Shown here: positions 1 through 64,000 of the stretch, piece by piece
Numbering within the stretch: position 1 is the stretch's first letter
Layout of the letters: each line of letters begins with the position of its first letter
Source of the DNA: Octopus sinensis
Taxonomy: Eukaryota
Assembly: GCF_006345805.1 (NCBI RefSeq)
Contig: NC_043000.1
Coordinates: 75,640,001-75,704,000 of the forward strand
Direction of reading: 5' to 3'
Length of the DNA: 64,000 nt
Translations under genes and position numbers: made by a program
Notes under the pieces: generated by a model
The model's input: the letters and a program-made list of their open reading frames with translations, nothing else
The model's database searches: none
Told to the model about the DNA's origin: nothing

Positions 1-61
1 AAGGATTCTCACTAGCCTGATCCATAACTGGCCGAACAGGCACGAGAGAAATTTCTTTGTC

Positions 62-1752
62 TTTATTTCTTTAATTAGGCACAAGGCCTCAAAAGAGAAG
101 GGACAACACAAAAACAGACAAAACAATACAATGGGATACATAAAAACACATATCGAATGAATTATGGTTATAATGGAAATGAAGATGGAATGGCTTACCT
201 ACACCCCATAAGCAGGTAGTTCCATTTTACTGTTTTTAAATGAACAGTTCAATATCAATCTTGTATTGGTTGGTTTCCTTTTTTTAAAATTCACACAAAG
301 TCACTTTTTATAACATATACTCCATTAAATCTTCGAAGACCATCACCTGTGGCAATTCATCGTAACCAATTTCCATCCCTGTCATCTCTATTCTTTCACC
401 AAACAACTCCTTCAGTCCTCTTTCTTTTCCCAGCAAAACAGCTTTCAACCCTTCATTATTCTCTTTGGCCGCTAATTTCACTCTTATAACGTCCTTCATC
501 TTGGCAATCTTTTTCTATATCTCTACACTTTTTGGGTATTGCACCATTGTTCTCAGGTTCCTCCCTTTTGGGTGTCACTCTCCTTCTCTCCTCACCAATC
601 CCCTCCTCTACCGCAGGCTTTTCTATCTCTGTCTGTCTCTTATTCTGTGTTGCTATTATCTCTCTTTCATTTTCCTTTCTCTTTTGTACTCTTTCCTTCT
701 TGCTAGTTGATGGTCTCTGCGTTCATTCCTCACTTACTTTTGTTGACTTTTCATTTTTCTCTTCTCATTCGTATTCTCTTGTTTTTCACTCTGTTTCGCC
801 TCTCCACTCGCCTTTCTTTTCTTCCTCGAACTTTTTGGTGGTGAGTCTGTACTCTTCTTTCTTTTTACCACTGTATATTGCTCTTCCATTTTCTCCTCCT
901 CCAAGGTTGCATCCTCTTCTTCCTGATATTCCTTCTCTACCTCCTCCTCTTTGTATTTCTGGAGAAACTTAGCTTTCATGGTCCCCTTACTCCACATAGA
1001 AAACATACAGGCGGTCTTTCACCACTATTCTTAACTTTGTTTCATCTAGCAGTACTAGTTCTTCCACAATCTTGTGGAGGTCTGGGAGGCTTATATGGAC
1101 CAATACCTCCACCAGTTCACCTCCATAGTTTTCGAAATTTTCAATATTTCAGTATTTTCTGTATTGAAGAGAACGACTGCCACCAGCCATGCCTCATCAA
1201 TTTCTGGGGGCACACTACCTATTCTTACTCTGGCCACACGTTTGCCACAGTAAGTCGGCAGCAGTGCCCACTTCGCTGATCTAAGGCACAGTGGAGTATT
1301 TTCTCGCTTCTTCTTCACTCATGAAGTGTACCTCCATTGTGCTGTATTTCCTTCCTCTGGTGTAGTACGTCGTTACATTCTTAATTTCTCTCAGGCACTT
1401 CTCGACTGCTGCTATTTCCATCTTTTTCGTTACAATATTCAATGTTCTGTATACAATTATTTTCTTTACCATTTATCCTGTCCCTTCCTTGGGAGGCATC
1501 AACCTCAGGCTATCTCCATCCTTTCTCAATAAATCATTATATTTCTTGAAGCTTTTCTCCTGCAATTTAATTTCTCTAACTTGCAGTACCTCTGCAGACA
1601 GTGCCCGCTTGCACTGGTGTACCTTCCATCACAATATTGTTCACAACTTCACTCATAAATGGGAAAGAAAATTAAAAAAAAAACAGGTAACAACAATCCA
1701 ACAATTCAATGAATAACAGTTTAACAATAACACTACTCACATGGAGCGTGAA
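62..1752 (-). mobile_element. ORF1-only (HAL1-like) non-autonomous non-LTR retroelement related to Tx1/L1
   Basis: Perfect 15-bp direct repeat AGAAATTTCTTTGTC at 47-61 and 1753-1767. Contains only a gag-like ORF1 remnant. Its 3' end (minus: tgtgttgtcccttctctttttgaggccttgtgcctaattaaagaaataaa) resembles the Tx1 3' end at 59789-59832. Confidence 0.8.
308..1629 (-). pseudogene. Tx1/L1-like ORF1 (RNA-binding region, degenerate CCHC knuckle, acidic tract, C-terminal module), frameshifted
   Basis: ORFs 1281-1472, 1091-1318, 734-1006 and 308-499 join into a protein homologous to 26265-27697 and 54790-55831 (e.g. LLPTYCGKRVARVRIGSVPPEI vs LLPTDCGKRVARVGVGKVPPEI). RPPVCFLCG knuckle start near 990-1015. 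Confidence 0.8.
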
Positions 1753-2225
1753 AGAAATTTCTTTGTCCTGTCAAAAAGTGATTGATGGATTTCCATTCGA
1801 CCTCCGACCTGAGCTGTGTCACCGAAGGTTCATCTGGACAGCAAGTGACCTAGATAGGTAGAAACTACTCCTATGGTATGCCTGTTCTTCTAGCTAAGAT
1901 TACTATTATAAATACAGTTAGATACACGATAGATAGGCAGACAGCTTGCGACAGTGAAGCAGCCAACAGTCACAAAGTCAGCATTAACGACACACTACAA
2001 TAGCAGTCGCAGAGCACAAACAGACAGGACCCGACCAAATGACCAATGCACACACGGACACAAAATATGCTCGTAGCAGTTGGTAACTTCATGTAACGGC
2101 TTTCATTGATATTGTAAATCAAATTTTGTGTATCCAACGCATAGATGTAATTATTCAAACTACAGTCCGATGCTTTCCTCATTGTTTTCCTTTGATGTCG
2201 TCCAATACGCCTATCTTCATCTGCA

Positions 2226-2454
2226 AGGGCCCGGGAACAGGGGGTACACTTGCACCCACTAGAATTTTTAGGTGTGCAAAATCAAAACTTGCATCCCCTA
2301 CATACCCTCGCCAGATTCAGAAAATAGTGTCTAAAAATTTATCTGTGAAAGTTGCTTTTCTCAAAATAAAAACAAAGCTCAAAAGTTATTAAGAAAATGA
2401 AACTAGCCGTTAAATTCCCAACGGAATTTATGATCTGCTTCTTAACTAAAGCAG
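2226..2454. mobile_element. Possible terminal fragment of a hAT-like DNA transposon
   Basis: Begins agggcccggg...tacacttgcacc, similar to hAT-type ends. A hAT-like transposase fragment follows the intervening LTR. Confidence 0.3.
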
Positions 2455-3137
2455 TGTAATGGTTTTAAATTGATTGATAAATATTATTATGAAATGTCGG
2501 TGGAGGCAGTGGTAACGATAATAATTTGTGGTTATAATTGTTTACTGTGGGATGTGAAAGATGAACAATACATAAAGTTTTAAGGAAGTATTTATTTACC
2601 GTTACGTTACAATACCTTGCCTTGATGGGCAGGTTTTGATAAATCCAAAAGCCTGCGAAGTAAAGTTTGTATTTGTCTCCTCTTCATTGTTTAGTAGTAA
2701 ACAGAGAGAGACAGAATGATGTTGTAAGAGAACAGAATTAGAGCTAGAGAGAATTGTAGGGTGTTTGACAGTTGCTGGCAGTAAACTTCATTTCTCCCTC
2801 TGACCAAGGTTCTAGCTGGTCAGCCAGACTACGTTTTCACTGAGTTTGTCACCAACTGGTGACTAACTCCGTTGAGTCGCCACGACAGTGACGAACTGAT
2901 TTTTGCTTGGGATGTGCTTGCTTATATAAAGATCCAGAAGGATAGATATATCACTGAGAACAATAGATTTAGTTGGTAGTCTTGTTATCTCTATTCTAGT
3001 TTTTGGTGAAGTAGAAGAGGTTAGAAAGGGTCAAGTGATGAAGACATTATTTCGGCCTAGCTAAAGGCATCTGAAAAATGTAAAACTGCAGCCAGAGAAA
3101 AACCATTGTTCAACCATGGGAACAGTTCTATTGCAGT
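2455..3137 (-). mobile_element. Truncated solo LTR of the same family as 21715-22186 and 23908-24613
   Basis: Starts tgtaatggttttaaattg and matches both LTRs over several hundred bp (cttatataaagatccagaaggatag...). Lacks the final ~60 bp. Confidence 0.8.
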
Positions 3138-3290
3138 GAAAAGTAGTCCAAACGAATCAACACTTAGAAAATACTATGTAGACAAATATTACGCAGAAAC
3201 TATGAACAAAATCAGGGAAGCTGTCAGAGATAAGCAAATTTGGAACTCGATTGATGAAACCGCTGATTTGTTAACATCAGAATTTCTTAC
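3138..3290 (+). pseudogene. hAT-like transposase fragment (CGGBP1-like/hAT type)
   Basis: PNESTLRKYYVDKYYAETMNKIREAVRDKQIWNSIDETAD resembles the ...IWVSIDETTD catalytic region of such transposases. Confidence 0.6.
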
Positions 3291-3892
3291 CGCTACTAAT
3301 CTACTATCACTTATCTATTCACTTCTTCTTTAGCATTACTGTATTTCAAGTATAACAATGTGTTACTATTTATGACAGATGCTGCACCTTATATGAAAAA
3401 GATGCTAAAACATTACAGGTGTAGGCGCATTTACCTCCCTTGACAGCGAGTGTTATGTAGTCTTTTGTTTTGTGTTAAGATAATAAGCAACTCATTGAAG
3501 GCATTATTATGATTCTACGAGTTTATTTACTTGGCATGTTTACAAACTGCATATGTATAGCGGAGTAATACACACTGTGCGTATCCGCCTTAGACACAGT
3601 TCATACTGTTTACTAGATGTGCTTAACAAAATATTAGTGGGATGTATTCATATATACGTGTAACATCCCTTCTTGTAAAAGGGTCTTTTGGCAATGAAAA
3701 AAATAGAAGTAATCTCCCTTACACTAATGGATTGTCAGCGCAAGGGTGGCAATCCTGCAGCAGAAATCATGAGATTATTCTGCCCTCATACGTGGTTTTC
3801 TGCTTCCTTATCTACAGAAATAGTTATTTATTATTTTTTTTCTTTTAACGGTATCGAATCGGTGGTAAAATATTCGGTCTCCATCTGGTGGA

Positions 3893-6800
3893 TCACTGAT
3901 GTCTGAGGTGTGTTGTTGGGCTGCTGATGGGTGGTTGGTGCCTGTCGGGGTGATGATTCTGTGGAATACGGATTCTGTGTGTGCTGTCATCTGCTGTGCG
4001 TGTTGTGGTTCTCGTTGGTGTTGTCACTGATGCTGCAGGCCTTGCGCATGTTATCCTCAATAGCTTTGATGTTGGACAGATGTGGGCCCTGTTACGTCTC
4101 AGCTGCCTACCAGATTCAGTTTCTATAATATATGATCTTGGAGTTTCAGCTCCACTGACAACTTGTGCTGGGATCCATGTTTTAGTTATAGGATCTTGAG
4201 TATGCACATGTTGTCCTCCAAATATCTCAGGTAAGTATTGTGCATGTTTGTTGTAATATTTCTCTGCTTGTTCTTGAGTGGCTGCTAGCTTTGCCCTTGT
4301 GTCTTCCTGGTCAATAGGAAGTTGGATCTTAGTTGGCAGGGTGGTTTTGTATTTCCCGCCATTCAGCATTTCTACTGGGGATTTCATGTCAGCCCTCTGT
4401 GGTGTCGCTCGTAGGGACAGAAGTGCCAGGTTTAGGTCTTCCTTAGTTTCTCAGCATTTGACTAGTGTTCTCTTGACTGTTTGCACCCGTCTTTCTATTA
4501 ATCCATGACCTTTGGGGTAGTGTGGAGATGAGGTTATAATATTGAACCCATACTCATTGGCTAGCCTTTTGAATTCCTGAGATGTGAACTGGGTTCCATT
4601 GTCACATATGATTTGCTTTGGTATTCCTTGCTCTGCGAGAAGTCCTTGATCCACTGTAGTTATTGTTTTGACTCTCAGGTCTTTAACTTTTCTCACAAAT
4701 GGGAATTTGGAGTAGTAGCAGACCATAATCAAGTACCATTCTTGGTTTTCTGTGAACAGATCTACTCCAATAGCTTGCCATGGCCTTCTAGGGATGTCAC
4801 TGGATATCATTTCCTCCTTTTGTTGTGAATTTCTGTACTTTTGACAGATGTGGCATGTAGAAACTATATTTTCTATGTCTTTGTATATGCCTACCCAATA
4901 TACTGCTGACTTGGCTCGGAGCTTGCATTTCTCCATTCCTAGATGCCCTTGGTGGATCTTGTCAAGAATCTCTTTTTGCATTGATTTGGGTATAATTATT
5001 CGGGATCTAGCCATCAGGATTCCATTCTTCACTGATATGTCATCATGGCTCACCCAATATTCACGAATGAGGGGCTGAACCTGATGTCTCTTCTCTGGCT
5101 ACCCCTGAATCACCATCTGAGTAAGGAGCTGGAGTTCTTCATCTTTGCTGGTCTCCTCTTTGATTTGTTCCAGTTTTGTATTTGTCTCATTTACAATGTG
5201 ATGGACCTTTACACTTAGTCCTTCCATCTCCTGTTTATCATATGAGGATAGTCTGGAAAGAGCATTTGCCAATATCAGGTCCTTTCCTGGCTTGTACCTG
5301 ATATTGTAGTTGTACTTTTGGAGCCTCAACAGTAAACTTTGCAGTCTGGCTGGTGTTTTTGTGAGGTTTTTTTCTGTATATTTGTTCTAGCGGGTGATGG
5401 TCTGACTCAATATTGAAATGTCTGCCATACAGGTATGTATGAAACTTTTCACAGTCATATACTACTGTCAGGAGTTCCCTTTCAATGTTTGCATACCTTG
5501 TCTCTGTGGGTGAGAGAGCTTTTGAGGCATATGCAATAGGTTTACCTTCTTGTATCAATGCTGTGCCAACTCCTCTCATAGAAGTGTCAACTTGGAGTGT
5601 TACTGGTTTGCGTCTATCATAGCACTGCAGAGTTGTATCCTTACTGATGAGCTTTTTGATTGCATTGAAATCCTGTGAGTGTGAAGCACATCAATCAAAC
5701 TCTACGTCATCTTCTCGGGCATTTGCAGTGTGATCGGCCAGCTTGGGTATGAAGGCTCCCATATAGTGGATGAATCCCAGGAAGCTTCTGAGTTCCTTCT
5801 TATTTTTGGGTTCTTTACTGTCACTAGTGACTTCCACTTTAGTGGGGTCTGGTTTCACTCCCTCTGCAGAATCATTCCAAAGAATTTGTACTCTTTTGCT
5901 TTGATCACACACTTGTCTGCATTGAGTTTGATACCTGTTTGTTGGGTTCTCTCTATAGCTTCATGTAAATTGAAGTCATGTGTGATCACATCCTTGCCAT
6001 GCACTTGGATATCATCTGCTATTCCAATTGCTCCCTTGCAGCCTTGGTAAGTCTCATCTATTTGGCACTGCAAAACATTTTGGCTCACCTTCAATCCAAA
6101 TGGGAGTCAGTTGAATCGGTATCTGCCAAATGGTGTGTTGAAGGTAGTGAGCATCGATGATTCTTTGTCAATCTTTACATTCCAGTACCCATTACTGGCA
6201 TCCAGTTTTCTGAATATCTTAGATCCAGCTAATGATGGTGTGATTTCTTCGAGGGTTGGAATTGGAGAGCAATCTCATTTTAATGCCTTGTTCAGATTCC
6301 TGGGGTCAAGGCATATTCATAGGGTACCATTAGGCTTTTCTTTGATTATAATTGAATTCACCCAGTCGGTTGGCTGTGTCATTTTGCTGATTAAATTTTT
6401 TTTTCCATTCTGTCCAACTCTGCCTTCAGCTTCTCTTTTAATTCCAGCAGAATGCGGCAAGGTGGGTGAACAATTGGTTTGGCATTGGGGTCGACTGTTT
6501 TATGGTATCAACATTTCTCAAAACACCCGACTGTATCGTCAAAACATTCTGGGTACATGCTTATCAGTTCTTCTTTATTTGTGATTGGTGGTTGGTATTT
6601 GATAGGCATACCTCTGTCAATCCTGTTTGAAGCTGCCTTCACTTCACCATTGATTGACACAATATTAAGCTCTTGACAGTTTGGTCCGAGAATTGCAGGT
6701 CCTTCTGTTCTTGTGACATAAAAAGAACACTTGATTGTTTTTCCTTTGTGTGTCCCTGTGATTGTAGTTTTGCCCAGTTGTGGAATCCTGGTACCTCTGT

Positions 6801-6999
6801 ATGCAGTGAGGATTACATCACTTGGTGTGATGATTTCTTCTTTGACTTTGTCCTCTTGTGTCATGTGTTCTGGGAACATCTTTTTGTAGTGGTTAACAGG
6901 CAAGATATCACTCTGGGCTCCAGTGTCAATCTTTAGCAATAAGTCAATGTTTATTCGTTTCTTGCCTGACTTCTTTTGGATTTGTTGTGTATGCCTCAT
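3893..6999 (-). pseudogene. Gypsy pol remnant (protease, RT, RNase H, integrase)
   Basis: LKIDTGAQSDILP (protease), IADDI (RT), YANIERELL...ESDHHPL (RNase H), HQGHLGMEKC, GVDLF, DNGTQF, GLIERRVQTVK (integrase). Multiple frameshifts. Confidence 0.92.
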
Positions 7000-7099
7000 T
7001 TTTTTTTCTGGTTGTCATTTCCTATCTGCTGACTCCCAAGAATTCCTCCACTGAGGTGTTTTCTTCCTGTTGTTGGACATGTATATCTCTTTGTCTTCT

Positions 7100-7839
7100 C
7101 TTTGAAAATTGGGGCTTGTATTTGTAAGATTTTGTTTTCCACTGGTTGGGCTTTCCAAATGCTTTGCAGGACATTTCATTCAGTCATTGAACTCATGCTC
7201 TGTACCACAGTACTGGTATGTTCTCTGTTTGTGGGTATGTTTCGTCCTATATCTAGATACAATCTACACTGCTGCCTATTGTGTTTGTTTGTAAAGTAAG
7301 TGAGGCCATTTGTTTGGTAGTGGCTTTGAATGCTCTTGCAGTGTCTACTGCTTCTATCAACTGGAGAGCGTCCTTACCTATGAGGAATTTCTGGACTTCT
7401 TTATGAGCACACTCCCATATGAGTTGATCAACAATCCTTTCATCCTTGTTTTTGAATTTGCATTTTTCGGCAACATTCTTTATTCTGGACAGGAAGTTGT
7501 CAATTGTTTCTTGTGGGTCTTGTTTCAGGCCCTGGAATTCATACCTATGAATTCTATGGTTTTATCTGGGATCTAGGTGCCTTTCAAATTTCTCTAAAAG
7601 TGTGTCTGGATTATTGCAATCCGATTCTGAATGTCCCAACTATTGAATAGGTCTAGGCCCTTCTCTCCCGTACATAAAAGGATGTAGCTTACCTTTTCAT
7701 CGGTGGTTGTACCTTTCAGGAAGCTTTTGAAAGCCAGCTGAGTTTTCTGTTTGAATTTCTTGAATGCTTCCATGATATCATCAGCGTCCCAGTTCATGGT
7801 CGGATGTAGATTCATCTGTATGGCAACAGGGGCCACCAT
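7100..7839 (-). pseudogene. Gypsy gag remnant
   Basis: MNWDADDIMEAFKKFKQKTQLAF...EKVSYILLCTGEKGLDLFNSW resembles Mag-like gag and lies upstream of pol. Confidence 0.75.
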
Positions 7840-8524
7840 TTTGGATCCTTGTATATGTGTCCGAAGACGAAGCGATATTCAGTTTGTTAAATTTTAGGTT
7901 TGTTGTGTTCCTGTTTTGTTGTAAAAGGCACGGTTTTCAATTAAGTATTTATTGAGTTGGGATGATAAACAACTCATTGAAGGTGTTATTATGATTCTAC
8001 GTGTTTATTTACTTGGCATGTTTACAAACTGCATATGTATAGCGGAGTAATACACACTGTGCGTATCCACCTTAGACACAGTTCATACTGATTACTAGAT
8101 GTGCTTAACAAAATAGTACTAATAGTGGGGATGTATTAATATATATGTAAACCTACGCATACACATAGATATGAACGTGTAACAGCGGGTTTAAACAAAC
8201 TGGCACTACATGGCACTAGAGCGTGATATTCTGACACGAGGCCTTGCAACTTTCTCTTTCTTCATCAAGATATCAGACCATAAAGACATAATCTTGTTGG
8301 CTCTCTCACAACACATGCGGCAACTAGCAGACAGGAGGTAACATACAGGAGAGGAGCATGGCCTCCACACATCAAGCCATTTCCATTTATCATTCAACTT
8401 GTATATATACGTGTGGCTGACATTAAAAGCATTTAAAGTTACAGCTTTGTTTTATGTATTTCTTTGAACCGTGTTCCTATCAAATAATATTACAGCCTTC
8501 TGAATAGAGTCATGATACAAACAC

Positions 8525-9790
8525 ACCATCATCATCATCATCATTGTTCGACCGTGGTCGAGACAATGGAATTTACTATGCTACGTCAGACTTCACGGTC
8601 CATCATGGCATTACGGAGGTCCTGTTGCTGGATGCCTGTATCCCTGGAGATTACATCAGGGTAGGAGAGTGTGCATCCTCTGATATCGCGAGTAGATGGC
8701 TTCCAGAGGAGAAGAGTAGATATTGCCTTGTTTTCAGCTCTACAACAATGTCCAGAAAACTGGACTCTCCTATCTTTCACAAGAGATGATACAGGTGGTA
8801 GTTTCCCATATATTTGTACTTTGGTTGGATGATGCTTCCACAAGAGATTTTGAGCTTGCATACGGAGGCAAGTGTAAGTTCCATCCAACCACCTCTCAAG
8901 CTTCTTTGATAATGTCCAGGTTTCCGAGCCATATAGTAGAATTGGTTCAACTGTGGCTTTGAAGATTTTGAGTTTGAAATCTCTACTTAGATTTGATGAC
9001 CAGATCTTATGCATATCATTACTGGCTGACCAGGCCATACCCTTTCTAGTTAGAAAATCTTTTCCAAATGATGATATGTATGACCCAAGATATTTGTAAT
9101 CAGAAACCATATTTAAGGGCGTATTGTTGAGAGTATGGATGATGAAATCACTGTTGGACAGGCACTTGTTTACATATTCAGTCTTGGCCTCATTGAGGTA
9201 AAGACCTACACAATTTGAGGCTTGTTCAAGAGATTGTAAAAGAGACTGGGCATTGGAGAGAAAATCACTGATAAGAGCGATGTCGTCAGCAAAGTCAGTG
9301 TCTGTCAAATATTCAGCTGGGTGTCTGGAACTTCTTCTAGGTTTTATTTCAAAGCCCTTGCCAGAAATGGTATCAACTGACATACGTAGCACATAGTCAA
9401 CGACAATGATGAAGAGAAATGGGGCGAGTGTGTCTCCCTGCAGTATTCCGACTTTGATTGAGAAAGATGATGTTTCTCCATCAGGGGTTAAGATGGTTGA
9501 AGTCATATCTGTGTAAAGGACCTTGATGGCAGAAATGATTTTGTCTGGAATCCCATAGAGCTTAAGGATTTCAAACATCTTGTACCTTTCTACAGAGTCA
9601 AACGCTTTAGAAAAGTCTACAAATACCATTGCAAGATCGCGATTAAATGCTTTTGATTCTTCAATAAGTCTGCGTAGGCATAGTATCTAGCTCAATGTTG
9701 AGCGCCCATGTCTGAATCCATTTTGGTTCTTTCAGGGCAAAGGTTCAACAAAAAGGATGAGATGGTTTAGAATCAGTTTGTTGTACAAAT
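8525..9790 (-). mobile_element. 5'-truncated RTE-group LINE
   Basis: 347-aa RT ORF at 8586-9629 (DFSKAFDSV, QGDTLAPFLF, FADD, YLGS). (GAT)n tail, seen as (cat)n at ~8527-8545. Confidence 0.88.
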
Positions 9791-10149
9791 TGAAAAGTCT
9801 TTTTCAAGACTAAAACATCTGCTTTCAGATCGAAGGTTGAATTTAACTTGTGAAAATGTAAAAAGCTTTCAGTGGCATCTTGTAATAATACCTATAGTAA
9901 TGGTGGTGATATATAAACGTTTTTGGTTGCTGCTGTTTAGCTTAGTTTTGCTAGTTTTATTTTACTTCTATTTTTAGAAAAAGTGTTCTCTTTTCTATCT
10001 ATATGTTTTCTTATTAAAACTTTTTTGTTTCATATGGATTATAAATTCCATTAATCAAATAGTACAAAATTATTTTACCTTATTTAACGTTGTAATAAAT
10101 ATTTTCAGTTTCAACTAATTTCATTTTATTGCCTTTCTATGAAAAATAA

Positions 10150-11895
10150 ACAGGTGTAGCGGCACAAGCAGTCAGCGCCATATTGGATGAGAACTCGCGG
10201 CAGCCATTGCCCTAAAGTCCAACCCTTCCTCAAAGCGGTAGGGTGGTGTAAAAGGGCAGTGTCAGAGTTATGCCGTCGAGAACTTCGGTTCCTGGTAGGG
10301 CCACCTAAGGCGGATTGGTATTAGGGCCACAGCCTGGCCAACTGGTGAAAATTCCAAGAGGCGTCTGATCGGCAACCGGCGGCTTCGAGGTCGTTCTGTC
10401 CCTGTGTCTGTGGAGACTCCGCAGCAAACAGGGCGTCCCATCACTCGGGATATGCATGCGGGATGTCAGGGACAGCTTGTGAATTCAATATTTCCACGAA
10501 ACTTCTTCTATGAAACCTACTACTACCATGGCAATAAATACGAACTATCTACCTACTACAAACTTGCAACCAATCAACAACTCTCAAACTGCTATGGCTC
10601 TTCAAACTACTTCTGGAGTAGTCCCACTCCTTAAACGTAGGACAGAGCTGAAGGTAGCATGCTGGAACGTCAGAACCCTTCACAACAACGGTGTCCAGGC
10701 GCTAACAATGAAGGCTTTGCACAAGTACTGCATGAATGCCAATCGTCTCATCGTTACCAACACCCAGTTCCAACATCCTTCACGCTACCTCGTCACTTGG
10801 CAGTCCAATGACGGGAGAACAGCCAATCAGATCGACTACATACTGGTCAGGTCCAGCTGGGCTAGCTCAGTGGTGGACTCTCATGCGTATCACGGGTCTG
10901 ATACGGGCAGCAAACATGGGTCAGACCATACTCTTGTTCGAGCAACCCTTCGTTTGCGGCTGCAGGCGAAGCATTCTCCTAGCCGCAAGAAGAGAATTGA
11001 CATTTCGCAACTCAAACTTGATGCTGGTGATGGTTTCCGGTTGGAGCTTCAGAACCGATTCCAGTTGCTTGGTGACGTGGTGGAACAGTGGCCAGAGCAG
11101 GAGTGGTGCGCGCTGAAGGAGGCAACGGTTGAGGCGGCCCAAAAACATCTCGGGTCTACTCGCCGCCGTCATAGGGACTGGATCTCCGGCGACACTCTTG
11201 AACTCGGGGAGAGGTTGAGAGTGGTTCGGCTTGAAGGGGCTCCAAATCTCTGAACTCTTCGACGTCAAGCCTCTCAGGCCATCCAGGCCGATAGAAATGC
11301 GCACTGACGTGCATTTGTGGAGTGGACGGAGAGAGCATCCACGTGTGGCAACTCACACAAGCTTTACCAACTGGTGAAGCAGGCCAGCCGAAGCAACCCG
11401 GGTGTCAGCGAGATGATCTGTGATCAGTACGGCATAGTCATTACCAACCTCAGTGACTGGCTGGGCCGATGGCGGGACCACTTCTCTGAGCTGCTCAATC
11501 ACCTGCCTCCATCTACAACAACCGATGCACAGCCGCCTTGAGAAGAGTACAGGTGCAACACTGCCCCTCCAACGGTCGAGGAGGTGTGCAGTATCCCGAA
11601 AAATCTCCGGAACAACAAGGCCCCGGGTGAAGACGATGTCCCAGCTGAGATCTACAAGGCTAAGCCGATGTCTTCGTAGCTTGGCTCCAACGTGTCTTCT
11701 GCGCTGTGTGGGTGACGGAGCATTTTCCTGATGACTGGAGCGAGGCAACTCTTTTACCTTTCTTCAAAAAAAGTGATAGAAAGATGTGTTCCAACTACAG
11801 AGGCATCAGCTTGATCAATGTGGCTGCCAAAACCTTTGCAATCCTTCTTCTGAAGAGGTTCCAAGCCATCCGTGATGTCCGTACTTGTCCTTCTC
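10150..11895 (+). mobile_element. RTE LINE 5' portion (5' UTR, internally deleted APE endonuclease, start of RT)
   Basis: KVACWNVRTL, NQIDYILV, SDH endonuclease motifs, then KAPGED and NYRGISL RT-entry motifs. Truncated near 11890. Confidence 0.82.
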
Positions 11896-12952
11896 TGTGA
11901 GTGTGTGTGTTTCTGCGTTCATTACATCTATAGGAAAGAACATTTTACGCTGTTTTAATGAGCTCATATCTAATGAAGTAGCCATCCTTATGGTTGGTGA
12001 TTCCCATGAAAATCATGATATTCTCATTCATGTTCGAGATAACAACCTTAAACGTGTTTAACAGACACATCCTTCTTATGATGCTCTCCAGTATACTCTT
12101 ATTCTGTGGAATGGACAAGATAGGTATCATTTCAACTTTTCACGAATTGAACCTGCAACAGGAGAGCCAATTACAAAAAAAAGGTGTCGTCAAATGACTT
12201 CTATTCTTACCAAGACCAGAAAAATCAAACCAATTATACATATTAAATAAACTTTATTTTCATTTACATATTTTCTATGTTATCTCAACAACCAGCTATA
12301 GTTATTTGAAATACACTTCTCTACAATGACCAGGTTTCATTAGAAAGTGAAAATAGTTTCACACTTTCAATTTGAACCAAAATTACAAAGTGTTGGATTA
12401 TGAGAGTGATGACGTGTGTATAATGAAAATAATGTTTTTCTGAATTAGTCACATCTGTATTATAATAAAGAAAGCTGCTTATTATCTATCTACCAAATAA
12501 ACTATGTTTTTGACTCAACAACTCATTTTTTACAACTAAAATAACCTTTGGCAACTAGGTTGGGTTGAACAGTTTTGAAGTCATTTTCGGACAATATTTC
12601 GATTTGCTTCTAAAGTTTCACTTTTGTCCAATGTGCCATGCATGCGTAGAATTCTACTCAGACAAGCATTTATGAAATTGTACACATAAATATTGTATTA
12701 AAATAAGCCACAACCAAAATAAATTGCATTAAAAGACATCCTTTTCTCTATATGTTATGAGGAAATACAGTTACACACACTCTATCTCTCTCATACACAC
12801 AAAAAAGATGTATGTATATGTATTTATGGGCAAAGGTAAAAAATATGCACACCCGATATTTAGGGTTAGGGTTACACCGAAAATGGGTGGTGTACATATT
12901 CTTTACCTCTACCAATTTATGTACATGTATACGAAAGATAATGTGTGTGTGT

Positions 12953-13035
12953 GAAAGGCAGAGTCGACCTCGGCAGAATTTGAACTCAGAACATAAAGAC
13001 AGATGAAATGCTACTAAGCATTTCGCCTGCTCGCT
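12953..13035. repeat. Short SINE-like repeat fragment
   Basis: aaggcagagtcgacctcggcagaatttgaactcagaac contains a reverse B-box-like motif and resembles a common octopus-type repeat as I recall it. Confidence 0.5.
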
Positions 13036-13674
13036 GCCTTAATTTTACAGATATTAACGAACAGTCATATGATCCCATATATGTCGAGTTGATAGCTTTG
13101 CTTTGTAGTGATCCTACAACGGCGCGCGCTCGCGCACCGACCATTTGTATTTCGCGCGTGTTGGTGCCTTCACCAAGTGAGAGGAAGGGCCCTCTCGCGC
13201 ATGCGCGAACCACCGGAAGAACGACCCTGGCCAAGGCAGGGGGATCGTAGAACGTTTGACCACTAGCAGCAGCAAGCGGTGACTTGGGACCCAGCGATTG
13301 AAGGCGGCGGTCACGCATATATTCTCTCCGGTTGATAGCAGCAGTCGGCCGAAACCAAATTGTTGCCGACCACATTCAACTTCCCTGTTCGACGCCATCT
13401 TGAATCCGTTTCTGTTTTTGGGCTGGACATTGTAAATATTACAATCTATTAACTTATAGCGGTGCGCGCCCAGAATCAAGGACATCAGATAACACGCTTA
13501 TTGTTATTGTTACCAAGAAAGAGAATAAAGTAGTTATATATATATTTCACGTCTGCGTCTTGTTGTTTCTGACGGGCAGAGATAATGGATTATTATTAAC
13601 GAACGAGTGAGTGATTGCTTTGTGCACCCCAAAAGTGCACTAGGATATTCACATTCACACTAAGCTCGTTACAG

Positions 13675-13692
13675 TGGTGACCCCGACGTGAT
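13675..13692 (+). other. Primer-binding site complementary to tRNA-Trp
   Basis: TGGTGACCCCGACGTGAT lies 1 nt after the 5' LTR and is the 18-nt tRNA-Trp-type PBS. Confidence 0.92.
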
Positions 13693-15215
13693 TCTGGTCT
13701 AAAACCAGAGATCACTGAACAACAAAAAAAAATCCAGTTTTTCTGCGAAGTCGGAACACGATTTAACTCTACGCATTCAACTTTCGACGATTTGTTTCCG
13801 GTCACCACAAACAGTTGTAGAAGGAGCCTCTTTCTTATTCTACAGCCATGATGACGAACGCCATCACATCATCGATGCCTTTTCTCCACCTTCGTCATCA
13901 TCATCGTCGTCTGTCTACTTCACGTCGTCGCTATCTTCGTCGCCATCATCACTAAGAACGATGTTGTCCCAAGTCCACTACAGTCGCCTTCCACTACCAA
14001 CGTCGCCTTTCAACACCGTCGACCTCCACAAGATGTACATAGCATCTCGCGGAACTTTAGTGTGCACGCTGTATTGTGCATATGCACACCAAGGATTCAC
14101 AGCACCGTCTATCTACGAGATTCTTCTGTTCCAGTTAACCTGTCACAGCATCGAAGCCACAACTGTTACACGATATGTGTTCAACCGGCATCTGCATTTT
14201 GTGATTTCAACATTTCTGTTACAGAACGAACTGCTATTGTACATCAGGCTATTATAGACTGGTAAACTAATTCCATTGTCTGGAATAGCCCGAGAGACAT
14301 TTTTTCTATGCGCTGTATATTCTTTTATATTTTTGCTCGCATTCACCTTGTATGTATTCCTGTCGCACACACGTACACACACATAAATGCTCTCTCTCAC
14401 ATACATACGTCACACATGCTTTTCTCGCTTGTTTGTTCCATGCTAAATTTGCCTTTTGTGGACACCCCTCATTTCTATAGACCCTAGCGGTCACGTATAC
14501 ATAGAGAGGGTTGTTTGTCCATTATAACGCGCCAGCATGTCATACTTTTGTTCCTATACGAACGAAGCATATAATCGCTTAACCACTGGCATATTCATTT
14601 GCTGTTTTTCGGTCTGGCAAGCACCATTGCATTTCATGCGTTTTTTGCTTCGCACGTGTACTTGCCTTGTTTTTGCAACACGTGCGTTAGCCTAATTCTT
14701 TTCCCGACTCATAGATCGGATGTTCACATGCGCTGCGCCGATTTATAGGCGTAATTATTTTTCCCTGTTAGACCACTGTTTGGTCACGTAATTAACAGAA
14801 AATTATCTGTGTCGCGCATCACACCAGCATGTTTGCACTTTTGCCTTTTGTGTTACTAGCGAGCTTCTGCCAATTCCATTTCCTCTCCTGCAGCAATTGA
14901 TTTAACTGCTATTTCGCAGGATCAACTACCTTTAGAGAAGTTGGATTTTAATTTCGCCTAGGTTCAATAACTGTGAGTTCTGCCTTTTCTTCCGCTTCCT
15001 ACAGCGGAAGGGTTCTATACCTTGTGACGTATACACTTTCATGCATGCACTCTTGATTTTTGCTCATTGAGTATTTTTTTTCTCTTTTTCCTTTAGTAAA
15101 TTTCTTGTGTATGTTATAAATTTTGCCATTATATTATTGTGTGCTATTTGGTTATCTGGTGTCCACCTTGAGTTTTGCAGTCACTACAATAAGTTTCCTT
15201 TCGTGCGTACGCACT

Positions 15216-15226
15216 GGAGGGGAGCC
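15216..15226 (+). other. Polypurine tract of element A
   Basis: ggaggggagcc immediately precedes the 3' LTR start tgtagtga. Confidence 0.85.
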
Positions 15227-16486
15227 TGTAGTGATCCTACAACGGCGCGCGCTCGCGCACCGACCATTTGTATTTCGCGCGTGTTGGTGCCTTCACCAAG
15301 TGAGAGGAAGGGCCCTCTCGCGCATGCGCGAACCACCGGAAGAACGACCCTGGCCAAGGCAGGGGGATCGTAGAACGTTTGACCACTAGCAGCAGCAAGC
15401 GGTGACTTGGGACCCAGCGATTGAAGGCGGCGGTCACGCATATATTCTCTCCGGTTGATAGCAGCAGTCGGCCGAAACCAAATTGTTGCCGACCACATTC
15501 AACTTCCCTGTTCGACGCCATCTTGAATCCGTTTCTGTTTTTGGGCTGGACATTGTAAATATTACAATCTATTAACTTATAGCGGTGCGCGCCCAGAATC
15601 AAGGACATCAGATAACACGCTTATTGTTATTGTTACCAAGAAAGAGAATAAAGTAGTTATATATATATTTCACGTCTGCGTCTTGTTGTTTCTGACTAGT
15701 AGAATTCTGGATTATTAAAGCAACGGCTAGTGAGTGATTGCTTTCTTGTACCCCGAAAGTACAAGATCAGATGTTCACATCACTCACTAAGTTCGTTTCA
15801 GCTTCTTCAAGCGAAAGAATACCATAAAATAACTTCCTTTGACACACACATGTATACACACACATTCACACGTATACACACACTCTAGGTAAAACTTCTG
15901 TGAGAATTATGTTATTTCTTGCAGTGTGCACACGTAAATTTACAGCTCAAATTGAAATGATCTTTTTCTGTTGTATAATTTGCATTTGTGATCTTTGATT
16001 TAAACTTAAAAGGAAGTTTTCGCAGAAATCCTTTCCTTTACCTCTTCTTTCTAGAATGTTCGAGGTGACATTTCCTCTCCCCACCTTATTTTTTCCTAAA
16101 TTTCTTCCAATTCCCTTGTTTGTGTAACAAGGATGAAGGTCTCTGGAACACTTGAGGGGTGCCGGTCTTATCCTGTTACATTAAATTATTTGTTGAAAGG
16201 AAAACCAAGACTTCAAATATCTTCAACAGCAATAAATGATATTAATTTTTCTGGATTCGCAATAATATATATACATATATTTCCTTTAGGGCAAACCGGT
16301 AGCCATGGGCCATGAAAACTAGTCACATTAGTTAACTCGTGTGAGCCAAATGCTGTCTCGTTCCAGCGTAGAAGGGCTTCTCCACATGTTGGCTAGCTTG
16401 GGAGGCCTCCGAGGACATGTCCATTCAATTCAGCTGCAGCTTCGAAAAGACAGATCCAGCGGGAAATCTTGCTGTTGGTACTTCTC

Positions 16487-16546
16487 TGCGCATGCACATG
16501 AGGGAACTTCCGGCTGCATGCGTGCTGAAGACTTCCAAAAATGGCG
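16487..16546 (+). promoter_or_regulatory. Possible promoter-like motif cluster (NRF1-, ETS-, YY1-like)
   Basis: tgcgcatgca, acttccgg and aaaatggcg within 60 bp in a locally GC-richer patch. No downstream gene identified. Confidence 0.3.
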
Positions 16547-16659
16547 TCACTACATTTGCAATACAGGAGATTGGGATTCACCCACAAAATATGTTCTCAA
16601 TATTTTAATTTTCTTCCTCTCCACACCAAATTCATTTTTTACTTTTTTCAAATTATTTT

Positions 16660-17010
16660 CTTGATAATCCATGGAGAAAAAACAGAGAGTACGAATCTTT
16701 AAGAATTTTATCAATCACCTCAACACTTTCAAAAAGCTACACACTCCCAATGTTTCACTTTTAGCTTTTTAGAAAGCGGGGAAATTTCTTCTGAAATAAT
16801 ATCATTTACTTGTTGTTTCTAGCATGTCATGTTTTCTGGTGGTGATCTATTTCAGTAGAATTCTACGCATGCGGGAAGCATCAAGAAAAGTGAAAGACTG
16901 GGAGATTTTAGCTTTTTGAAAGCCGGTAGGTGAATTAAAAAATTAAACTTTAAAAAAATATATTTGGCAGATTTGTAATCTCTGTACTTCTCTATGTAGA
17001 TAACAAGACA
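16660..17010. mobile_element. MITE-like element with long imperfect inverted arms
   Basis: 16660-16765 pairs with 16883-17010 (tttcaaaaagcta/tagctttttgaaa, tttcactttt/aaaagtgaaa, cttgataatc..agagagtacgaatc/gatttgtaatctctgtac..gataacaag). Confidence 0.55.
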
Positions 17011-17221
17011 AACAAACAAAAAATTGCCGTGGGGAAAGCACTTTCATGTAAACCCATGCAAATTGTACCCTATCCCTTCACTTTTAAACAAACAATAACT
17101 TCCATTATGCCATTAACTCTATATCAGCTGTACCGATTCTGCCCATAAGACAGGCGTAAATAATACAATGTGCCTGTAGGTCATAACACCCAGGCAACAC
17201 CGTCATGCATTATATATATAC

Positions 17222-17421
17222 TCTTTTACTTGTTTCAGTCATTTGACTGCGGCCATGCTGGAGCACCGCCTTTAGTTGAGCAAATCGACCCCGGGACTTA
17301 TTCTTTGTAAGCCCAGTACTTATTCTATCGGTCTCTTTTGCCGAACCGCTAAGTGACGGGGACGTAAACACACCAGCATCGGTTGTCAAGCAATGCTAGG
17401 GGGACAAACACAGACACACGC

Positions 17422-17454
<33 letters not shown>

Positions 17455-17630
17455 CACACATATATACGACAGGCTTCTTTCAGTTTCCGTCTACCAAATC
17501 CACTCACAAGGCATTGGTCGGCCGGGGGCTATAGCAGAAGACACTTGCCCAAGATGCCACGCAGTGGGACTGAACCCGGAACTATGTGGTTGGTTAGCAA
17601 GCTACTTACCACACAGCCACTCCTGCGCCT
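17222..17630 (-). repeat. tRNA-derived SINE (octopus type) with internal (CA/TA)n microsatellite
   Basis: Minus-strand head ggcgcaggagtggctgtgtggt...gggttcagtccc has A and B boxes. Tail ...ccagcatggccgcagtcaaatgactgaaacaagtaaaagag. Confidence 0.85.
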
Positions 17631-18190
17631 ATATATACATTTTCTCGTTTTGTAATTATTTGTATTTTTTGTACATGTATTTTTATTTTTGCAGTTTTAT
17701 TGTTTGTCTATACCAGAAAAAAAAGGCTTTTTCGTTCGTCCTCTTGTGTGTTTGATTTCCTGTATCGTATTCTCTTTTTATTTTCTCGTTTTGTAATTAA
17801 TTGTATTTTTTGTACATGTATTTTTATTTTTGCAGTTTTATTGTTACGTCTTGTTCGTGTTCGTACTCATTTTGCCCCGCTGCTTGGAATTGTATTTTAA
17901 TTCTCTCGCAGGAAGGCTTATTGGATTAGTGCTCTGTCTCTGCCTTCGAAACATGCTTGACTCCACTAGCGACAACTGATGACGGGGGTTTTGTCCTTGT
18001 GTAGCTCGTCCTGTAATTGTTTTTTCGTTTTCTTGTTTTTCGTTTTCTTGTTTTTTGTTTTTTTCCGTTTCTACGTCTTATTGTGATGTCCTGTACTCAC
18101 GTATAATTATTTATATATGCATGTATATATACATGTAGATGTAGGTACGTACATATATGTTTGTATGTATGCATATATTTTTATTTATCA

Positions 18191-18236
<46 letters not shown>

Positions 18237-18520
18237 ATAATTAATTAATAAGGGTGAGAGAATTAGATACTAATTTAATAGTATATCTATTCAACACCAA
18301 GTGGCCTAGTGCTCCGAGAAACCTGGATTATTATAATATTTTATAATATATTATAATATTTTTACAAAATAAATATAAGAGAGTGGTCACTATATGGCTC
18401 ACTCTAGCACCAGTTAATCCAAAAGGTTTCAACCACAAAAATACATGTTTCCCATGAAAGTCAGTACGATTGTTAGCTCACACGGACAGGGCAAATAAAA
18501 AATAACAAAAATACAGATTA

Positions 18521-18602
18521 TTTTGGGACAATTGTTTCGCTATTAATGAATTAAATGTAATTTTACTTACAAAAAAATCCACTTGTAGCTCGTCAGCCAA
18601 AA
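18521..18602 (-). ncRNA. Type-I hammerhead ribozyme, family 1 (minus-strand copy)
   Basis: Reverse complement of 18813-18894. Confidence 0.85.
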
Positions 18603-18812
18603 CTATCTGGATGAAATCCACTCAATCACACGCCAGATTTTACCATAACGATAAATACGCGTGTGGTTCAATTGATCACATCCGACGTTAGTTTGGCGCG
18701 CTGTTAGTTGGGGCATTTGAATTATAACGTCGGATGTGATCAATTGAACCACACGCGTATTTATCGTTATGGTAAAATCTGGCGTGTGATTGAGTGGATT
18801 TCATCCAGATAG

Positions 18813-18894
18813 TTTTGGCTGACGAGCTACAAGTGGATTTTTTTGTAAGTAAAATTACATTTAATTCATTAATAGCGAAACAATTGTCCCAAAA
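18813..18894 (+). ncRNA. Type-I hammerhead ribozyme, family 1
   Basis: Stem I ttttgg/ccaaaa, core CUGACGA (18819-18825), stem II GCUA/UAGC, GAAAC-AAUU-GUC with palindromic stem III. Predicted cleavage after C18888. Confidence 0.85.
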
Positions 18895-19347
18895 TAATCT
18901 GTATTTTTGTTATTTTTTATTTGCCCTGTCCGTGTGAGCTAACAATCGTACTGACTTTCATGGGAAACATGTATTTTTGTGGTTGAAACCTTTTGGATTA
19001 ACTGGTGCTAGAGTGAGCCATATAGTGACCACTCTCTTATATTTATTTTGTAAAAATATTATAATATATTATAAAATATTATAATAATCCAGGTTTCTCG
19101 GAGCACTAGGCCACTTGGTGTTGAATAGATATACTATTAAATTAGTATCTAATTCTCTCACCCTTATTAATTAATTATAATTATGCTACATTTATTTCTA
19201 AATGCAGTATTTGTTTTCCGTGAAAGTTTGGCGCGCTGTTAGTTGGGGCATTTGAATTATAACGTCGGATGTGATCAATTGAACCACACGCGTATTTATC
19301 GTTATGGTAAAATCTGGCGTGTGATTGAGTGGATTTCATCCAGATAG

Positions 19348-19429
19348 TTTTGGCTGACGAGCTACAAGTGGATTTTTTGGTAAGTAAAATTACATTTAAT
19401 TCATTAATAGCGAAACAATTGTCCCCAAA
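19348..19429 (+). ncRNA. Type-I hammerhead ribozyme, family 1 (third copy)
   Basis: Same core as 18813-18894, with one stem I mismatch (cccaaa). Confidence 0.78.
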
Positions 19430-19582
19430 TAATCTGTATTTTTGTTATTTTTTATTTGCCCTGTCCGTGTGAGCTAACAATCGTACTGACTTTCATGGGA
19501 AACATGTATTTTTGTGGTTGAAACCTTTTGGATTAACTGGTGCTAGAGTGAGCCATATAGTGACCACTCTCTTATATTTATT

Positions 19583-19655
<73 letters not shown>

Positions 19656-19845
19656 TGAGTGTATTTTTACCTTGTTAACAAGTAACACGGAAAAATAAAT
19701 AAATAGTTACCAGGGCAGCAAAAATCTCACAAGTAAAGATGTTGTAACTCCTTGTTTATAAAGGTTGAAACTTCGTGTTTACGTTGAATATTTTGAATAA
19801 TATGAATAAAAAATGGAGTTAACGCAGGTTTAAACAAGTATTTTT

Positions 19846-19931
19846 ACTTTCTACACATGTTTCGAAAATTCCAGTGATACTATTCAAAAGAATACATGGT
19901 ATAAACAATGCAATCTTCTCTTCGGGAAAGT
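19846..19931 (-). ncRNA. Type-I hammerhead-like ribozyme, family 2 (core variant CCGAAGA)
   Basis: Minus strand: stem I actttc/gaaagt, core CCGAAGA (U4 changed to C), stem II GAAG/UUUC, GAAAC-AUGU-GUA. Lies downstream of a Penelope endonuclease C-terminus. Confidence 0.65.
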
Positions 19932-20119
19932 GAAAAAAACGAAACTCGTCAATACGACATTTTAGCAAAAAATGATGGATTTGTATAGCGATAGACAGAA
20001 CGCTATTAATATTGTTTAAAAAAAACGTTATATGATATAACGTCACAAGTAGCTAACAGAAAGAGTAGGGATATTAATAGTGAATGTTAAATATAAAGGA
20101 AATTAAAGTTTAAATTATA

Positions 20120-20549
20120 TATAATGATAGAGACTACTTATATGCACTAAAGGTATGTTTCTGCCAATGCTTACATCTGTATGCTCGTTCTATAACCGTG
20201 TTTACTAGAGTATTTTTAGAAAAAATAATGAAAAATAGTTCAGAATTGCAGAGAAGACAGAATTTCTTGCCTTTGTCATATGGTATCGAAATTGAGAGGA
20301 TCAACCATTCTAAATGAAATTGTTCATTGTGGTCTTTTAAATCCCAAATCAGTTTGCTGAGACCGGTACTATACCAGTGTATAATCAGTACTCGTAATAA
20401 AGTACGATTTTACATTGGAAGCACATCGTTAGAGTTATCTAAAAGAATTTCTATCCATTACTCAACATTTAGGGATAGAAATAAACGGAATAGTACCGGT
20501 CTCAGCAAACTGATTTGGGATTTAAAAGACCACAATGAACAATTTCATT
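20120..20549. pseudogene. Penelope-like GIY-YIG endonuclease fragments in inverted arrangement
   Basis: Plus: YQCII...FYIGSTSLELSKRISIHYSTF...STGLSKLIWDLKD. Minus: ...EWLILSISIPYDKGKKFCLLCNSE...RCKHWQKH. 60-bp inverted arms at 20313-20372 and 20490-20549. Confidence 0.8.
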
Positions 20550-20704
20550 CTCTCTTACCTGTCTGTGTCTTGGCTACACGCGGGTGGGAAGGGGCTGGTG
20601 ACACAAACTTTCATTCACACTTTGAATTTGGTACTGATACTGAGTTGAGATGATGCCTTCTAGTATCTCGAAATTTAATATACAATTATTCATAATTGTA
20701 ATGT

Positions 20705-20795
20705 CCTACGCTGATGAGAAAAGAAGTTGGGTAAGATATAATTATCTAATTCTTATGCTTTCCTAAAACTTAATTTCGAAACGTACGTCCGTAGG
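20705..20795 (+). ncRNA. Type-I hammerhead ribozyme, family 3
   Basis: Stem I cctacg/cgtagg, core CUGAUGA (20711-20717), stem II GAAA/UUUC, GAAAC-GUAC-GUC. Predicted cleavage after C20789. Confidence 0.9.
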
Positions 20796-21287
20796 TGACT
20801 TAAAATTGTATGATAGATTGCCGTCATTTCATTCTCTCTTACCTGTCTGTGTTTGCCTTTCAAGTGCTGTGTTTTTACTGAGATCTCCCTTTTAGTATAA
20901 AGAATAGCTATAACTCTTTGACTGCTATTTCTAAATTCGGTGTGTGGTGTGGCAATTCGTTGCTAAACCCTTAATTGCTTAGTATTACTTAAATTTTCCT
21001 CGAATGAGGCTTTTACATGCCGAAATCTACTTGGTGTAATTAATAATTATTCCAAATTAATTAATTTCACCCTATATTGTTACTGATAACCATATTTCAT
21101 CCCAGTAAATGACCACAGCATCTTGTCTTGGCTACACGCGGGTGGGAAGGGGCTGGTGACACAAACTTTCATTCACACTTTGAATTTGGTGGTACTGGTA
21201 ACGGCTTTAGCTTGCTCTGATACTGAGTTGAGATGATGCCTTCTAGTATCTCGAAATTTAATATACAATTATTCATAATTGTAGTGT

Positions 21288-21378
21288 CCTACGCTGATGA
21301 GAAAAGAAGTTGGGTAAGATATAATTATCTAATTCTTATGCTTTCCTAAAACTTAATTTCGAAACGTACGTCCGTAGG
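21288..21378 (+). ncRNA. Type-I hammerhead ribozyme, family 3 (second copy)
   Basis: Same core and stems as 20705-20795. Confidence 0.9.
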
Positions 21379-21714
21379 TGACTTAAAATTGTATGATAGA
21401 TTGCCATCATTTCATTCTCTCTTACCTGTCTGTGTTTGCCTTTCAAGTGCTGTATTTTTACTGAGATCTCCCTTTTAGTATAAAGAATAGCTATAACTTT
21501 TTGACTGCTATTTCTAAATTCGGTGTGTGGTGTGGCAATTCGTTGCTAAACCCTTAATTGCTTAGTATTACTTAAATTTTCCTCGAATGAGGCTTTTACA
21601 TGCCGAAATCTATTTGGTGTAATTAATAATTATTCCAAATTAATTAATTTCACCCTATATTGTTACTTATATATATATATATATTTTACTACTAATATTT
21701 ACTACTAATATAAG

Positions 21715-24613
21715 TGTAACGGTTTTAATTGATTGGTAAACTATATTATGATGAAATATTGATACTCAGCAGGGTGTGGAACGTTGTCTCACAGTTACTG
21801 GTAGTAAACTTCATTTCTCCCTCTGACCAATGTTCTAGCTGGTCAGCAAGACTTCGTTCTCATTGAGTTGTCACCGCAGTGACTAACTGATTTTTACTTG
21901 TGGTATGCTTGCTTATATAAAGATCCAGAAGGATAGATATATCATTGAGAACAATAGATTTAGTTGGTGGTCTTGTTATCTATTCTAGCTTTTGGTGAAG
22001 TAGTAGAGGTTAGAAAGGGTCAAGTGAGGAAGACATTATTTTGGCCTAGCTAAAGGCATCTGGAAACTGTAAAACTGCTGTCAGAGAAAAACCATTGTTC
22101 CTTCGTGGGAAAAGCTCTGTTGCAGTGTTAATTTAAATTTGGATATGGTGGATTGAATCCACTTCATGCATGCAAGATTCACTACATACACTCCCCCTGC
22201 CAGTGAGCTTCCTGGTAAGGAAACGAATGATCGAAGGAAATGAAGAAATGCATGGTAAAGGTAAAATTTGCATATCAGGAGAGAGGATCGTTGAAGTGTA
22301 TACGGAACAGTTTTCTGTTTGGATTAGTTTGAATAGTGGTGTCGCTTTGCGTGCCAAAATGTGTGCAGTCAGTGACTGGGCAGTACAGCAAATGAGCGCA
22401 TGTGTGCGCGTGAGGGCATATACAGGAATGCAGGTGCACGTTTCGAAATTGACTGTAAAATAAGCTGAGATGAGCGAGTGAGTGCATTCTCAATCCGTGA
22501 TATGAAAGATTTTCCTGCCGGGTTGCAGTGTTTGAAATACCTTGAAGGTGAAAGCCCGAAGTGAAATGTGTCTGGTGCTGTTGTCGTGGTTAATTGCTGA
22601 GTTAGCAAGGACGACAGTGTAAGCATGCTTGAGTGATGCGCGAGACAGATAATTTGCTCTGTTAATTATTGACCAAACAGGGGTCTAACAGGGGGAAATT
22701 ATGTCTAAACATGAGCGCAGAGCATGTGATCATCCGACGTGCTTTGAGTCGGGAGAAGAATTGGGCTGACGCAGACATATTGCAAAATAAGGCAGTAGAT
22801 GTGCATGTGCATGAGTGCAATAGAGCTTGCAAGGCTGAGGCTAATGCTAGTGCATTGATTACAAAAATAGTGTACAGTATTGAATATGCCAGTGATTAAT
22901 GCAGTAAGGCTGAGGCTGCCAGCCAGTGCATGAGGTATTATATGCCTCGATCATGCAGGAACAAAAGTGTGGCATGCTGGTGCATTGTAGGGGACAAACA
23001 ACTTCATGTATGCGTGACTGACCTAGGGTCTTACAGAGATGAGTTGTCTACAAGGGCGCATTGAGTATGGAAAACAAGCGAGAAAGGCATGTGTGGTGTA
23101 TGAATGTAACAGAGTCAACATGTATGTGTGTATGAGCAAAGTGTGCAGATGCATGTGCAAGGCCAGGCTATGAGGAAAGGTGCATGCATGTGTATATGCA
23201 ACAATATAAACATTTGCAAAGTGAACGTTAAAAAGTACATGCAAAATATGAATAATAAAAAAGCGGAAATAATAAACTTAACTGAAAATAGTGTCCTTTG
23301 TTAAAAGTCTACAGCTGAAAGTGAAAAGATGTGCATGCAAAGGAAAAGATTTGTTGAATGTCTATGTGAGAGTCTTATGTACATGCAAAAGTTCACAGAC
23401 AATGCAGGGTTTATACGTCGGGACTAGACGAAAAGTGCGTGTGTGCCAAAAAGGTTGCATGTGCAGGCTTTTGTATTTTCTTCCAGTTAGTTTCTGTTCA
23501 TGTAGGCAAATACCTTGGGCGTCGGCTGTGTTGTATTGTTGTGAAGTGCATCGTAGATTGCATCGAGGTATAGTGCTTTCTGTAGCAGGTCAATGGAGGA
23601 TGCATCTTGGTGGTGATTCTTTTTCTTTGATTTGGTGACTGTTGATATTCTAGTTCTTTAGTTCGAATCAGTAAAAATGCAGCGGCATGCAGCATCGGAA
23701 GGTATCAATTCTCTTTACACAGGTCACCAAGTTGTTGCAATTGAAGTTTTGTTTAATAGCGATGTCTGTTATGGTACAATGTTGGGGTCGCTAGTTTGTA
23801 ATGGTTGGTTCTTAGGAAGGCTGCAATGCTCTTGTTTGAGGGTCACCAGTTGCAACGGCAATTGGTTGTAACGATATTGTTTTTAGTTGAAGTCGTGGGT
23901 CACCAATTGTAACGGCAGAAATTGGTTTGGTAAATATTATTATTATGAGTTGGAGTCAGCAGATGCAATGATAAAAAGTTGTTGTTGCTGTCTATTGTAA
24001 AATGTGAATGATAGACAAGGCATGAAGTTTTAAGAAAATATTTATTTACTGTTACATTACAAATACCTTGCCTCGACGAGCAGGTTAATGATAAATCCAA
24101 AGGCATGCGAAGTAAAGTTTGTATTAGGGTTCGCTTCATTGTTTAGTAGTAATTGCGGAGACATAGAATGATGTTGTAAGAGAACAGAATTAGAGCTAGA
24201 GAGAATTGTAGGGTGGGAAACGTTGTCTCACAGTTACTGGTAGTAAACTTCATTTCTCCCTCTGACCAATGTTCTAGCTGGTCAGCCAGACTTTGTTCTC
24301 ATTGAGTTGTCACCACAGTGACTAACGATTTTTGCTTGCTTATATAAAGATTCAGAAGGATAGATATATCATTGAGAACAATAGATTTAGTTGGTGGTCT
24401 TGTTATCTATTCTAGCTTTTGGTGAAGTAGAAGAGGTTAGAAAGGGTCAAGTAGTGAAGACATTATTTCAGCCTAGCTAAAGGCATCTGGAAACTGTAAA
24501 ACTGCTGTCAGAGAAAAACCATTGTTCCTTCGTGGGAAAAGTTCTGTTGCAGTGTTAATTTAAATTTGGATATGGTGGATTGAATCCACTTCATGCATGC
24601 AAAATTTGCTACA
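21715..24613 (-). mobile_element. Non-autonomous LTR retroelement (element B), tRNA-Trp-like PBS, non-coding interior
   Basis: 5' LTR 24613-23908, PBS tggtgacccacgac (23905-23892), PPT ggcagggggag next to the 3' LTR 22186-21715. LTRs end GTTACA. No TSD found. Confidence 0.82.
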
Positions 24614-24753
24614 CACATATAATTATTCAATTATTTGCATATTTGTATGTATTGTAGGGAATTAGTAATAATAGTACACCTCTCCCACATAACAAATGGA
24701 ATAACCTAGTCACTATAAGTAAAGAGAAGTACATGAAGTACCAGAGTACATAG

Positions 24754-25151
24754 CAGGCAGTTTAAAATATTTGTATCGGAGTTAATTTTGTCTTGTTATT
24801 TGTTAGACGTAAGTCACTTTATTGAATATTCGTTGAAGGTTTTCCCCTTGTGGGTCTACCCAAGATTATTGATTGTTACTGTTGAAATTGCTGATTATTG
24901 TTGTTTTTTTCCTATTGTGGAAAAATGGAGAAGGTGCCAGTGGGAGACCACAGTTATGTGGCTGCAACTGATAATAGAGTGATGGTTGAAGTCGAACCAA
25001 AGAAAATGAAAGAATGTAAGAAATTGATGGAAAAGGAAGGAAATACACTGAGACTAACGCTGCCTGCAGAACTCACAAGTAATGTAACAAAAAGGACAGT
25101 AATTTATAAAACACTGAAGGTAGCAAGCAGAAGGATCGAAATAGCAACAAT
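24754..25151 (+). pseudogene. Deleted copy of the same ORF1-only cassette in the 5' LTR of element D
   Basis: VEPKKMKECKKLMEKEGNTLRLTLPAELTSNVTKRTVIYKTLKVASR is near-identical to the 26440-26600 region. Sequence resumes at LTR sequence corresponding to ~27990. Confidence 0.85.
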
Positions 25152-25439
25152 ACTGGTTTTACTGTATACTGTATACTGAAGTGGGCATTATGTAAATCCA
25201 ACATTTTAAGGATTATAACAGTGGTGATGAGGATTTAAACAACTCGCGAGGAATTCATAAACTTGACAAGGATTTAAACAACTCACAAGGAATTCATAAA
25301 CTCAACGAGGATTTGAACAACCCATGAGGAATTAATAAACTCGATGAGGATAAACCAATTTATGTGCAGTTAACAGAAACTTAAAGAGGAGTTAATAAAC
25401 TCACAAAGTTGGTGTATGAATTTTACGAAAAATCATAAA

Positions 25440-25880
25440 AGTATGGAATATTTGTTAGCAGGTTTGCTCAAGTTGCAAAAACAGTCACAACAACAGCTGA
25501 AAGAACAACAGCAGCAGATACAACTGCAAGAGCAACAACAGAAGCAACAACAACAATTAATATTATAGCAACAAATGCTGCAATTACTGAAGTTGTCAGG
25601 AAAGTCAGAAAAATTGTTCTTGACAAACTATGTTGCACACTCCATAACAGAGTTCAAATATGAACCTGATGAAGGAGTTACCTTTGAAGCATACTACAGA
25701 AGATATGAGCAAATCTTTGATAAAGACTGTAAAGACTGGGATGACAAGATGAAAAAGCACTTAATCAAGAGAAAACTGGCAGTGACAGAACATGAGCAAT
25801 ACAGTAATTATGTACTCCCAAGAAAATCTTTGGACATAGATTTTAATGACACAATAGATATATTGTGTAAAATTTTCAGT
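25440..25880 (+). pseudogene. Gypsy gag N-terminal remnant
   Basis: Gln-rich N-terminus, then ITEFKYEPDEGVTFEAYYRRYEQIF...EHEQYSNYVLP...DILCKIF, joined directly to the pre-PPT region. Confidence 0.75.
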
Positions 25881-26188
25881 ACGATACATTCCAAGTACCA
25901 ACACCACTGCAGATGCCCAGGCATACAAGTAAGAGGAAAAGAAAATGTACAGAATTCTTGAAAATAGATGCCAATCGAAAAAAAAAATTAAATTGTATGA
26001 AAAAATATCAAAAAAGGGAGGTGAGGGGAATAAAATTGTTGCTAAATAAAATGACACTTCATAAGAAAAACTTAAAAGGGGAGATGTTTTAGGAAATTAG
26101 TGATAATAGTACACCCCTTCCACATGACAAATGGAATAACATAGTCACTATAAGTAAAGAGAATTATGTGAAGTACCAGAGTATATAG

Positions 26189-27951
26189 CATGCGGTTTGA
26201 GATATTCGTATCGGAGTTAATTTTGTCGTGTTAGACATGAGTCACTTTGTTGAATATTTGTTAAATGTCTCCCCTCGTAGGTGTAACCAACATTATTATT
26301 GTTGCTGTTGAAATTGCTGATTATTGTTATTTTTTAATTGTTTTTTTTTCCTATTGTGGGATAAATGGAGAAGGTGCTAGCTATGCAGCTGCAACTGGTA
26401 GAGGAACAGAAGTTGAAGTGCTGGAGGTGCATGAAGTAAAAGTCGAACCAAAGAAAATGAAAGAATGTAACAAATTGTTGGAAAAGGAAGGAAACACACT
26501 GAGACTAATGCTGCCTGCAGAACTCACAAGTAATGTAACAAAAAGGACAGTAATTTATAAAACACTGAAGGTAGCAAGCAGAAAGGTTGAAATAGCAACA
26601 ATCGTGGCTATTGAGGAATGTTTGAAGGAAATAAAGAGGTTGACTACGTTCATTACCAGAGAAAGAAAGTATGGTACTGTGGAGGTGCATTTAGCGATAG
26701 AGGATAAAGCAATTAAGCACTCCACGGAAGCCATAAGAACAGAGGAATGGGTGCTTTTGCCGACCGACTGTGGCAAACGTGTTGCCAGGGTGGGAGTTGG
26801 CAAAGTGCCACCAGAGATAAAAGAAACATGGCCGATGGCAGCCATTATGTTCAATATGGAGGAGGAGGCCAAGATTCTCAAGGCCACAAGAACCAAAAGT
26901 ATGAACTATTGGGGGTATGGCATAGAAATGGCCATTCAAGCGAGTATAGAAGACCTCAAAAGAATCGCAGAAGAGATAGTTCTGCCTGAAGACATAAGGC
27001 TGCGAGTGGTGGTGGAGGGTAGGCCGCCCATATGCTATGAATAAGAGAAAAAGACCACATGAAGGCGAGGTGCCCCCCAGAGAGAACAATAGATAGAACA
27101 GACTGAGAAGCAAGAGAGTGCAGACCAAGTGGTACAAGAAAGAGAAGTGATAGAGTAAGCCCTCCAACCAGAGAGGCAGAAAAAGAAAGAAATGGTAGAG
27201 AAAGAGGTTGTGAAGGAAGTCAGAAGGAAAATAAAATGGTGGTTGACAAGAAGATCGAAAGGGAACTTGAAAAGGAGCTCGAGGAGGAGACAGCAGCAAA
27301 GACATTGATTGTACCAGTAGAGGAGGAGGATTCAGGAGAACAATTATATGAGGGTGAAATGGAGAGATTATTCAGAGTGGAGGAGGGAAGAGAAAAGGTA
27401 CCAGCAGTGGAGCAGGAAAAGGGAAAGCAAGTAAGAAATCCCCCAAAATATCGATGGAATTTTGTGACATATGCGTAAAACAAGGAAACAGAACGGAAGA
27501 TAATGAAATTTAAGTCTATCATCATAAGGGTGAAGTTGCCCATAGAAGTGTATTCAGAGAATGTGAAGGCCATTGTGGTTGATAGGCTGAGAGATATGTG
27601 TGGAGGGGGAATTGATCCACCAAGAGTAGCGGTGGAATTTGATAAATTGCCACCAGTAGTGGAATTGAAATATCTCAAACCTTTTATGAAATACTAAGAA
27701 AAAGGAAAAAGTAAGTTAAATTGTTTTATTGGAAAAAAAGGAAAAAAAGAGAAAAAACGATAAAGAAAAAAAAACAAAGGAGAATGAATAATTGTAAACA
27801 GTGTATTAAATGTTCAAATGGTACTGTATGGGGGTGGGACCCATGCAGTCATTTCATTTTCATTTGTTTTATGTTTTTTGTCCCCACTGTGATGTTCTGT
27901 CATCCTTGTAGTGTCCCCTCTGTGTTATGGCTGTAGTGCCAAATAAAGAAA
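26189..27951 (+). mobile_element. ORF1-only (HAL1-like) Tx1-related element inserted in the 3' LTR of element D
   Basis: 11-bp TSD agagta(t/c)atag at 26178-26188 and 27952-27962. ORF1 remnant ~26365-27697 with a degenerate CCHC (RPPICYE) and acidic tract. Ends ...gtgccaaataaagaaa. Confidence 0.78.
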
Positions 27952-28110
27952 AGAGTACATAGTAAGTGGTCAGAGATAGTCGTGTATTTACTGGTTTTAT
28001 TAAATATACTGTATACTGAAGTGGACATTATAACAATCCAACATTTTAAGGATTAAAACAGTATGTATTTATGCCTTGCTTTGGGCACTGCCATGATATA
28101 TTGATATATA

Positions 28111-29440
28111 TTAGGTTGTTCACAAAATGATGTCTGATTTAAAAAATAAGCCTATATTTTGAAAAAAATGAACTTATAACAGTTTAATTATTCAAAATAT
28201 AATCCCTGAACAGCTATGCATTTCTCCCATCGATTAACAAGATCATTTATGCCTCTTTGATAAAAATCCAAAGATTTTGATTTCAAGAGATCCAAGAATT
28301 CAGTTTCAACCTTGGTTTTGGAATGAGGGTTGTTTTGTCTTAAAAAAGTGTCTAGATGCCCGAGAAAGCAGTAGTCAGTGAAACATAGGGAGAATATGGA
28401 GGATGTGCTAAAGACTCATATCCCAAGTCTGTGAGCTTTTGCAGTGACATCTTGGAAATGTGTGGTTGCGTGTTGTCTAACAAGTGCAGGTTTCATTTTG
28501 CTCAAGTGAACATACATTTCTTCCAGTTGCTTACACTAAACTTCTGATGCAATGCTCTGGTTAGGTTCCAGAAAGCTGTAATAGATGACACCAATAGCAG
28601 ACCACCAGACAGTCACCATAATCTTCATTTTCAGGAAATATTTGGGTATTTCATCACAATCAAGCCATTGACCCTAATCAATTATGATTGTCATAAAGGA
28701 TCCACTTTTTGTCACAAGTAGGGCCAGCTCAAGGTACCAGAAACTTGGGCAGTCGCTTGGGGTGTTATATGCTAGGGGGTGCCAAAGAGGGTGTGACAAA
28801 GACAAGAAATTTCCATGACCGTCAGCTTGTACACATACTTCAGCTTATCTGGAGTGCCAGCAACCCTAAACCTGGCCCTGGTCACAAGTCACTATTCAAT
28901 CAAGAAATGGGGTATTAGAATTTCACAGAGAGAGTGTGTTCAATGAACATACTTCAAAATACTGAAGTTTTTTTATTTTAATTGAGGTCATGCAAGACCC
29001 ATTTATCGAGCTTTTTCAATAGCTCAACTATTGTTTTCAACTATTGTTTTCAATGCTAATCACGAAGGGTGGATGGACGTCCACTGCCTTTTTGATCTTC
29101 AAAGTTCTCATCCCTATTATGGAATCTCTCGAACCTGTGTTGTACTGTCTGATCACTAGTAGACCATTCATTCCATGTTCTGTTGATATTGGAAGCTGTT
29201 TGGGAAGCATTATTTCCAAGCTTGAATTCATGCAAAAATAAATAAATGCATTTCTTCTTTTTTCATGTTTGAAATTAAGGATTTCTACACTTCAAAATTA
29301 TATTCTGAAAGAAATCAACAAAAATTTCTTAAAGAGTACACATCAACTATTAAGCATGTAGAATTTTGTCTAAAGCACTTAAAAAATAACATCTTAAATC
29401 AAATGTTTTCAAAAAAATCAGACAGTACTTTCCATTTTTG
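28111..29440 (-). mobile_element. Decayed mariner (Tc1/mariner) transposon
   Basis: Minus: EFKLGNNASQTASNINRTW...EDQKGSGRPSTL (HTH region) and LAHPPYSP (catalytic region). Left TIR-like ttaggttgttc; right end only partly recognisable. Confidence 0.8.
28719..28880. mobile_element. 162-bp hAT-type MITE inserted in the mariner remnant
   Basis: TIRs tagggccag/ctggccctg and 8-bp TSD GTCACAAG (28711-28718 and 28881-28888). Confidence 0.85.
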
Positions 29441-30015
29441 ACATGGTGACTCTAATCTCTCTTCAGGTTTGACTTTAGTGTTTTTTGAACTTAGAGCACA
29501 AGTGACTGAATGAATACTGCAAATGCAAAGCAATCTATCTTATGCTCGAATGACTTTACTAATTCACCTGGTCAGTTCATATTGTGGCTATAATTCCAAA
29601 TAAGAACTGACCAGTCCATATCTGCATGGAAAATGGATGTACAACAAAAATAATAATTAAGTTATATATGTATATGGTTAATATCTGTCTAAAAGAAGAA
29701 AAGAAAATGGAGATTTTAGTCAGCTAAAATGAATTGATAAGTCCATATATAACATCCAAAGGTACATCTTTCTCCTTTGATGAAATCATACTCATGTCAC
29801 ATAAATGTAAATCTAATGTACAAATTTGTAATTAAATTACTGAGTATTAACTGAAAGGCTGTAAGAAGCAAAAATGACCAATTTGTTGTTAATCATAAGC
29901 AATTGTTAACTTCCTAATCTCCATTTTCTTTTCCTCTTTTGAATGGATATAAGCTATATGCTTTATATATACCTATTATTTTAAGGAAATTCATTTCCCC
30001 TCTAATTATATATTT

Positions 30016-30765
30016 CCCATCTTTCCGCCATTGGCGGTCTTTTTTTCCTCCTCTTCTTGCTAAAACTTGAAAATCGCCATTACCATTACGATTCTGCAAT
30101 TTAAATTCCCAATTCAACTTACTTTCTTCTTCAATTTCAACTCCCGGTCGATGCCCGCAGCAAGTTCTTAAAAATTTATCTTACTATTTTATTCGTTGTT
30201 ACTACGTTTATTCATACATTGATAACTTGATTCGTCTTACCCATCTCACTCACTACGAAAATTTAACCTTTTAGGCTACTTTCAAGCCTTCGCCATAACT
30301 TGATTTATCTTTCCTATCTCTCTCTCTACAAAATTTAACCTTAGGCTACCTCAAGCCGTAATCCCATCTTTTCCCATCTTTCCGCCATTGGCGGTCTTTT
30401 TTTCCTCCTCTTCTTCTTCTTATGCTAAAACTTGAAAATCGCCATTACCATTACGATTCTGCAATTTAAATTCCCAATTCAACTTACTTTCTTCTTCAAT
30501 TTCAACTCCCGGTCGATGCCCGCAGCAAGTTCTTAAAAATTTATCTTACTATTTTATTCGTTGTTACTACGTTTATTCATACATTGATAACTTGATTCGT
30601 CTTACCCATCTCACTCACTACGAAAATTTAACCTTTTAGGCTACTTTCAAGCCTTCGCCATAACTTGATTTATCTTTCCTATCTCTCTCTCTACGAAATT
30701 TAACCTTAGGCTACCTCAAGCCGTAATCCTATCTTTACCCATCTTTCCGCCATTGGCGGTGCGCC
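30016..30765 (+). repeat. ~360-bp tandem repeat (two units plus start of a third) directly upstream of the RTE LINE
   Basis: Units start cccatctttccgccattggcgg at 30016, 30373 and 30738. Confidence 0.9.
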
Positions 30766-33700
30766 CGCCCCCACCCCCACCACCAATACCGATGAACACT
30801 GTTCTCACCCCCACCACCAATACCGGTGAACACTGTTCTCACCCCCACCACCAATACCGGTGAACACTGTTCTCACCCCCACCACCAATACCAGTATACC
30901 CTGTTCTCACCATCTACACCGGATACGCCCTACTCCCTCCTCCTCCCCCCACTACCCCTTCTCCTCATATGCTTTCACTGTGAAAAGACAAGCTGCTAGC
31001 GCCATAGCTCATCAACTGCCCACCGATCTTACGCTTCCTCCTGACACTGCCTCAATCCGACCATCCCCTTTTAGTACCCTCCCGCCTCGTAATATCCTAC
31101 GTTTTTATTTCTTACGAACCTATACCAATCCTTCCTGCCATCGTTCCTCCTTACCCCAACTTTCCCCACTGGTTGCTCCCCTATACTACCCGCCTCAACT
31201 GGACCCCCCCTCCCCGACTCAACTCTAGAATATCTGTATTTCTTTCCTCTACCTAATTACGTTACTCAGTGACGATAACGAATGTCCACTGCTAACACCA
31301 GCTCCTGCCCACGGCGTGGTCAGGTTGGAAGAGAGATCAAAAGAAAAATACCACGAAAACTATCACCACCACAACAACCCTCCTCTTCTCAGGCGCCGAA
31401 TCCCCCCCGTCCCCCCACATCTCCTTCCCAGTTTTCAGAGTTGGCACTATCAATGTTGGTACATTGACAGGCAAGTCTAGTGAGATTGTAGAGATGCTAG
31501 AGAGAAGACAGGTTGATGTATGCTGCATACAAGAGGTAAGATGGAGAGATGCTTCGGCTAGGGTCCTCACGGGCAAGGCACTTAGGTACAAACTCTACTG
31601 GCAAGGTAACGCGGAAGGTGTAGGGGGTGTAGGCATTCTCCTTGCGGAGGAATGGGTGGATAAGGTCATAGAGGTTGTCAGGGTTTGTGATAGAGTGCTT
31701 AAGCTCAGGTTGGTCCTACAGAGTGGCACAGCTATGATTATCTCAGCCTATGCCCCACAAGCGGGACTACCAAATGATCAGAAGGACAACTTTTATGATA
31801 CCCTTCTGCAGGCTACTTCAAAGACTAGTAACAAGGACCTCATCTTTGTAGGTGGAGATTTTAATGGGCATGTTGGGCGGGAATCGGGTATCTTCACTGG
31901 GGTACATGGTGGCTATGGTATTGGCACCAGAAATGATGAGGGAACTAGACTGCTGGAATTCTGTGATGCATGTAACCTTCAATCTGCAACACTAACTTCA
32001 AGAAGCCAGTCTGCCACCTTATAACTTATCAGTCAGGAGACTCCGCTAGCCAAATAGACTTCATCCTCACCAGACAACGGGATGCAGGGTTGCTCTTGAA
32101 TACAAAGACCCTCCCGGGTGAAGAATGTATCCCTCAGCATAGACTAATCATCAGTGACTTTAAGCTTGAGGCCAGAAGGACTCCAAGAAACAAACCAATC
32201 CAGAAAAGAAGGATTTGGAGGCTAAAGAACCCTTCGCATGGTCAGAAATTTAGGGACATACTCATCAAGAAATTTGATGAGAGGGAGGAGGAGCTTCAGA
32301 CGTCAGACATAGAAGGTAGCTGGGAATTCCTACGGGACAGCTTGTTGAGTGCCACAGACCAAGTCTGTGGATGGTGCAAAGTCCCTTCCAGACCTAGAAT
32401 TACGTGGTGGTGGAATAGTGCAGTAGATAAAGCCATCTGTGAAAAGAGACGGGCCTGGAAAGCCTGGAAGGATGGGGGCAGCAGGGAACTGTACCAGATA
32501 GCCAAAAGGGAGGCTGGGCGGCAGGTATACATTGCCAAGATGTAGCAGAAAAGAAGAAGTTTGCCAATGTCCAGCGTCGCGAGGATCAAAGAGCTGAAGT
32601 ATTTCGGATTGCCAGACAGTGTGTCAGAGAAAATAGCGATGTTATAGGAGAGAAATGTGTCCGCATGGATGATGGGGCACTTGCTTTTACTACTAGTGAA
32701 AAGAAAGAGGCTTGGAGAAGCCATTATGAAAGACTGCTGAATGAGGAGAATGAATGGGAGGAGGAGAGCCTGCCAAATGTTGACCCAGTAGAGGGACCAG
32801 CTACCCGAATAGACAGCTCCCTTGTAGATAAGGCAATTAAGGATATGAAACCAGGCAAAGCCCCTGGCCTATCAGGAATCACTGCTGAGATGCTTAAAAC
32901 AGCTGGCTATGTGGGCTATGCCATAGTCACCCGCATTGTAAACCAGGTAGTTCACAATGGAGTCATACCCAATGACTGGTGCAGCAGCACCATAGTCAAC
33001 TGCTACAAGGGTAAGGGTGATGCTCTAGATAGAAATAACTACAGAGGTATCAAACTGTTGGACCAGGTGATGAAGGTCTCAGAGAAGGTCATAACCAATC
33101 TCATTAGGGAGAGAATTTGTTTAGATGAAATGCAGTTCGGTTTTGTACCAGGTAGAAGCACCACTGATGCTATATTCCTGGTCCGACAACTGCAGGAGAA
33201 GTACCTAGCTAAAGATAAACCCCTCTACATAGCTTTTGTAGACTTGGAGAAAGCCTTTGACAGGGTTCCCCGTTCCCTTATCTGGTGGTCGATGCGGAAA
33301 CTGGAGATTGAAGAATGGCTAATAAGGGCTGTACAGGCTCTATACAGAGAGGCTGTCAGCAAGGTTAGGATTGGCAACGAATATAGTGAAGAATTCCGGG
33401 TAGAAGTAGGTGTGCACCAGGGCTCAGCCCTCAGTCCCCTTTTATTCATCATAGTCCTTCAGGCAATAACAGAGGAATTCAAAACGGGATGCCCCTGGGA
33501 GCTCCTCTATGCCGATGACCTAGCTCTCATAGCAGAATCACTACCGGAACTAGAAGAGAAATTTCGGGTGTGGAAGCAAGGGTTGGAATCAAAGGGCCTT
33601 AGAATAAATGTAGCAAAGACCAAAGTATTAGTAAGCAGCAAGAGGTACTCAGCACACATCCCCTCGGGTAGGTGGCCCTGCTCAACCTGTAGGAAAGGTA

Positions 33701-34830
33701 CAGGTAGAAACTCCATAAGATGCACCCAATGTAAGTTATGGACACATAAGAGGTGCAGCAACATTAAAGGGAAATTAACAGATAAGATAGCTTTCATGTG
33801 CGGCAGATGCACAGGGACAATAGACACAACAGACACTCAGAAAACAGATTCCATCACACTCCAGGGAGAGAAACTAGAAGTAGTTGATAGTTTCCGCTAC
33901 CTGGGTGACCAAGTTAGTAGCGGAGGTGGATGCACAGAGAGTATCACCACTAGAATACGAATAGCCTGGGCAAAGTTCAGAAAGCTCCTACCCCTACTGG
34001 CAACAAAAGGTCTCTCCCTCAGAGCAAAAGGTAGATTGTATGATGCATGTGTGCGAACTGCCATGCTTCACGGTAATGAAACATGGGCTGTGACTGCAGA
34101 AGACATGCGTAGACTTGAAAGAAATGAAGCTAGCATGATCCGCTGGATGTGTAGTGTCAGTGTGCACGCAAAACAGTGTAAGTATCCTGAGAGAAATGCT
34201 GGATATAAGAAGCATCAGATGTGGTGTGCAAGAGCGACGCTTGCGATGGTATGGTCATGTGCTGCGGATGGATGAAGAGAGATGTGTGAAGAAGTGCCAC
34301 TCCCAAACAGTTGAAGGTATCAGGGGGAGAGGTAGACCCAGGAAGACATGGGATGAGGTGGTCAAGCATGACCTCAGAGCATTGGGCCTCACTGAGGCAA
34401 TGGCGAAGGACCGAGATCTCTGGAGATATGCTGTGACTACAAAGACCCGGGCTGCTTTCTGCAGCAATTCCACATACCCCCTACCCATTCAAAGTACCCC
34501 GGATCCCCAAAGTACCCTGGATCCCCAAAGTACCCCGATCCCCAAAGTACCCCGGACCTCGTTGCCCCCGTGCCGCTGACACGTTAAAATGCTCGAACCG
34601 ATCGTGACGATGCCGGACCCTCCGGCCCCTGTGCAGGTGGCACGTAAAAAGCACCCAATCCACTCACGGAGTGGTTGGCGTTAGGAAGGGCATCCAGCCG
34701 TAGAAACTCTGCCAGATTCAGACTGGAGCCTGGAGCGGCCCCTGGCTTCCCAGACCCGGTCGAACCGTCCAACCCGTGCTAGCGCGGAAAGCGGACGTTA
34801 AACGATGATGATGATGATGATGATGATGAT
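30766..34830 (+). mobile_element. Near full-length RTE LINE (APE endonuclease, RT with PHD-like finger), frameshifted
   Basis: GTINVGTLTGK...CCIQEVRW and GDFNGHVG (endonuclease); 536-aa ORF 32665-34275 with DLEKAFDRV, HQGSALSP, YADD. 33-bp tandem repeat at ~30782-30895, 18-bp repeat at ~34490-34555, (GAT)n tail. Confidence 0.95.
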
Positions 34831-34844
34831 ATATATATATATAT

Positions 34845-37598
34845 GGCATAGAAGACAACTGGAGGTTCCTACAGGACAACCTGCTAAGGGCCACTGACCA
34901 GCTCTGTGGATGGTGCAAAGCCCCCTCTCAACCCAAAATAACGTGGTGGTGGAACAATGTTGTTGACAAGGCTATTAGACAAAAGAAACAGGCTTGGAAG
35001 GACTGGAAGAACAGTGATAGCAGGGAAGTGTATCAGACTGCCAGAAGGGAAGCTAGGAGGCAGGTTTATTTAGCCAGAGGGGAAGCAGATAAGAAAAAAT
35101 TTGCCAATGTTCTGCACCGTGAGGACCAAAGACTTGAGGTATTTTGTCTTGCAAGGCAGTGTGTGAGAGAGAATTGTGATGTGGTAGGAGAGAAATTTGT
35201 TCGCATGGATGATGATTCACTTGCGCTAAATGAGGATGCAAAGAGAGAGGTTTGGAGACGCCACTATGAAAGGTTGCTGAATAAAGAAAATGAATGGGAT
35301 AAAGAAAGACTGCCGAATGTCGACCCAACAGAGAGACCTGCTATCCGAGTTGACAGTTCCTTGGTAGTTAAGGCAATTAGAAGCATGAAGACAGGGAAAG
35401 CCCCAGGCCCATCAAGAATTACTGCAGAAATGCTCAAAATATCTGGTAGTGTCAGCTATAGCCTAGTCACCCGTATAGTTAACCAGGTGATACACGAAAG
35501 AGTCATACCCAATGACTGGTGTACCAGCATAATAATCAACTGCTACAAAGGTAAAGGTGACGCCCTAGATACAAATAATTACAGAGGTATGAAGCTGTTG
35601 GATCAGGTAATGAAGTTTAGGGAGAGAGTAAGTTTGGATGAGATGCAGTTTGGTTTCGTGCCAGGGAAAAGCACCACTGATGCCATATTTCTGGCAGCTG
35701 CAGGAGAAATACCTAGCCAAAGATAAGCCCCTGTACATGGCTTTCGTTGACATGGAGAAAGCCTTTGACAGGGTCCCCCGATCCCTTATCTGGTGGTCAA
35801 TGAGGAAACTAGGGATAGATGAATGGTTAGTGAGAGCTGTGCAAGCCATGTACAGGGAGGCTGTAAGTAAGGTAAGGGTTGGCAACGAGTACACTGAAGA
35901 ATTCAAGGTAGAGGTTGGGGTACACCAGGGTTCAGTCCTCAGCCTCCTCCTATTTATCATAGTCCTCCAGGCAATAACGGAGGAATTCAAGATAGGATGC
36001 CCCTGGGAGCTCCTCTATGCTGACGACCTTGCTCTAATTGCTGAGTCACTATCAGAACTAGAGGAGAAGTATCAAGTGTGGAAACAAGGATTACAATCGA
36101 AGGGCCTTAAAAATCAACCTAGCTAAAACCAAAGTCCAAATAAGTAGGAAGGCAGGCAGACCACAAATCCCTTCAGGTAGATGGCCCTGCTTGATCTGTA
36201 GTAGAGGCGTAGGTAGAAATTCTATAAGATGTACCCAGTGTAAGCTATGGACACATAAGAGGTGCAGTAATATTAAAGGAAGGCTAACTGGAAAGATAGT
36301 TTTTGTATGTGGCAGATGCTCGGGAGCAATAAACACTGAAAATGAGCAGAGACCAGCTTCCGCCACATTCCAGGGAGAAAAACTAGAAGTAGTTGATAGC
36401 TTCCGTTATCTAAGTGACCAAGTCAGTAGCGAAGGAGGGTGCACTGAAAGTGTAGCTGCTAGAATAAGAATAGCTTGGGCAAAGTTCAGAGAGCTCTTAC
36501 CTCTGCTGGTGACAAAGGGCCTCTCGCTCAGAGTAAAAGGTAGACTGTATGACGCATGTGTACGAACAGCCATGCTACACGGCAGTGAAACATGGGCTGT
36601 GACTGCTGAGGACATGCGTAAGCTTGCAAGGAATGAAGCCAGTTTGATCCGATGGATGTGTAATGTCAGTGTGCATACTCGACAGAGTGTAAGTACCTTG
36701 AGAGAAAAGTTGGACCTAAGAAGCATTAGATGTGGTGTGCATGAGAGACGTTCGCGCTGGTGTGGTCATGTAGCGAGAATGGATGAAGATAGTTGTGTGA
36801 AAAAGTGCCACACCCTAGCGGTTGAGGGAACCTGTGGAAGAGGTAGACCCAGGAAAACCTGGGATGAGGTGGTGAAGCACGACCTTCGTACTTTAGGTAT
36901 CATCGAGAAAATGACCAGAGACCGAGACCTTTGGAAGTATGCTGTGCGTGGGAAGACCCGGCAGGACAAATGAGACCATAACCCGTGGCCTCTACCTGGG
37001 ACGTAGCCAGCCCACTTATGCATACCTTTCCTTCTTGTGACACAAACCCTACTTGTGAAGACCTGTTGAGGCAAGTGAGATCCAAATCCAAATCAAAATC
37101 AATTCGATTACTGGCATTCGTGCTAGCAGGATGCAAAGAGCACCATACGAGTGTGATCGTTGACAGAGCGGCTATTCGAGTATGATCGTTACCAGCATTG
37201 CCTTACTGGCACTTATGCCTGTGCTAGCAGGGTGCCAAGAGCACCATCCGAGCGTGATCGTTGCCAGAGCAGCCAACTGGCTTCCATACTCGTGGCATGT
37301 AAAAGGGCACCATTCGAGCGTGATCGTTACGAACGATTCCTCACTGACACCTGCGCCGGTGGCACGTGTAAAAAGATTCGAGTGAGGTCGTTGCCAGTGC
37401 CGCCTGACTGGCCCCCGTGCCGGTGGCACGTAAAAAGCACCCACTACACTCTCGGAGTGGTTGACGTTAGGAAGGGCATCCAGCTGTAGAAACTCTGCCA
37501 GATCAAGATTGGAGCCTGGTGCAGCCATCTGGCTCGCCATCCCTCAGTCCAACCCATGCTAGCATGGAAAGCGGACGTTAAACGATGATGATGATGAT
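34845..37598 (+). mobile_element. 5'-truncated RTE LINE of a related subfamily, head-to-tail with the previous copy
   Basis: RT fragments 35028-36973 homologous to 32665-34275. Ends gcggacgttaaacgatgatgatgat. Confidence 0.93.
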
Positions 37599-37615
37599 AT
37601 ATATACATACATATA

Positions 37616-39480
37616 TGTAACGGTTGTTGTTAAGGTGTTGGTTGCCAGTATGCAAGATGGAAGAAGAAGAGTGATTGAAGTTGTAAAGAAATATTTATTT
37701 ACTTTAATATATGCCATACCACAACGAGCAGGTGTGTGTATCATAAAAACAATAGTTACCTTTTCTTGTATGTTGTTGTTGCTTATGTTTGGTCAACTGC
37801 TAGCTGCCTAACTAGGAATTAGAGGAAAATAGAGTGAATGTTAAGTGTAGGAAGTCAATAAAATGATACCTTCATTGTGCCTGACATTTAAACAGCAGCG
37901 GTGTTGTGATAAGACACTGTATCGTAGTTGACATTTTCATTGTAAGCCTTCTCACAGTTGAATTATCTCACTAACTGCATTCTGCCTATGGTTGCCTCTA
38001 CGTCATCTCCTTTTTGCCAACTTCACTTTCTCCTACGGTGAAATTATCCAAACTAGTCAGAAAGAGAGACATATTGTTGAGAACAATGAATTTTGTTGGT
38101 GGTCTGTTATCTCTAGTCTAGCTTTTGGTGGCCTAGAAGAGAACGAAAATCATGGCTGAGGAAAAATCTTGCATATCAGGAGAGAGGATTATTGAAGTGT
38201 ATACAGGACATACTCAAGTGAGCCTGGATAGCAGTGTCACTTTGGATGCCAAAATGTGTGCGGTCAGTGACTGTGCAGTATGGAAAATGAGTTGGCGCGT
38301 ATATACGAATGCAGGTGCACGTATCAAAATTCATTGTAAAATAAGCTCAGGTCAGCGTGTGAGTGTATTCTCAATCCATGATATCGTAGGTCTTCCTGCA
38401 AGATTGCCGTGTGTGAAATGCCTTGAAGGTTTTTCAGAACTGAAATAATAATAATAATAATACAATTGGTGACCCCTGACTGCAACAAAGAACTAACCAT
38501 TACAAATTGGTGACCACTGACTCCACCTTAACCCCATCGTTACACAGCTGATCCCCAAGCTAAAGAATGACAACCTTCGTCACCATCAAGATGCACCCTC
38601 ATTCGACCTAATACAGAAAGCTTTGTAGTGCGATCCATACTGCGGTACACTTCACAACAATGCAACACTGCTGACGCTCAAAGAATTCATTCACCATGGA
38701 AGCCAATAAATGCATAATTTCGACAGCTACATCCCCAGAAACCAACTAGAAGAAATTATGGAAGCCCGCACATGCAACCTTTTCGCCACATACACACTTT
38801 TCGTCTTGTCCTAATTTACAAACCTTACATTGTCTACAAACTTTTGCACATATATAAGACTCTTATATAGACTCTCAACAACTCTTTTTCTATGCATACA
38901 CATCTTTTTTCACTTTCAGCAGTAGACTTTTAACAAAGGACACTATTTCCAGCTTTGTTTCCCACCTTTGTTTACTCATTTCTGTACTGTGCATTTCTTT
39001 TGCTGCACCACACAACGTTCATTCATGTACCTGCTTGTTAAAACTGTCACATGTAGATACAACTTGTTTCTGTCAGACCCTGGGTCAGTCACGTATACAT
39101 AGAGAAAGTTGTTCGTCCCTTACAATGCGCCAGCATGCCATACTTTTGCTCCTGCATGTTCAAGATATTTAATACCTCATGCATTGGCTGGCATAATCAG
39201 CACTGTCTCAGTCACTGGCATATTCATCACTGTTTTGTATTTGTAATCACTGCACTAGCATACTACCTGGCCTTGTGCACGCATCTGCACACGCACCTCT
39301 ATTATGCCTACTTCCTTGTTTTTCAACATATCCGTGCCAGCTCAGCTCTTTTCCCGACTCAATGCATGTCGGATGTTCACACGCTCTGCGCTCATGTTAA
39401 ACATACTTTCCCTCTGTTAGATCCTTGTTTGGTCACGTAATGAATGGAGAAAATTACCTGTCTTGCTCATAACTCCAGCA
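37616..39480. mobile_element. Rearranged non-autonomous LTR element (element C, family of B)
   Basis: 37616-38440 resembles B's LTR and 22255-22550 in the same orientation. 38461-39480 starts taca-at-tggtgacccc (PBS) and matches the reverse complement of 22620-23905. Confidence 0.7.
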
Positions 39481-39489
39481 GGCTACACT

Positions 39490-39975
39490 GTCGATCTTGC
39501 TAACCTCAGCGATTACCCACAACAATAGAACCAGACACATTTTGCAACCAAACGCATAACCTCCATCAGACACCTACCATATTCTGAGCGCCTTGTTTCC
39601 CTGGGCATGGATTCACTGAAGCTCCGGCGTCTGGCGACGGACTTGGTAAACACCCACAAATTTATCAACCACCTCACCAACAACAACACTGAACACCTTT
39701 TTGATCTCCATGTGTCTAACACACGTGGACATGCCTACAAAGTCAGAAAACAACACAGCTCCCATGACTTTCGGAAACATTTTTTTCACGCTCAGAGTTG
39801 CTGAAGCATGGAATAAACTGCCTGCGTCAGTTGTTGACTGCCATGACACTGCATCCTTTAAGGCCCTCATGCTTTCCGAAATCCGCCGAAACTACACCTG
39901 ATTATATATACACTTTAGATGAGTTGTAGTGCACCTGAGCACTGTACACAATTATTATTATTATTATTATTATTA
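39490..39975 (+). mobile_element. 3' fragment of a CR1 LINE with (ATT)n tail
   Basis: YSERLVSLGMDSLKLRR...NTRGHAYKVRK...FRKHFF..RVAEAWNKLP are CR1 C-terminal motifs. Confidence 0.85.
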
Positions 39976-41231
39976 CTTTTTTTCTTCTTTCAAATTTGCT
40001 TCCATTTCTTGCCGAGTGTCTTCCCGACTCCTAGGGCAAAGAAACTCATAGTGTATATTGGTAGGCCATTAAACCAAACTCAGTAGTTCGTTCATTTTTT
40101 TTTTTTTTTTTTTGTAAAGTTAAATTAAAATACATGAGCAGCAACAGTTCTCACATCGACAATGCTCTTCTCAATACGTGTGATGTACCAGTTAAGACAA
40201 TCTTTTGCACTTCTTGCAGGGATGGTAAGCCAGGGATCATTCTCATATAATTTTCGGTTCCCTTCTTGATCATTCCTAGTGCTCCTACGATCACTGGTAT
40301 TGTAACCGCCTTGAGATGCCACATTTTCTCAATTTCAATGAGTAGGTCTTTATATTTTCTGAGCTTGTCAAACTCTTTCGCTGAGATATTATGATCACAG
40401 GGGATGCTCATGTCGATCAATAAGCAAACTTTATTGTTTTGGTCTTTCACAACAATATCTGGTTTATTGGCCTTGATGGTTCGGTCTGTATGTACTGGAA
40501 AGTCCCACAGAATGGTTACATTTTCTCCTTCAGTTACAGCCTCAGGGTGGTGATTATACCACTTGTCGGCAGTTTTGATATTGTAATGCCGACTTATTAG
40601 CCAGTGGAGATATTGGCCAACTCTGTCATGTCTTAATTTATACTCCACTGGTGCTAAGACTTTACATCCAGAGATTAGGTGGTCCACTGTTTCAATCATG
40701 TCGTTGCAGAATCGGCATTTTGGGTCTGCTCCACTTTTCATCACATTGGCCTGGTAGTTCCGGGTTAATAGGCTTTGGTCTTGAGCAGCCAGGATGAAAC
40801 CTTTGCTCTCTGCTTTTAGCCGTGAGCTCCGTAGCCACTGATGGGTTTGCTTCTGGTCAACATCAGCTTGTTTGCTGCGGGTCACATATTTGCCGTGCAG
40901 AGGTTTCTCCTCCCACCTATCAGCCAATTGCTCGTGCGCTTTTTTCATTGCCATCATTTTCACCTTCTTTGCAACAATAGTTGCCTTACTTCCCTCGGGT
41001 TGTTCAGTTTGGGTATCCTGCACGAGACCAATAGCAAATTTTTTGCTTTCCTTGATGATAGAATGAAGCTTCTTTCGTCTCTCGTGATTTTCCACGAGCT
41101 TTAGCATCCAGTCATTCGATATTTCGAGATATTTGGCCAGTCCAATTGTGGTTGTTTTGTAAGCTAGTTCAAATTGGATCAGGCCTCGACCTCCTTGGGC
41201 TCTGGGAAGGTAAAGGCGATCTACGTCTGCC
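39976..41231 (-). mobile_element. 5'-truncated R4/Dong-clade non-LTR element (restriction-like endonuclease)
   Basis: KADVDRLYLP...GGRGL; 318-aa ORF 40151-41107 with CRFC...HLISGC, RHD, KPDIVV, IDMSIP, KYKDL, VIVGALG. Flanked on both sides by (TAA)n. Confidence 0.9.
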
Positions 41232-43975
<2,744 letters not shown>

Positions 43976-43979
43976 CGTC

Positions 43980-44080
43980 TTCACATTCCTCGAGGAGGTT
44001 TACATAATGGTTCAATTTTCGAGCCCGAGCGGCGTCCATATTATCTTCATGAGGAACCGTTAACTCGACTATATTTACAA
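43980..44080 (-). pseudogene. HERO-clade restriction-like endonuclease fragment, continuation of 51081-52075
   Basis: VNIVELTVPHEDNMDAARARKLNHYVNLLEECEDAG. Shares a 16-bp repeat (44065-44080) with 51081-51096. Confidence 0.75.
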
Positions 44081-45345
44081 GACTAGGGTAAAAGGAATTA
44101 AGACAGGCAAATTTATCTCTGGTCATAATTTACGATCTTTCTTTTCTTTTCATTTAAAAATGGAAGCTGTGGCTGGAGAAGAAGTGTCTGTCGGAGTGTA
44201 CGTTCCAAAAGAGATGGAAGCATATTGCACGAGTGTTGGGCGTGCAAGGAACCGTGGGTCAAAAAGAAAATATTGTTACGGGGGGACCTCCGAAGAACGA
44301 AAGCTGTTACGGAATCCCTCACACAGGCCCGATCGATCAGTAAATGTACGCCACGGAAACTCGGAGAGGAGAGAGAGAGAGACAACAACTAAAACAGCAG
44401 CCGCAAGAAGAGACACAGAGGCAATCGAGAGAGACACAAAGAAGGCAATTGGCTACGTTTAACAACTAGTTTATATGACTATTAATTGTTACAACATCAA
44501 ATACATATCAGATACATTTAAAGAGGAAATACATGCAAGTAACAGAATCAACACATCACAGCATTTAAACAGCATTTAAAGAGTACACGTCGAATTAAAC
44601 AACAAATCAATACATCATACTGTCCGGAGATAACAGTTCTGTAACACATATCAGCACAGTTCACATTGTTCATTAAATTCTTTTCAACAACTCTGTACAC
44701 AATGTCTTTGCACAGTTCTCTTTAGCCTTTCCTTTATAACCATCAACAACATAAACAATGTTCTTTTTACTCTCTCATTTCTTTTACATTTCAATACATC
44801 GATTCTTCTTCCTTCTTTTTCTTCACATATCAATACAACAATTCACGTACCGTAGTTCCTACTATAATAGCCAATGTCTCATATTGTACCTCATCTCTCT
44901 TAGCACTGCTAAATCCAACTGCCACTGGCCCGCCTTAAATACCAAATCCTCACTGCTAAATCCAACCGCTCGCCTTGACTACCAAATACCGACTGCCAAA
45001 TCCAACTTGCTCTGTCCTCGACTGCCTGTCACTACCCCAATCTCTCTCTGCTGGAACTCCCTCAGTTCCTTAATCTGTCTTCCTCAGCCCTCAACATTTC
45101 TCTCACCGTCTCTCACAAACTGAACTCTAATTCACCTGAAAGGGTCGGGCAGCTTCCCCAGAGCTAATTAATCAACCCGCATCTGGCAGGACAATGGATT
45201 CATCCCCAAAGTAGGTCGCCGGCTCTGTCCTTAAGTTGAACTCACAACAATATAAAATTATACCAGCGGTAGATCAGAGCTTGTGGGGTCGGAGCGTGAC
45301 CTGATCATCGCTTCATTTGTATTGTCTTTTGTATTGTTTATATAT

Positions 45346-48300
45346 TAAATCCTTAAATCCTTAAAAATGTTTTAGCCCGAAGGCCGCGGCCATGCTGGGG
45401 CACCACCGCTGAATGAGCTACACTAATTTGTGAATCCACCTCTGATACGTGGCACTTGATCAACAAGGGAGTTCGATGCTGCTGCCCGCATCCGCGTCTC
45501 CTGTCGTGAGGTAGGCTCATCTGGGACTCCCAACAAGAAGAGATCCAGTTTAGTTTTAAAGAAACCCACATCCACACCATGTAAGTCTCTCAGGCATTTA
45601 GGGAGGATGTTAAAGAGCTGTGGTCCTCTGAAACCCAAGCTGTTGCAGTATCTGGACCTGTATTTTGATGGTGATGTTGGAATCCTTGGCACCATGCAGT
45701 GGCGCCCCGTTCTGCGGTTGGAGTAACTTTGAATGCCAAAGTTTGTGACAAGACCTTCCAGGATTTTCCAGATGTATATCACCGCATATCTCTCCCGCCT
45801 CCGCTCTAGGGAGAAGAGGTTTAATACCTTCAGTCTTTCCCAGTAGCTGATATTTTGCATTGAGACGATTTTCTTTGTGTAGCTTCTCTGAATTGCTTCG
45901 AGTTTTGCTGTTAGTTTTATATTGTGTGGTGACCAAAGTTGGGAGCAGTAGTCCAAGCGGCTGAGGACGAATGTTTTCCATAGGACCATCAGTGTCTCCT
46001 TCTCTCTTGTTCTGAAAGTTCGGAGAATCCATCCAGCTAGCCGTCTGCATTTTATCACCAGATTAGCAATATGCATTTGGAAAGATGCATCATTGCTCAT
46101 GTCAATGCCCAGGTCACGCACTGATCTTGACTCAGGGATTGCAATTCTTCCTGGGCCAGTGTATCCAGTCTTCACGTCATTTACCTTTGTGTGCCAGTAG
46201 CGCAGGGCCTGGAACTTACCTGCATTAAACTGCATGTTGTTGTCCTCAGCCCACCTGTATATTGTGTCCAGCTCATGTTGCAGATGCACAATATTTTCAG
46301 GGTTTTGTATTGCGTGGGAGACTTTTGTGTCATCTGCATAGCTAGCAAGGGTGGTCATCGTAGCAACTGAAGGCATGTCTGAAAGGGCTACTATGAACAT
46401 CAGTGGCCCCAAGACAGTGCCCTGTGGGACACCGCTTGTTATTTGCGTTTCCTTGGAGGTGGCTCCATTGCTCACAACTGCCTGTTTTCTGTCTTTGGAA
46501 GTTGTGCAGCCACTCTCCAAGTTTCCCGCCTATGCCGAGACCACGCAGTTTGTGACAGATCATACCATGGTCGACTTTATCAAAGGCTTTTGCAAAGTCG
46601 AGATATATTACATCCACATTTGAGCCATTTAGTAGCTGTTTCAACACCCAGTCATAGTGTTGCAGGAGCTGTGTTAGGCAGCCTCTACCTGGTCGAAATC
46701 CATGCTGGGTGTCAGACAGCAAGTCATTTTCTTCAAGGAACATGATTAGTTTCTTACGGACTATTCGTTCCATGACTTTGCTGATGTGTGAGGTCAGAGA
46801 GATAGGCCTATAATTTTTAGCATCTGCTCTGCTACCTCCCTTATGGATAGGGCATATTACCCCCTCTTTCAATTTGACTGGGAGCTTACCACTTGCAAGA
46901 AAGCTCTGAAAAAGAAGCTGTAGCGGTTTTGCAAGGGCTCGTTTGCACGATTTGAGAAGGATCGCTGGGAATCCATCAGGTCCAGCAGCTGAGTTTGTGT
47001 CAATCTCATCAATGGCTAGTGTGATATCATCATCTTCGATGTTGATGTACTCAATTTTTGTCTCTTTGGCCGAGGTAAAGTGGCAAAGAATTCTTCTGGG
47101 TTGTTTACTTGCCTGTGTCCTAGAGGTGTAGTGAACACACTTTGGAACTGTTCGTTCAGTATTTCACTTATCCTCGTGGGATTTCCTGTGAGAGAGCCAT
47201 CTTTTTGGAAGAGAGGTCCTATTCTCTGGTGCACTGTGGCTGTCTCTTTGGCAAACTTAAAGAAAGCTTTAGGGTTTGATTTTATATTTTCTATTACCCA
47301 AGCTTCTTTATCTGCTCTCTCCTTTTCATGGGACTGATGTAGACTTTTCTCAGTTTCCATTAGCATTCTTTCGAGCCGAGACTTCTCACCACTTTTGGTG
47401 TGCTTGCTCAGGCGGTTTGCAATCCTTGTCCGTCGTCTCATAAGAATCCTCCTTTCTCTAGGGATCCTGTTTTTGTTCTTGTGTGTGCTGGCCCTGCACA
47501 CTGGGACATATTTGTCATATATGGCTTGTATTATGGACATGAAGTGTTTGTGTTTCATGTTTATGTTCGGTGTGGAGAGACATTCAGGCCAATCCTGTTT
47601 GAGGATCTCTTTCTCAATCAACTTCCAGTTGGCTTTATGAAAGTTTAAGTTGGAGAGATGGTGGGTGCTTCGTATAGGCTGTGTGTCTACGGGGGCTTTT
47701 GTTCCATACCTAGACAGCTCTATTATGTTGTGATCCGAGATCATTGTCGGCATCACATTAACATTATGGATAATATCCATATTGTTTGTGAAGCAGAGAT
47801 CCAGTATATTATCTGCCCTTGTTGGTTGCAGAACTATTTGCTCCATGAAAGAGGCATTTGTGAGATGGAGCAGGGACTCCACCTGTGCCTGCTGATGGTG
47901 TGTCATCCCTGGGAGCATCTGCCCCCCAGGCCATTCCACATTGGGGAGGTTAAAGTCACCCATGAAGAATACACTGTTGTGCTGTTCAAGGTTGGTGAGG
48001 ACTTCTCCTATTTTTGTTAGGCAGTCTTCAAACATACCTGAGTGATTTGGGGCATCTGGTGGGCGATATGTAGTGCATATGACGATATTCAGTTGTCTTA
48101 TGTGTACAATTTGAGTTTCACATACTGAGTTTGAATATGACAGCAGGACCTGGGGCGTGAGGTCATCTCGGATGTACATTGCAACTCCACCATAGCTCCT
48201 CCCTTTTCTATCTGTGCGTATGACTGCATATTGCGGCATGTGTATCTCTGCATCACCTATATCGGGTTCAAGATGCGTTTCTGTGAGTGCCATGCATATA

Positions 48301-49300
48301 GCTTGATTGCATGTCACAAGGTCTCTCAGGAATGAAATTTTCTTTTTACAGTTTCCGCGCAGCAGCCCTCCTACATTCAGTAGAAATATTTTTGTGGTGT
48401 GTGTGTTGGTGTTGGTGTCTGTGGTGGCCATCCTGCATCTGTTGGAGGTGGCCTTATGTGGTGGTAGTTCCAGCTTTGTGCTTGTAGCCAGGTCAGCTGC
48501 TGAACAATTTTTTTGTGCCATGCACAAAAACGATTGCTGTTCAGCTGCCGCCCTTCTCACATCTGGGTGAAGCTGGCCACCTGTTGGGTTTCCGCGCACC
48601 ACATCTGCATACTGTCTTTCAGTAGTGGTCAGTGCGCTTTTTTCCCTTCTTTTAACTTTTTCTTTTTGTTCTCCCTGAGGGAGGGACCTCTGTCTCGCGT
48701 CCGTGCGGTTTTGGTAGGGCCTCCGATGTGCAAAGCGACAGTTTGCACCTTCGACGCCGTACCAGCAGTCCCCCCTCAGGTAGAATTTGCAGATGTTTCC
48801 TTCTTTGCCCTTATAGTTCTTGCTGGGGTCCTTTTGTTTTCTCTGGACAGGGTTTCTTTTAGCTTTGATTTTGTCGCCTTTTACCTCCTGTTTCCCATCA
48901 ATTTTAGGGTGCTTTTCTTTTCTTGCGGCCATCGCACCTCTTTGGTCTTCAGTTGTGGTGTTGGGAGCTGGACATGTGTCATTGTTTCCCTGTGTTCTAG
49001 GTTTCTCCGTTTGGTTCTGGATGTTTTCTTCATCCTTTTGGCCTTCCCTGGTGCCGTCACCTCCTAGGATGATCTCCAGGGTGTCTACATGTTGCCTGAT
49101 TAGAGCGTACGAACGGATAAATTCTCGCTTCTTTCGCTCTATCTGGGCGGTGGTTCTCGAAAAATTGTTGCTTTTCAGCGCCGCTGCAATAATATTGTTC
49201 GGCGAGTCGTACTCAGCAATCTTCCAAGCGCGGACGAACAATTGCACCTCTCTCGCAGACCAGTTTCTTGCCATTTTCGTCTAGTGAAATATAGGAACAG
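45346..49300 (-). mobile_element. CR1-group LINE, near full length
   Basis: 752-aa ORF 47016-49274 (N-terminal domains plus APE endonuclease: LNVGGL, GDFNLP, SDHN). RT in 46342-46872 and 45423-46520 (DFAKAFDKV, PQGTVLGP, YADD). Tail of (aaggattt) repeats on the minus strand. Confidence 0.92.
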
Positions 49301-50165
49301 AAAGAGAGAGAGAGAAGGAAAGATAAGATAGAGAGGGAGAAGAGAAAGGAGAAAAGCCAGGGGGGGATAGAGAGAGAGACGAGGGGATCGTCCTGAGAGA
49401 AGAGAGAAAGAGAGAAAATAAAGAGGGAAAAAGAGAAAAGAGAAAGAATGGCAGGTCAGCAGGGGGAGAGTGAGCGGGATAGAGGTGTAGTAGAAAGAAA
49501 GTAAAGGGACAGGGTGGAAAAGAGAGACAAGAGGGTGGACCCTAGGGGGAGCAGGGAGAAGAAAGGCGGAGAGATAAAATGGAGAGGGAGAGAGAGAGAG
49601 AGGGCAGGATAGAGGTACCAGGGAGTGAAGTAAAGGGACAGAGAGGGTGGTGTGGAGGAAGGAGACAGAAAGAGGAAAAAAGAGACAAGGGGGTGAGCCT
49701 TAGAGGGAGCAGGGAGAGGAAAGGTCGGAAGAAAAAAGGGTAAGAGGGAGAGAGGGGGCGCAACAGAGGTGCAACAGCGTGTAGTAAAGGGACAGGGAGG
49801 GTGGTGTAGAGAAAGAAATAAGGGAACAGAAGGGGAAGAGGAAAAGGGGTTTGACCTGTGAAGGAGCGGAGAGGAAAGAGGCAGAGAGAGGGAGGGGGAG
49901 TAACAGAGAGAGAGAGAAAGAGGGCGGTATATAGATACAAGAGAGAATGAGTGAAGTTGAGGAACTGAGAGGGGGGGTGAGATGTGAGAAAGTTGATCTG
50001 AGAGAGATGCAGAAAGAGAAACGATGGCAGAGGGAGAGAGAGGGAGGAGGGGAGAGTGAGAGCGGAAATAGAGGGTCTTGTGGATGGAGAGACAGATAAG
50101 GTATAAACTGTATGAGAGAGATAGAAATAGAAATGTAAGAAAGAGAAGGAGAGAGTGTGTGGCAA
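49300..50165. repeat. GA-rich polypurine low-complexity tract
   Basis: Directly visible. It may be the 5' UTR of the CR1 LINE. Confidence 0.85.
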
Positions 50166-50417
50166 ATACGGAGGACAAATTATAAAGATAGAATAGCGCG
50201 TATTTTTATATCTTTTTTAATTATTATCTTCTGGTTGAAAGAACACTAATGATAACAAATAATAAAAATGTATGAGAGAGATAGAAATAGAAATGTAAGA
50301 AAGAGAAGGAGAGAGTGTGTGGCAAAAACGGAGGACAAAATATAAAGATAGAATAGCGCGTATTTTTATATCTTTTTTAATTATTATCTTCTGGTTGAAA
50401 GAACACTAATGATAATA
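50111..50417. repeat. ~160-bp tandem duplication
   Basis: 50111-50270 is repeated at 50271-50417. Confidence 0.9.
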
Positions 50418-51080
50418 AATAAATAATATCTTCCTTACCTTACCGGCTGAGAGAATACTTACGTGATTCCTTTTTATAAGAAAGGAAGATAGATAGATAA
50501 GATAGACCTTTTATATTCCTTAATCGTATTTTGTAAGCAAAAGGAATTAGAGTTCCGATTTCGTACATGCAAACAATTTAACGATACTTTCTATATTTTC
50601 CTAAGCGATTTGGTATTAAGCAGCAAATTTTTCAGAGGCTTTCAGAACACGCAGATATACGACATCAAAAACGAAAATATCCTTCTCAAAAATACTGTGT
50701 CTTGTTGATTCACGGACAAAGAATAAAATTCACTTCGATTTCGGGAAGTAACACACGTGCTTTTTAACACATGTATTCGCGAGGTATGTTTTAGTTGCAA
50801 ATACTATATCAAAAGCGAAAATATTCTTCTCAAATACAGTGACTTGTTGTACTCTCACTTATATTCGCTTTGCAGACAATTTCGCTTCTGATAACATCGA
50901 TCTCTGGAAGGACTTCTTTAATCTTTAGGAGAGACACGTTAACACACACTTGTAAGTTCAGCGCCATCTTGTATATTAAATTTTAAAACCATATTATATG
51001 TAAGCTCATACCGTTTCACTGATCCCATCAGTTGCTTTGTCCAATTCTATGTTTGGCCCCTAGTGGGTACTAAAGACATT

Positions 51081-52075
51081 TCGACTATATTTACAACTTT
51101 CTTTCTTTCACACCACATCAAAATCTCTCAGGAAGTTTCTTGATCTTCTTCTTGAAACGGATCCGCTGACCTGGTCGCACGAAGGTAACGAAATCTCTAG
51201 ATGGTACATTTAACGGTTTTTTTCTCAGTGTTGTTGAGATGAATTTGGTTCTTTATAGCATTGAAGATAACCTTAAGGACCAAGTTGTGCCTCCATGTAT
51301 ACCTGTTCAATGCTAACGAACAGTTGGAAAGAATATGTTTTAGTGTACCGACTTTTCCACATTTGCAGATGTCATTCTCTGAGACGTTCCATCTTACTAG
51401 ATTCGTAGGTAATGGCAAAACATCATAAGATGAACGAATCAGGAAACTCAGCCGAAATGTCGTCCACTTCCACATCTCATCCCAACTTATCTTCCTCTCA
51501 ACAACATGTTCTTCCCCTCTCGTCATCTGACCTTGATGAAAACATCGGATCAAATGAAGCTCTCTTCTCTCTGCTTCTCTTGTTTTGACGCTGTTGCTAA
51601 CAACAGATCTGCGTTCACTCCGCATCATGCTCGCAAACGGTCTGAACTGATCTGCACCAAAACCAAGTCCTTTCCGATGGTTCTGCGTTTCTCCCACCAT
51701 ATCTCTGTGTATAAGAGAAGACAAGATGTCGTCAGTCTCTGCTTCTGCTTTTCACTTCCTGGCTGTTTTCACCTCTGGTGGGTTACGCCTGATTTCCATA
51801 TCCTTCGATTCTCTCAGCATCATGACTGTCCGTATCTTCCCCAGCTTATATATTTCGACTATTGATGCTATTGGCAGCTGCAACGAACCTCTTTTACGAT
51901 AAAGAGCTGAACTGTTCAACATACGAGGTAGGCATAGCCACTTTCTAATGAAAACATTACATTTTTGTTCAATGATTTCAACTCGTGTCAATGCTACCTC
52001 GTATATTAAAAGTGGCCACGCAAGTCGCGGGTACAAGCCGAACTGCAAGCACCAAATTTTATAGTTACCAGGTAA
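51081..52075 (-). mobile_element. 5'-truncated HERO-clade (R2 group) non-LTR element
   Basis: YPRLAWPLLIYE...RKWLCLP, LSFLIRSSYDVLP.PTNL..W, CKCG...LKHILSNC, RYTWRHN, LMWCERKKVVNIVE. Confidence 0.85.
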
Positions 52076-52089
52076 CTTCGAATTATCAA

Positions 52090-52115
52090 TATATATATAT
52101 ATATATTATATATAT

Positions 52116-52202
<87 letters not shown>

Positions 52203-52215
52203 TGTGTGTGTGTGT
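52090..52215. repeat. (TA)n and (TG)n compound microsatellite
   Basis: Directly visible. Confidence 0.95.
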
Positions 52216-53125
52216 ACATATATTGGGGGAGAATTCACAAAAAACGCAAAAGACGAAGACAGATGGTGTAGACAACAAATAGATGTATTAGTTTAACACT
52301 CGGGAAGTGAAAAAGTCTTTAATGCTTCATGCCTACGCTCTTCCACAGAAAGGAACACAGAAAGAAACAAGGAGAGAAAATAAAGAATGTGTAGTGGCTA
52401 GCGATCTATCATGGCAAATGCCGGATAGAGGAGTCACACAGGAGAGCTAAGAAGAAGGGGAGATAACAAAGTAGTGGTGATCCGAAAACGAAGATGCGCG
52501 TGCCTGTGTATAAGAGAGCATGTATGTGCGTGTGGAAGAGGGCTGGTGACCTTGATGTGTGTGTGTGTATGTGTAGGTGTGTGGATGAGGGTGTGGGCTG
52601 GGAAGTTGTCAGTGCTAGTGCGTGTGTGGTGGTGTGATGTGGTGTTGTATGGTATGGTGGTATATGGTGTGGTAGTGTGTGGTGTGGTGTGGTGGTGTTG
52701 GGATGTGGGGGAAGCGAGAGTATGGAAAGCAAGGGTGAGGTGTGGGTTAGGCTGAGGGTGGGGTACAGGTAGGGTATGTGGGAGTGGGTGTAAGGGATGG
52801 GGTGGGAGTGGGATGGATGGAGAAGGTAGGGTTGGATTGTGTAGGGTGGGGTTACGAGGGAAGGGTGACGATGAAGGGAAAAGGTGGGTAGGAGTGAAGA
52901 GAAGAGAGGAGAGGTGGGTGGGAGGAAGTAGGTGTGAGAGGGAGAGAGGAGAGGGAAGGAGGGTTAGATGAAGAGGGGAGGAGAGTTGAGTCCATATGGC
53001 GCAAAAGAGTGCAGAGAGAAAATTAATCCCTGTTCACGGCGAAAACGGGAGTCCAGATGGCCCCGGTTCAAGGACAATCCGAATACAGACAGGTGTTGCA
53101 AAGAATGACCGGTAGAGCGGAAAAT
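52215..53125 (-). mobile_element. Penelope-like 3' remnant (GIY-YIG C-terminus and low-complexity UTR)
   Basis: Minus 53120-52985 translates to FRSTGHSLQHLSVFGLSLNRGHLDSRFRREQGLIFSLHSFAPYGLNS, a typical Penelope endonuclease C-terminus. Confidence 0.65.
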
Positions 53126-53867
53126 TTGAAATATAATTACATTTTAAATTAGATTCTAGCATTGTTGTGGAATAATAAACAAAGTGGTAACACCATAGAT
53201 TGTTATCTCTCCATTGAATCCTTTTAATTAGTCGTTCTAAACCTCTTAGAACTTCACTGGACTAATAATATCCATCTTTTGTCCATAGATAAGGGCATAC
53301 AAACCAGAACTTACTTAAACTGGTCCAATGTAATTTGCATAACAGTACATTCACTGGCAACACAGATTAAAATAATTAAATTCACAGTGCACTACACAAC
53401 GTTTTGGGATAATTCAAAATGTAAGGTACAATTTTCCTTTTAACAAACATACAATTTAGCCTTGATCTGAAAAGAAAAGGAAATGGTGTAATTTTAAACT
53501 ATTTCTGGGAACAGGGAAAATGGGATCGCTCTGACTAGTTTTTGTTCTTCTTAGATCTTCATCAGTGACAGAACTACCAAGATTGATAAATTTTGTTGAG
53601 TTTGGGCACACTCTCTATAGTTATAAGCAACTAATCTCACTATTCTTTCTGCAAGGAAGCTTTGAAAAGAGTAGAAATTAGTAAAATCAATTCCTTTATC
53701 TGTTCACACAGAAATAAAATCATGTGGTGTAACTACTTTTGTTTACTTTTCACAGCGAGGCCAAAATGGAATAACTTTTGTTTCAAATTATCGCAAAACA
53801 CATTTTAAGCTTAATGATTTCAATAGGAAGTAAGCGTTCATTTGTACCTGGAAGAGAGGTGCAGTAA

Positions 53868-54300
53868 TCTCTATATATATAAAACTGAGAATGTGTGTGT
53901 GTGTCTGTCTGTGTGTTTCCCTAAAACTTGAGAACTACACAACAAATTTCATTCAAATTTTACACATGCCTTACTTAGGGTCCGGGGAGTGTCATCGGCA
54001 AAATATTTTTTAAACTTTTTGCCTAGGGAGAGCCCACAGCAATATCATATCTTCTCCACTATGATTCCCTAAAACTTGAGAATTACACAACCAATTTCAT
54101 TCCAATTTTACACATGCCTTACTTAGGGTTCATGTAGTTTCATGGGCAAAAAAAATGTTCAACTTCTTGCCTAGGGTGAACCCATAGCAATATCATATCT
54201 TCTCCACTATTTCAGTATTACGTGTTAAAAGTGAAACAAAAACATTTCTCTATTTTATGTCAGATACTTTCACTTTAACAATAAAAATTAGAGATAATAA
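53868..54300 (+). mobile_element. Helitron/Helentron-associated repeat 5' part with internal ~145-bp duplication
   Basis: Starts tctatatatataaaactgagaatgtgtgtgtgtctgtc. 53919-54060 is repeated at 54066-54208. Confidence 0.45.
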
Positions 54301-54612
54301 TGATAATTGAATTATATGTAGTAAGTAATAATTAAAATCAAACTAAATTAAATCGTAACATAACAATAAAAGTAAAAATAGCAATTGGTATAAAATTGCA
54401 TCAATGACTTGAACTTGAATAAGTGGTTTCACATGAATGGGAATAAATTAAAAATAAAATTAGTGTGCAGGAATGGAATAGTCCGGATGGAGCTGTGCAC
54501 ATACACTTTACCACGGCTTTTACATTAGATTATCTGCTAATTAGCTAGCATTAAGTATCTATATTAAGTTTGGATGTATGTAATGTCTGTTTTCTCGAAC
54601 AGCCGCCTCTAC

Positions 54613-57600
54613 AGTTGTTGGTACGTGTCAATTTTTTTCCTTGTAAATATTGTTATTGTTACTGTGAATTATTGTTATTGTTTTTAAAAAGAACTTTTAT
54701 TTGCTTTCTTTGAAAGCTATTTGTTGAAATTATTGTTATCTTGTGGCTCTTTAAGCCAATTTTTGTGAAAGGCTTTTGAAGCCAATTTTGTGAAAGGCTT
54801 TTTTAAGCCAACTTGTTGTGGAAAAATGGAAATGCATACACCTTTCTCTTTCTTACCTGTGTCAGGTGAAGAAAGTAGTTCACCAGCAGTAACACCGAAA
54901 AAACAAAACGAAAAAACACCAGCAGTCTCACCGAAGAAATTCGCAGAGGTAGCTGGTAAAAAGGAAAAGAAGCTAAATACTGAAAAGAGTAATTTAGAAA
55001 AATATATGCACATGTTGAAAAAAGAAGGAACGGAAATTACAGTGGCTACAATAGAAGGAACGACCGACGCAGTAAACAGGAAAAGGATCATCTACAAGAC
55101 GTACAGCATAGTTAAAAAAATGATTCAAAGAATAGAGGGAAAAAAAGTGGAAAAATGCCTGAAACCAATTTGGCCCGAAATCACCTACATCAACCGTAGA
55201 AAAAGGTTCGGTACAGTGGAGGTAAGGTTTAAAACAGAATAAGCAGCGAAAAAGTACTCTTCGGAGACACTCAAAATAGAAGAGGTGGTTCTTCTTCCAA
55301 TATACATGGGAAGAAGAACATCAAAAATAAAAATAAACAACAGCCCCCTGAAGTGGATGCTACTTGTTTAGTGGCAGCAATAACATTAGGCCTGGATGAA
55401 AAAATAAATATTTCCAGGCCTCAGTGTAAGAGGAAGAGCATTGGAAGGGGCAATGCTTGACGATGGCAATTCAAGCGGAGGTAGCAACCTTAGAAGAAAT
55501 TCCAGAAGCTATAAATGTTGGCGGAGGCGAGAGACTGATAGTATACGTGGAAGGCAGAAAACCGAGACGCTTCAACTGCGGGTTGAAGGGGCACATCAGG
55601 GCCGAGTGCCAACCTAAAGAGAAGGAAAGAAAAGAAGAAACACCAGATGAAACAACACCAGAACCAACACCGAAAGAAACACCATCACCAACACCTAAAG
55701 ATGTTACATCACCAGCGACAGAAGAAAGTGAAGAGAAAGACAGAGAGGAGGGGTGGTCGACTACTTCTAAGAAAAAGAACAAAAAAAACACAGACCGCCC
55801 CTCCCAAATTGAATATAAAAAAGAAAAATGAACAAGAGAAAGACAATACGTACATGGCCATAAAGGCATCAAACAACAGACTAGTCGACCGTCTGGCGGT
55901 TATCCCAACTATCAAACGAGTTGAAAAAATTACATCGAAACACCTCCTTATCTACAAGATAAGCCGGAAGGATTACGGGTGGATTAAGTCCGAATTCTTC
56001 CACGACGTAGGCCCGCTAAGAATGGATTTTTCTCCATATATTTACGAGGGCCTACGTCCAAATACGCCACTAGCCCGGGAAAAAGAATAAGAGGATGAAG
56101 AAACGCCGAACCACTAATACTGAGGTAAGTAATGTCTAACATTCATGTTGGTTGTTTAAATGTGCGTGGCCTGAGATCAAGCTGGAAGCAGGGTCGCTTC
56201 CTTAATGATATCAGGTCGCGGAATTTGGATGTCATTGTTGCTACAGAAACCCGGTTAGAGGGGCCAAGAGATCTGCTCTCGCTGTTGAACGGCTACGAGA
56301 GTTTTTTCTCTCCAGGCAGTCCTACTGGCGGGAGTGGGGTGTTGGTACTATTAAAAAGAAACCGGGTTTTTGAGAAAAAGTTAATTTTTTTCAGATCCAG
56401 AAGGTAGGCTGGTCGTCATGGATTTGACGTTCAGTAACAGTAAAGTTAGCAGACTGGTTGCAATTTATGCACCCTCATCATCATCTGGGCAAAGTGAATA
56501 TTTTCGAGAGCTAGAGAAGTTTCTTAGTACTTCACATTCGTTAGTTGTGCTAGGAGACTACAACACAATTTATCAGGCGCGAGTAGATTTTGTTGGCTCG
56601 TGTACAGATAGAAAAGGTAACCCTGGCTTCTTGGAACTGCTAAGACGGTTTGAGCTAGCAGATCCTTATAGGTTGGAATTTCCGAACGCTCCATTGTGGA
56701 CATGGTCAAATAGCGACGGATCTTCCAGGTCTTGCATAGATAGAGTACTAATTAGAAAAGCAGATGGAGAAATAGCTAAGTGTCCACAGTTTTACCCGGT
56801 CAGCTACAGTGATCGCCTGTAAGCTTGACATAGATAAGGTATATAAGAGAGGCTCCGGTTATTGGAAACTTAATACGTCCCTTTTGGCGATTAAGGAATA
56901 CAGAGACCGGATTAGGACTTTGATTCAGAGGGCGCTATCTTGGTGCTGTCATTAATAATAAATGGTGGTATGCTCTCAAGCGAGCCATAAAATTCGAGTC
57001 TATTAGATATAGTATAGGATTAGTGGCTAGAGAGGCTAGGAGGGGATCAACTCTAGTTAAGGATTTAGAGGAAGCCATGAAAACTGGCTCTGCGCCTCAG
57101 GTGACGGCCAAGAGGCTGGCGTTAAACCAGCACCTCGAGGCCAAACACATGGGCTGCATTGTCAGGGCTAGGATCTGCGTAGTGGGTTGTGAGGGAATCA
57201 ACGCCGCAGGATGGGCCCGAGTGGTGGAGGCTCAACGTGGTAATGATGCTACAATTCGATCTTTGACGAACCAACAAGGTAGCTGGTAAAAAGGAAAAGA
57301 AGCTAAATACTGAAAAGAGTAATTTAGAAAAATATATGCACATTCGGCGTACATAGACGAACCCGAGGAGATGTGTGAGGCTTTTCAGGGGCACTTCGCT
57401 CAACTTTTCTGTGGGGGCGGCGGACCGGATAGTAGGAGGGACTTTACGGACCTCCCCGACGGGCTGCCGCGCCTATCGGGGCGAGACGTGGCGAGCTGTG
57501 AAGGGCCGATCACGCCTGAGGAGGTGGCTGAGGCTATGGCGGACTGCGGCGCAGGTAAGGCGCCAGGACTAGATGGTCTACCCTATGAGTTATATAAGAG

Positions 57601-59833
57601 TATGCCAGACTTGTTCGGGAACCTACTGGCGGAGGTCTACGCGAACTGGCAGCAGAACGGGTTTATTCCCAGATCTGTGCGCCGGGGAGTAGTGACGCTT
57701 GTCAGAAGGCCCCGGACAAGGGGGATTGTATTGATAATGTTCGGCCCATCACTCTGCTAAACACAGAGTTGAAGATTTTGGCCAAAGTGTTATCGAACAG
57801 ATTGGCGCGTGTCGTGGATGGTCTGATCGGGGAGGCACAGATATGTGCCGTTCCCGGCAGAACCATTCAGGATAATCTCTATCTTATGCGGTACACTTTA
57901 GAGGGGGTTAATAGTGATTCTGGCAATGGTGGGGCACTGGTCCATTTAGACCAATCTAAGGCTTTTGATAGGGTTGACCATCGCTACCTGGTGTCCGTCC
58001 TGCACAGTTCGGCCTGGGTCTTGGCTTCCTCAGGTGGATCATTCAGATTTACGACAACATCGACTCGGTAGTTCGGGTGAACGACTTCTTATCGAAGCCG
58101 TTCAACATCAAACGCTCGGTTCGTCAAGGGTGTCCGCTCTCCCCGCTTTTGTACGTGATGGCTCTTGAGCCATTACTGCGAAAATTGAGCGGCATCCCGA
58201 GACAGCCAGGTTGTGGAAAATCGGTGTCAGCTTACGCGGATGACATCACCATCATCGTAACCGAAATGGATCACCTACAGAGGGTAGGCAAGGTCATAGA
58301 GGTTTACGAGATGGTGGCAGGAGCAAAAGTTAATCGGGAAAAGTCAGTCGGCTTGCAGTTCGGCACCTGAAGAGGCAAGTCAATGCCTCCTGACAGCGTC
58401 GTGGGACGTTGGACGGAGGGTCCGATTAAGTTGCTAGGGGTTTGGTTTGGACCAGACCTCCAAATAGAGAAGAACTAGGCCGAGGTATCGAGCAGGGTGG
58501 CTGCAGTAGTCAAGACCTGGTCTTGGCGGTGGCTATCCCTGAAAGGAAGGGCGGAAGTAGCCAATGTGTTTATCGCATCGGTCATCACCTACCGCCTATC
58601 CGTCGTTCCTTGCCCTGATTCGTGGTTGATCAAGCTGGAAAGACAGCTCTTTCACTTTTTGTGGAGGGGTTTGAAACCGCTTGTGAAACGCTCTACTTGC
58701 TGTCAACAACCGTTAAAGGGTGAGCTAGGGATGCCTTGGCTGTTGATGTGCGCACATGCGCTGAGGTTGAGCATCTGTGGCTCTACCCGGATGGTGAACG
58801 GGTGTGGTCTCCGCTGGTGAAACGGATGTTTCCCAAGTTTACTAGTTTCGGTGGATGGGAAACCTGGTTGAATCGAAGATCAAAATTGGGCACATGGTTT
58901 ACGGAGTGTCGCAATGCTCTCCTGCTATTCCGTCGCTCGTGCAACGCCTGCAGTGGGGGTTCCACCACATTCTTCTATAGAGGGCTGGTAGAGGCGGAAT
59001 GTGACGATACTTTAGGGGAAACCCTAGGTCTCGATGATAATCAGCTGGCCAGTCTATTCCGACGTACATTCGGGCTGAAGACCCTGGACAACTTTCAGAA
59101 GTCTCTGGCATGGCAATATTACAGAGGGGCTCTACCTGTTCGGGACAAACTCGCAAGGCATGGTGGCCTAGGCAATCCGACATGTCCAAGATGCGAGCGG
59201 GATAGGGAAACCGTTCCGCATGCTATTGTTCAATGTTCGGAGGTGTCAGAGGTGTGGGTTTATGCTGAACAACTGTTGTCAAACACATGAAGAGTACAGC
59301 TGTCGACTGAGTCTATTGTAAAAATTGACTCACCGGATTTCCTCTCGAAAGAAGGTAAGAATTGTTTTCTCGTTGTAGTTGCAATTGCGAGAGAGGTGAT
59401 TTGGAAGACGAGGCTGAAAGGTATAGAGTCAGACAATTTCACTCTGGCCCTGGATTGATGAATTACTTCATCTTCCACCTGAAAAGGAAAATAGGGCTGG
59501 AGAGAAAATGCCTGACTGAGAAAGTGTTCGAAAAACGATGGAAGAATGTAGCACAGATGTCGCGTATGAATGGTACCACATAAATGTAGGACAGGATGAA
59601 ACCAAGGTATCAGTGGCGAGGCGGGGCTCGTGGGGTCCGAGCTAAACCCGCCCCCCACTCCATCCGTAATGTCTTCCGGTCTGTCCCATCATCCGATTTT
59701 CAATTTTATTGTGATTCGTAATTATGTGTTAAAACTTTTAAATTCATCATCTATGTAAAACCATTCGTAAATCTGACCCCAAATCAGATTGTGTTGTTCC
59801 CTCTTTGTTCGCCCCTTGTGGGTAATAAAAAAT
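54613..59833 (+). mobile_element. Full-length but decayed Tx1/L1-group LINE (ORF1, ORF2)
   Basis: ORF1 ~54820-56090 with knuckle FNCGLKGHIRAEC (first Cys lost). ORF2 from 56132 (MSNIHVGCLNVRGL, APGLDGLPYE, DQSKAFDRV, RQGCPLSP, YADD, CPRC...H...C). Imperfect 14-bp TSD at 54599-54612 and 59835-59848. Confidence 0.92.
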
Positions 59834-59848
59834 CACAACCGCTTCTAC

Positions 59849-60390
59849 TGAGTACTGCTGTTGGTTTATTTCTTATACATAAAGGACTATAGCTTCAACT
59901 GCGTACTGCTTTTTGATTCACCGTAAGGTTTGTTGTTATTATTATTACTGTTTAACTATTGTTATCACGTTTGTTGGTTCCTCGTAAGGGAAACGTTGTT
60001 GTGTTGCATTTGTTAAATAATTGTAAACCGTAACCCCCCCCCCTTTGGGAGAAGGAGCTTTGGTTATTGTTTAAAAATTGAACTGTGTCTCTGATTGGGG
60101 AAATTGACAATATTTTCACCGTTTATACAGAAGCATTTTTGTTAAAATGCCTTCGATAGAAGAAAGTCCAAAAATGAATTTCGTTGCAGGCGGGCGCGAA
60201 CTCATTAAAATTCGAACTCGACTCGAACCTTGCAAAGTGGAAATATTTTATTTTTACCTTTATATCTGGGACGTAGGATCCCGTCCGGATATAAAAATAA
60301 AAATGTTCCCCCCAGAAGTAGAGGTAGGCTGGATTATAGCCACACTTCTATACAAGAGGGAGGACAAGATACAATTGATCGAAATTGCAA
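59849..60390 (+). pseudogene. 5' UTR and internally deleted ORF1 fragment of another Tx1-related element
   Basis: IKIKMFPPEVEVGWIIATLLY aligns with VRIGSVPPEIDEAWLVAVVLF of the 308-1629 ORF1. Confidence 0.55.
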
Positions 60391-60525
60391 GAGACGGGCC
60401 ACAATTCCAGTCTGTATATATTTTGTGGTTGTTATCACTAGCGATATCAAGATATAACTTTGTATTTTATGTGTAGATGTATATATATAGATGTATATGT
60501 AATATGTACACACATATATACATGC

Positions 60526-60566
60526 ACTAGCACTATGACCCGGCAACGCCGGGTCATAGTGCTAGT
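60526..60566. other. Perfect 19-bp hairpin with 3-nt loop ending CTAGT (Helitron-type terminus)
   Basis: actagcactatgacccggc-aac-gccgggtcatagtgctagt. Confidence 0.6.
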
Positions 60567-62296
60567 ACAATAATAAACGAGATCCGCCGATTTGGTGTTA
60601 CAGTGGGTAACATGTCAACAAAGAACGATCACCTGTAGAGGACACACAGATACGCACTAATATAGCTACCATCCGGTAAAAGGGCAAACGTCAAACGACT
60701 CCGTACATCGCAATATGTGTAGAGTAAGTAGATGCTTGTGTGTATATGTGTACAACTGCGTATGTGTTTGCTGCGAATTGGGATACTTTTGATTTTGTTA
60801 CATTATATTTCATATTTTCTTTTTTGTTTGTAAATTCACATTGAATGTGAATTATAGAAACCTTTTGTTCTTATTTTGTTGCGAGACAGAAGCGATCAAA
60901 TATATTTAAAAAGTATATCGAATGAACCGGACATCATAATGGATAAGAAAAAAAAAATAAATAAATAAAATAAATCTAAAGCAGCTGAATTTCGTTTCGG
61001 TTCTTAAAGTTTCAAGTTGTATTTTAACAATAACTTTGAATCGGTCACATGACTCGACAAAATGGTAGGTAGTGTTGTTTGTGTTAGAAAGAGCTTGTTT
61101 TTTTCAACACATTCATCTCACTACTTTGTTCCCGGTTTTCTCTACTGTAGCAGAGACATGATTAGCCGAAAATGAGTGCCATAAAGGTTAAGGTAATTTA
61201 CTCAAGTCTTTATGATGCAGTTTATCACAGGGTAGCTTTGGTTACTTTTACCCGTGGGGACACCCACTTCGGGTGAATGTGTGTATCTGAATGTTTAACC
61301 ACTGCAGTCACGGGACTGCGAGTGGAATGTCTTTCATTCCTTCGTTATAGTGCTGGAAAATATTTTATCAAATACTATTCAACCTCACTTTAAACTTCCT
61401 ATTGAGATTTCTTTGGTATTGTCGATTCCTTCTGACAAATTTTACTTCTCAATTGGAATGGTTGGGTTGGACTTAAGCTGAATCTATTACTGACTTTGAT
61501 CAGATTTCCTTACCCCACCTCATTTCATGTCATTCCAAAATAATAACAAATATTACGATCAATCTGTTTGGTAAGAGAAATCTTATGCAAAAGGACAGTT
61601 AATGACTTATTCATCTTCCACATCAATTAGGAAATCCAAAGTATTTATTGTTATAAATTATAAGCGAAGGAATCTGCTAAAGCATGGAGAAATTAATTTA
61701 TTAATTGCTAGTTCTTTATTAGACTGACGTTCTTTAAATTCTTATGTCGTATTTCACCACTTTCCCCGATTTTCTGGAAATATTTTTCTAATGTATGTAT
61801 AGCTACCCACCACTACCAAAGGAGTGGTGTCTGAAGCATGGTTTTACATTTGACAATTAATAATACTCATTTTCTAATTTATCTTGAGTATAGCATGTTT
61901 TCATATTCCAGTTATTTATTCTTGTTTTCCTGTAAATAAATATGAAATGGAAGTGTTTTTCATTTATTTTTTTTCAGGATCTTTATAATATATGCAATTC
62001 AAATATTATATACACGTGTGTATTCAGCAGTATTCCGATTCAATATATTGTTCTTGGTTTATTATTATTTGAATTCCTTTATGTTTTTCAATTTTCTTTT
62101 AGTATTTTATCTGTTTTTCGTAGCTATAAATAAGATATTACAAATCGCAACATCCGGAAACAATTTAATAAGCGAAGAGAAGTTGTGTTATATGGTCATT
62201 CCAGGAATGGGGCGGGATGTGGTCGAGAAACATGGTTCGTCGTCGTGGTTATTATCTGATGACCTCGTGAGACTGAAAGCGACAGACTTTTGACAC

Positions 62297-62396
62297 NNNN
62301 NNNNNNNNNNNNNNNNNNNNNNNNNNNNNNNNNNNNNNNNNNNNNNNNNNNNNNNNNNNNNNNNNNNNNNNNNNNNNNNNNNNNNNNNNNNNNNNN
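62297..62396. other. Assembly gap (100 N)
   Basis: Run of n. Confidence 1.
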
Positions 62397-62537
62397 GTAT
62401 GTAGATATACACGTAATATCTATATATATACATACATGTGTATGTATATATATGTGAATGTATATAGGTATCTATAGGTTTATGCTTATAAATGTCTGTG
62501 TATATGCATGTATATATGCGTATATATGTGTGTATAT

Positions 62538-64000
62538 CATCATCATCATCATCATCTTTTAACGTCAGCTTTCCATGCTAGCATGGATTGGACGATTTTG
62601 ACTGAGGGCTGGCGAACCAGATGGCTGCACCAGGCTCCAATCTTGGTCTGGCAGAGTTTCTACAGCTGGATGCCCTTCCTAACGCCAACCACTCCGAGAG
62701 TGTAATGTGTGCTTTTCACGTGTCACCGGCACGGGGCCAGTCAGGCAGTACTGGCAACGACCTTGCTCGAATCTTTTAATACATGCCACCAGCATCGGTG
62801 CCAATAAGGCACGTGCAGATGGTGCTCTTGGCACCCTACTAGCATGAGCACAAGTACCAGTAAGGCAAGGCTGGTAACGATCACACTCACTCAAATAGTG
62901 CCTTTTATGTGCCGCTGGCACGGAAGCCGGTTCGCCGCTCTGTCAACAATCACACTCGTATGGTGCTCATTGCACTCAACTAGCACGGATGCCAGTCATC
63001 GAATTTGATTTTGATTCTGATTTCACTTGCCTCAATAGGTCTTTGCAAGCAGAGTTTAGAGTCTAAAGAAGGAAAAGGTACGCATATGTGGGCTGGTTAT
63101 TCTCCTTACATAGGCCATGATGTTCTGGTCTCATTTGGCTTGCCAGATATTCTCGCAAAAGTCTCTACAAAAGTCTTGGTCACTAGTCATTTCCTTGGTG
63201 AGACCTAAAGTTTGAAGGTCGTGCTTCACCACTTTAGCCCAGGTCTTCCACAGGTTCCCTCAACTGCTAGGGTGTGGCACTTTTTCACATGGCTATCCTC
63301 ATCCATTCTTGCCACATGTCCATACCAGCACAGTCGTCTCTCTTGCACACCACATCTGATGCTTCTTAGGTCCAACTTTTCTCTCAAGGTACTTACACTC
63401 TGTTGAGTATGCACACTAACATTACACATCCATTGGATCATACTGGTTTTATTTGTTGCAAGCTTATACATGTCCTCAGCAGTCACAGTCCATGTTTCAC
63501 TGCCATGTAGCATGGCTGTTCGTACACATGCGTCATACAGTCTACCTTTTACTCTGAGCAAGAGGCCCTTTGTCACCAGCAGAGGTAAGAGCTCTGTGAA
63601 CTTTACCCAAGCTATTCTTATTCTAGCAACTACACTTTCAGCGCACCCTCCCCCGCTACTGACTTGGTCACCTAGGTAACAGAAGCTATAAACTACTTCT
63701 AGTTTTTCCCCTGGAATGTGGCGAAAGTTGTTCTCTGCGCATTTTCAGTGTTTATTGCTCTTGAGCATCTGCCACATACAAAACTATCTTCCCAGTTAGC
63801 CTTCCTTTGATATTACTGCACCTCTTATGTGTCCATAGCTTACACTGGGCACATTTTATAGAGTTTCTACCTATGCCTCTACTACAGATTGAGCAGGGCC
63901 ATCAAGCTGAAGGGATTTGTGGTTTGCCTGCCTTCCTACTTATTAGGACCTTGGTTTTAACTAGGTTGATTCTAAGGCCCTTCGATTCTAATCCTTGTTT
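62538..64000 (-). mobile_element. RTE LINE 3' part (same family as 34845-37598), continuing beyond the window
   Basis: KGRLYDACVRTAMLHGSETW motif and (cat)n-ttttaacgtcagctttccatgctagc tail. Confidence 0.92.

Follow-up and report, generated by a model that had tools for sequence, protein, structure and literature searches.

SVA of hominids is a composite of LTR-class and non-LTR-class sequences that moves as one unit, with an LTR-derived piece carried inside a LINE-mobilised element. HeT-A of Drosophila, a telomere-specific non-LTR element that forms head-to-tail arrays, codes for a Gag/ORF1-like CCHC protein alone and relies on the reverse transcriptase (RT) of another element. In the account drawn on here (PMC5753468, citing Bao & Jurka 2010), HAL1 (half-L1) of mammals is a LINE derivative that lacks ORF2 but has retained ORF1 and the 3' end of its parent, and that has multiplied in this form. 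For Cassandra, Helenus and Ajax, the proposed origin is the insertion of a SINE into the LTR of an ancestral TRIM element, followed by propagation (PMC10886601). The locus described here lies at 24645-28065 of the 64-kb stretch of Octopus sinensis DNA that was analysed (chr CM016862.1; hereafter the window). It is an LTR element without pol, both LTRs of which are interrupted by a LINE-derived sequence.

The LTR element and its nested insert

The host element comprises the following features:

24645-24649 (no strand): left copy of the target site duplication (TSD) of the LTR element, GTATG, identical to 28061-28065
24650-25220 (+): 5' LTR, 571 bp, aligning to 26085-26602 and 27990-28060
25222-25232 (+): PBS-like motif TGGTGATGAGG, beginning 1 nt past the 5' LTR
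25225-25341 (+): three 39-bp tandem repeats in the leader, found by a repeat search, with the PBS-like motif repeated in each
25575-25961 (+): N-terminal gag fragment, a 128-aa ORF with DUF7083 (Pfam PF23309, E 3e-19)
26074-26084 (+): polypurine tract (PPT) AAAAGGGGAGA, directly adjoining the 3' LTR
26085-28060 (+): 3' LTR, 1976 bp, with the termini TGTTTTA...TAAAACA
28061-28065 (no strand): right copy of the TSD, GTATG, 5 bp, a perfect match to the left copy

The TSD falls within the usual 4-6 bp, and the TG...CA termini are seen as TGT...ACA in the 3' LTR, the start of the 5' LTR being mutated to TAT. In the 3' LTR, the 1763-bp insert separates 104 bp from 109 bp of base LTR; in the 5' LTR, the first 398 bp of the insert are left between the base LTR on the left and the last ~70 bp of it on the right. 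The base LTR measures ~201 bp, not the ~225 bp given in an earlier note on this DNA. The junction of the 5' LTR deletion lies at 25151/25152, where 1387 bp equivalent to 26603-27989 are missing, including the 3' junction of the insert and 27 bp of base LTR. The internal region (25221-26084) is 864 bp long. The DUF7083 gag fragment is its sole remaining LTR-element coding sequence, so that gag followed by pol in the order PR-RT-RH-IN is replaced by the N-terminal part of gag alone. The primer matching TGGTGATGAGG is presumably the 3' end of tRNA-Ser(GCT); a search for tRNA genes found none in the window or in the other loci analysed.

Two other elements, L004 and L005, share the gag, PBS and PPT of this element, and have LTRs of ~180-207 bp that lack the insert. 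The gag fragment is 62-63% identical to their proteins (P0008 in L004 and P0007 in L005), the PBS-like motif reads TGGTGACGAGG in L004 and TGGCAACGAGG in L005, and the PPT of L004, AAAAGGAAAGA, occupies the position equivalent to AAAAGGGGAGA. The internal RT fragment of L004 has the RT of Ty3 as its best match among solved structures (4OL8, E 4.6e-11), which identifies the host as Ty3/Gypsy-type; the element at 24645-28065, with gag reduced to a fragment, is a non-autonomous or deleted member of that group. We rejected a tandem duplication at the DNA level in view of the PBS, the PPT and the TG...CA termini, of the 5-bp TSD, and of the homology to L004 and L005.

Within the LTRs the insert is delimited as follows:

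24743-24753 (+): target repeat AGAGTACATAG before the insert in the 5' LTR, with the same junction at 26178-26188
24754-25151 (+): truncated insert copy in the 5' LTR, 5' UTR and first ~75 codons, with 332/374 aligned bases identical to the 3' LTR copy
26178-26210 (+): left target duplication in the 3' LTR, 11-nt core AGAGTATATAG with a possible imperfect extension to ~32 nt; the stretch is single in the insert-free LTR of L005
26189-27951 (+): sense-oriented insert, ending ...GTGCCAAATAAAGAAA, an ORF1-only (HAL1-like) derivative of an L1/Tx1-like LINE; units homologous to it and with matching ends are found elsewhere
27952-27984 (+): right target duplication in the 3' LTR, 11-nt core AGAGTACATAG at 27952-27962, with a possible extension

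The 11-mer AGAGTA(C/T)ATAG stands before the insert in each of the LTRs (24743-24753 and 26178-26188) and recurs after it in the 3' LTR, at 27952-27962. The two cores of the 3' LTR match at 10/11 positions and the following 21 nt at 15/21 in register, so the direct repeat may extend imperfectly to ~32 nt. The 5' junctions are identical (24753/24754 and 26188/26189); the 3' junction is present in the 3' LTR only. The corresponding AGAGTAT..AGATAGT.GT stretch is single-copy in the insert-free LTRs and represents the empty site, unoccupied in both LTRs of L004 and in L005. The insert is placed ~30-40 nt downstream of a TATA-like motif of the LTR and carries an AATAAA of its own.

Most of what the earlier note had read from the letters is borne out: the perfect GTATG duplication, a Gypsy-type host (through the RT of L004) devoid of pol, a loss of ~1.4 kb from the 5' LTR, and an insert that is a non-LTR, ORF1-only element, whose protein homologs are the ORF1 products of APE/RT LINEs. 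Its statement that both LTRs are interrupted at the same site holds for the 5' junction, the other being deleted from the 5' LTR, and the 3' LTR copy, which it called complete, has its full structural length but a broken ORF.

The ORF1-only unit and its LINE relatives

The coding part of the insert and two related elements of the window are:

26365-27697 (+): decayed ORF1, originally ~444 codons, its C-terminal domain ending KPFMKY-stop (alignment to P0002, P0003, P0005 and P0015)
62-1752 (-): second, independent ORF1-only retroposon copy, outside any LTR, with a 5' truncation of ~50 nt
54820-59850 (+): decayed autonomous relative LINE with the 3' end ...CCCTTGTGGGTAATAAAAAA (tblastn with the family proteins and an Argonauta ORF2; alignment of 3' ends)

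In the ORF1 product, two RRM-like domains are followed by a CCHC knuckle, a linker rich in E and K, and a C-terminal domain that is conserved. In the 3' LTR copy, 13 bp are deleted after the ATG, a stop codon at 27042 breaks the knuckle, and frameshifts follow further on; the 5' LTR copy has its ATG at 24925 and is open from MEKV up to the deletion. The early defects differ, each being private to its own LTR, and the start region was therefore intact when the LTRs were duplicated. All reading frames of the chimeric locus are broken today. The Pfam search of the window ORFs gave no match for the ORF of the insert itself, zf-CCHC was detected in its homologs, and a sequence-profile search of the PDB with the ORF1 protein returned the CCHC knuckle only. 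The N-terminal 214 residues were modelled by AF2 as tandem RRMs (pLDDT 90 with a 37-sequence alignment, 35 with a 10-sequence alignment), and the top Foldseek matches of the model are tandem-RRM proteins (probability ~1). The protein of the insert conforms to a LINE ORF1p of the RRM + CCHC type.

The unit behaves as a mobile element in its own right. The copy at 62-1752 is bounded by a perfect 15-nt TSD, GACAAAGAAATTTCT (47-61 and 1753-1767), compared with 11 (or ~32) nt in the chimera and 11 nt in another copy (L010). The 5' ends vary, at unit positions ~1, ~50 and 583, the truncated copies being that at 62-1752 and L007, and the targets are unrelated among copies (GACAAAGAAATTTCT, TGCTGGGTTCG and the flank of L007). 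Conversely, the 3' end is conserved (...GCC.T.GTGCC.AATAAAGAAA), and its terminal motif of ~25-40 nt is shared with ORF2-bearing LINEs; over the remaining 3' UTR no similarity was detectable between the units and the sampled LINEs. The copies combine TSDs and 5' truncations of differing length with a defined, A-rich 3' end and lack terminal repeats, as is typical of non-LTR elements. No similarity to ORF2 was found in any ORF1-only unit.

The parental type is represented by the LINE at 54820-59850, in which an ORF1 of the same protein family (54820-56054) is followed by an APE/RT ORF2 (56388-59580). The same arrangement, with the ORF1 homolog directly before an APE/RT ORF2, is found in Argonauta, in O. 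sinensis and in L008; a gap of 39 bp separates P0085 (profile E 5e-10) from the downstream ORF2, which has Exo_endo_phos, RVT_1 and zf-RVT domains. ORF2 is closest to human L1 ORF2p (E 4e-42). With a target duplication of its own, a 3' end shared with autonomous LINEs and an ORF homologous to the ORF1 upstream of APE/RT ORF2, the insert is a genuine non-LTR retroposon, a HAL1-like ORF1-only LINE derivative. A retrocopy of a host gene is ruled out, the same protein being the ORF1 of ORF2-bearing LINEs and the unit having a LINE 3' terminus. The ORF upstream of another LINE, at 45-50 kb of the window, is unrelated to this protein.

In O. bimaculoides the ORF1-only units are stacked head-to-tail in chromosome-internal arrays (L002 and L003), around which no base-LTR sequence was found; a 10-nt resemblance to the base LTR upstream of the L002 array is probably due to chance.

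Proposed order of events

The two LTRs differ at 12/104 positions in the left base segment, 42/374 in the insert and 7/69 in the right base segment (p-distances 0.115, 0.112 and 0.101), i.e. by about 11% throughout, the base segments of 104 and 69 bp being short enough for an early gene conversion to escape such a comparison. The equal divergence of base LTR and insert, together with the identical 5' junction in both LTRs, favours copying as a unit, and the intact TSD indicates that the two LTRs stem from one integration event. The best explanation, to which we assign a probability of roughly 70%, is that the chimera retrotransposed as a unit after it had captured the insert.

The order of events that we infer would be as follows. 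A progenitor from an octopod Ty3/Gypsy family with ~200-bp LTRs would have received the ORF1-only LINE derivative in one LTR by target-primed reverse transcription, in sense orientation, with duplication of 11 (possibly ~32) nt of the LTR. Upon transcription and reverse transcription the insert would have been reproduced at the matching position in both LTRs, since reverse transcription derives the two LTRs of a new copy from the U3, R and U5 of a single RNA. The chimeric copy would then have integrated at GTATG, generating the 5-bp TSD, and decay would have brought about the ~11% LTR-LTR divergence, the 1387-bp deletion and the frameshifts and stops of ORF1, while the internal region would have shrunk to the gag fragment and the segment before the PPT, pol being lost before or after integration. 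The earlier note had proposed such a transposition after capture, which is favoured by the uniform divergence, the identical 5' junction and the lack of site specificity of the retroposon, rather than proven; the comparison inside and outside the insert that it had suggested turned out uniform.

Among the loci examined, the chimera was seen once only. Protein look-ups revealed no second one, the nearest annotated proteins being 74% (ORF of the insert) and 63% (gag) identical, and L008 (P0026), considered as a candidate, was rejected as a distant autonomous LINE. Metagenome contigs, a collection in which octopus DNA is not to be expected, gave 0 matches when scanned for the junctions. A 1.76-kb sense insert with AATAAA in the LTR should hamper the production of full-length genomic RNA, which argues for poor fitness and a low copy number of the chimera.

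Or perhaps the insert entered one LTR only after the Gypsy element had integrated, and was passed to the other by gene conversion within the element, so that the chimera never transposed? LTR-LTR conversion is documented for endogenous retroviruses, a single chimeric locus is known, and with base segments this short a slightly younger converted tract could easily go unnoticed; however, the divergence of the insert is not below that of the flanking base LTR, and the conversion would have had to copy a 1.76-kb heterology very soon after integration. We regard this course of events as unlikely. Retrotransposition of the chimera as a unit might, in turn, be extended to a working family, in which the LTR promoter, with its TATA-like motif, drove the LINE ORF1, and the protein with its two RRMs and CCHC knuckle served as a surrogate nucleic-acid chaperone or packaging protein for an LTR element lacking most of gag. 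The 6-7 substitutions between the halves of the possible 32-nt duplication hint that the insert may already have been old at this integration, which would fit repeated propagation. This reading would make the locus a functional cross-class chimera, and we consider it very improbable.

Two independent insertions of a site-specific retroposon at the same nucleotide of both LTRs would be a very remote coincidence. The L1/Tx1 group does include sequence-specific LINE families, the first ~21 nt of the insert are similar to the LTR sequence that follows the target site, and the units stack head-to-tail in O. bimaculoides; yet neither the targets nor the TSDs of the other copies are related, the LTRs of L004 (both) and L005 are unoccupied, and both LTR copies begin at one nucleotide of the element, whereas other copies differ in their 5' truncation. 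Finally, some retroelements carry ORFs in their LTRs, but an original accessory gene in U3 or R of the family LTR, lost from L004 and L005, is hardly credible for a segment that is bounded by duplicated LTR sequence (single-copy in these two elements), ends with the 3' terminus of a LINE family, and exists as free copies with TSDs of their own and in arrays without any LTR.

Significance and comparison with known systems

The locus is old, dead and non-functional, and its direct biological importance is therefore small. It is a clean natural example of both LTRs inheriting a nested LTR insertion, and it illustrates how coding sequence of a LINE can reach a new locus inside an LTR element. The origin proposed for Cassandra, Helenus and Ajax, a SINE in an LTR, is thereby widened to include a coding insert. 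The process is already known from SINE-bearing LTR elements, and the octopus case is single and decayed. To speak of a link between the two retrotransposon classes, as the earlier note did, is an overstatement for a nested insertion that was carried along, and no evidence presented here indicates that the ORF1 gene functions for the LTR element. A by-product of the analysis is an octopod-wide family of ORF1-only (HAL1-like) units derived from L1/Tx1-like LINEs, in which ORF1 is of the 2xRRM+CCHC type and the 3' terminus is conserved. It should help the annotation of octopus repeats, many copies of the unit being now annotated as 'CCHC-type domain-containing' genes.

The octopus insert resembles HAL1 in lacking ORF2 while retaining ORF1 and the parental 3' end, but it comes from another host and another LINE lineage, forms head-to-tail arrays in O. 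bimaculoides, and has an ORF1 of the RRM+CCHC type, as opposed to the coiled-coil/RRM/CTD type of mammalian L1. Like HeT-A, the octopus unit is a non-LTR element with only an ORF1-like CCHC protein, depends on the RT of another element and occurs in head-to-tail arrays; unlike those of HeT-A, the arrays (L002 and L003) lie inside chromosomes, with nothing to indicate a telomeric role. With Cassandra, Helenus and Ajax (TRIMp3) the chimera shares the organization of a non-autonomous LTR element that bears a non-LTR-derived sequence at the matching place in both LTRs. Their inserts are short, 5S- or tRNA-derived and of pol III type, whereas that of the octopus element is 1.76 kb long and protein-coding, with a pol II-type AATAAA end; they are proven many-copy families, whereas one decayed copy of the octopus chimera is known. 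SVA is likewise a cross-class composite, but the direction is opposite, the octopus locus having a LINE piece in an LTR element.

The LTR element and its cassette-free relatives

The anatomy of the element was checked by reading the sequence and by comparison of the window with itself. The perfect GTATG target-site duplication (TSD) claimed in the earlier note bounds an element of 3.4 kb.

Features of the LTR element
24645-24649 and 28061-28065: GTATG TSD
24650-25220: 5' LTR, 571 bp, aligning to 26085-26602 and then to 27990-28060
26085-28060: 3' LTR, 1976 bp, starting with TGTTTTA and ending with TAAAACA
24743-53 and 26178-88: AGAGTA[C/T]ATAG, abutting the cassette on its 5' side
27952-62: AGAGTA[C/T]ATAG, abutting the cassette on its 3' side
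Starting one nucleotide past the 5' LTR: PBS-like TGGTGATGAGG
Immediately 5' of the 3' LTR: PPT AAAAGGGGAGA

As the 5' LTR matches the 3' LTR in these two blocks only, it lacks 1387 bp, in agreement with the ~1.4-kb deletion noted previously; the base LTR (the LTR without the cassette), put at ~225 bp, measures about 201 bp. The internal region (864 bp) holds a 39-bp tandem repeat in three copies, together with a 128-codon ORF identified as Pfam DUF7083 (E 3e-19), and no pol domain, as had been stated; the window element is a pol-less remnant. The repeats (25225-25341) stand right behind the 5' LTR, each with a PBS-like GA(T/C)GAGGATTTAAAC.

Relatives of the gag fragment at 62–63% identity were found in O. 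sinensis (P0007, locus L005) and O. bimaculoides (P0008, locus L004). Both loci carry, 5' of gag, a ~180–207-bp LTR homologous to the left and right base segments of the window LTR and free of the cassette, and L004 additionally keeps the 3' LTR, the pre-PPT segment and the PPT. The L005 LTR reads ...GGGAGAGTATGCAGTTGAGGGTTTAGATAGTTGTGG..., so that the stretch doubled around the window cassette is single there; it is an empty-site homolog. These findings establish a genuine LTR retrotransposon as the host and the extra DNA as an insertion in it. The Gypsy label is supported by the relative L004, whose internal RT fragment has the Ty3 RT as its closest solved structure (4OL8, 4.6e-11; also Ty3 Gag-Pol, 7Q5B); the window copy itself has none of the pol domains.

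The cassette as an ORF1-only LINE derivative

Protein searches with the cassette ORF retrieved relatives from octopods only, and a family-profile HMMER scan gave 272 hits, with named matches in O. bimaculoides, O. sinensis, O. vulgaris and Argonauta hians. The ancestral gene, as deduced from P0002, is one ORF of ~445 codons (MEK... to ...KPFM[KR]Y*), equivalent to 26365-27697 in the window. The Argonauta homolog is P0085, and 39 bp downstream of it stands an ORF of 812 codons with Exo_endo_phos and RVT_1; the strongest similarity of this ORF is to human L1 ORF2p (4e-42), and a zf-RVT ORF comes after it. The ORF1–ORF2 order recurs in O. sinensis (locus L008), downstream of the units in L002 (O. 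bimaculoides), and in the window:

54820-56054 (+): ORF1 of the cassette protein family, upstream of ORF2 at 56388-59580

The surrounding 54600-59850 (+) is a decayed full-length L1/Tx1-like LINE, its ORF2 46–66% identical to that of the Argonauta hians LINE; L1-Tx1 families have been reported in O. vulgaris (PMC13282606). An AlphaFold2 model of a cassette-family protein, built on a 37-sequence alignment, reached pLDDT 90 for the first 214 residues, and its best PDB matches in Foldseek were all tandem-RRM proteins (raver1, IMP3 RRM12, hnRNP A1/A2B1, NONO/SFPQ; probability about 1). A CCHC knuckle follows the RRM region. The position of the homologs upstream of ORF2, the tandem-RRM fold and the knuckle together identify the cassette protein as an RRM+CCHC-type LINE ORF1p. 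In the 3' LTR copy, previously called complete, the reading frame is broken, and the knuckle has been lost through a stop at 27042 and a frameshift. Many ORF1 copies are listed as ordinary octopus genes (P0001-P0005, P0015, P0023, P0026, P0031, P0045) under the names 'CCHC-type domain-containing protein', 'uncharacterized protein LOC...' and, once, 'EPM2A-interacting 1-like'; the P0028 gene model fuses an RGS domain to the ORF1 knuckle region.

The unit has no ORF2 and ends ~255 nt past the ORF1 stop (...GTGTCCCCTCTGTG..GGC.GTAGTGCCAAATAAAGAAA). This terminus is conserved in ORF1-only copies from three Octopus species and can be recognised on ORF2-bearing LINEs as well (...CCCTTGTGGC[CG]AATAAA[AG]AA). 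The closest known kind is HAL1, a mammalian L1 derivative with ORF1 only (PMC5753468).

Further copies of the unit
62-1752 (-): window copy 2, ~60–67% identical to the LTR-borne copy, ~50 nt short at its 5' end, with a perfect 15-nt TSD (GACAAAGAAATTTCT) at 47-61 and 1753-1767
L002 9329-13831 and L003 8472-10388 (O. bimaculoides): head-to-tail ORF1-only units, junction ...AATAAAGAAAA joined to CGTTGAGCAGCAG...

The O. vulgaris copy (L010) has an 11-nt TSD and an O. sinensis copy (L007) begins at unit position 583; the independent copies bear the hallmarks of target-primed retroposition. The head-to-tail order could reflect end-to-end template jumping or unequal crossing-over. The L002 array adjoins a more distant unit and then ORF2 fragments, and L003 resembles a permuted pair (unit positions 651-1892, then 1-653).

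The duplication flanking the LTR-borne cassette is perfect or near-perfect over 11 nt, and the next 21 nt (26189-26210 versus 27963-27984) match in register at 15 of 21 positions, an agreement that 0.025% of local 21-mers attain; the whole ~32-nt stretch is present once in the cassette-free L005 LTR. Imperfect extensions rich in transitions also adjoin the perfect TSD core of window copy 2 (1743-1752 versus 37-46) and of L010 (7916-7927 versus 9663-9674), so that in three independent insertions the next 9–21 nt are similar between the flanks, with mismatches (transitions in 5 of 6 cases for window copy 2, in about half for the LTR-borne copy). The TSDs of this family may be long (20–32 nt) and error-prone in the part beside the 5' end of the element, or partial homology may be favoured at the 5' joining.

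Proposed order of events

The left junction is the same in both LTRs, the insert beginning at the same element nucleotide. The shared site proposed earlier is therefore confirmed at the 5' junction only, since the deletion took the 3' junction out of the 5' LTR. Substitution divergence between the two is uniform at ~11% (12/104 in the left base segment, 42/374 in the shared part of the insert, 7/69 in the right base segment), the cassette being no more similar than its flanks. Near the ORF start the two copies carry lesions of their own, 13 bp being deleted from the 3' LTR copy and 24 bp, in frame, from the 5' LTR copy; hence this region was intact when both LTRs were one sequence, and the intact 5-bp TSD shows that both derive from one integration. 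The targets of other copies are unrelated, so the retroposon is not site-specific; related LTRs are empty.

Taken together, these observations favour, with a probability of about 0.7, an order in which the insert would have entered an LTR of a progenitor element, at least one round of reverse transcription would have rebuilt both LTRs, insert included, and the chimeric copy would then have integrated here and decayed. The claim that the chimera transposed after capturing the cassette is thus favoured by the junction and the divergence, at one locus: protein-based look-ups revealed no second chimeric locus, nor did a junction scan of metagenome contigs, a collection that is not a source of octopus DNA. 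The main rival, insertion after integration followed by early LTR–LTR gene conversion, is considerably less probable. In its favour, the base segments are too short to reveal a slightly younger converted tract; against it, the insert is no less diverged than its flanks. Two independent insertions, one per LTR, are poorly supported for a retroposon without site-specificity and very improbable. That the cassette is a native LTR gene is the least credible reading and likewise poorly supported, the related LTRs in L004 and L005 being unoccupied.

A TATA-like CTATAAGT (24713-24720 in the 5' LTR, 26148-26155 in the 3' LTR) precedes the insertion point by ~30–40 nt. If it is the LTR promoter, the insert would come right at the beginning of R, and sense ORF1 transcription would be LTR-driven. 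Read-through into the element would face competition from the insert's own AATAAA, which lies ~55 nt upstream of an ATTAAA in the base LTR; the chimera should therefore be a poor replicator.

Genomic setting and known systems

The window lies on O. sinensis chromosome CM016862.1 at ~75.66 Mb, where the gag-fragment protein of the element is itself a database record, in a region with a high density of retroelements.

Neighbouring repeats
40150-43750 (-): LINE ORF2 of the same lineage as the cassette-related LINEs (RVT_1 + zf-RVT; 42–56% identity to Argonauta ORF2)
~41230-41500: long (AAT)n microsatellite within that span
45420-50180 (-): LINE with Exo_endo_phos_2 + RVT_1, unrelated to the cassette-type LINEs
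32665-36970 (+) and 8589-9629 (-): additional reverse-transcriptase ORFs

The 240-aa ORF upstream of the 45420-50180 LINE has no resemblance to the cassette protein. PHD-finger matches adjoin RVT_1 in two of the additional ORFs. Another repeat forms direct duplications of 93–94% identity (21771-22190 versus 24210-24617; 20566-21088 versus 21124-21671) just upstream of the Gypsy remnant, one copy ending 28 bp before it, and has further relatives at 2467-3138 and around 38–39.5 kb. At 30013-30941 a 365-bp unit is repeated twice (97–100% identity), and a 34-bp tandem array (CACCCCCACCACCAATACCGGTGAACACTGTTCT) comes next; 62297-62396 is an assembly gap (100 N).

The window specimen is a single, non-functional copy, roughly 11% diverged, and to describe it as linking the two retrotransposon classes goes further than one decayed element warrants. 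LTRs with non-LTR inserts are already known: Cassandra (5S) and Helenus and Ajax (tRNA, 5S) are propagating elements with such sequence in both LTRs, for which an origin from a SINE inserted into an LTR of a TRIM has been proposed (PMC10886601). Unlike these, the window element carries as its passenger a 1.76-kb coding LINE derivative, and it is in this that it differs.
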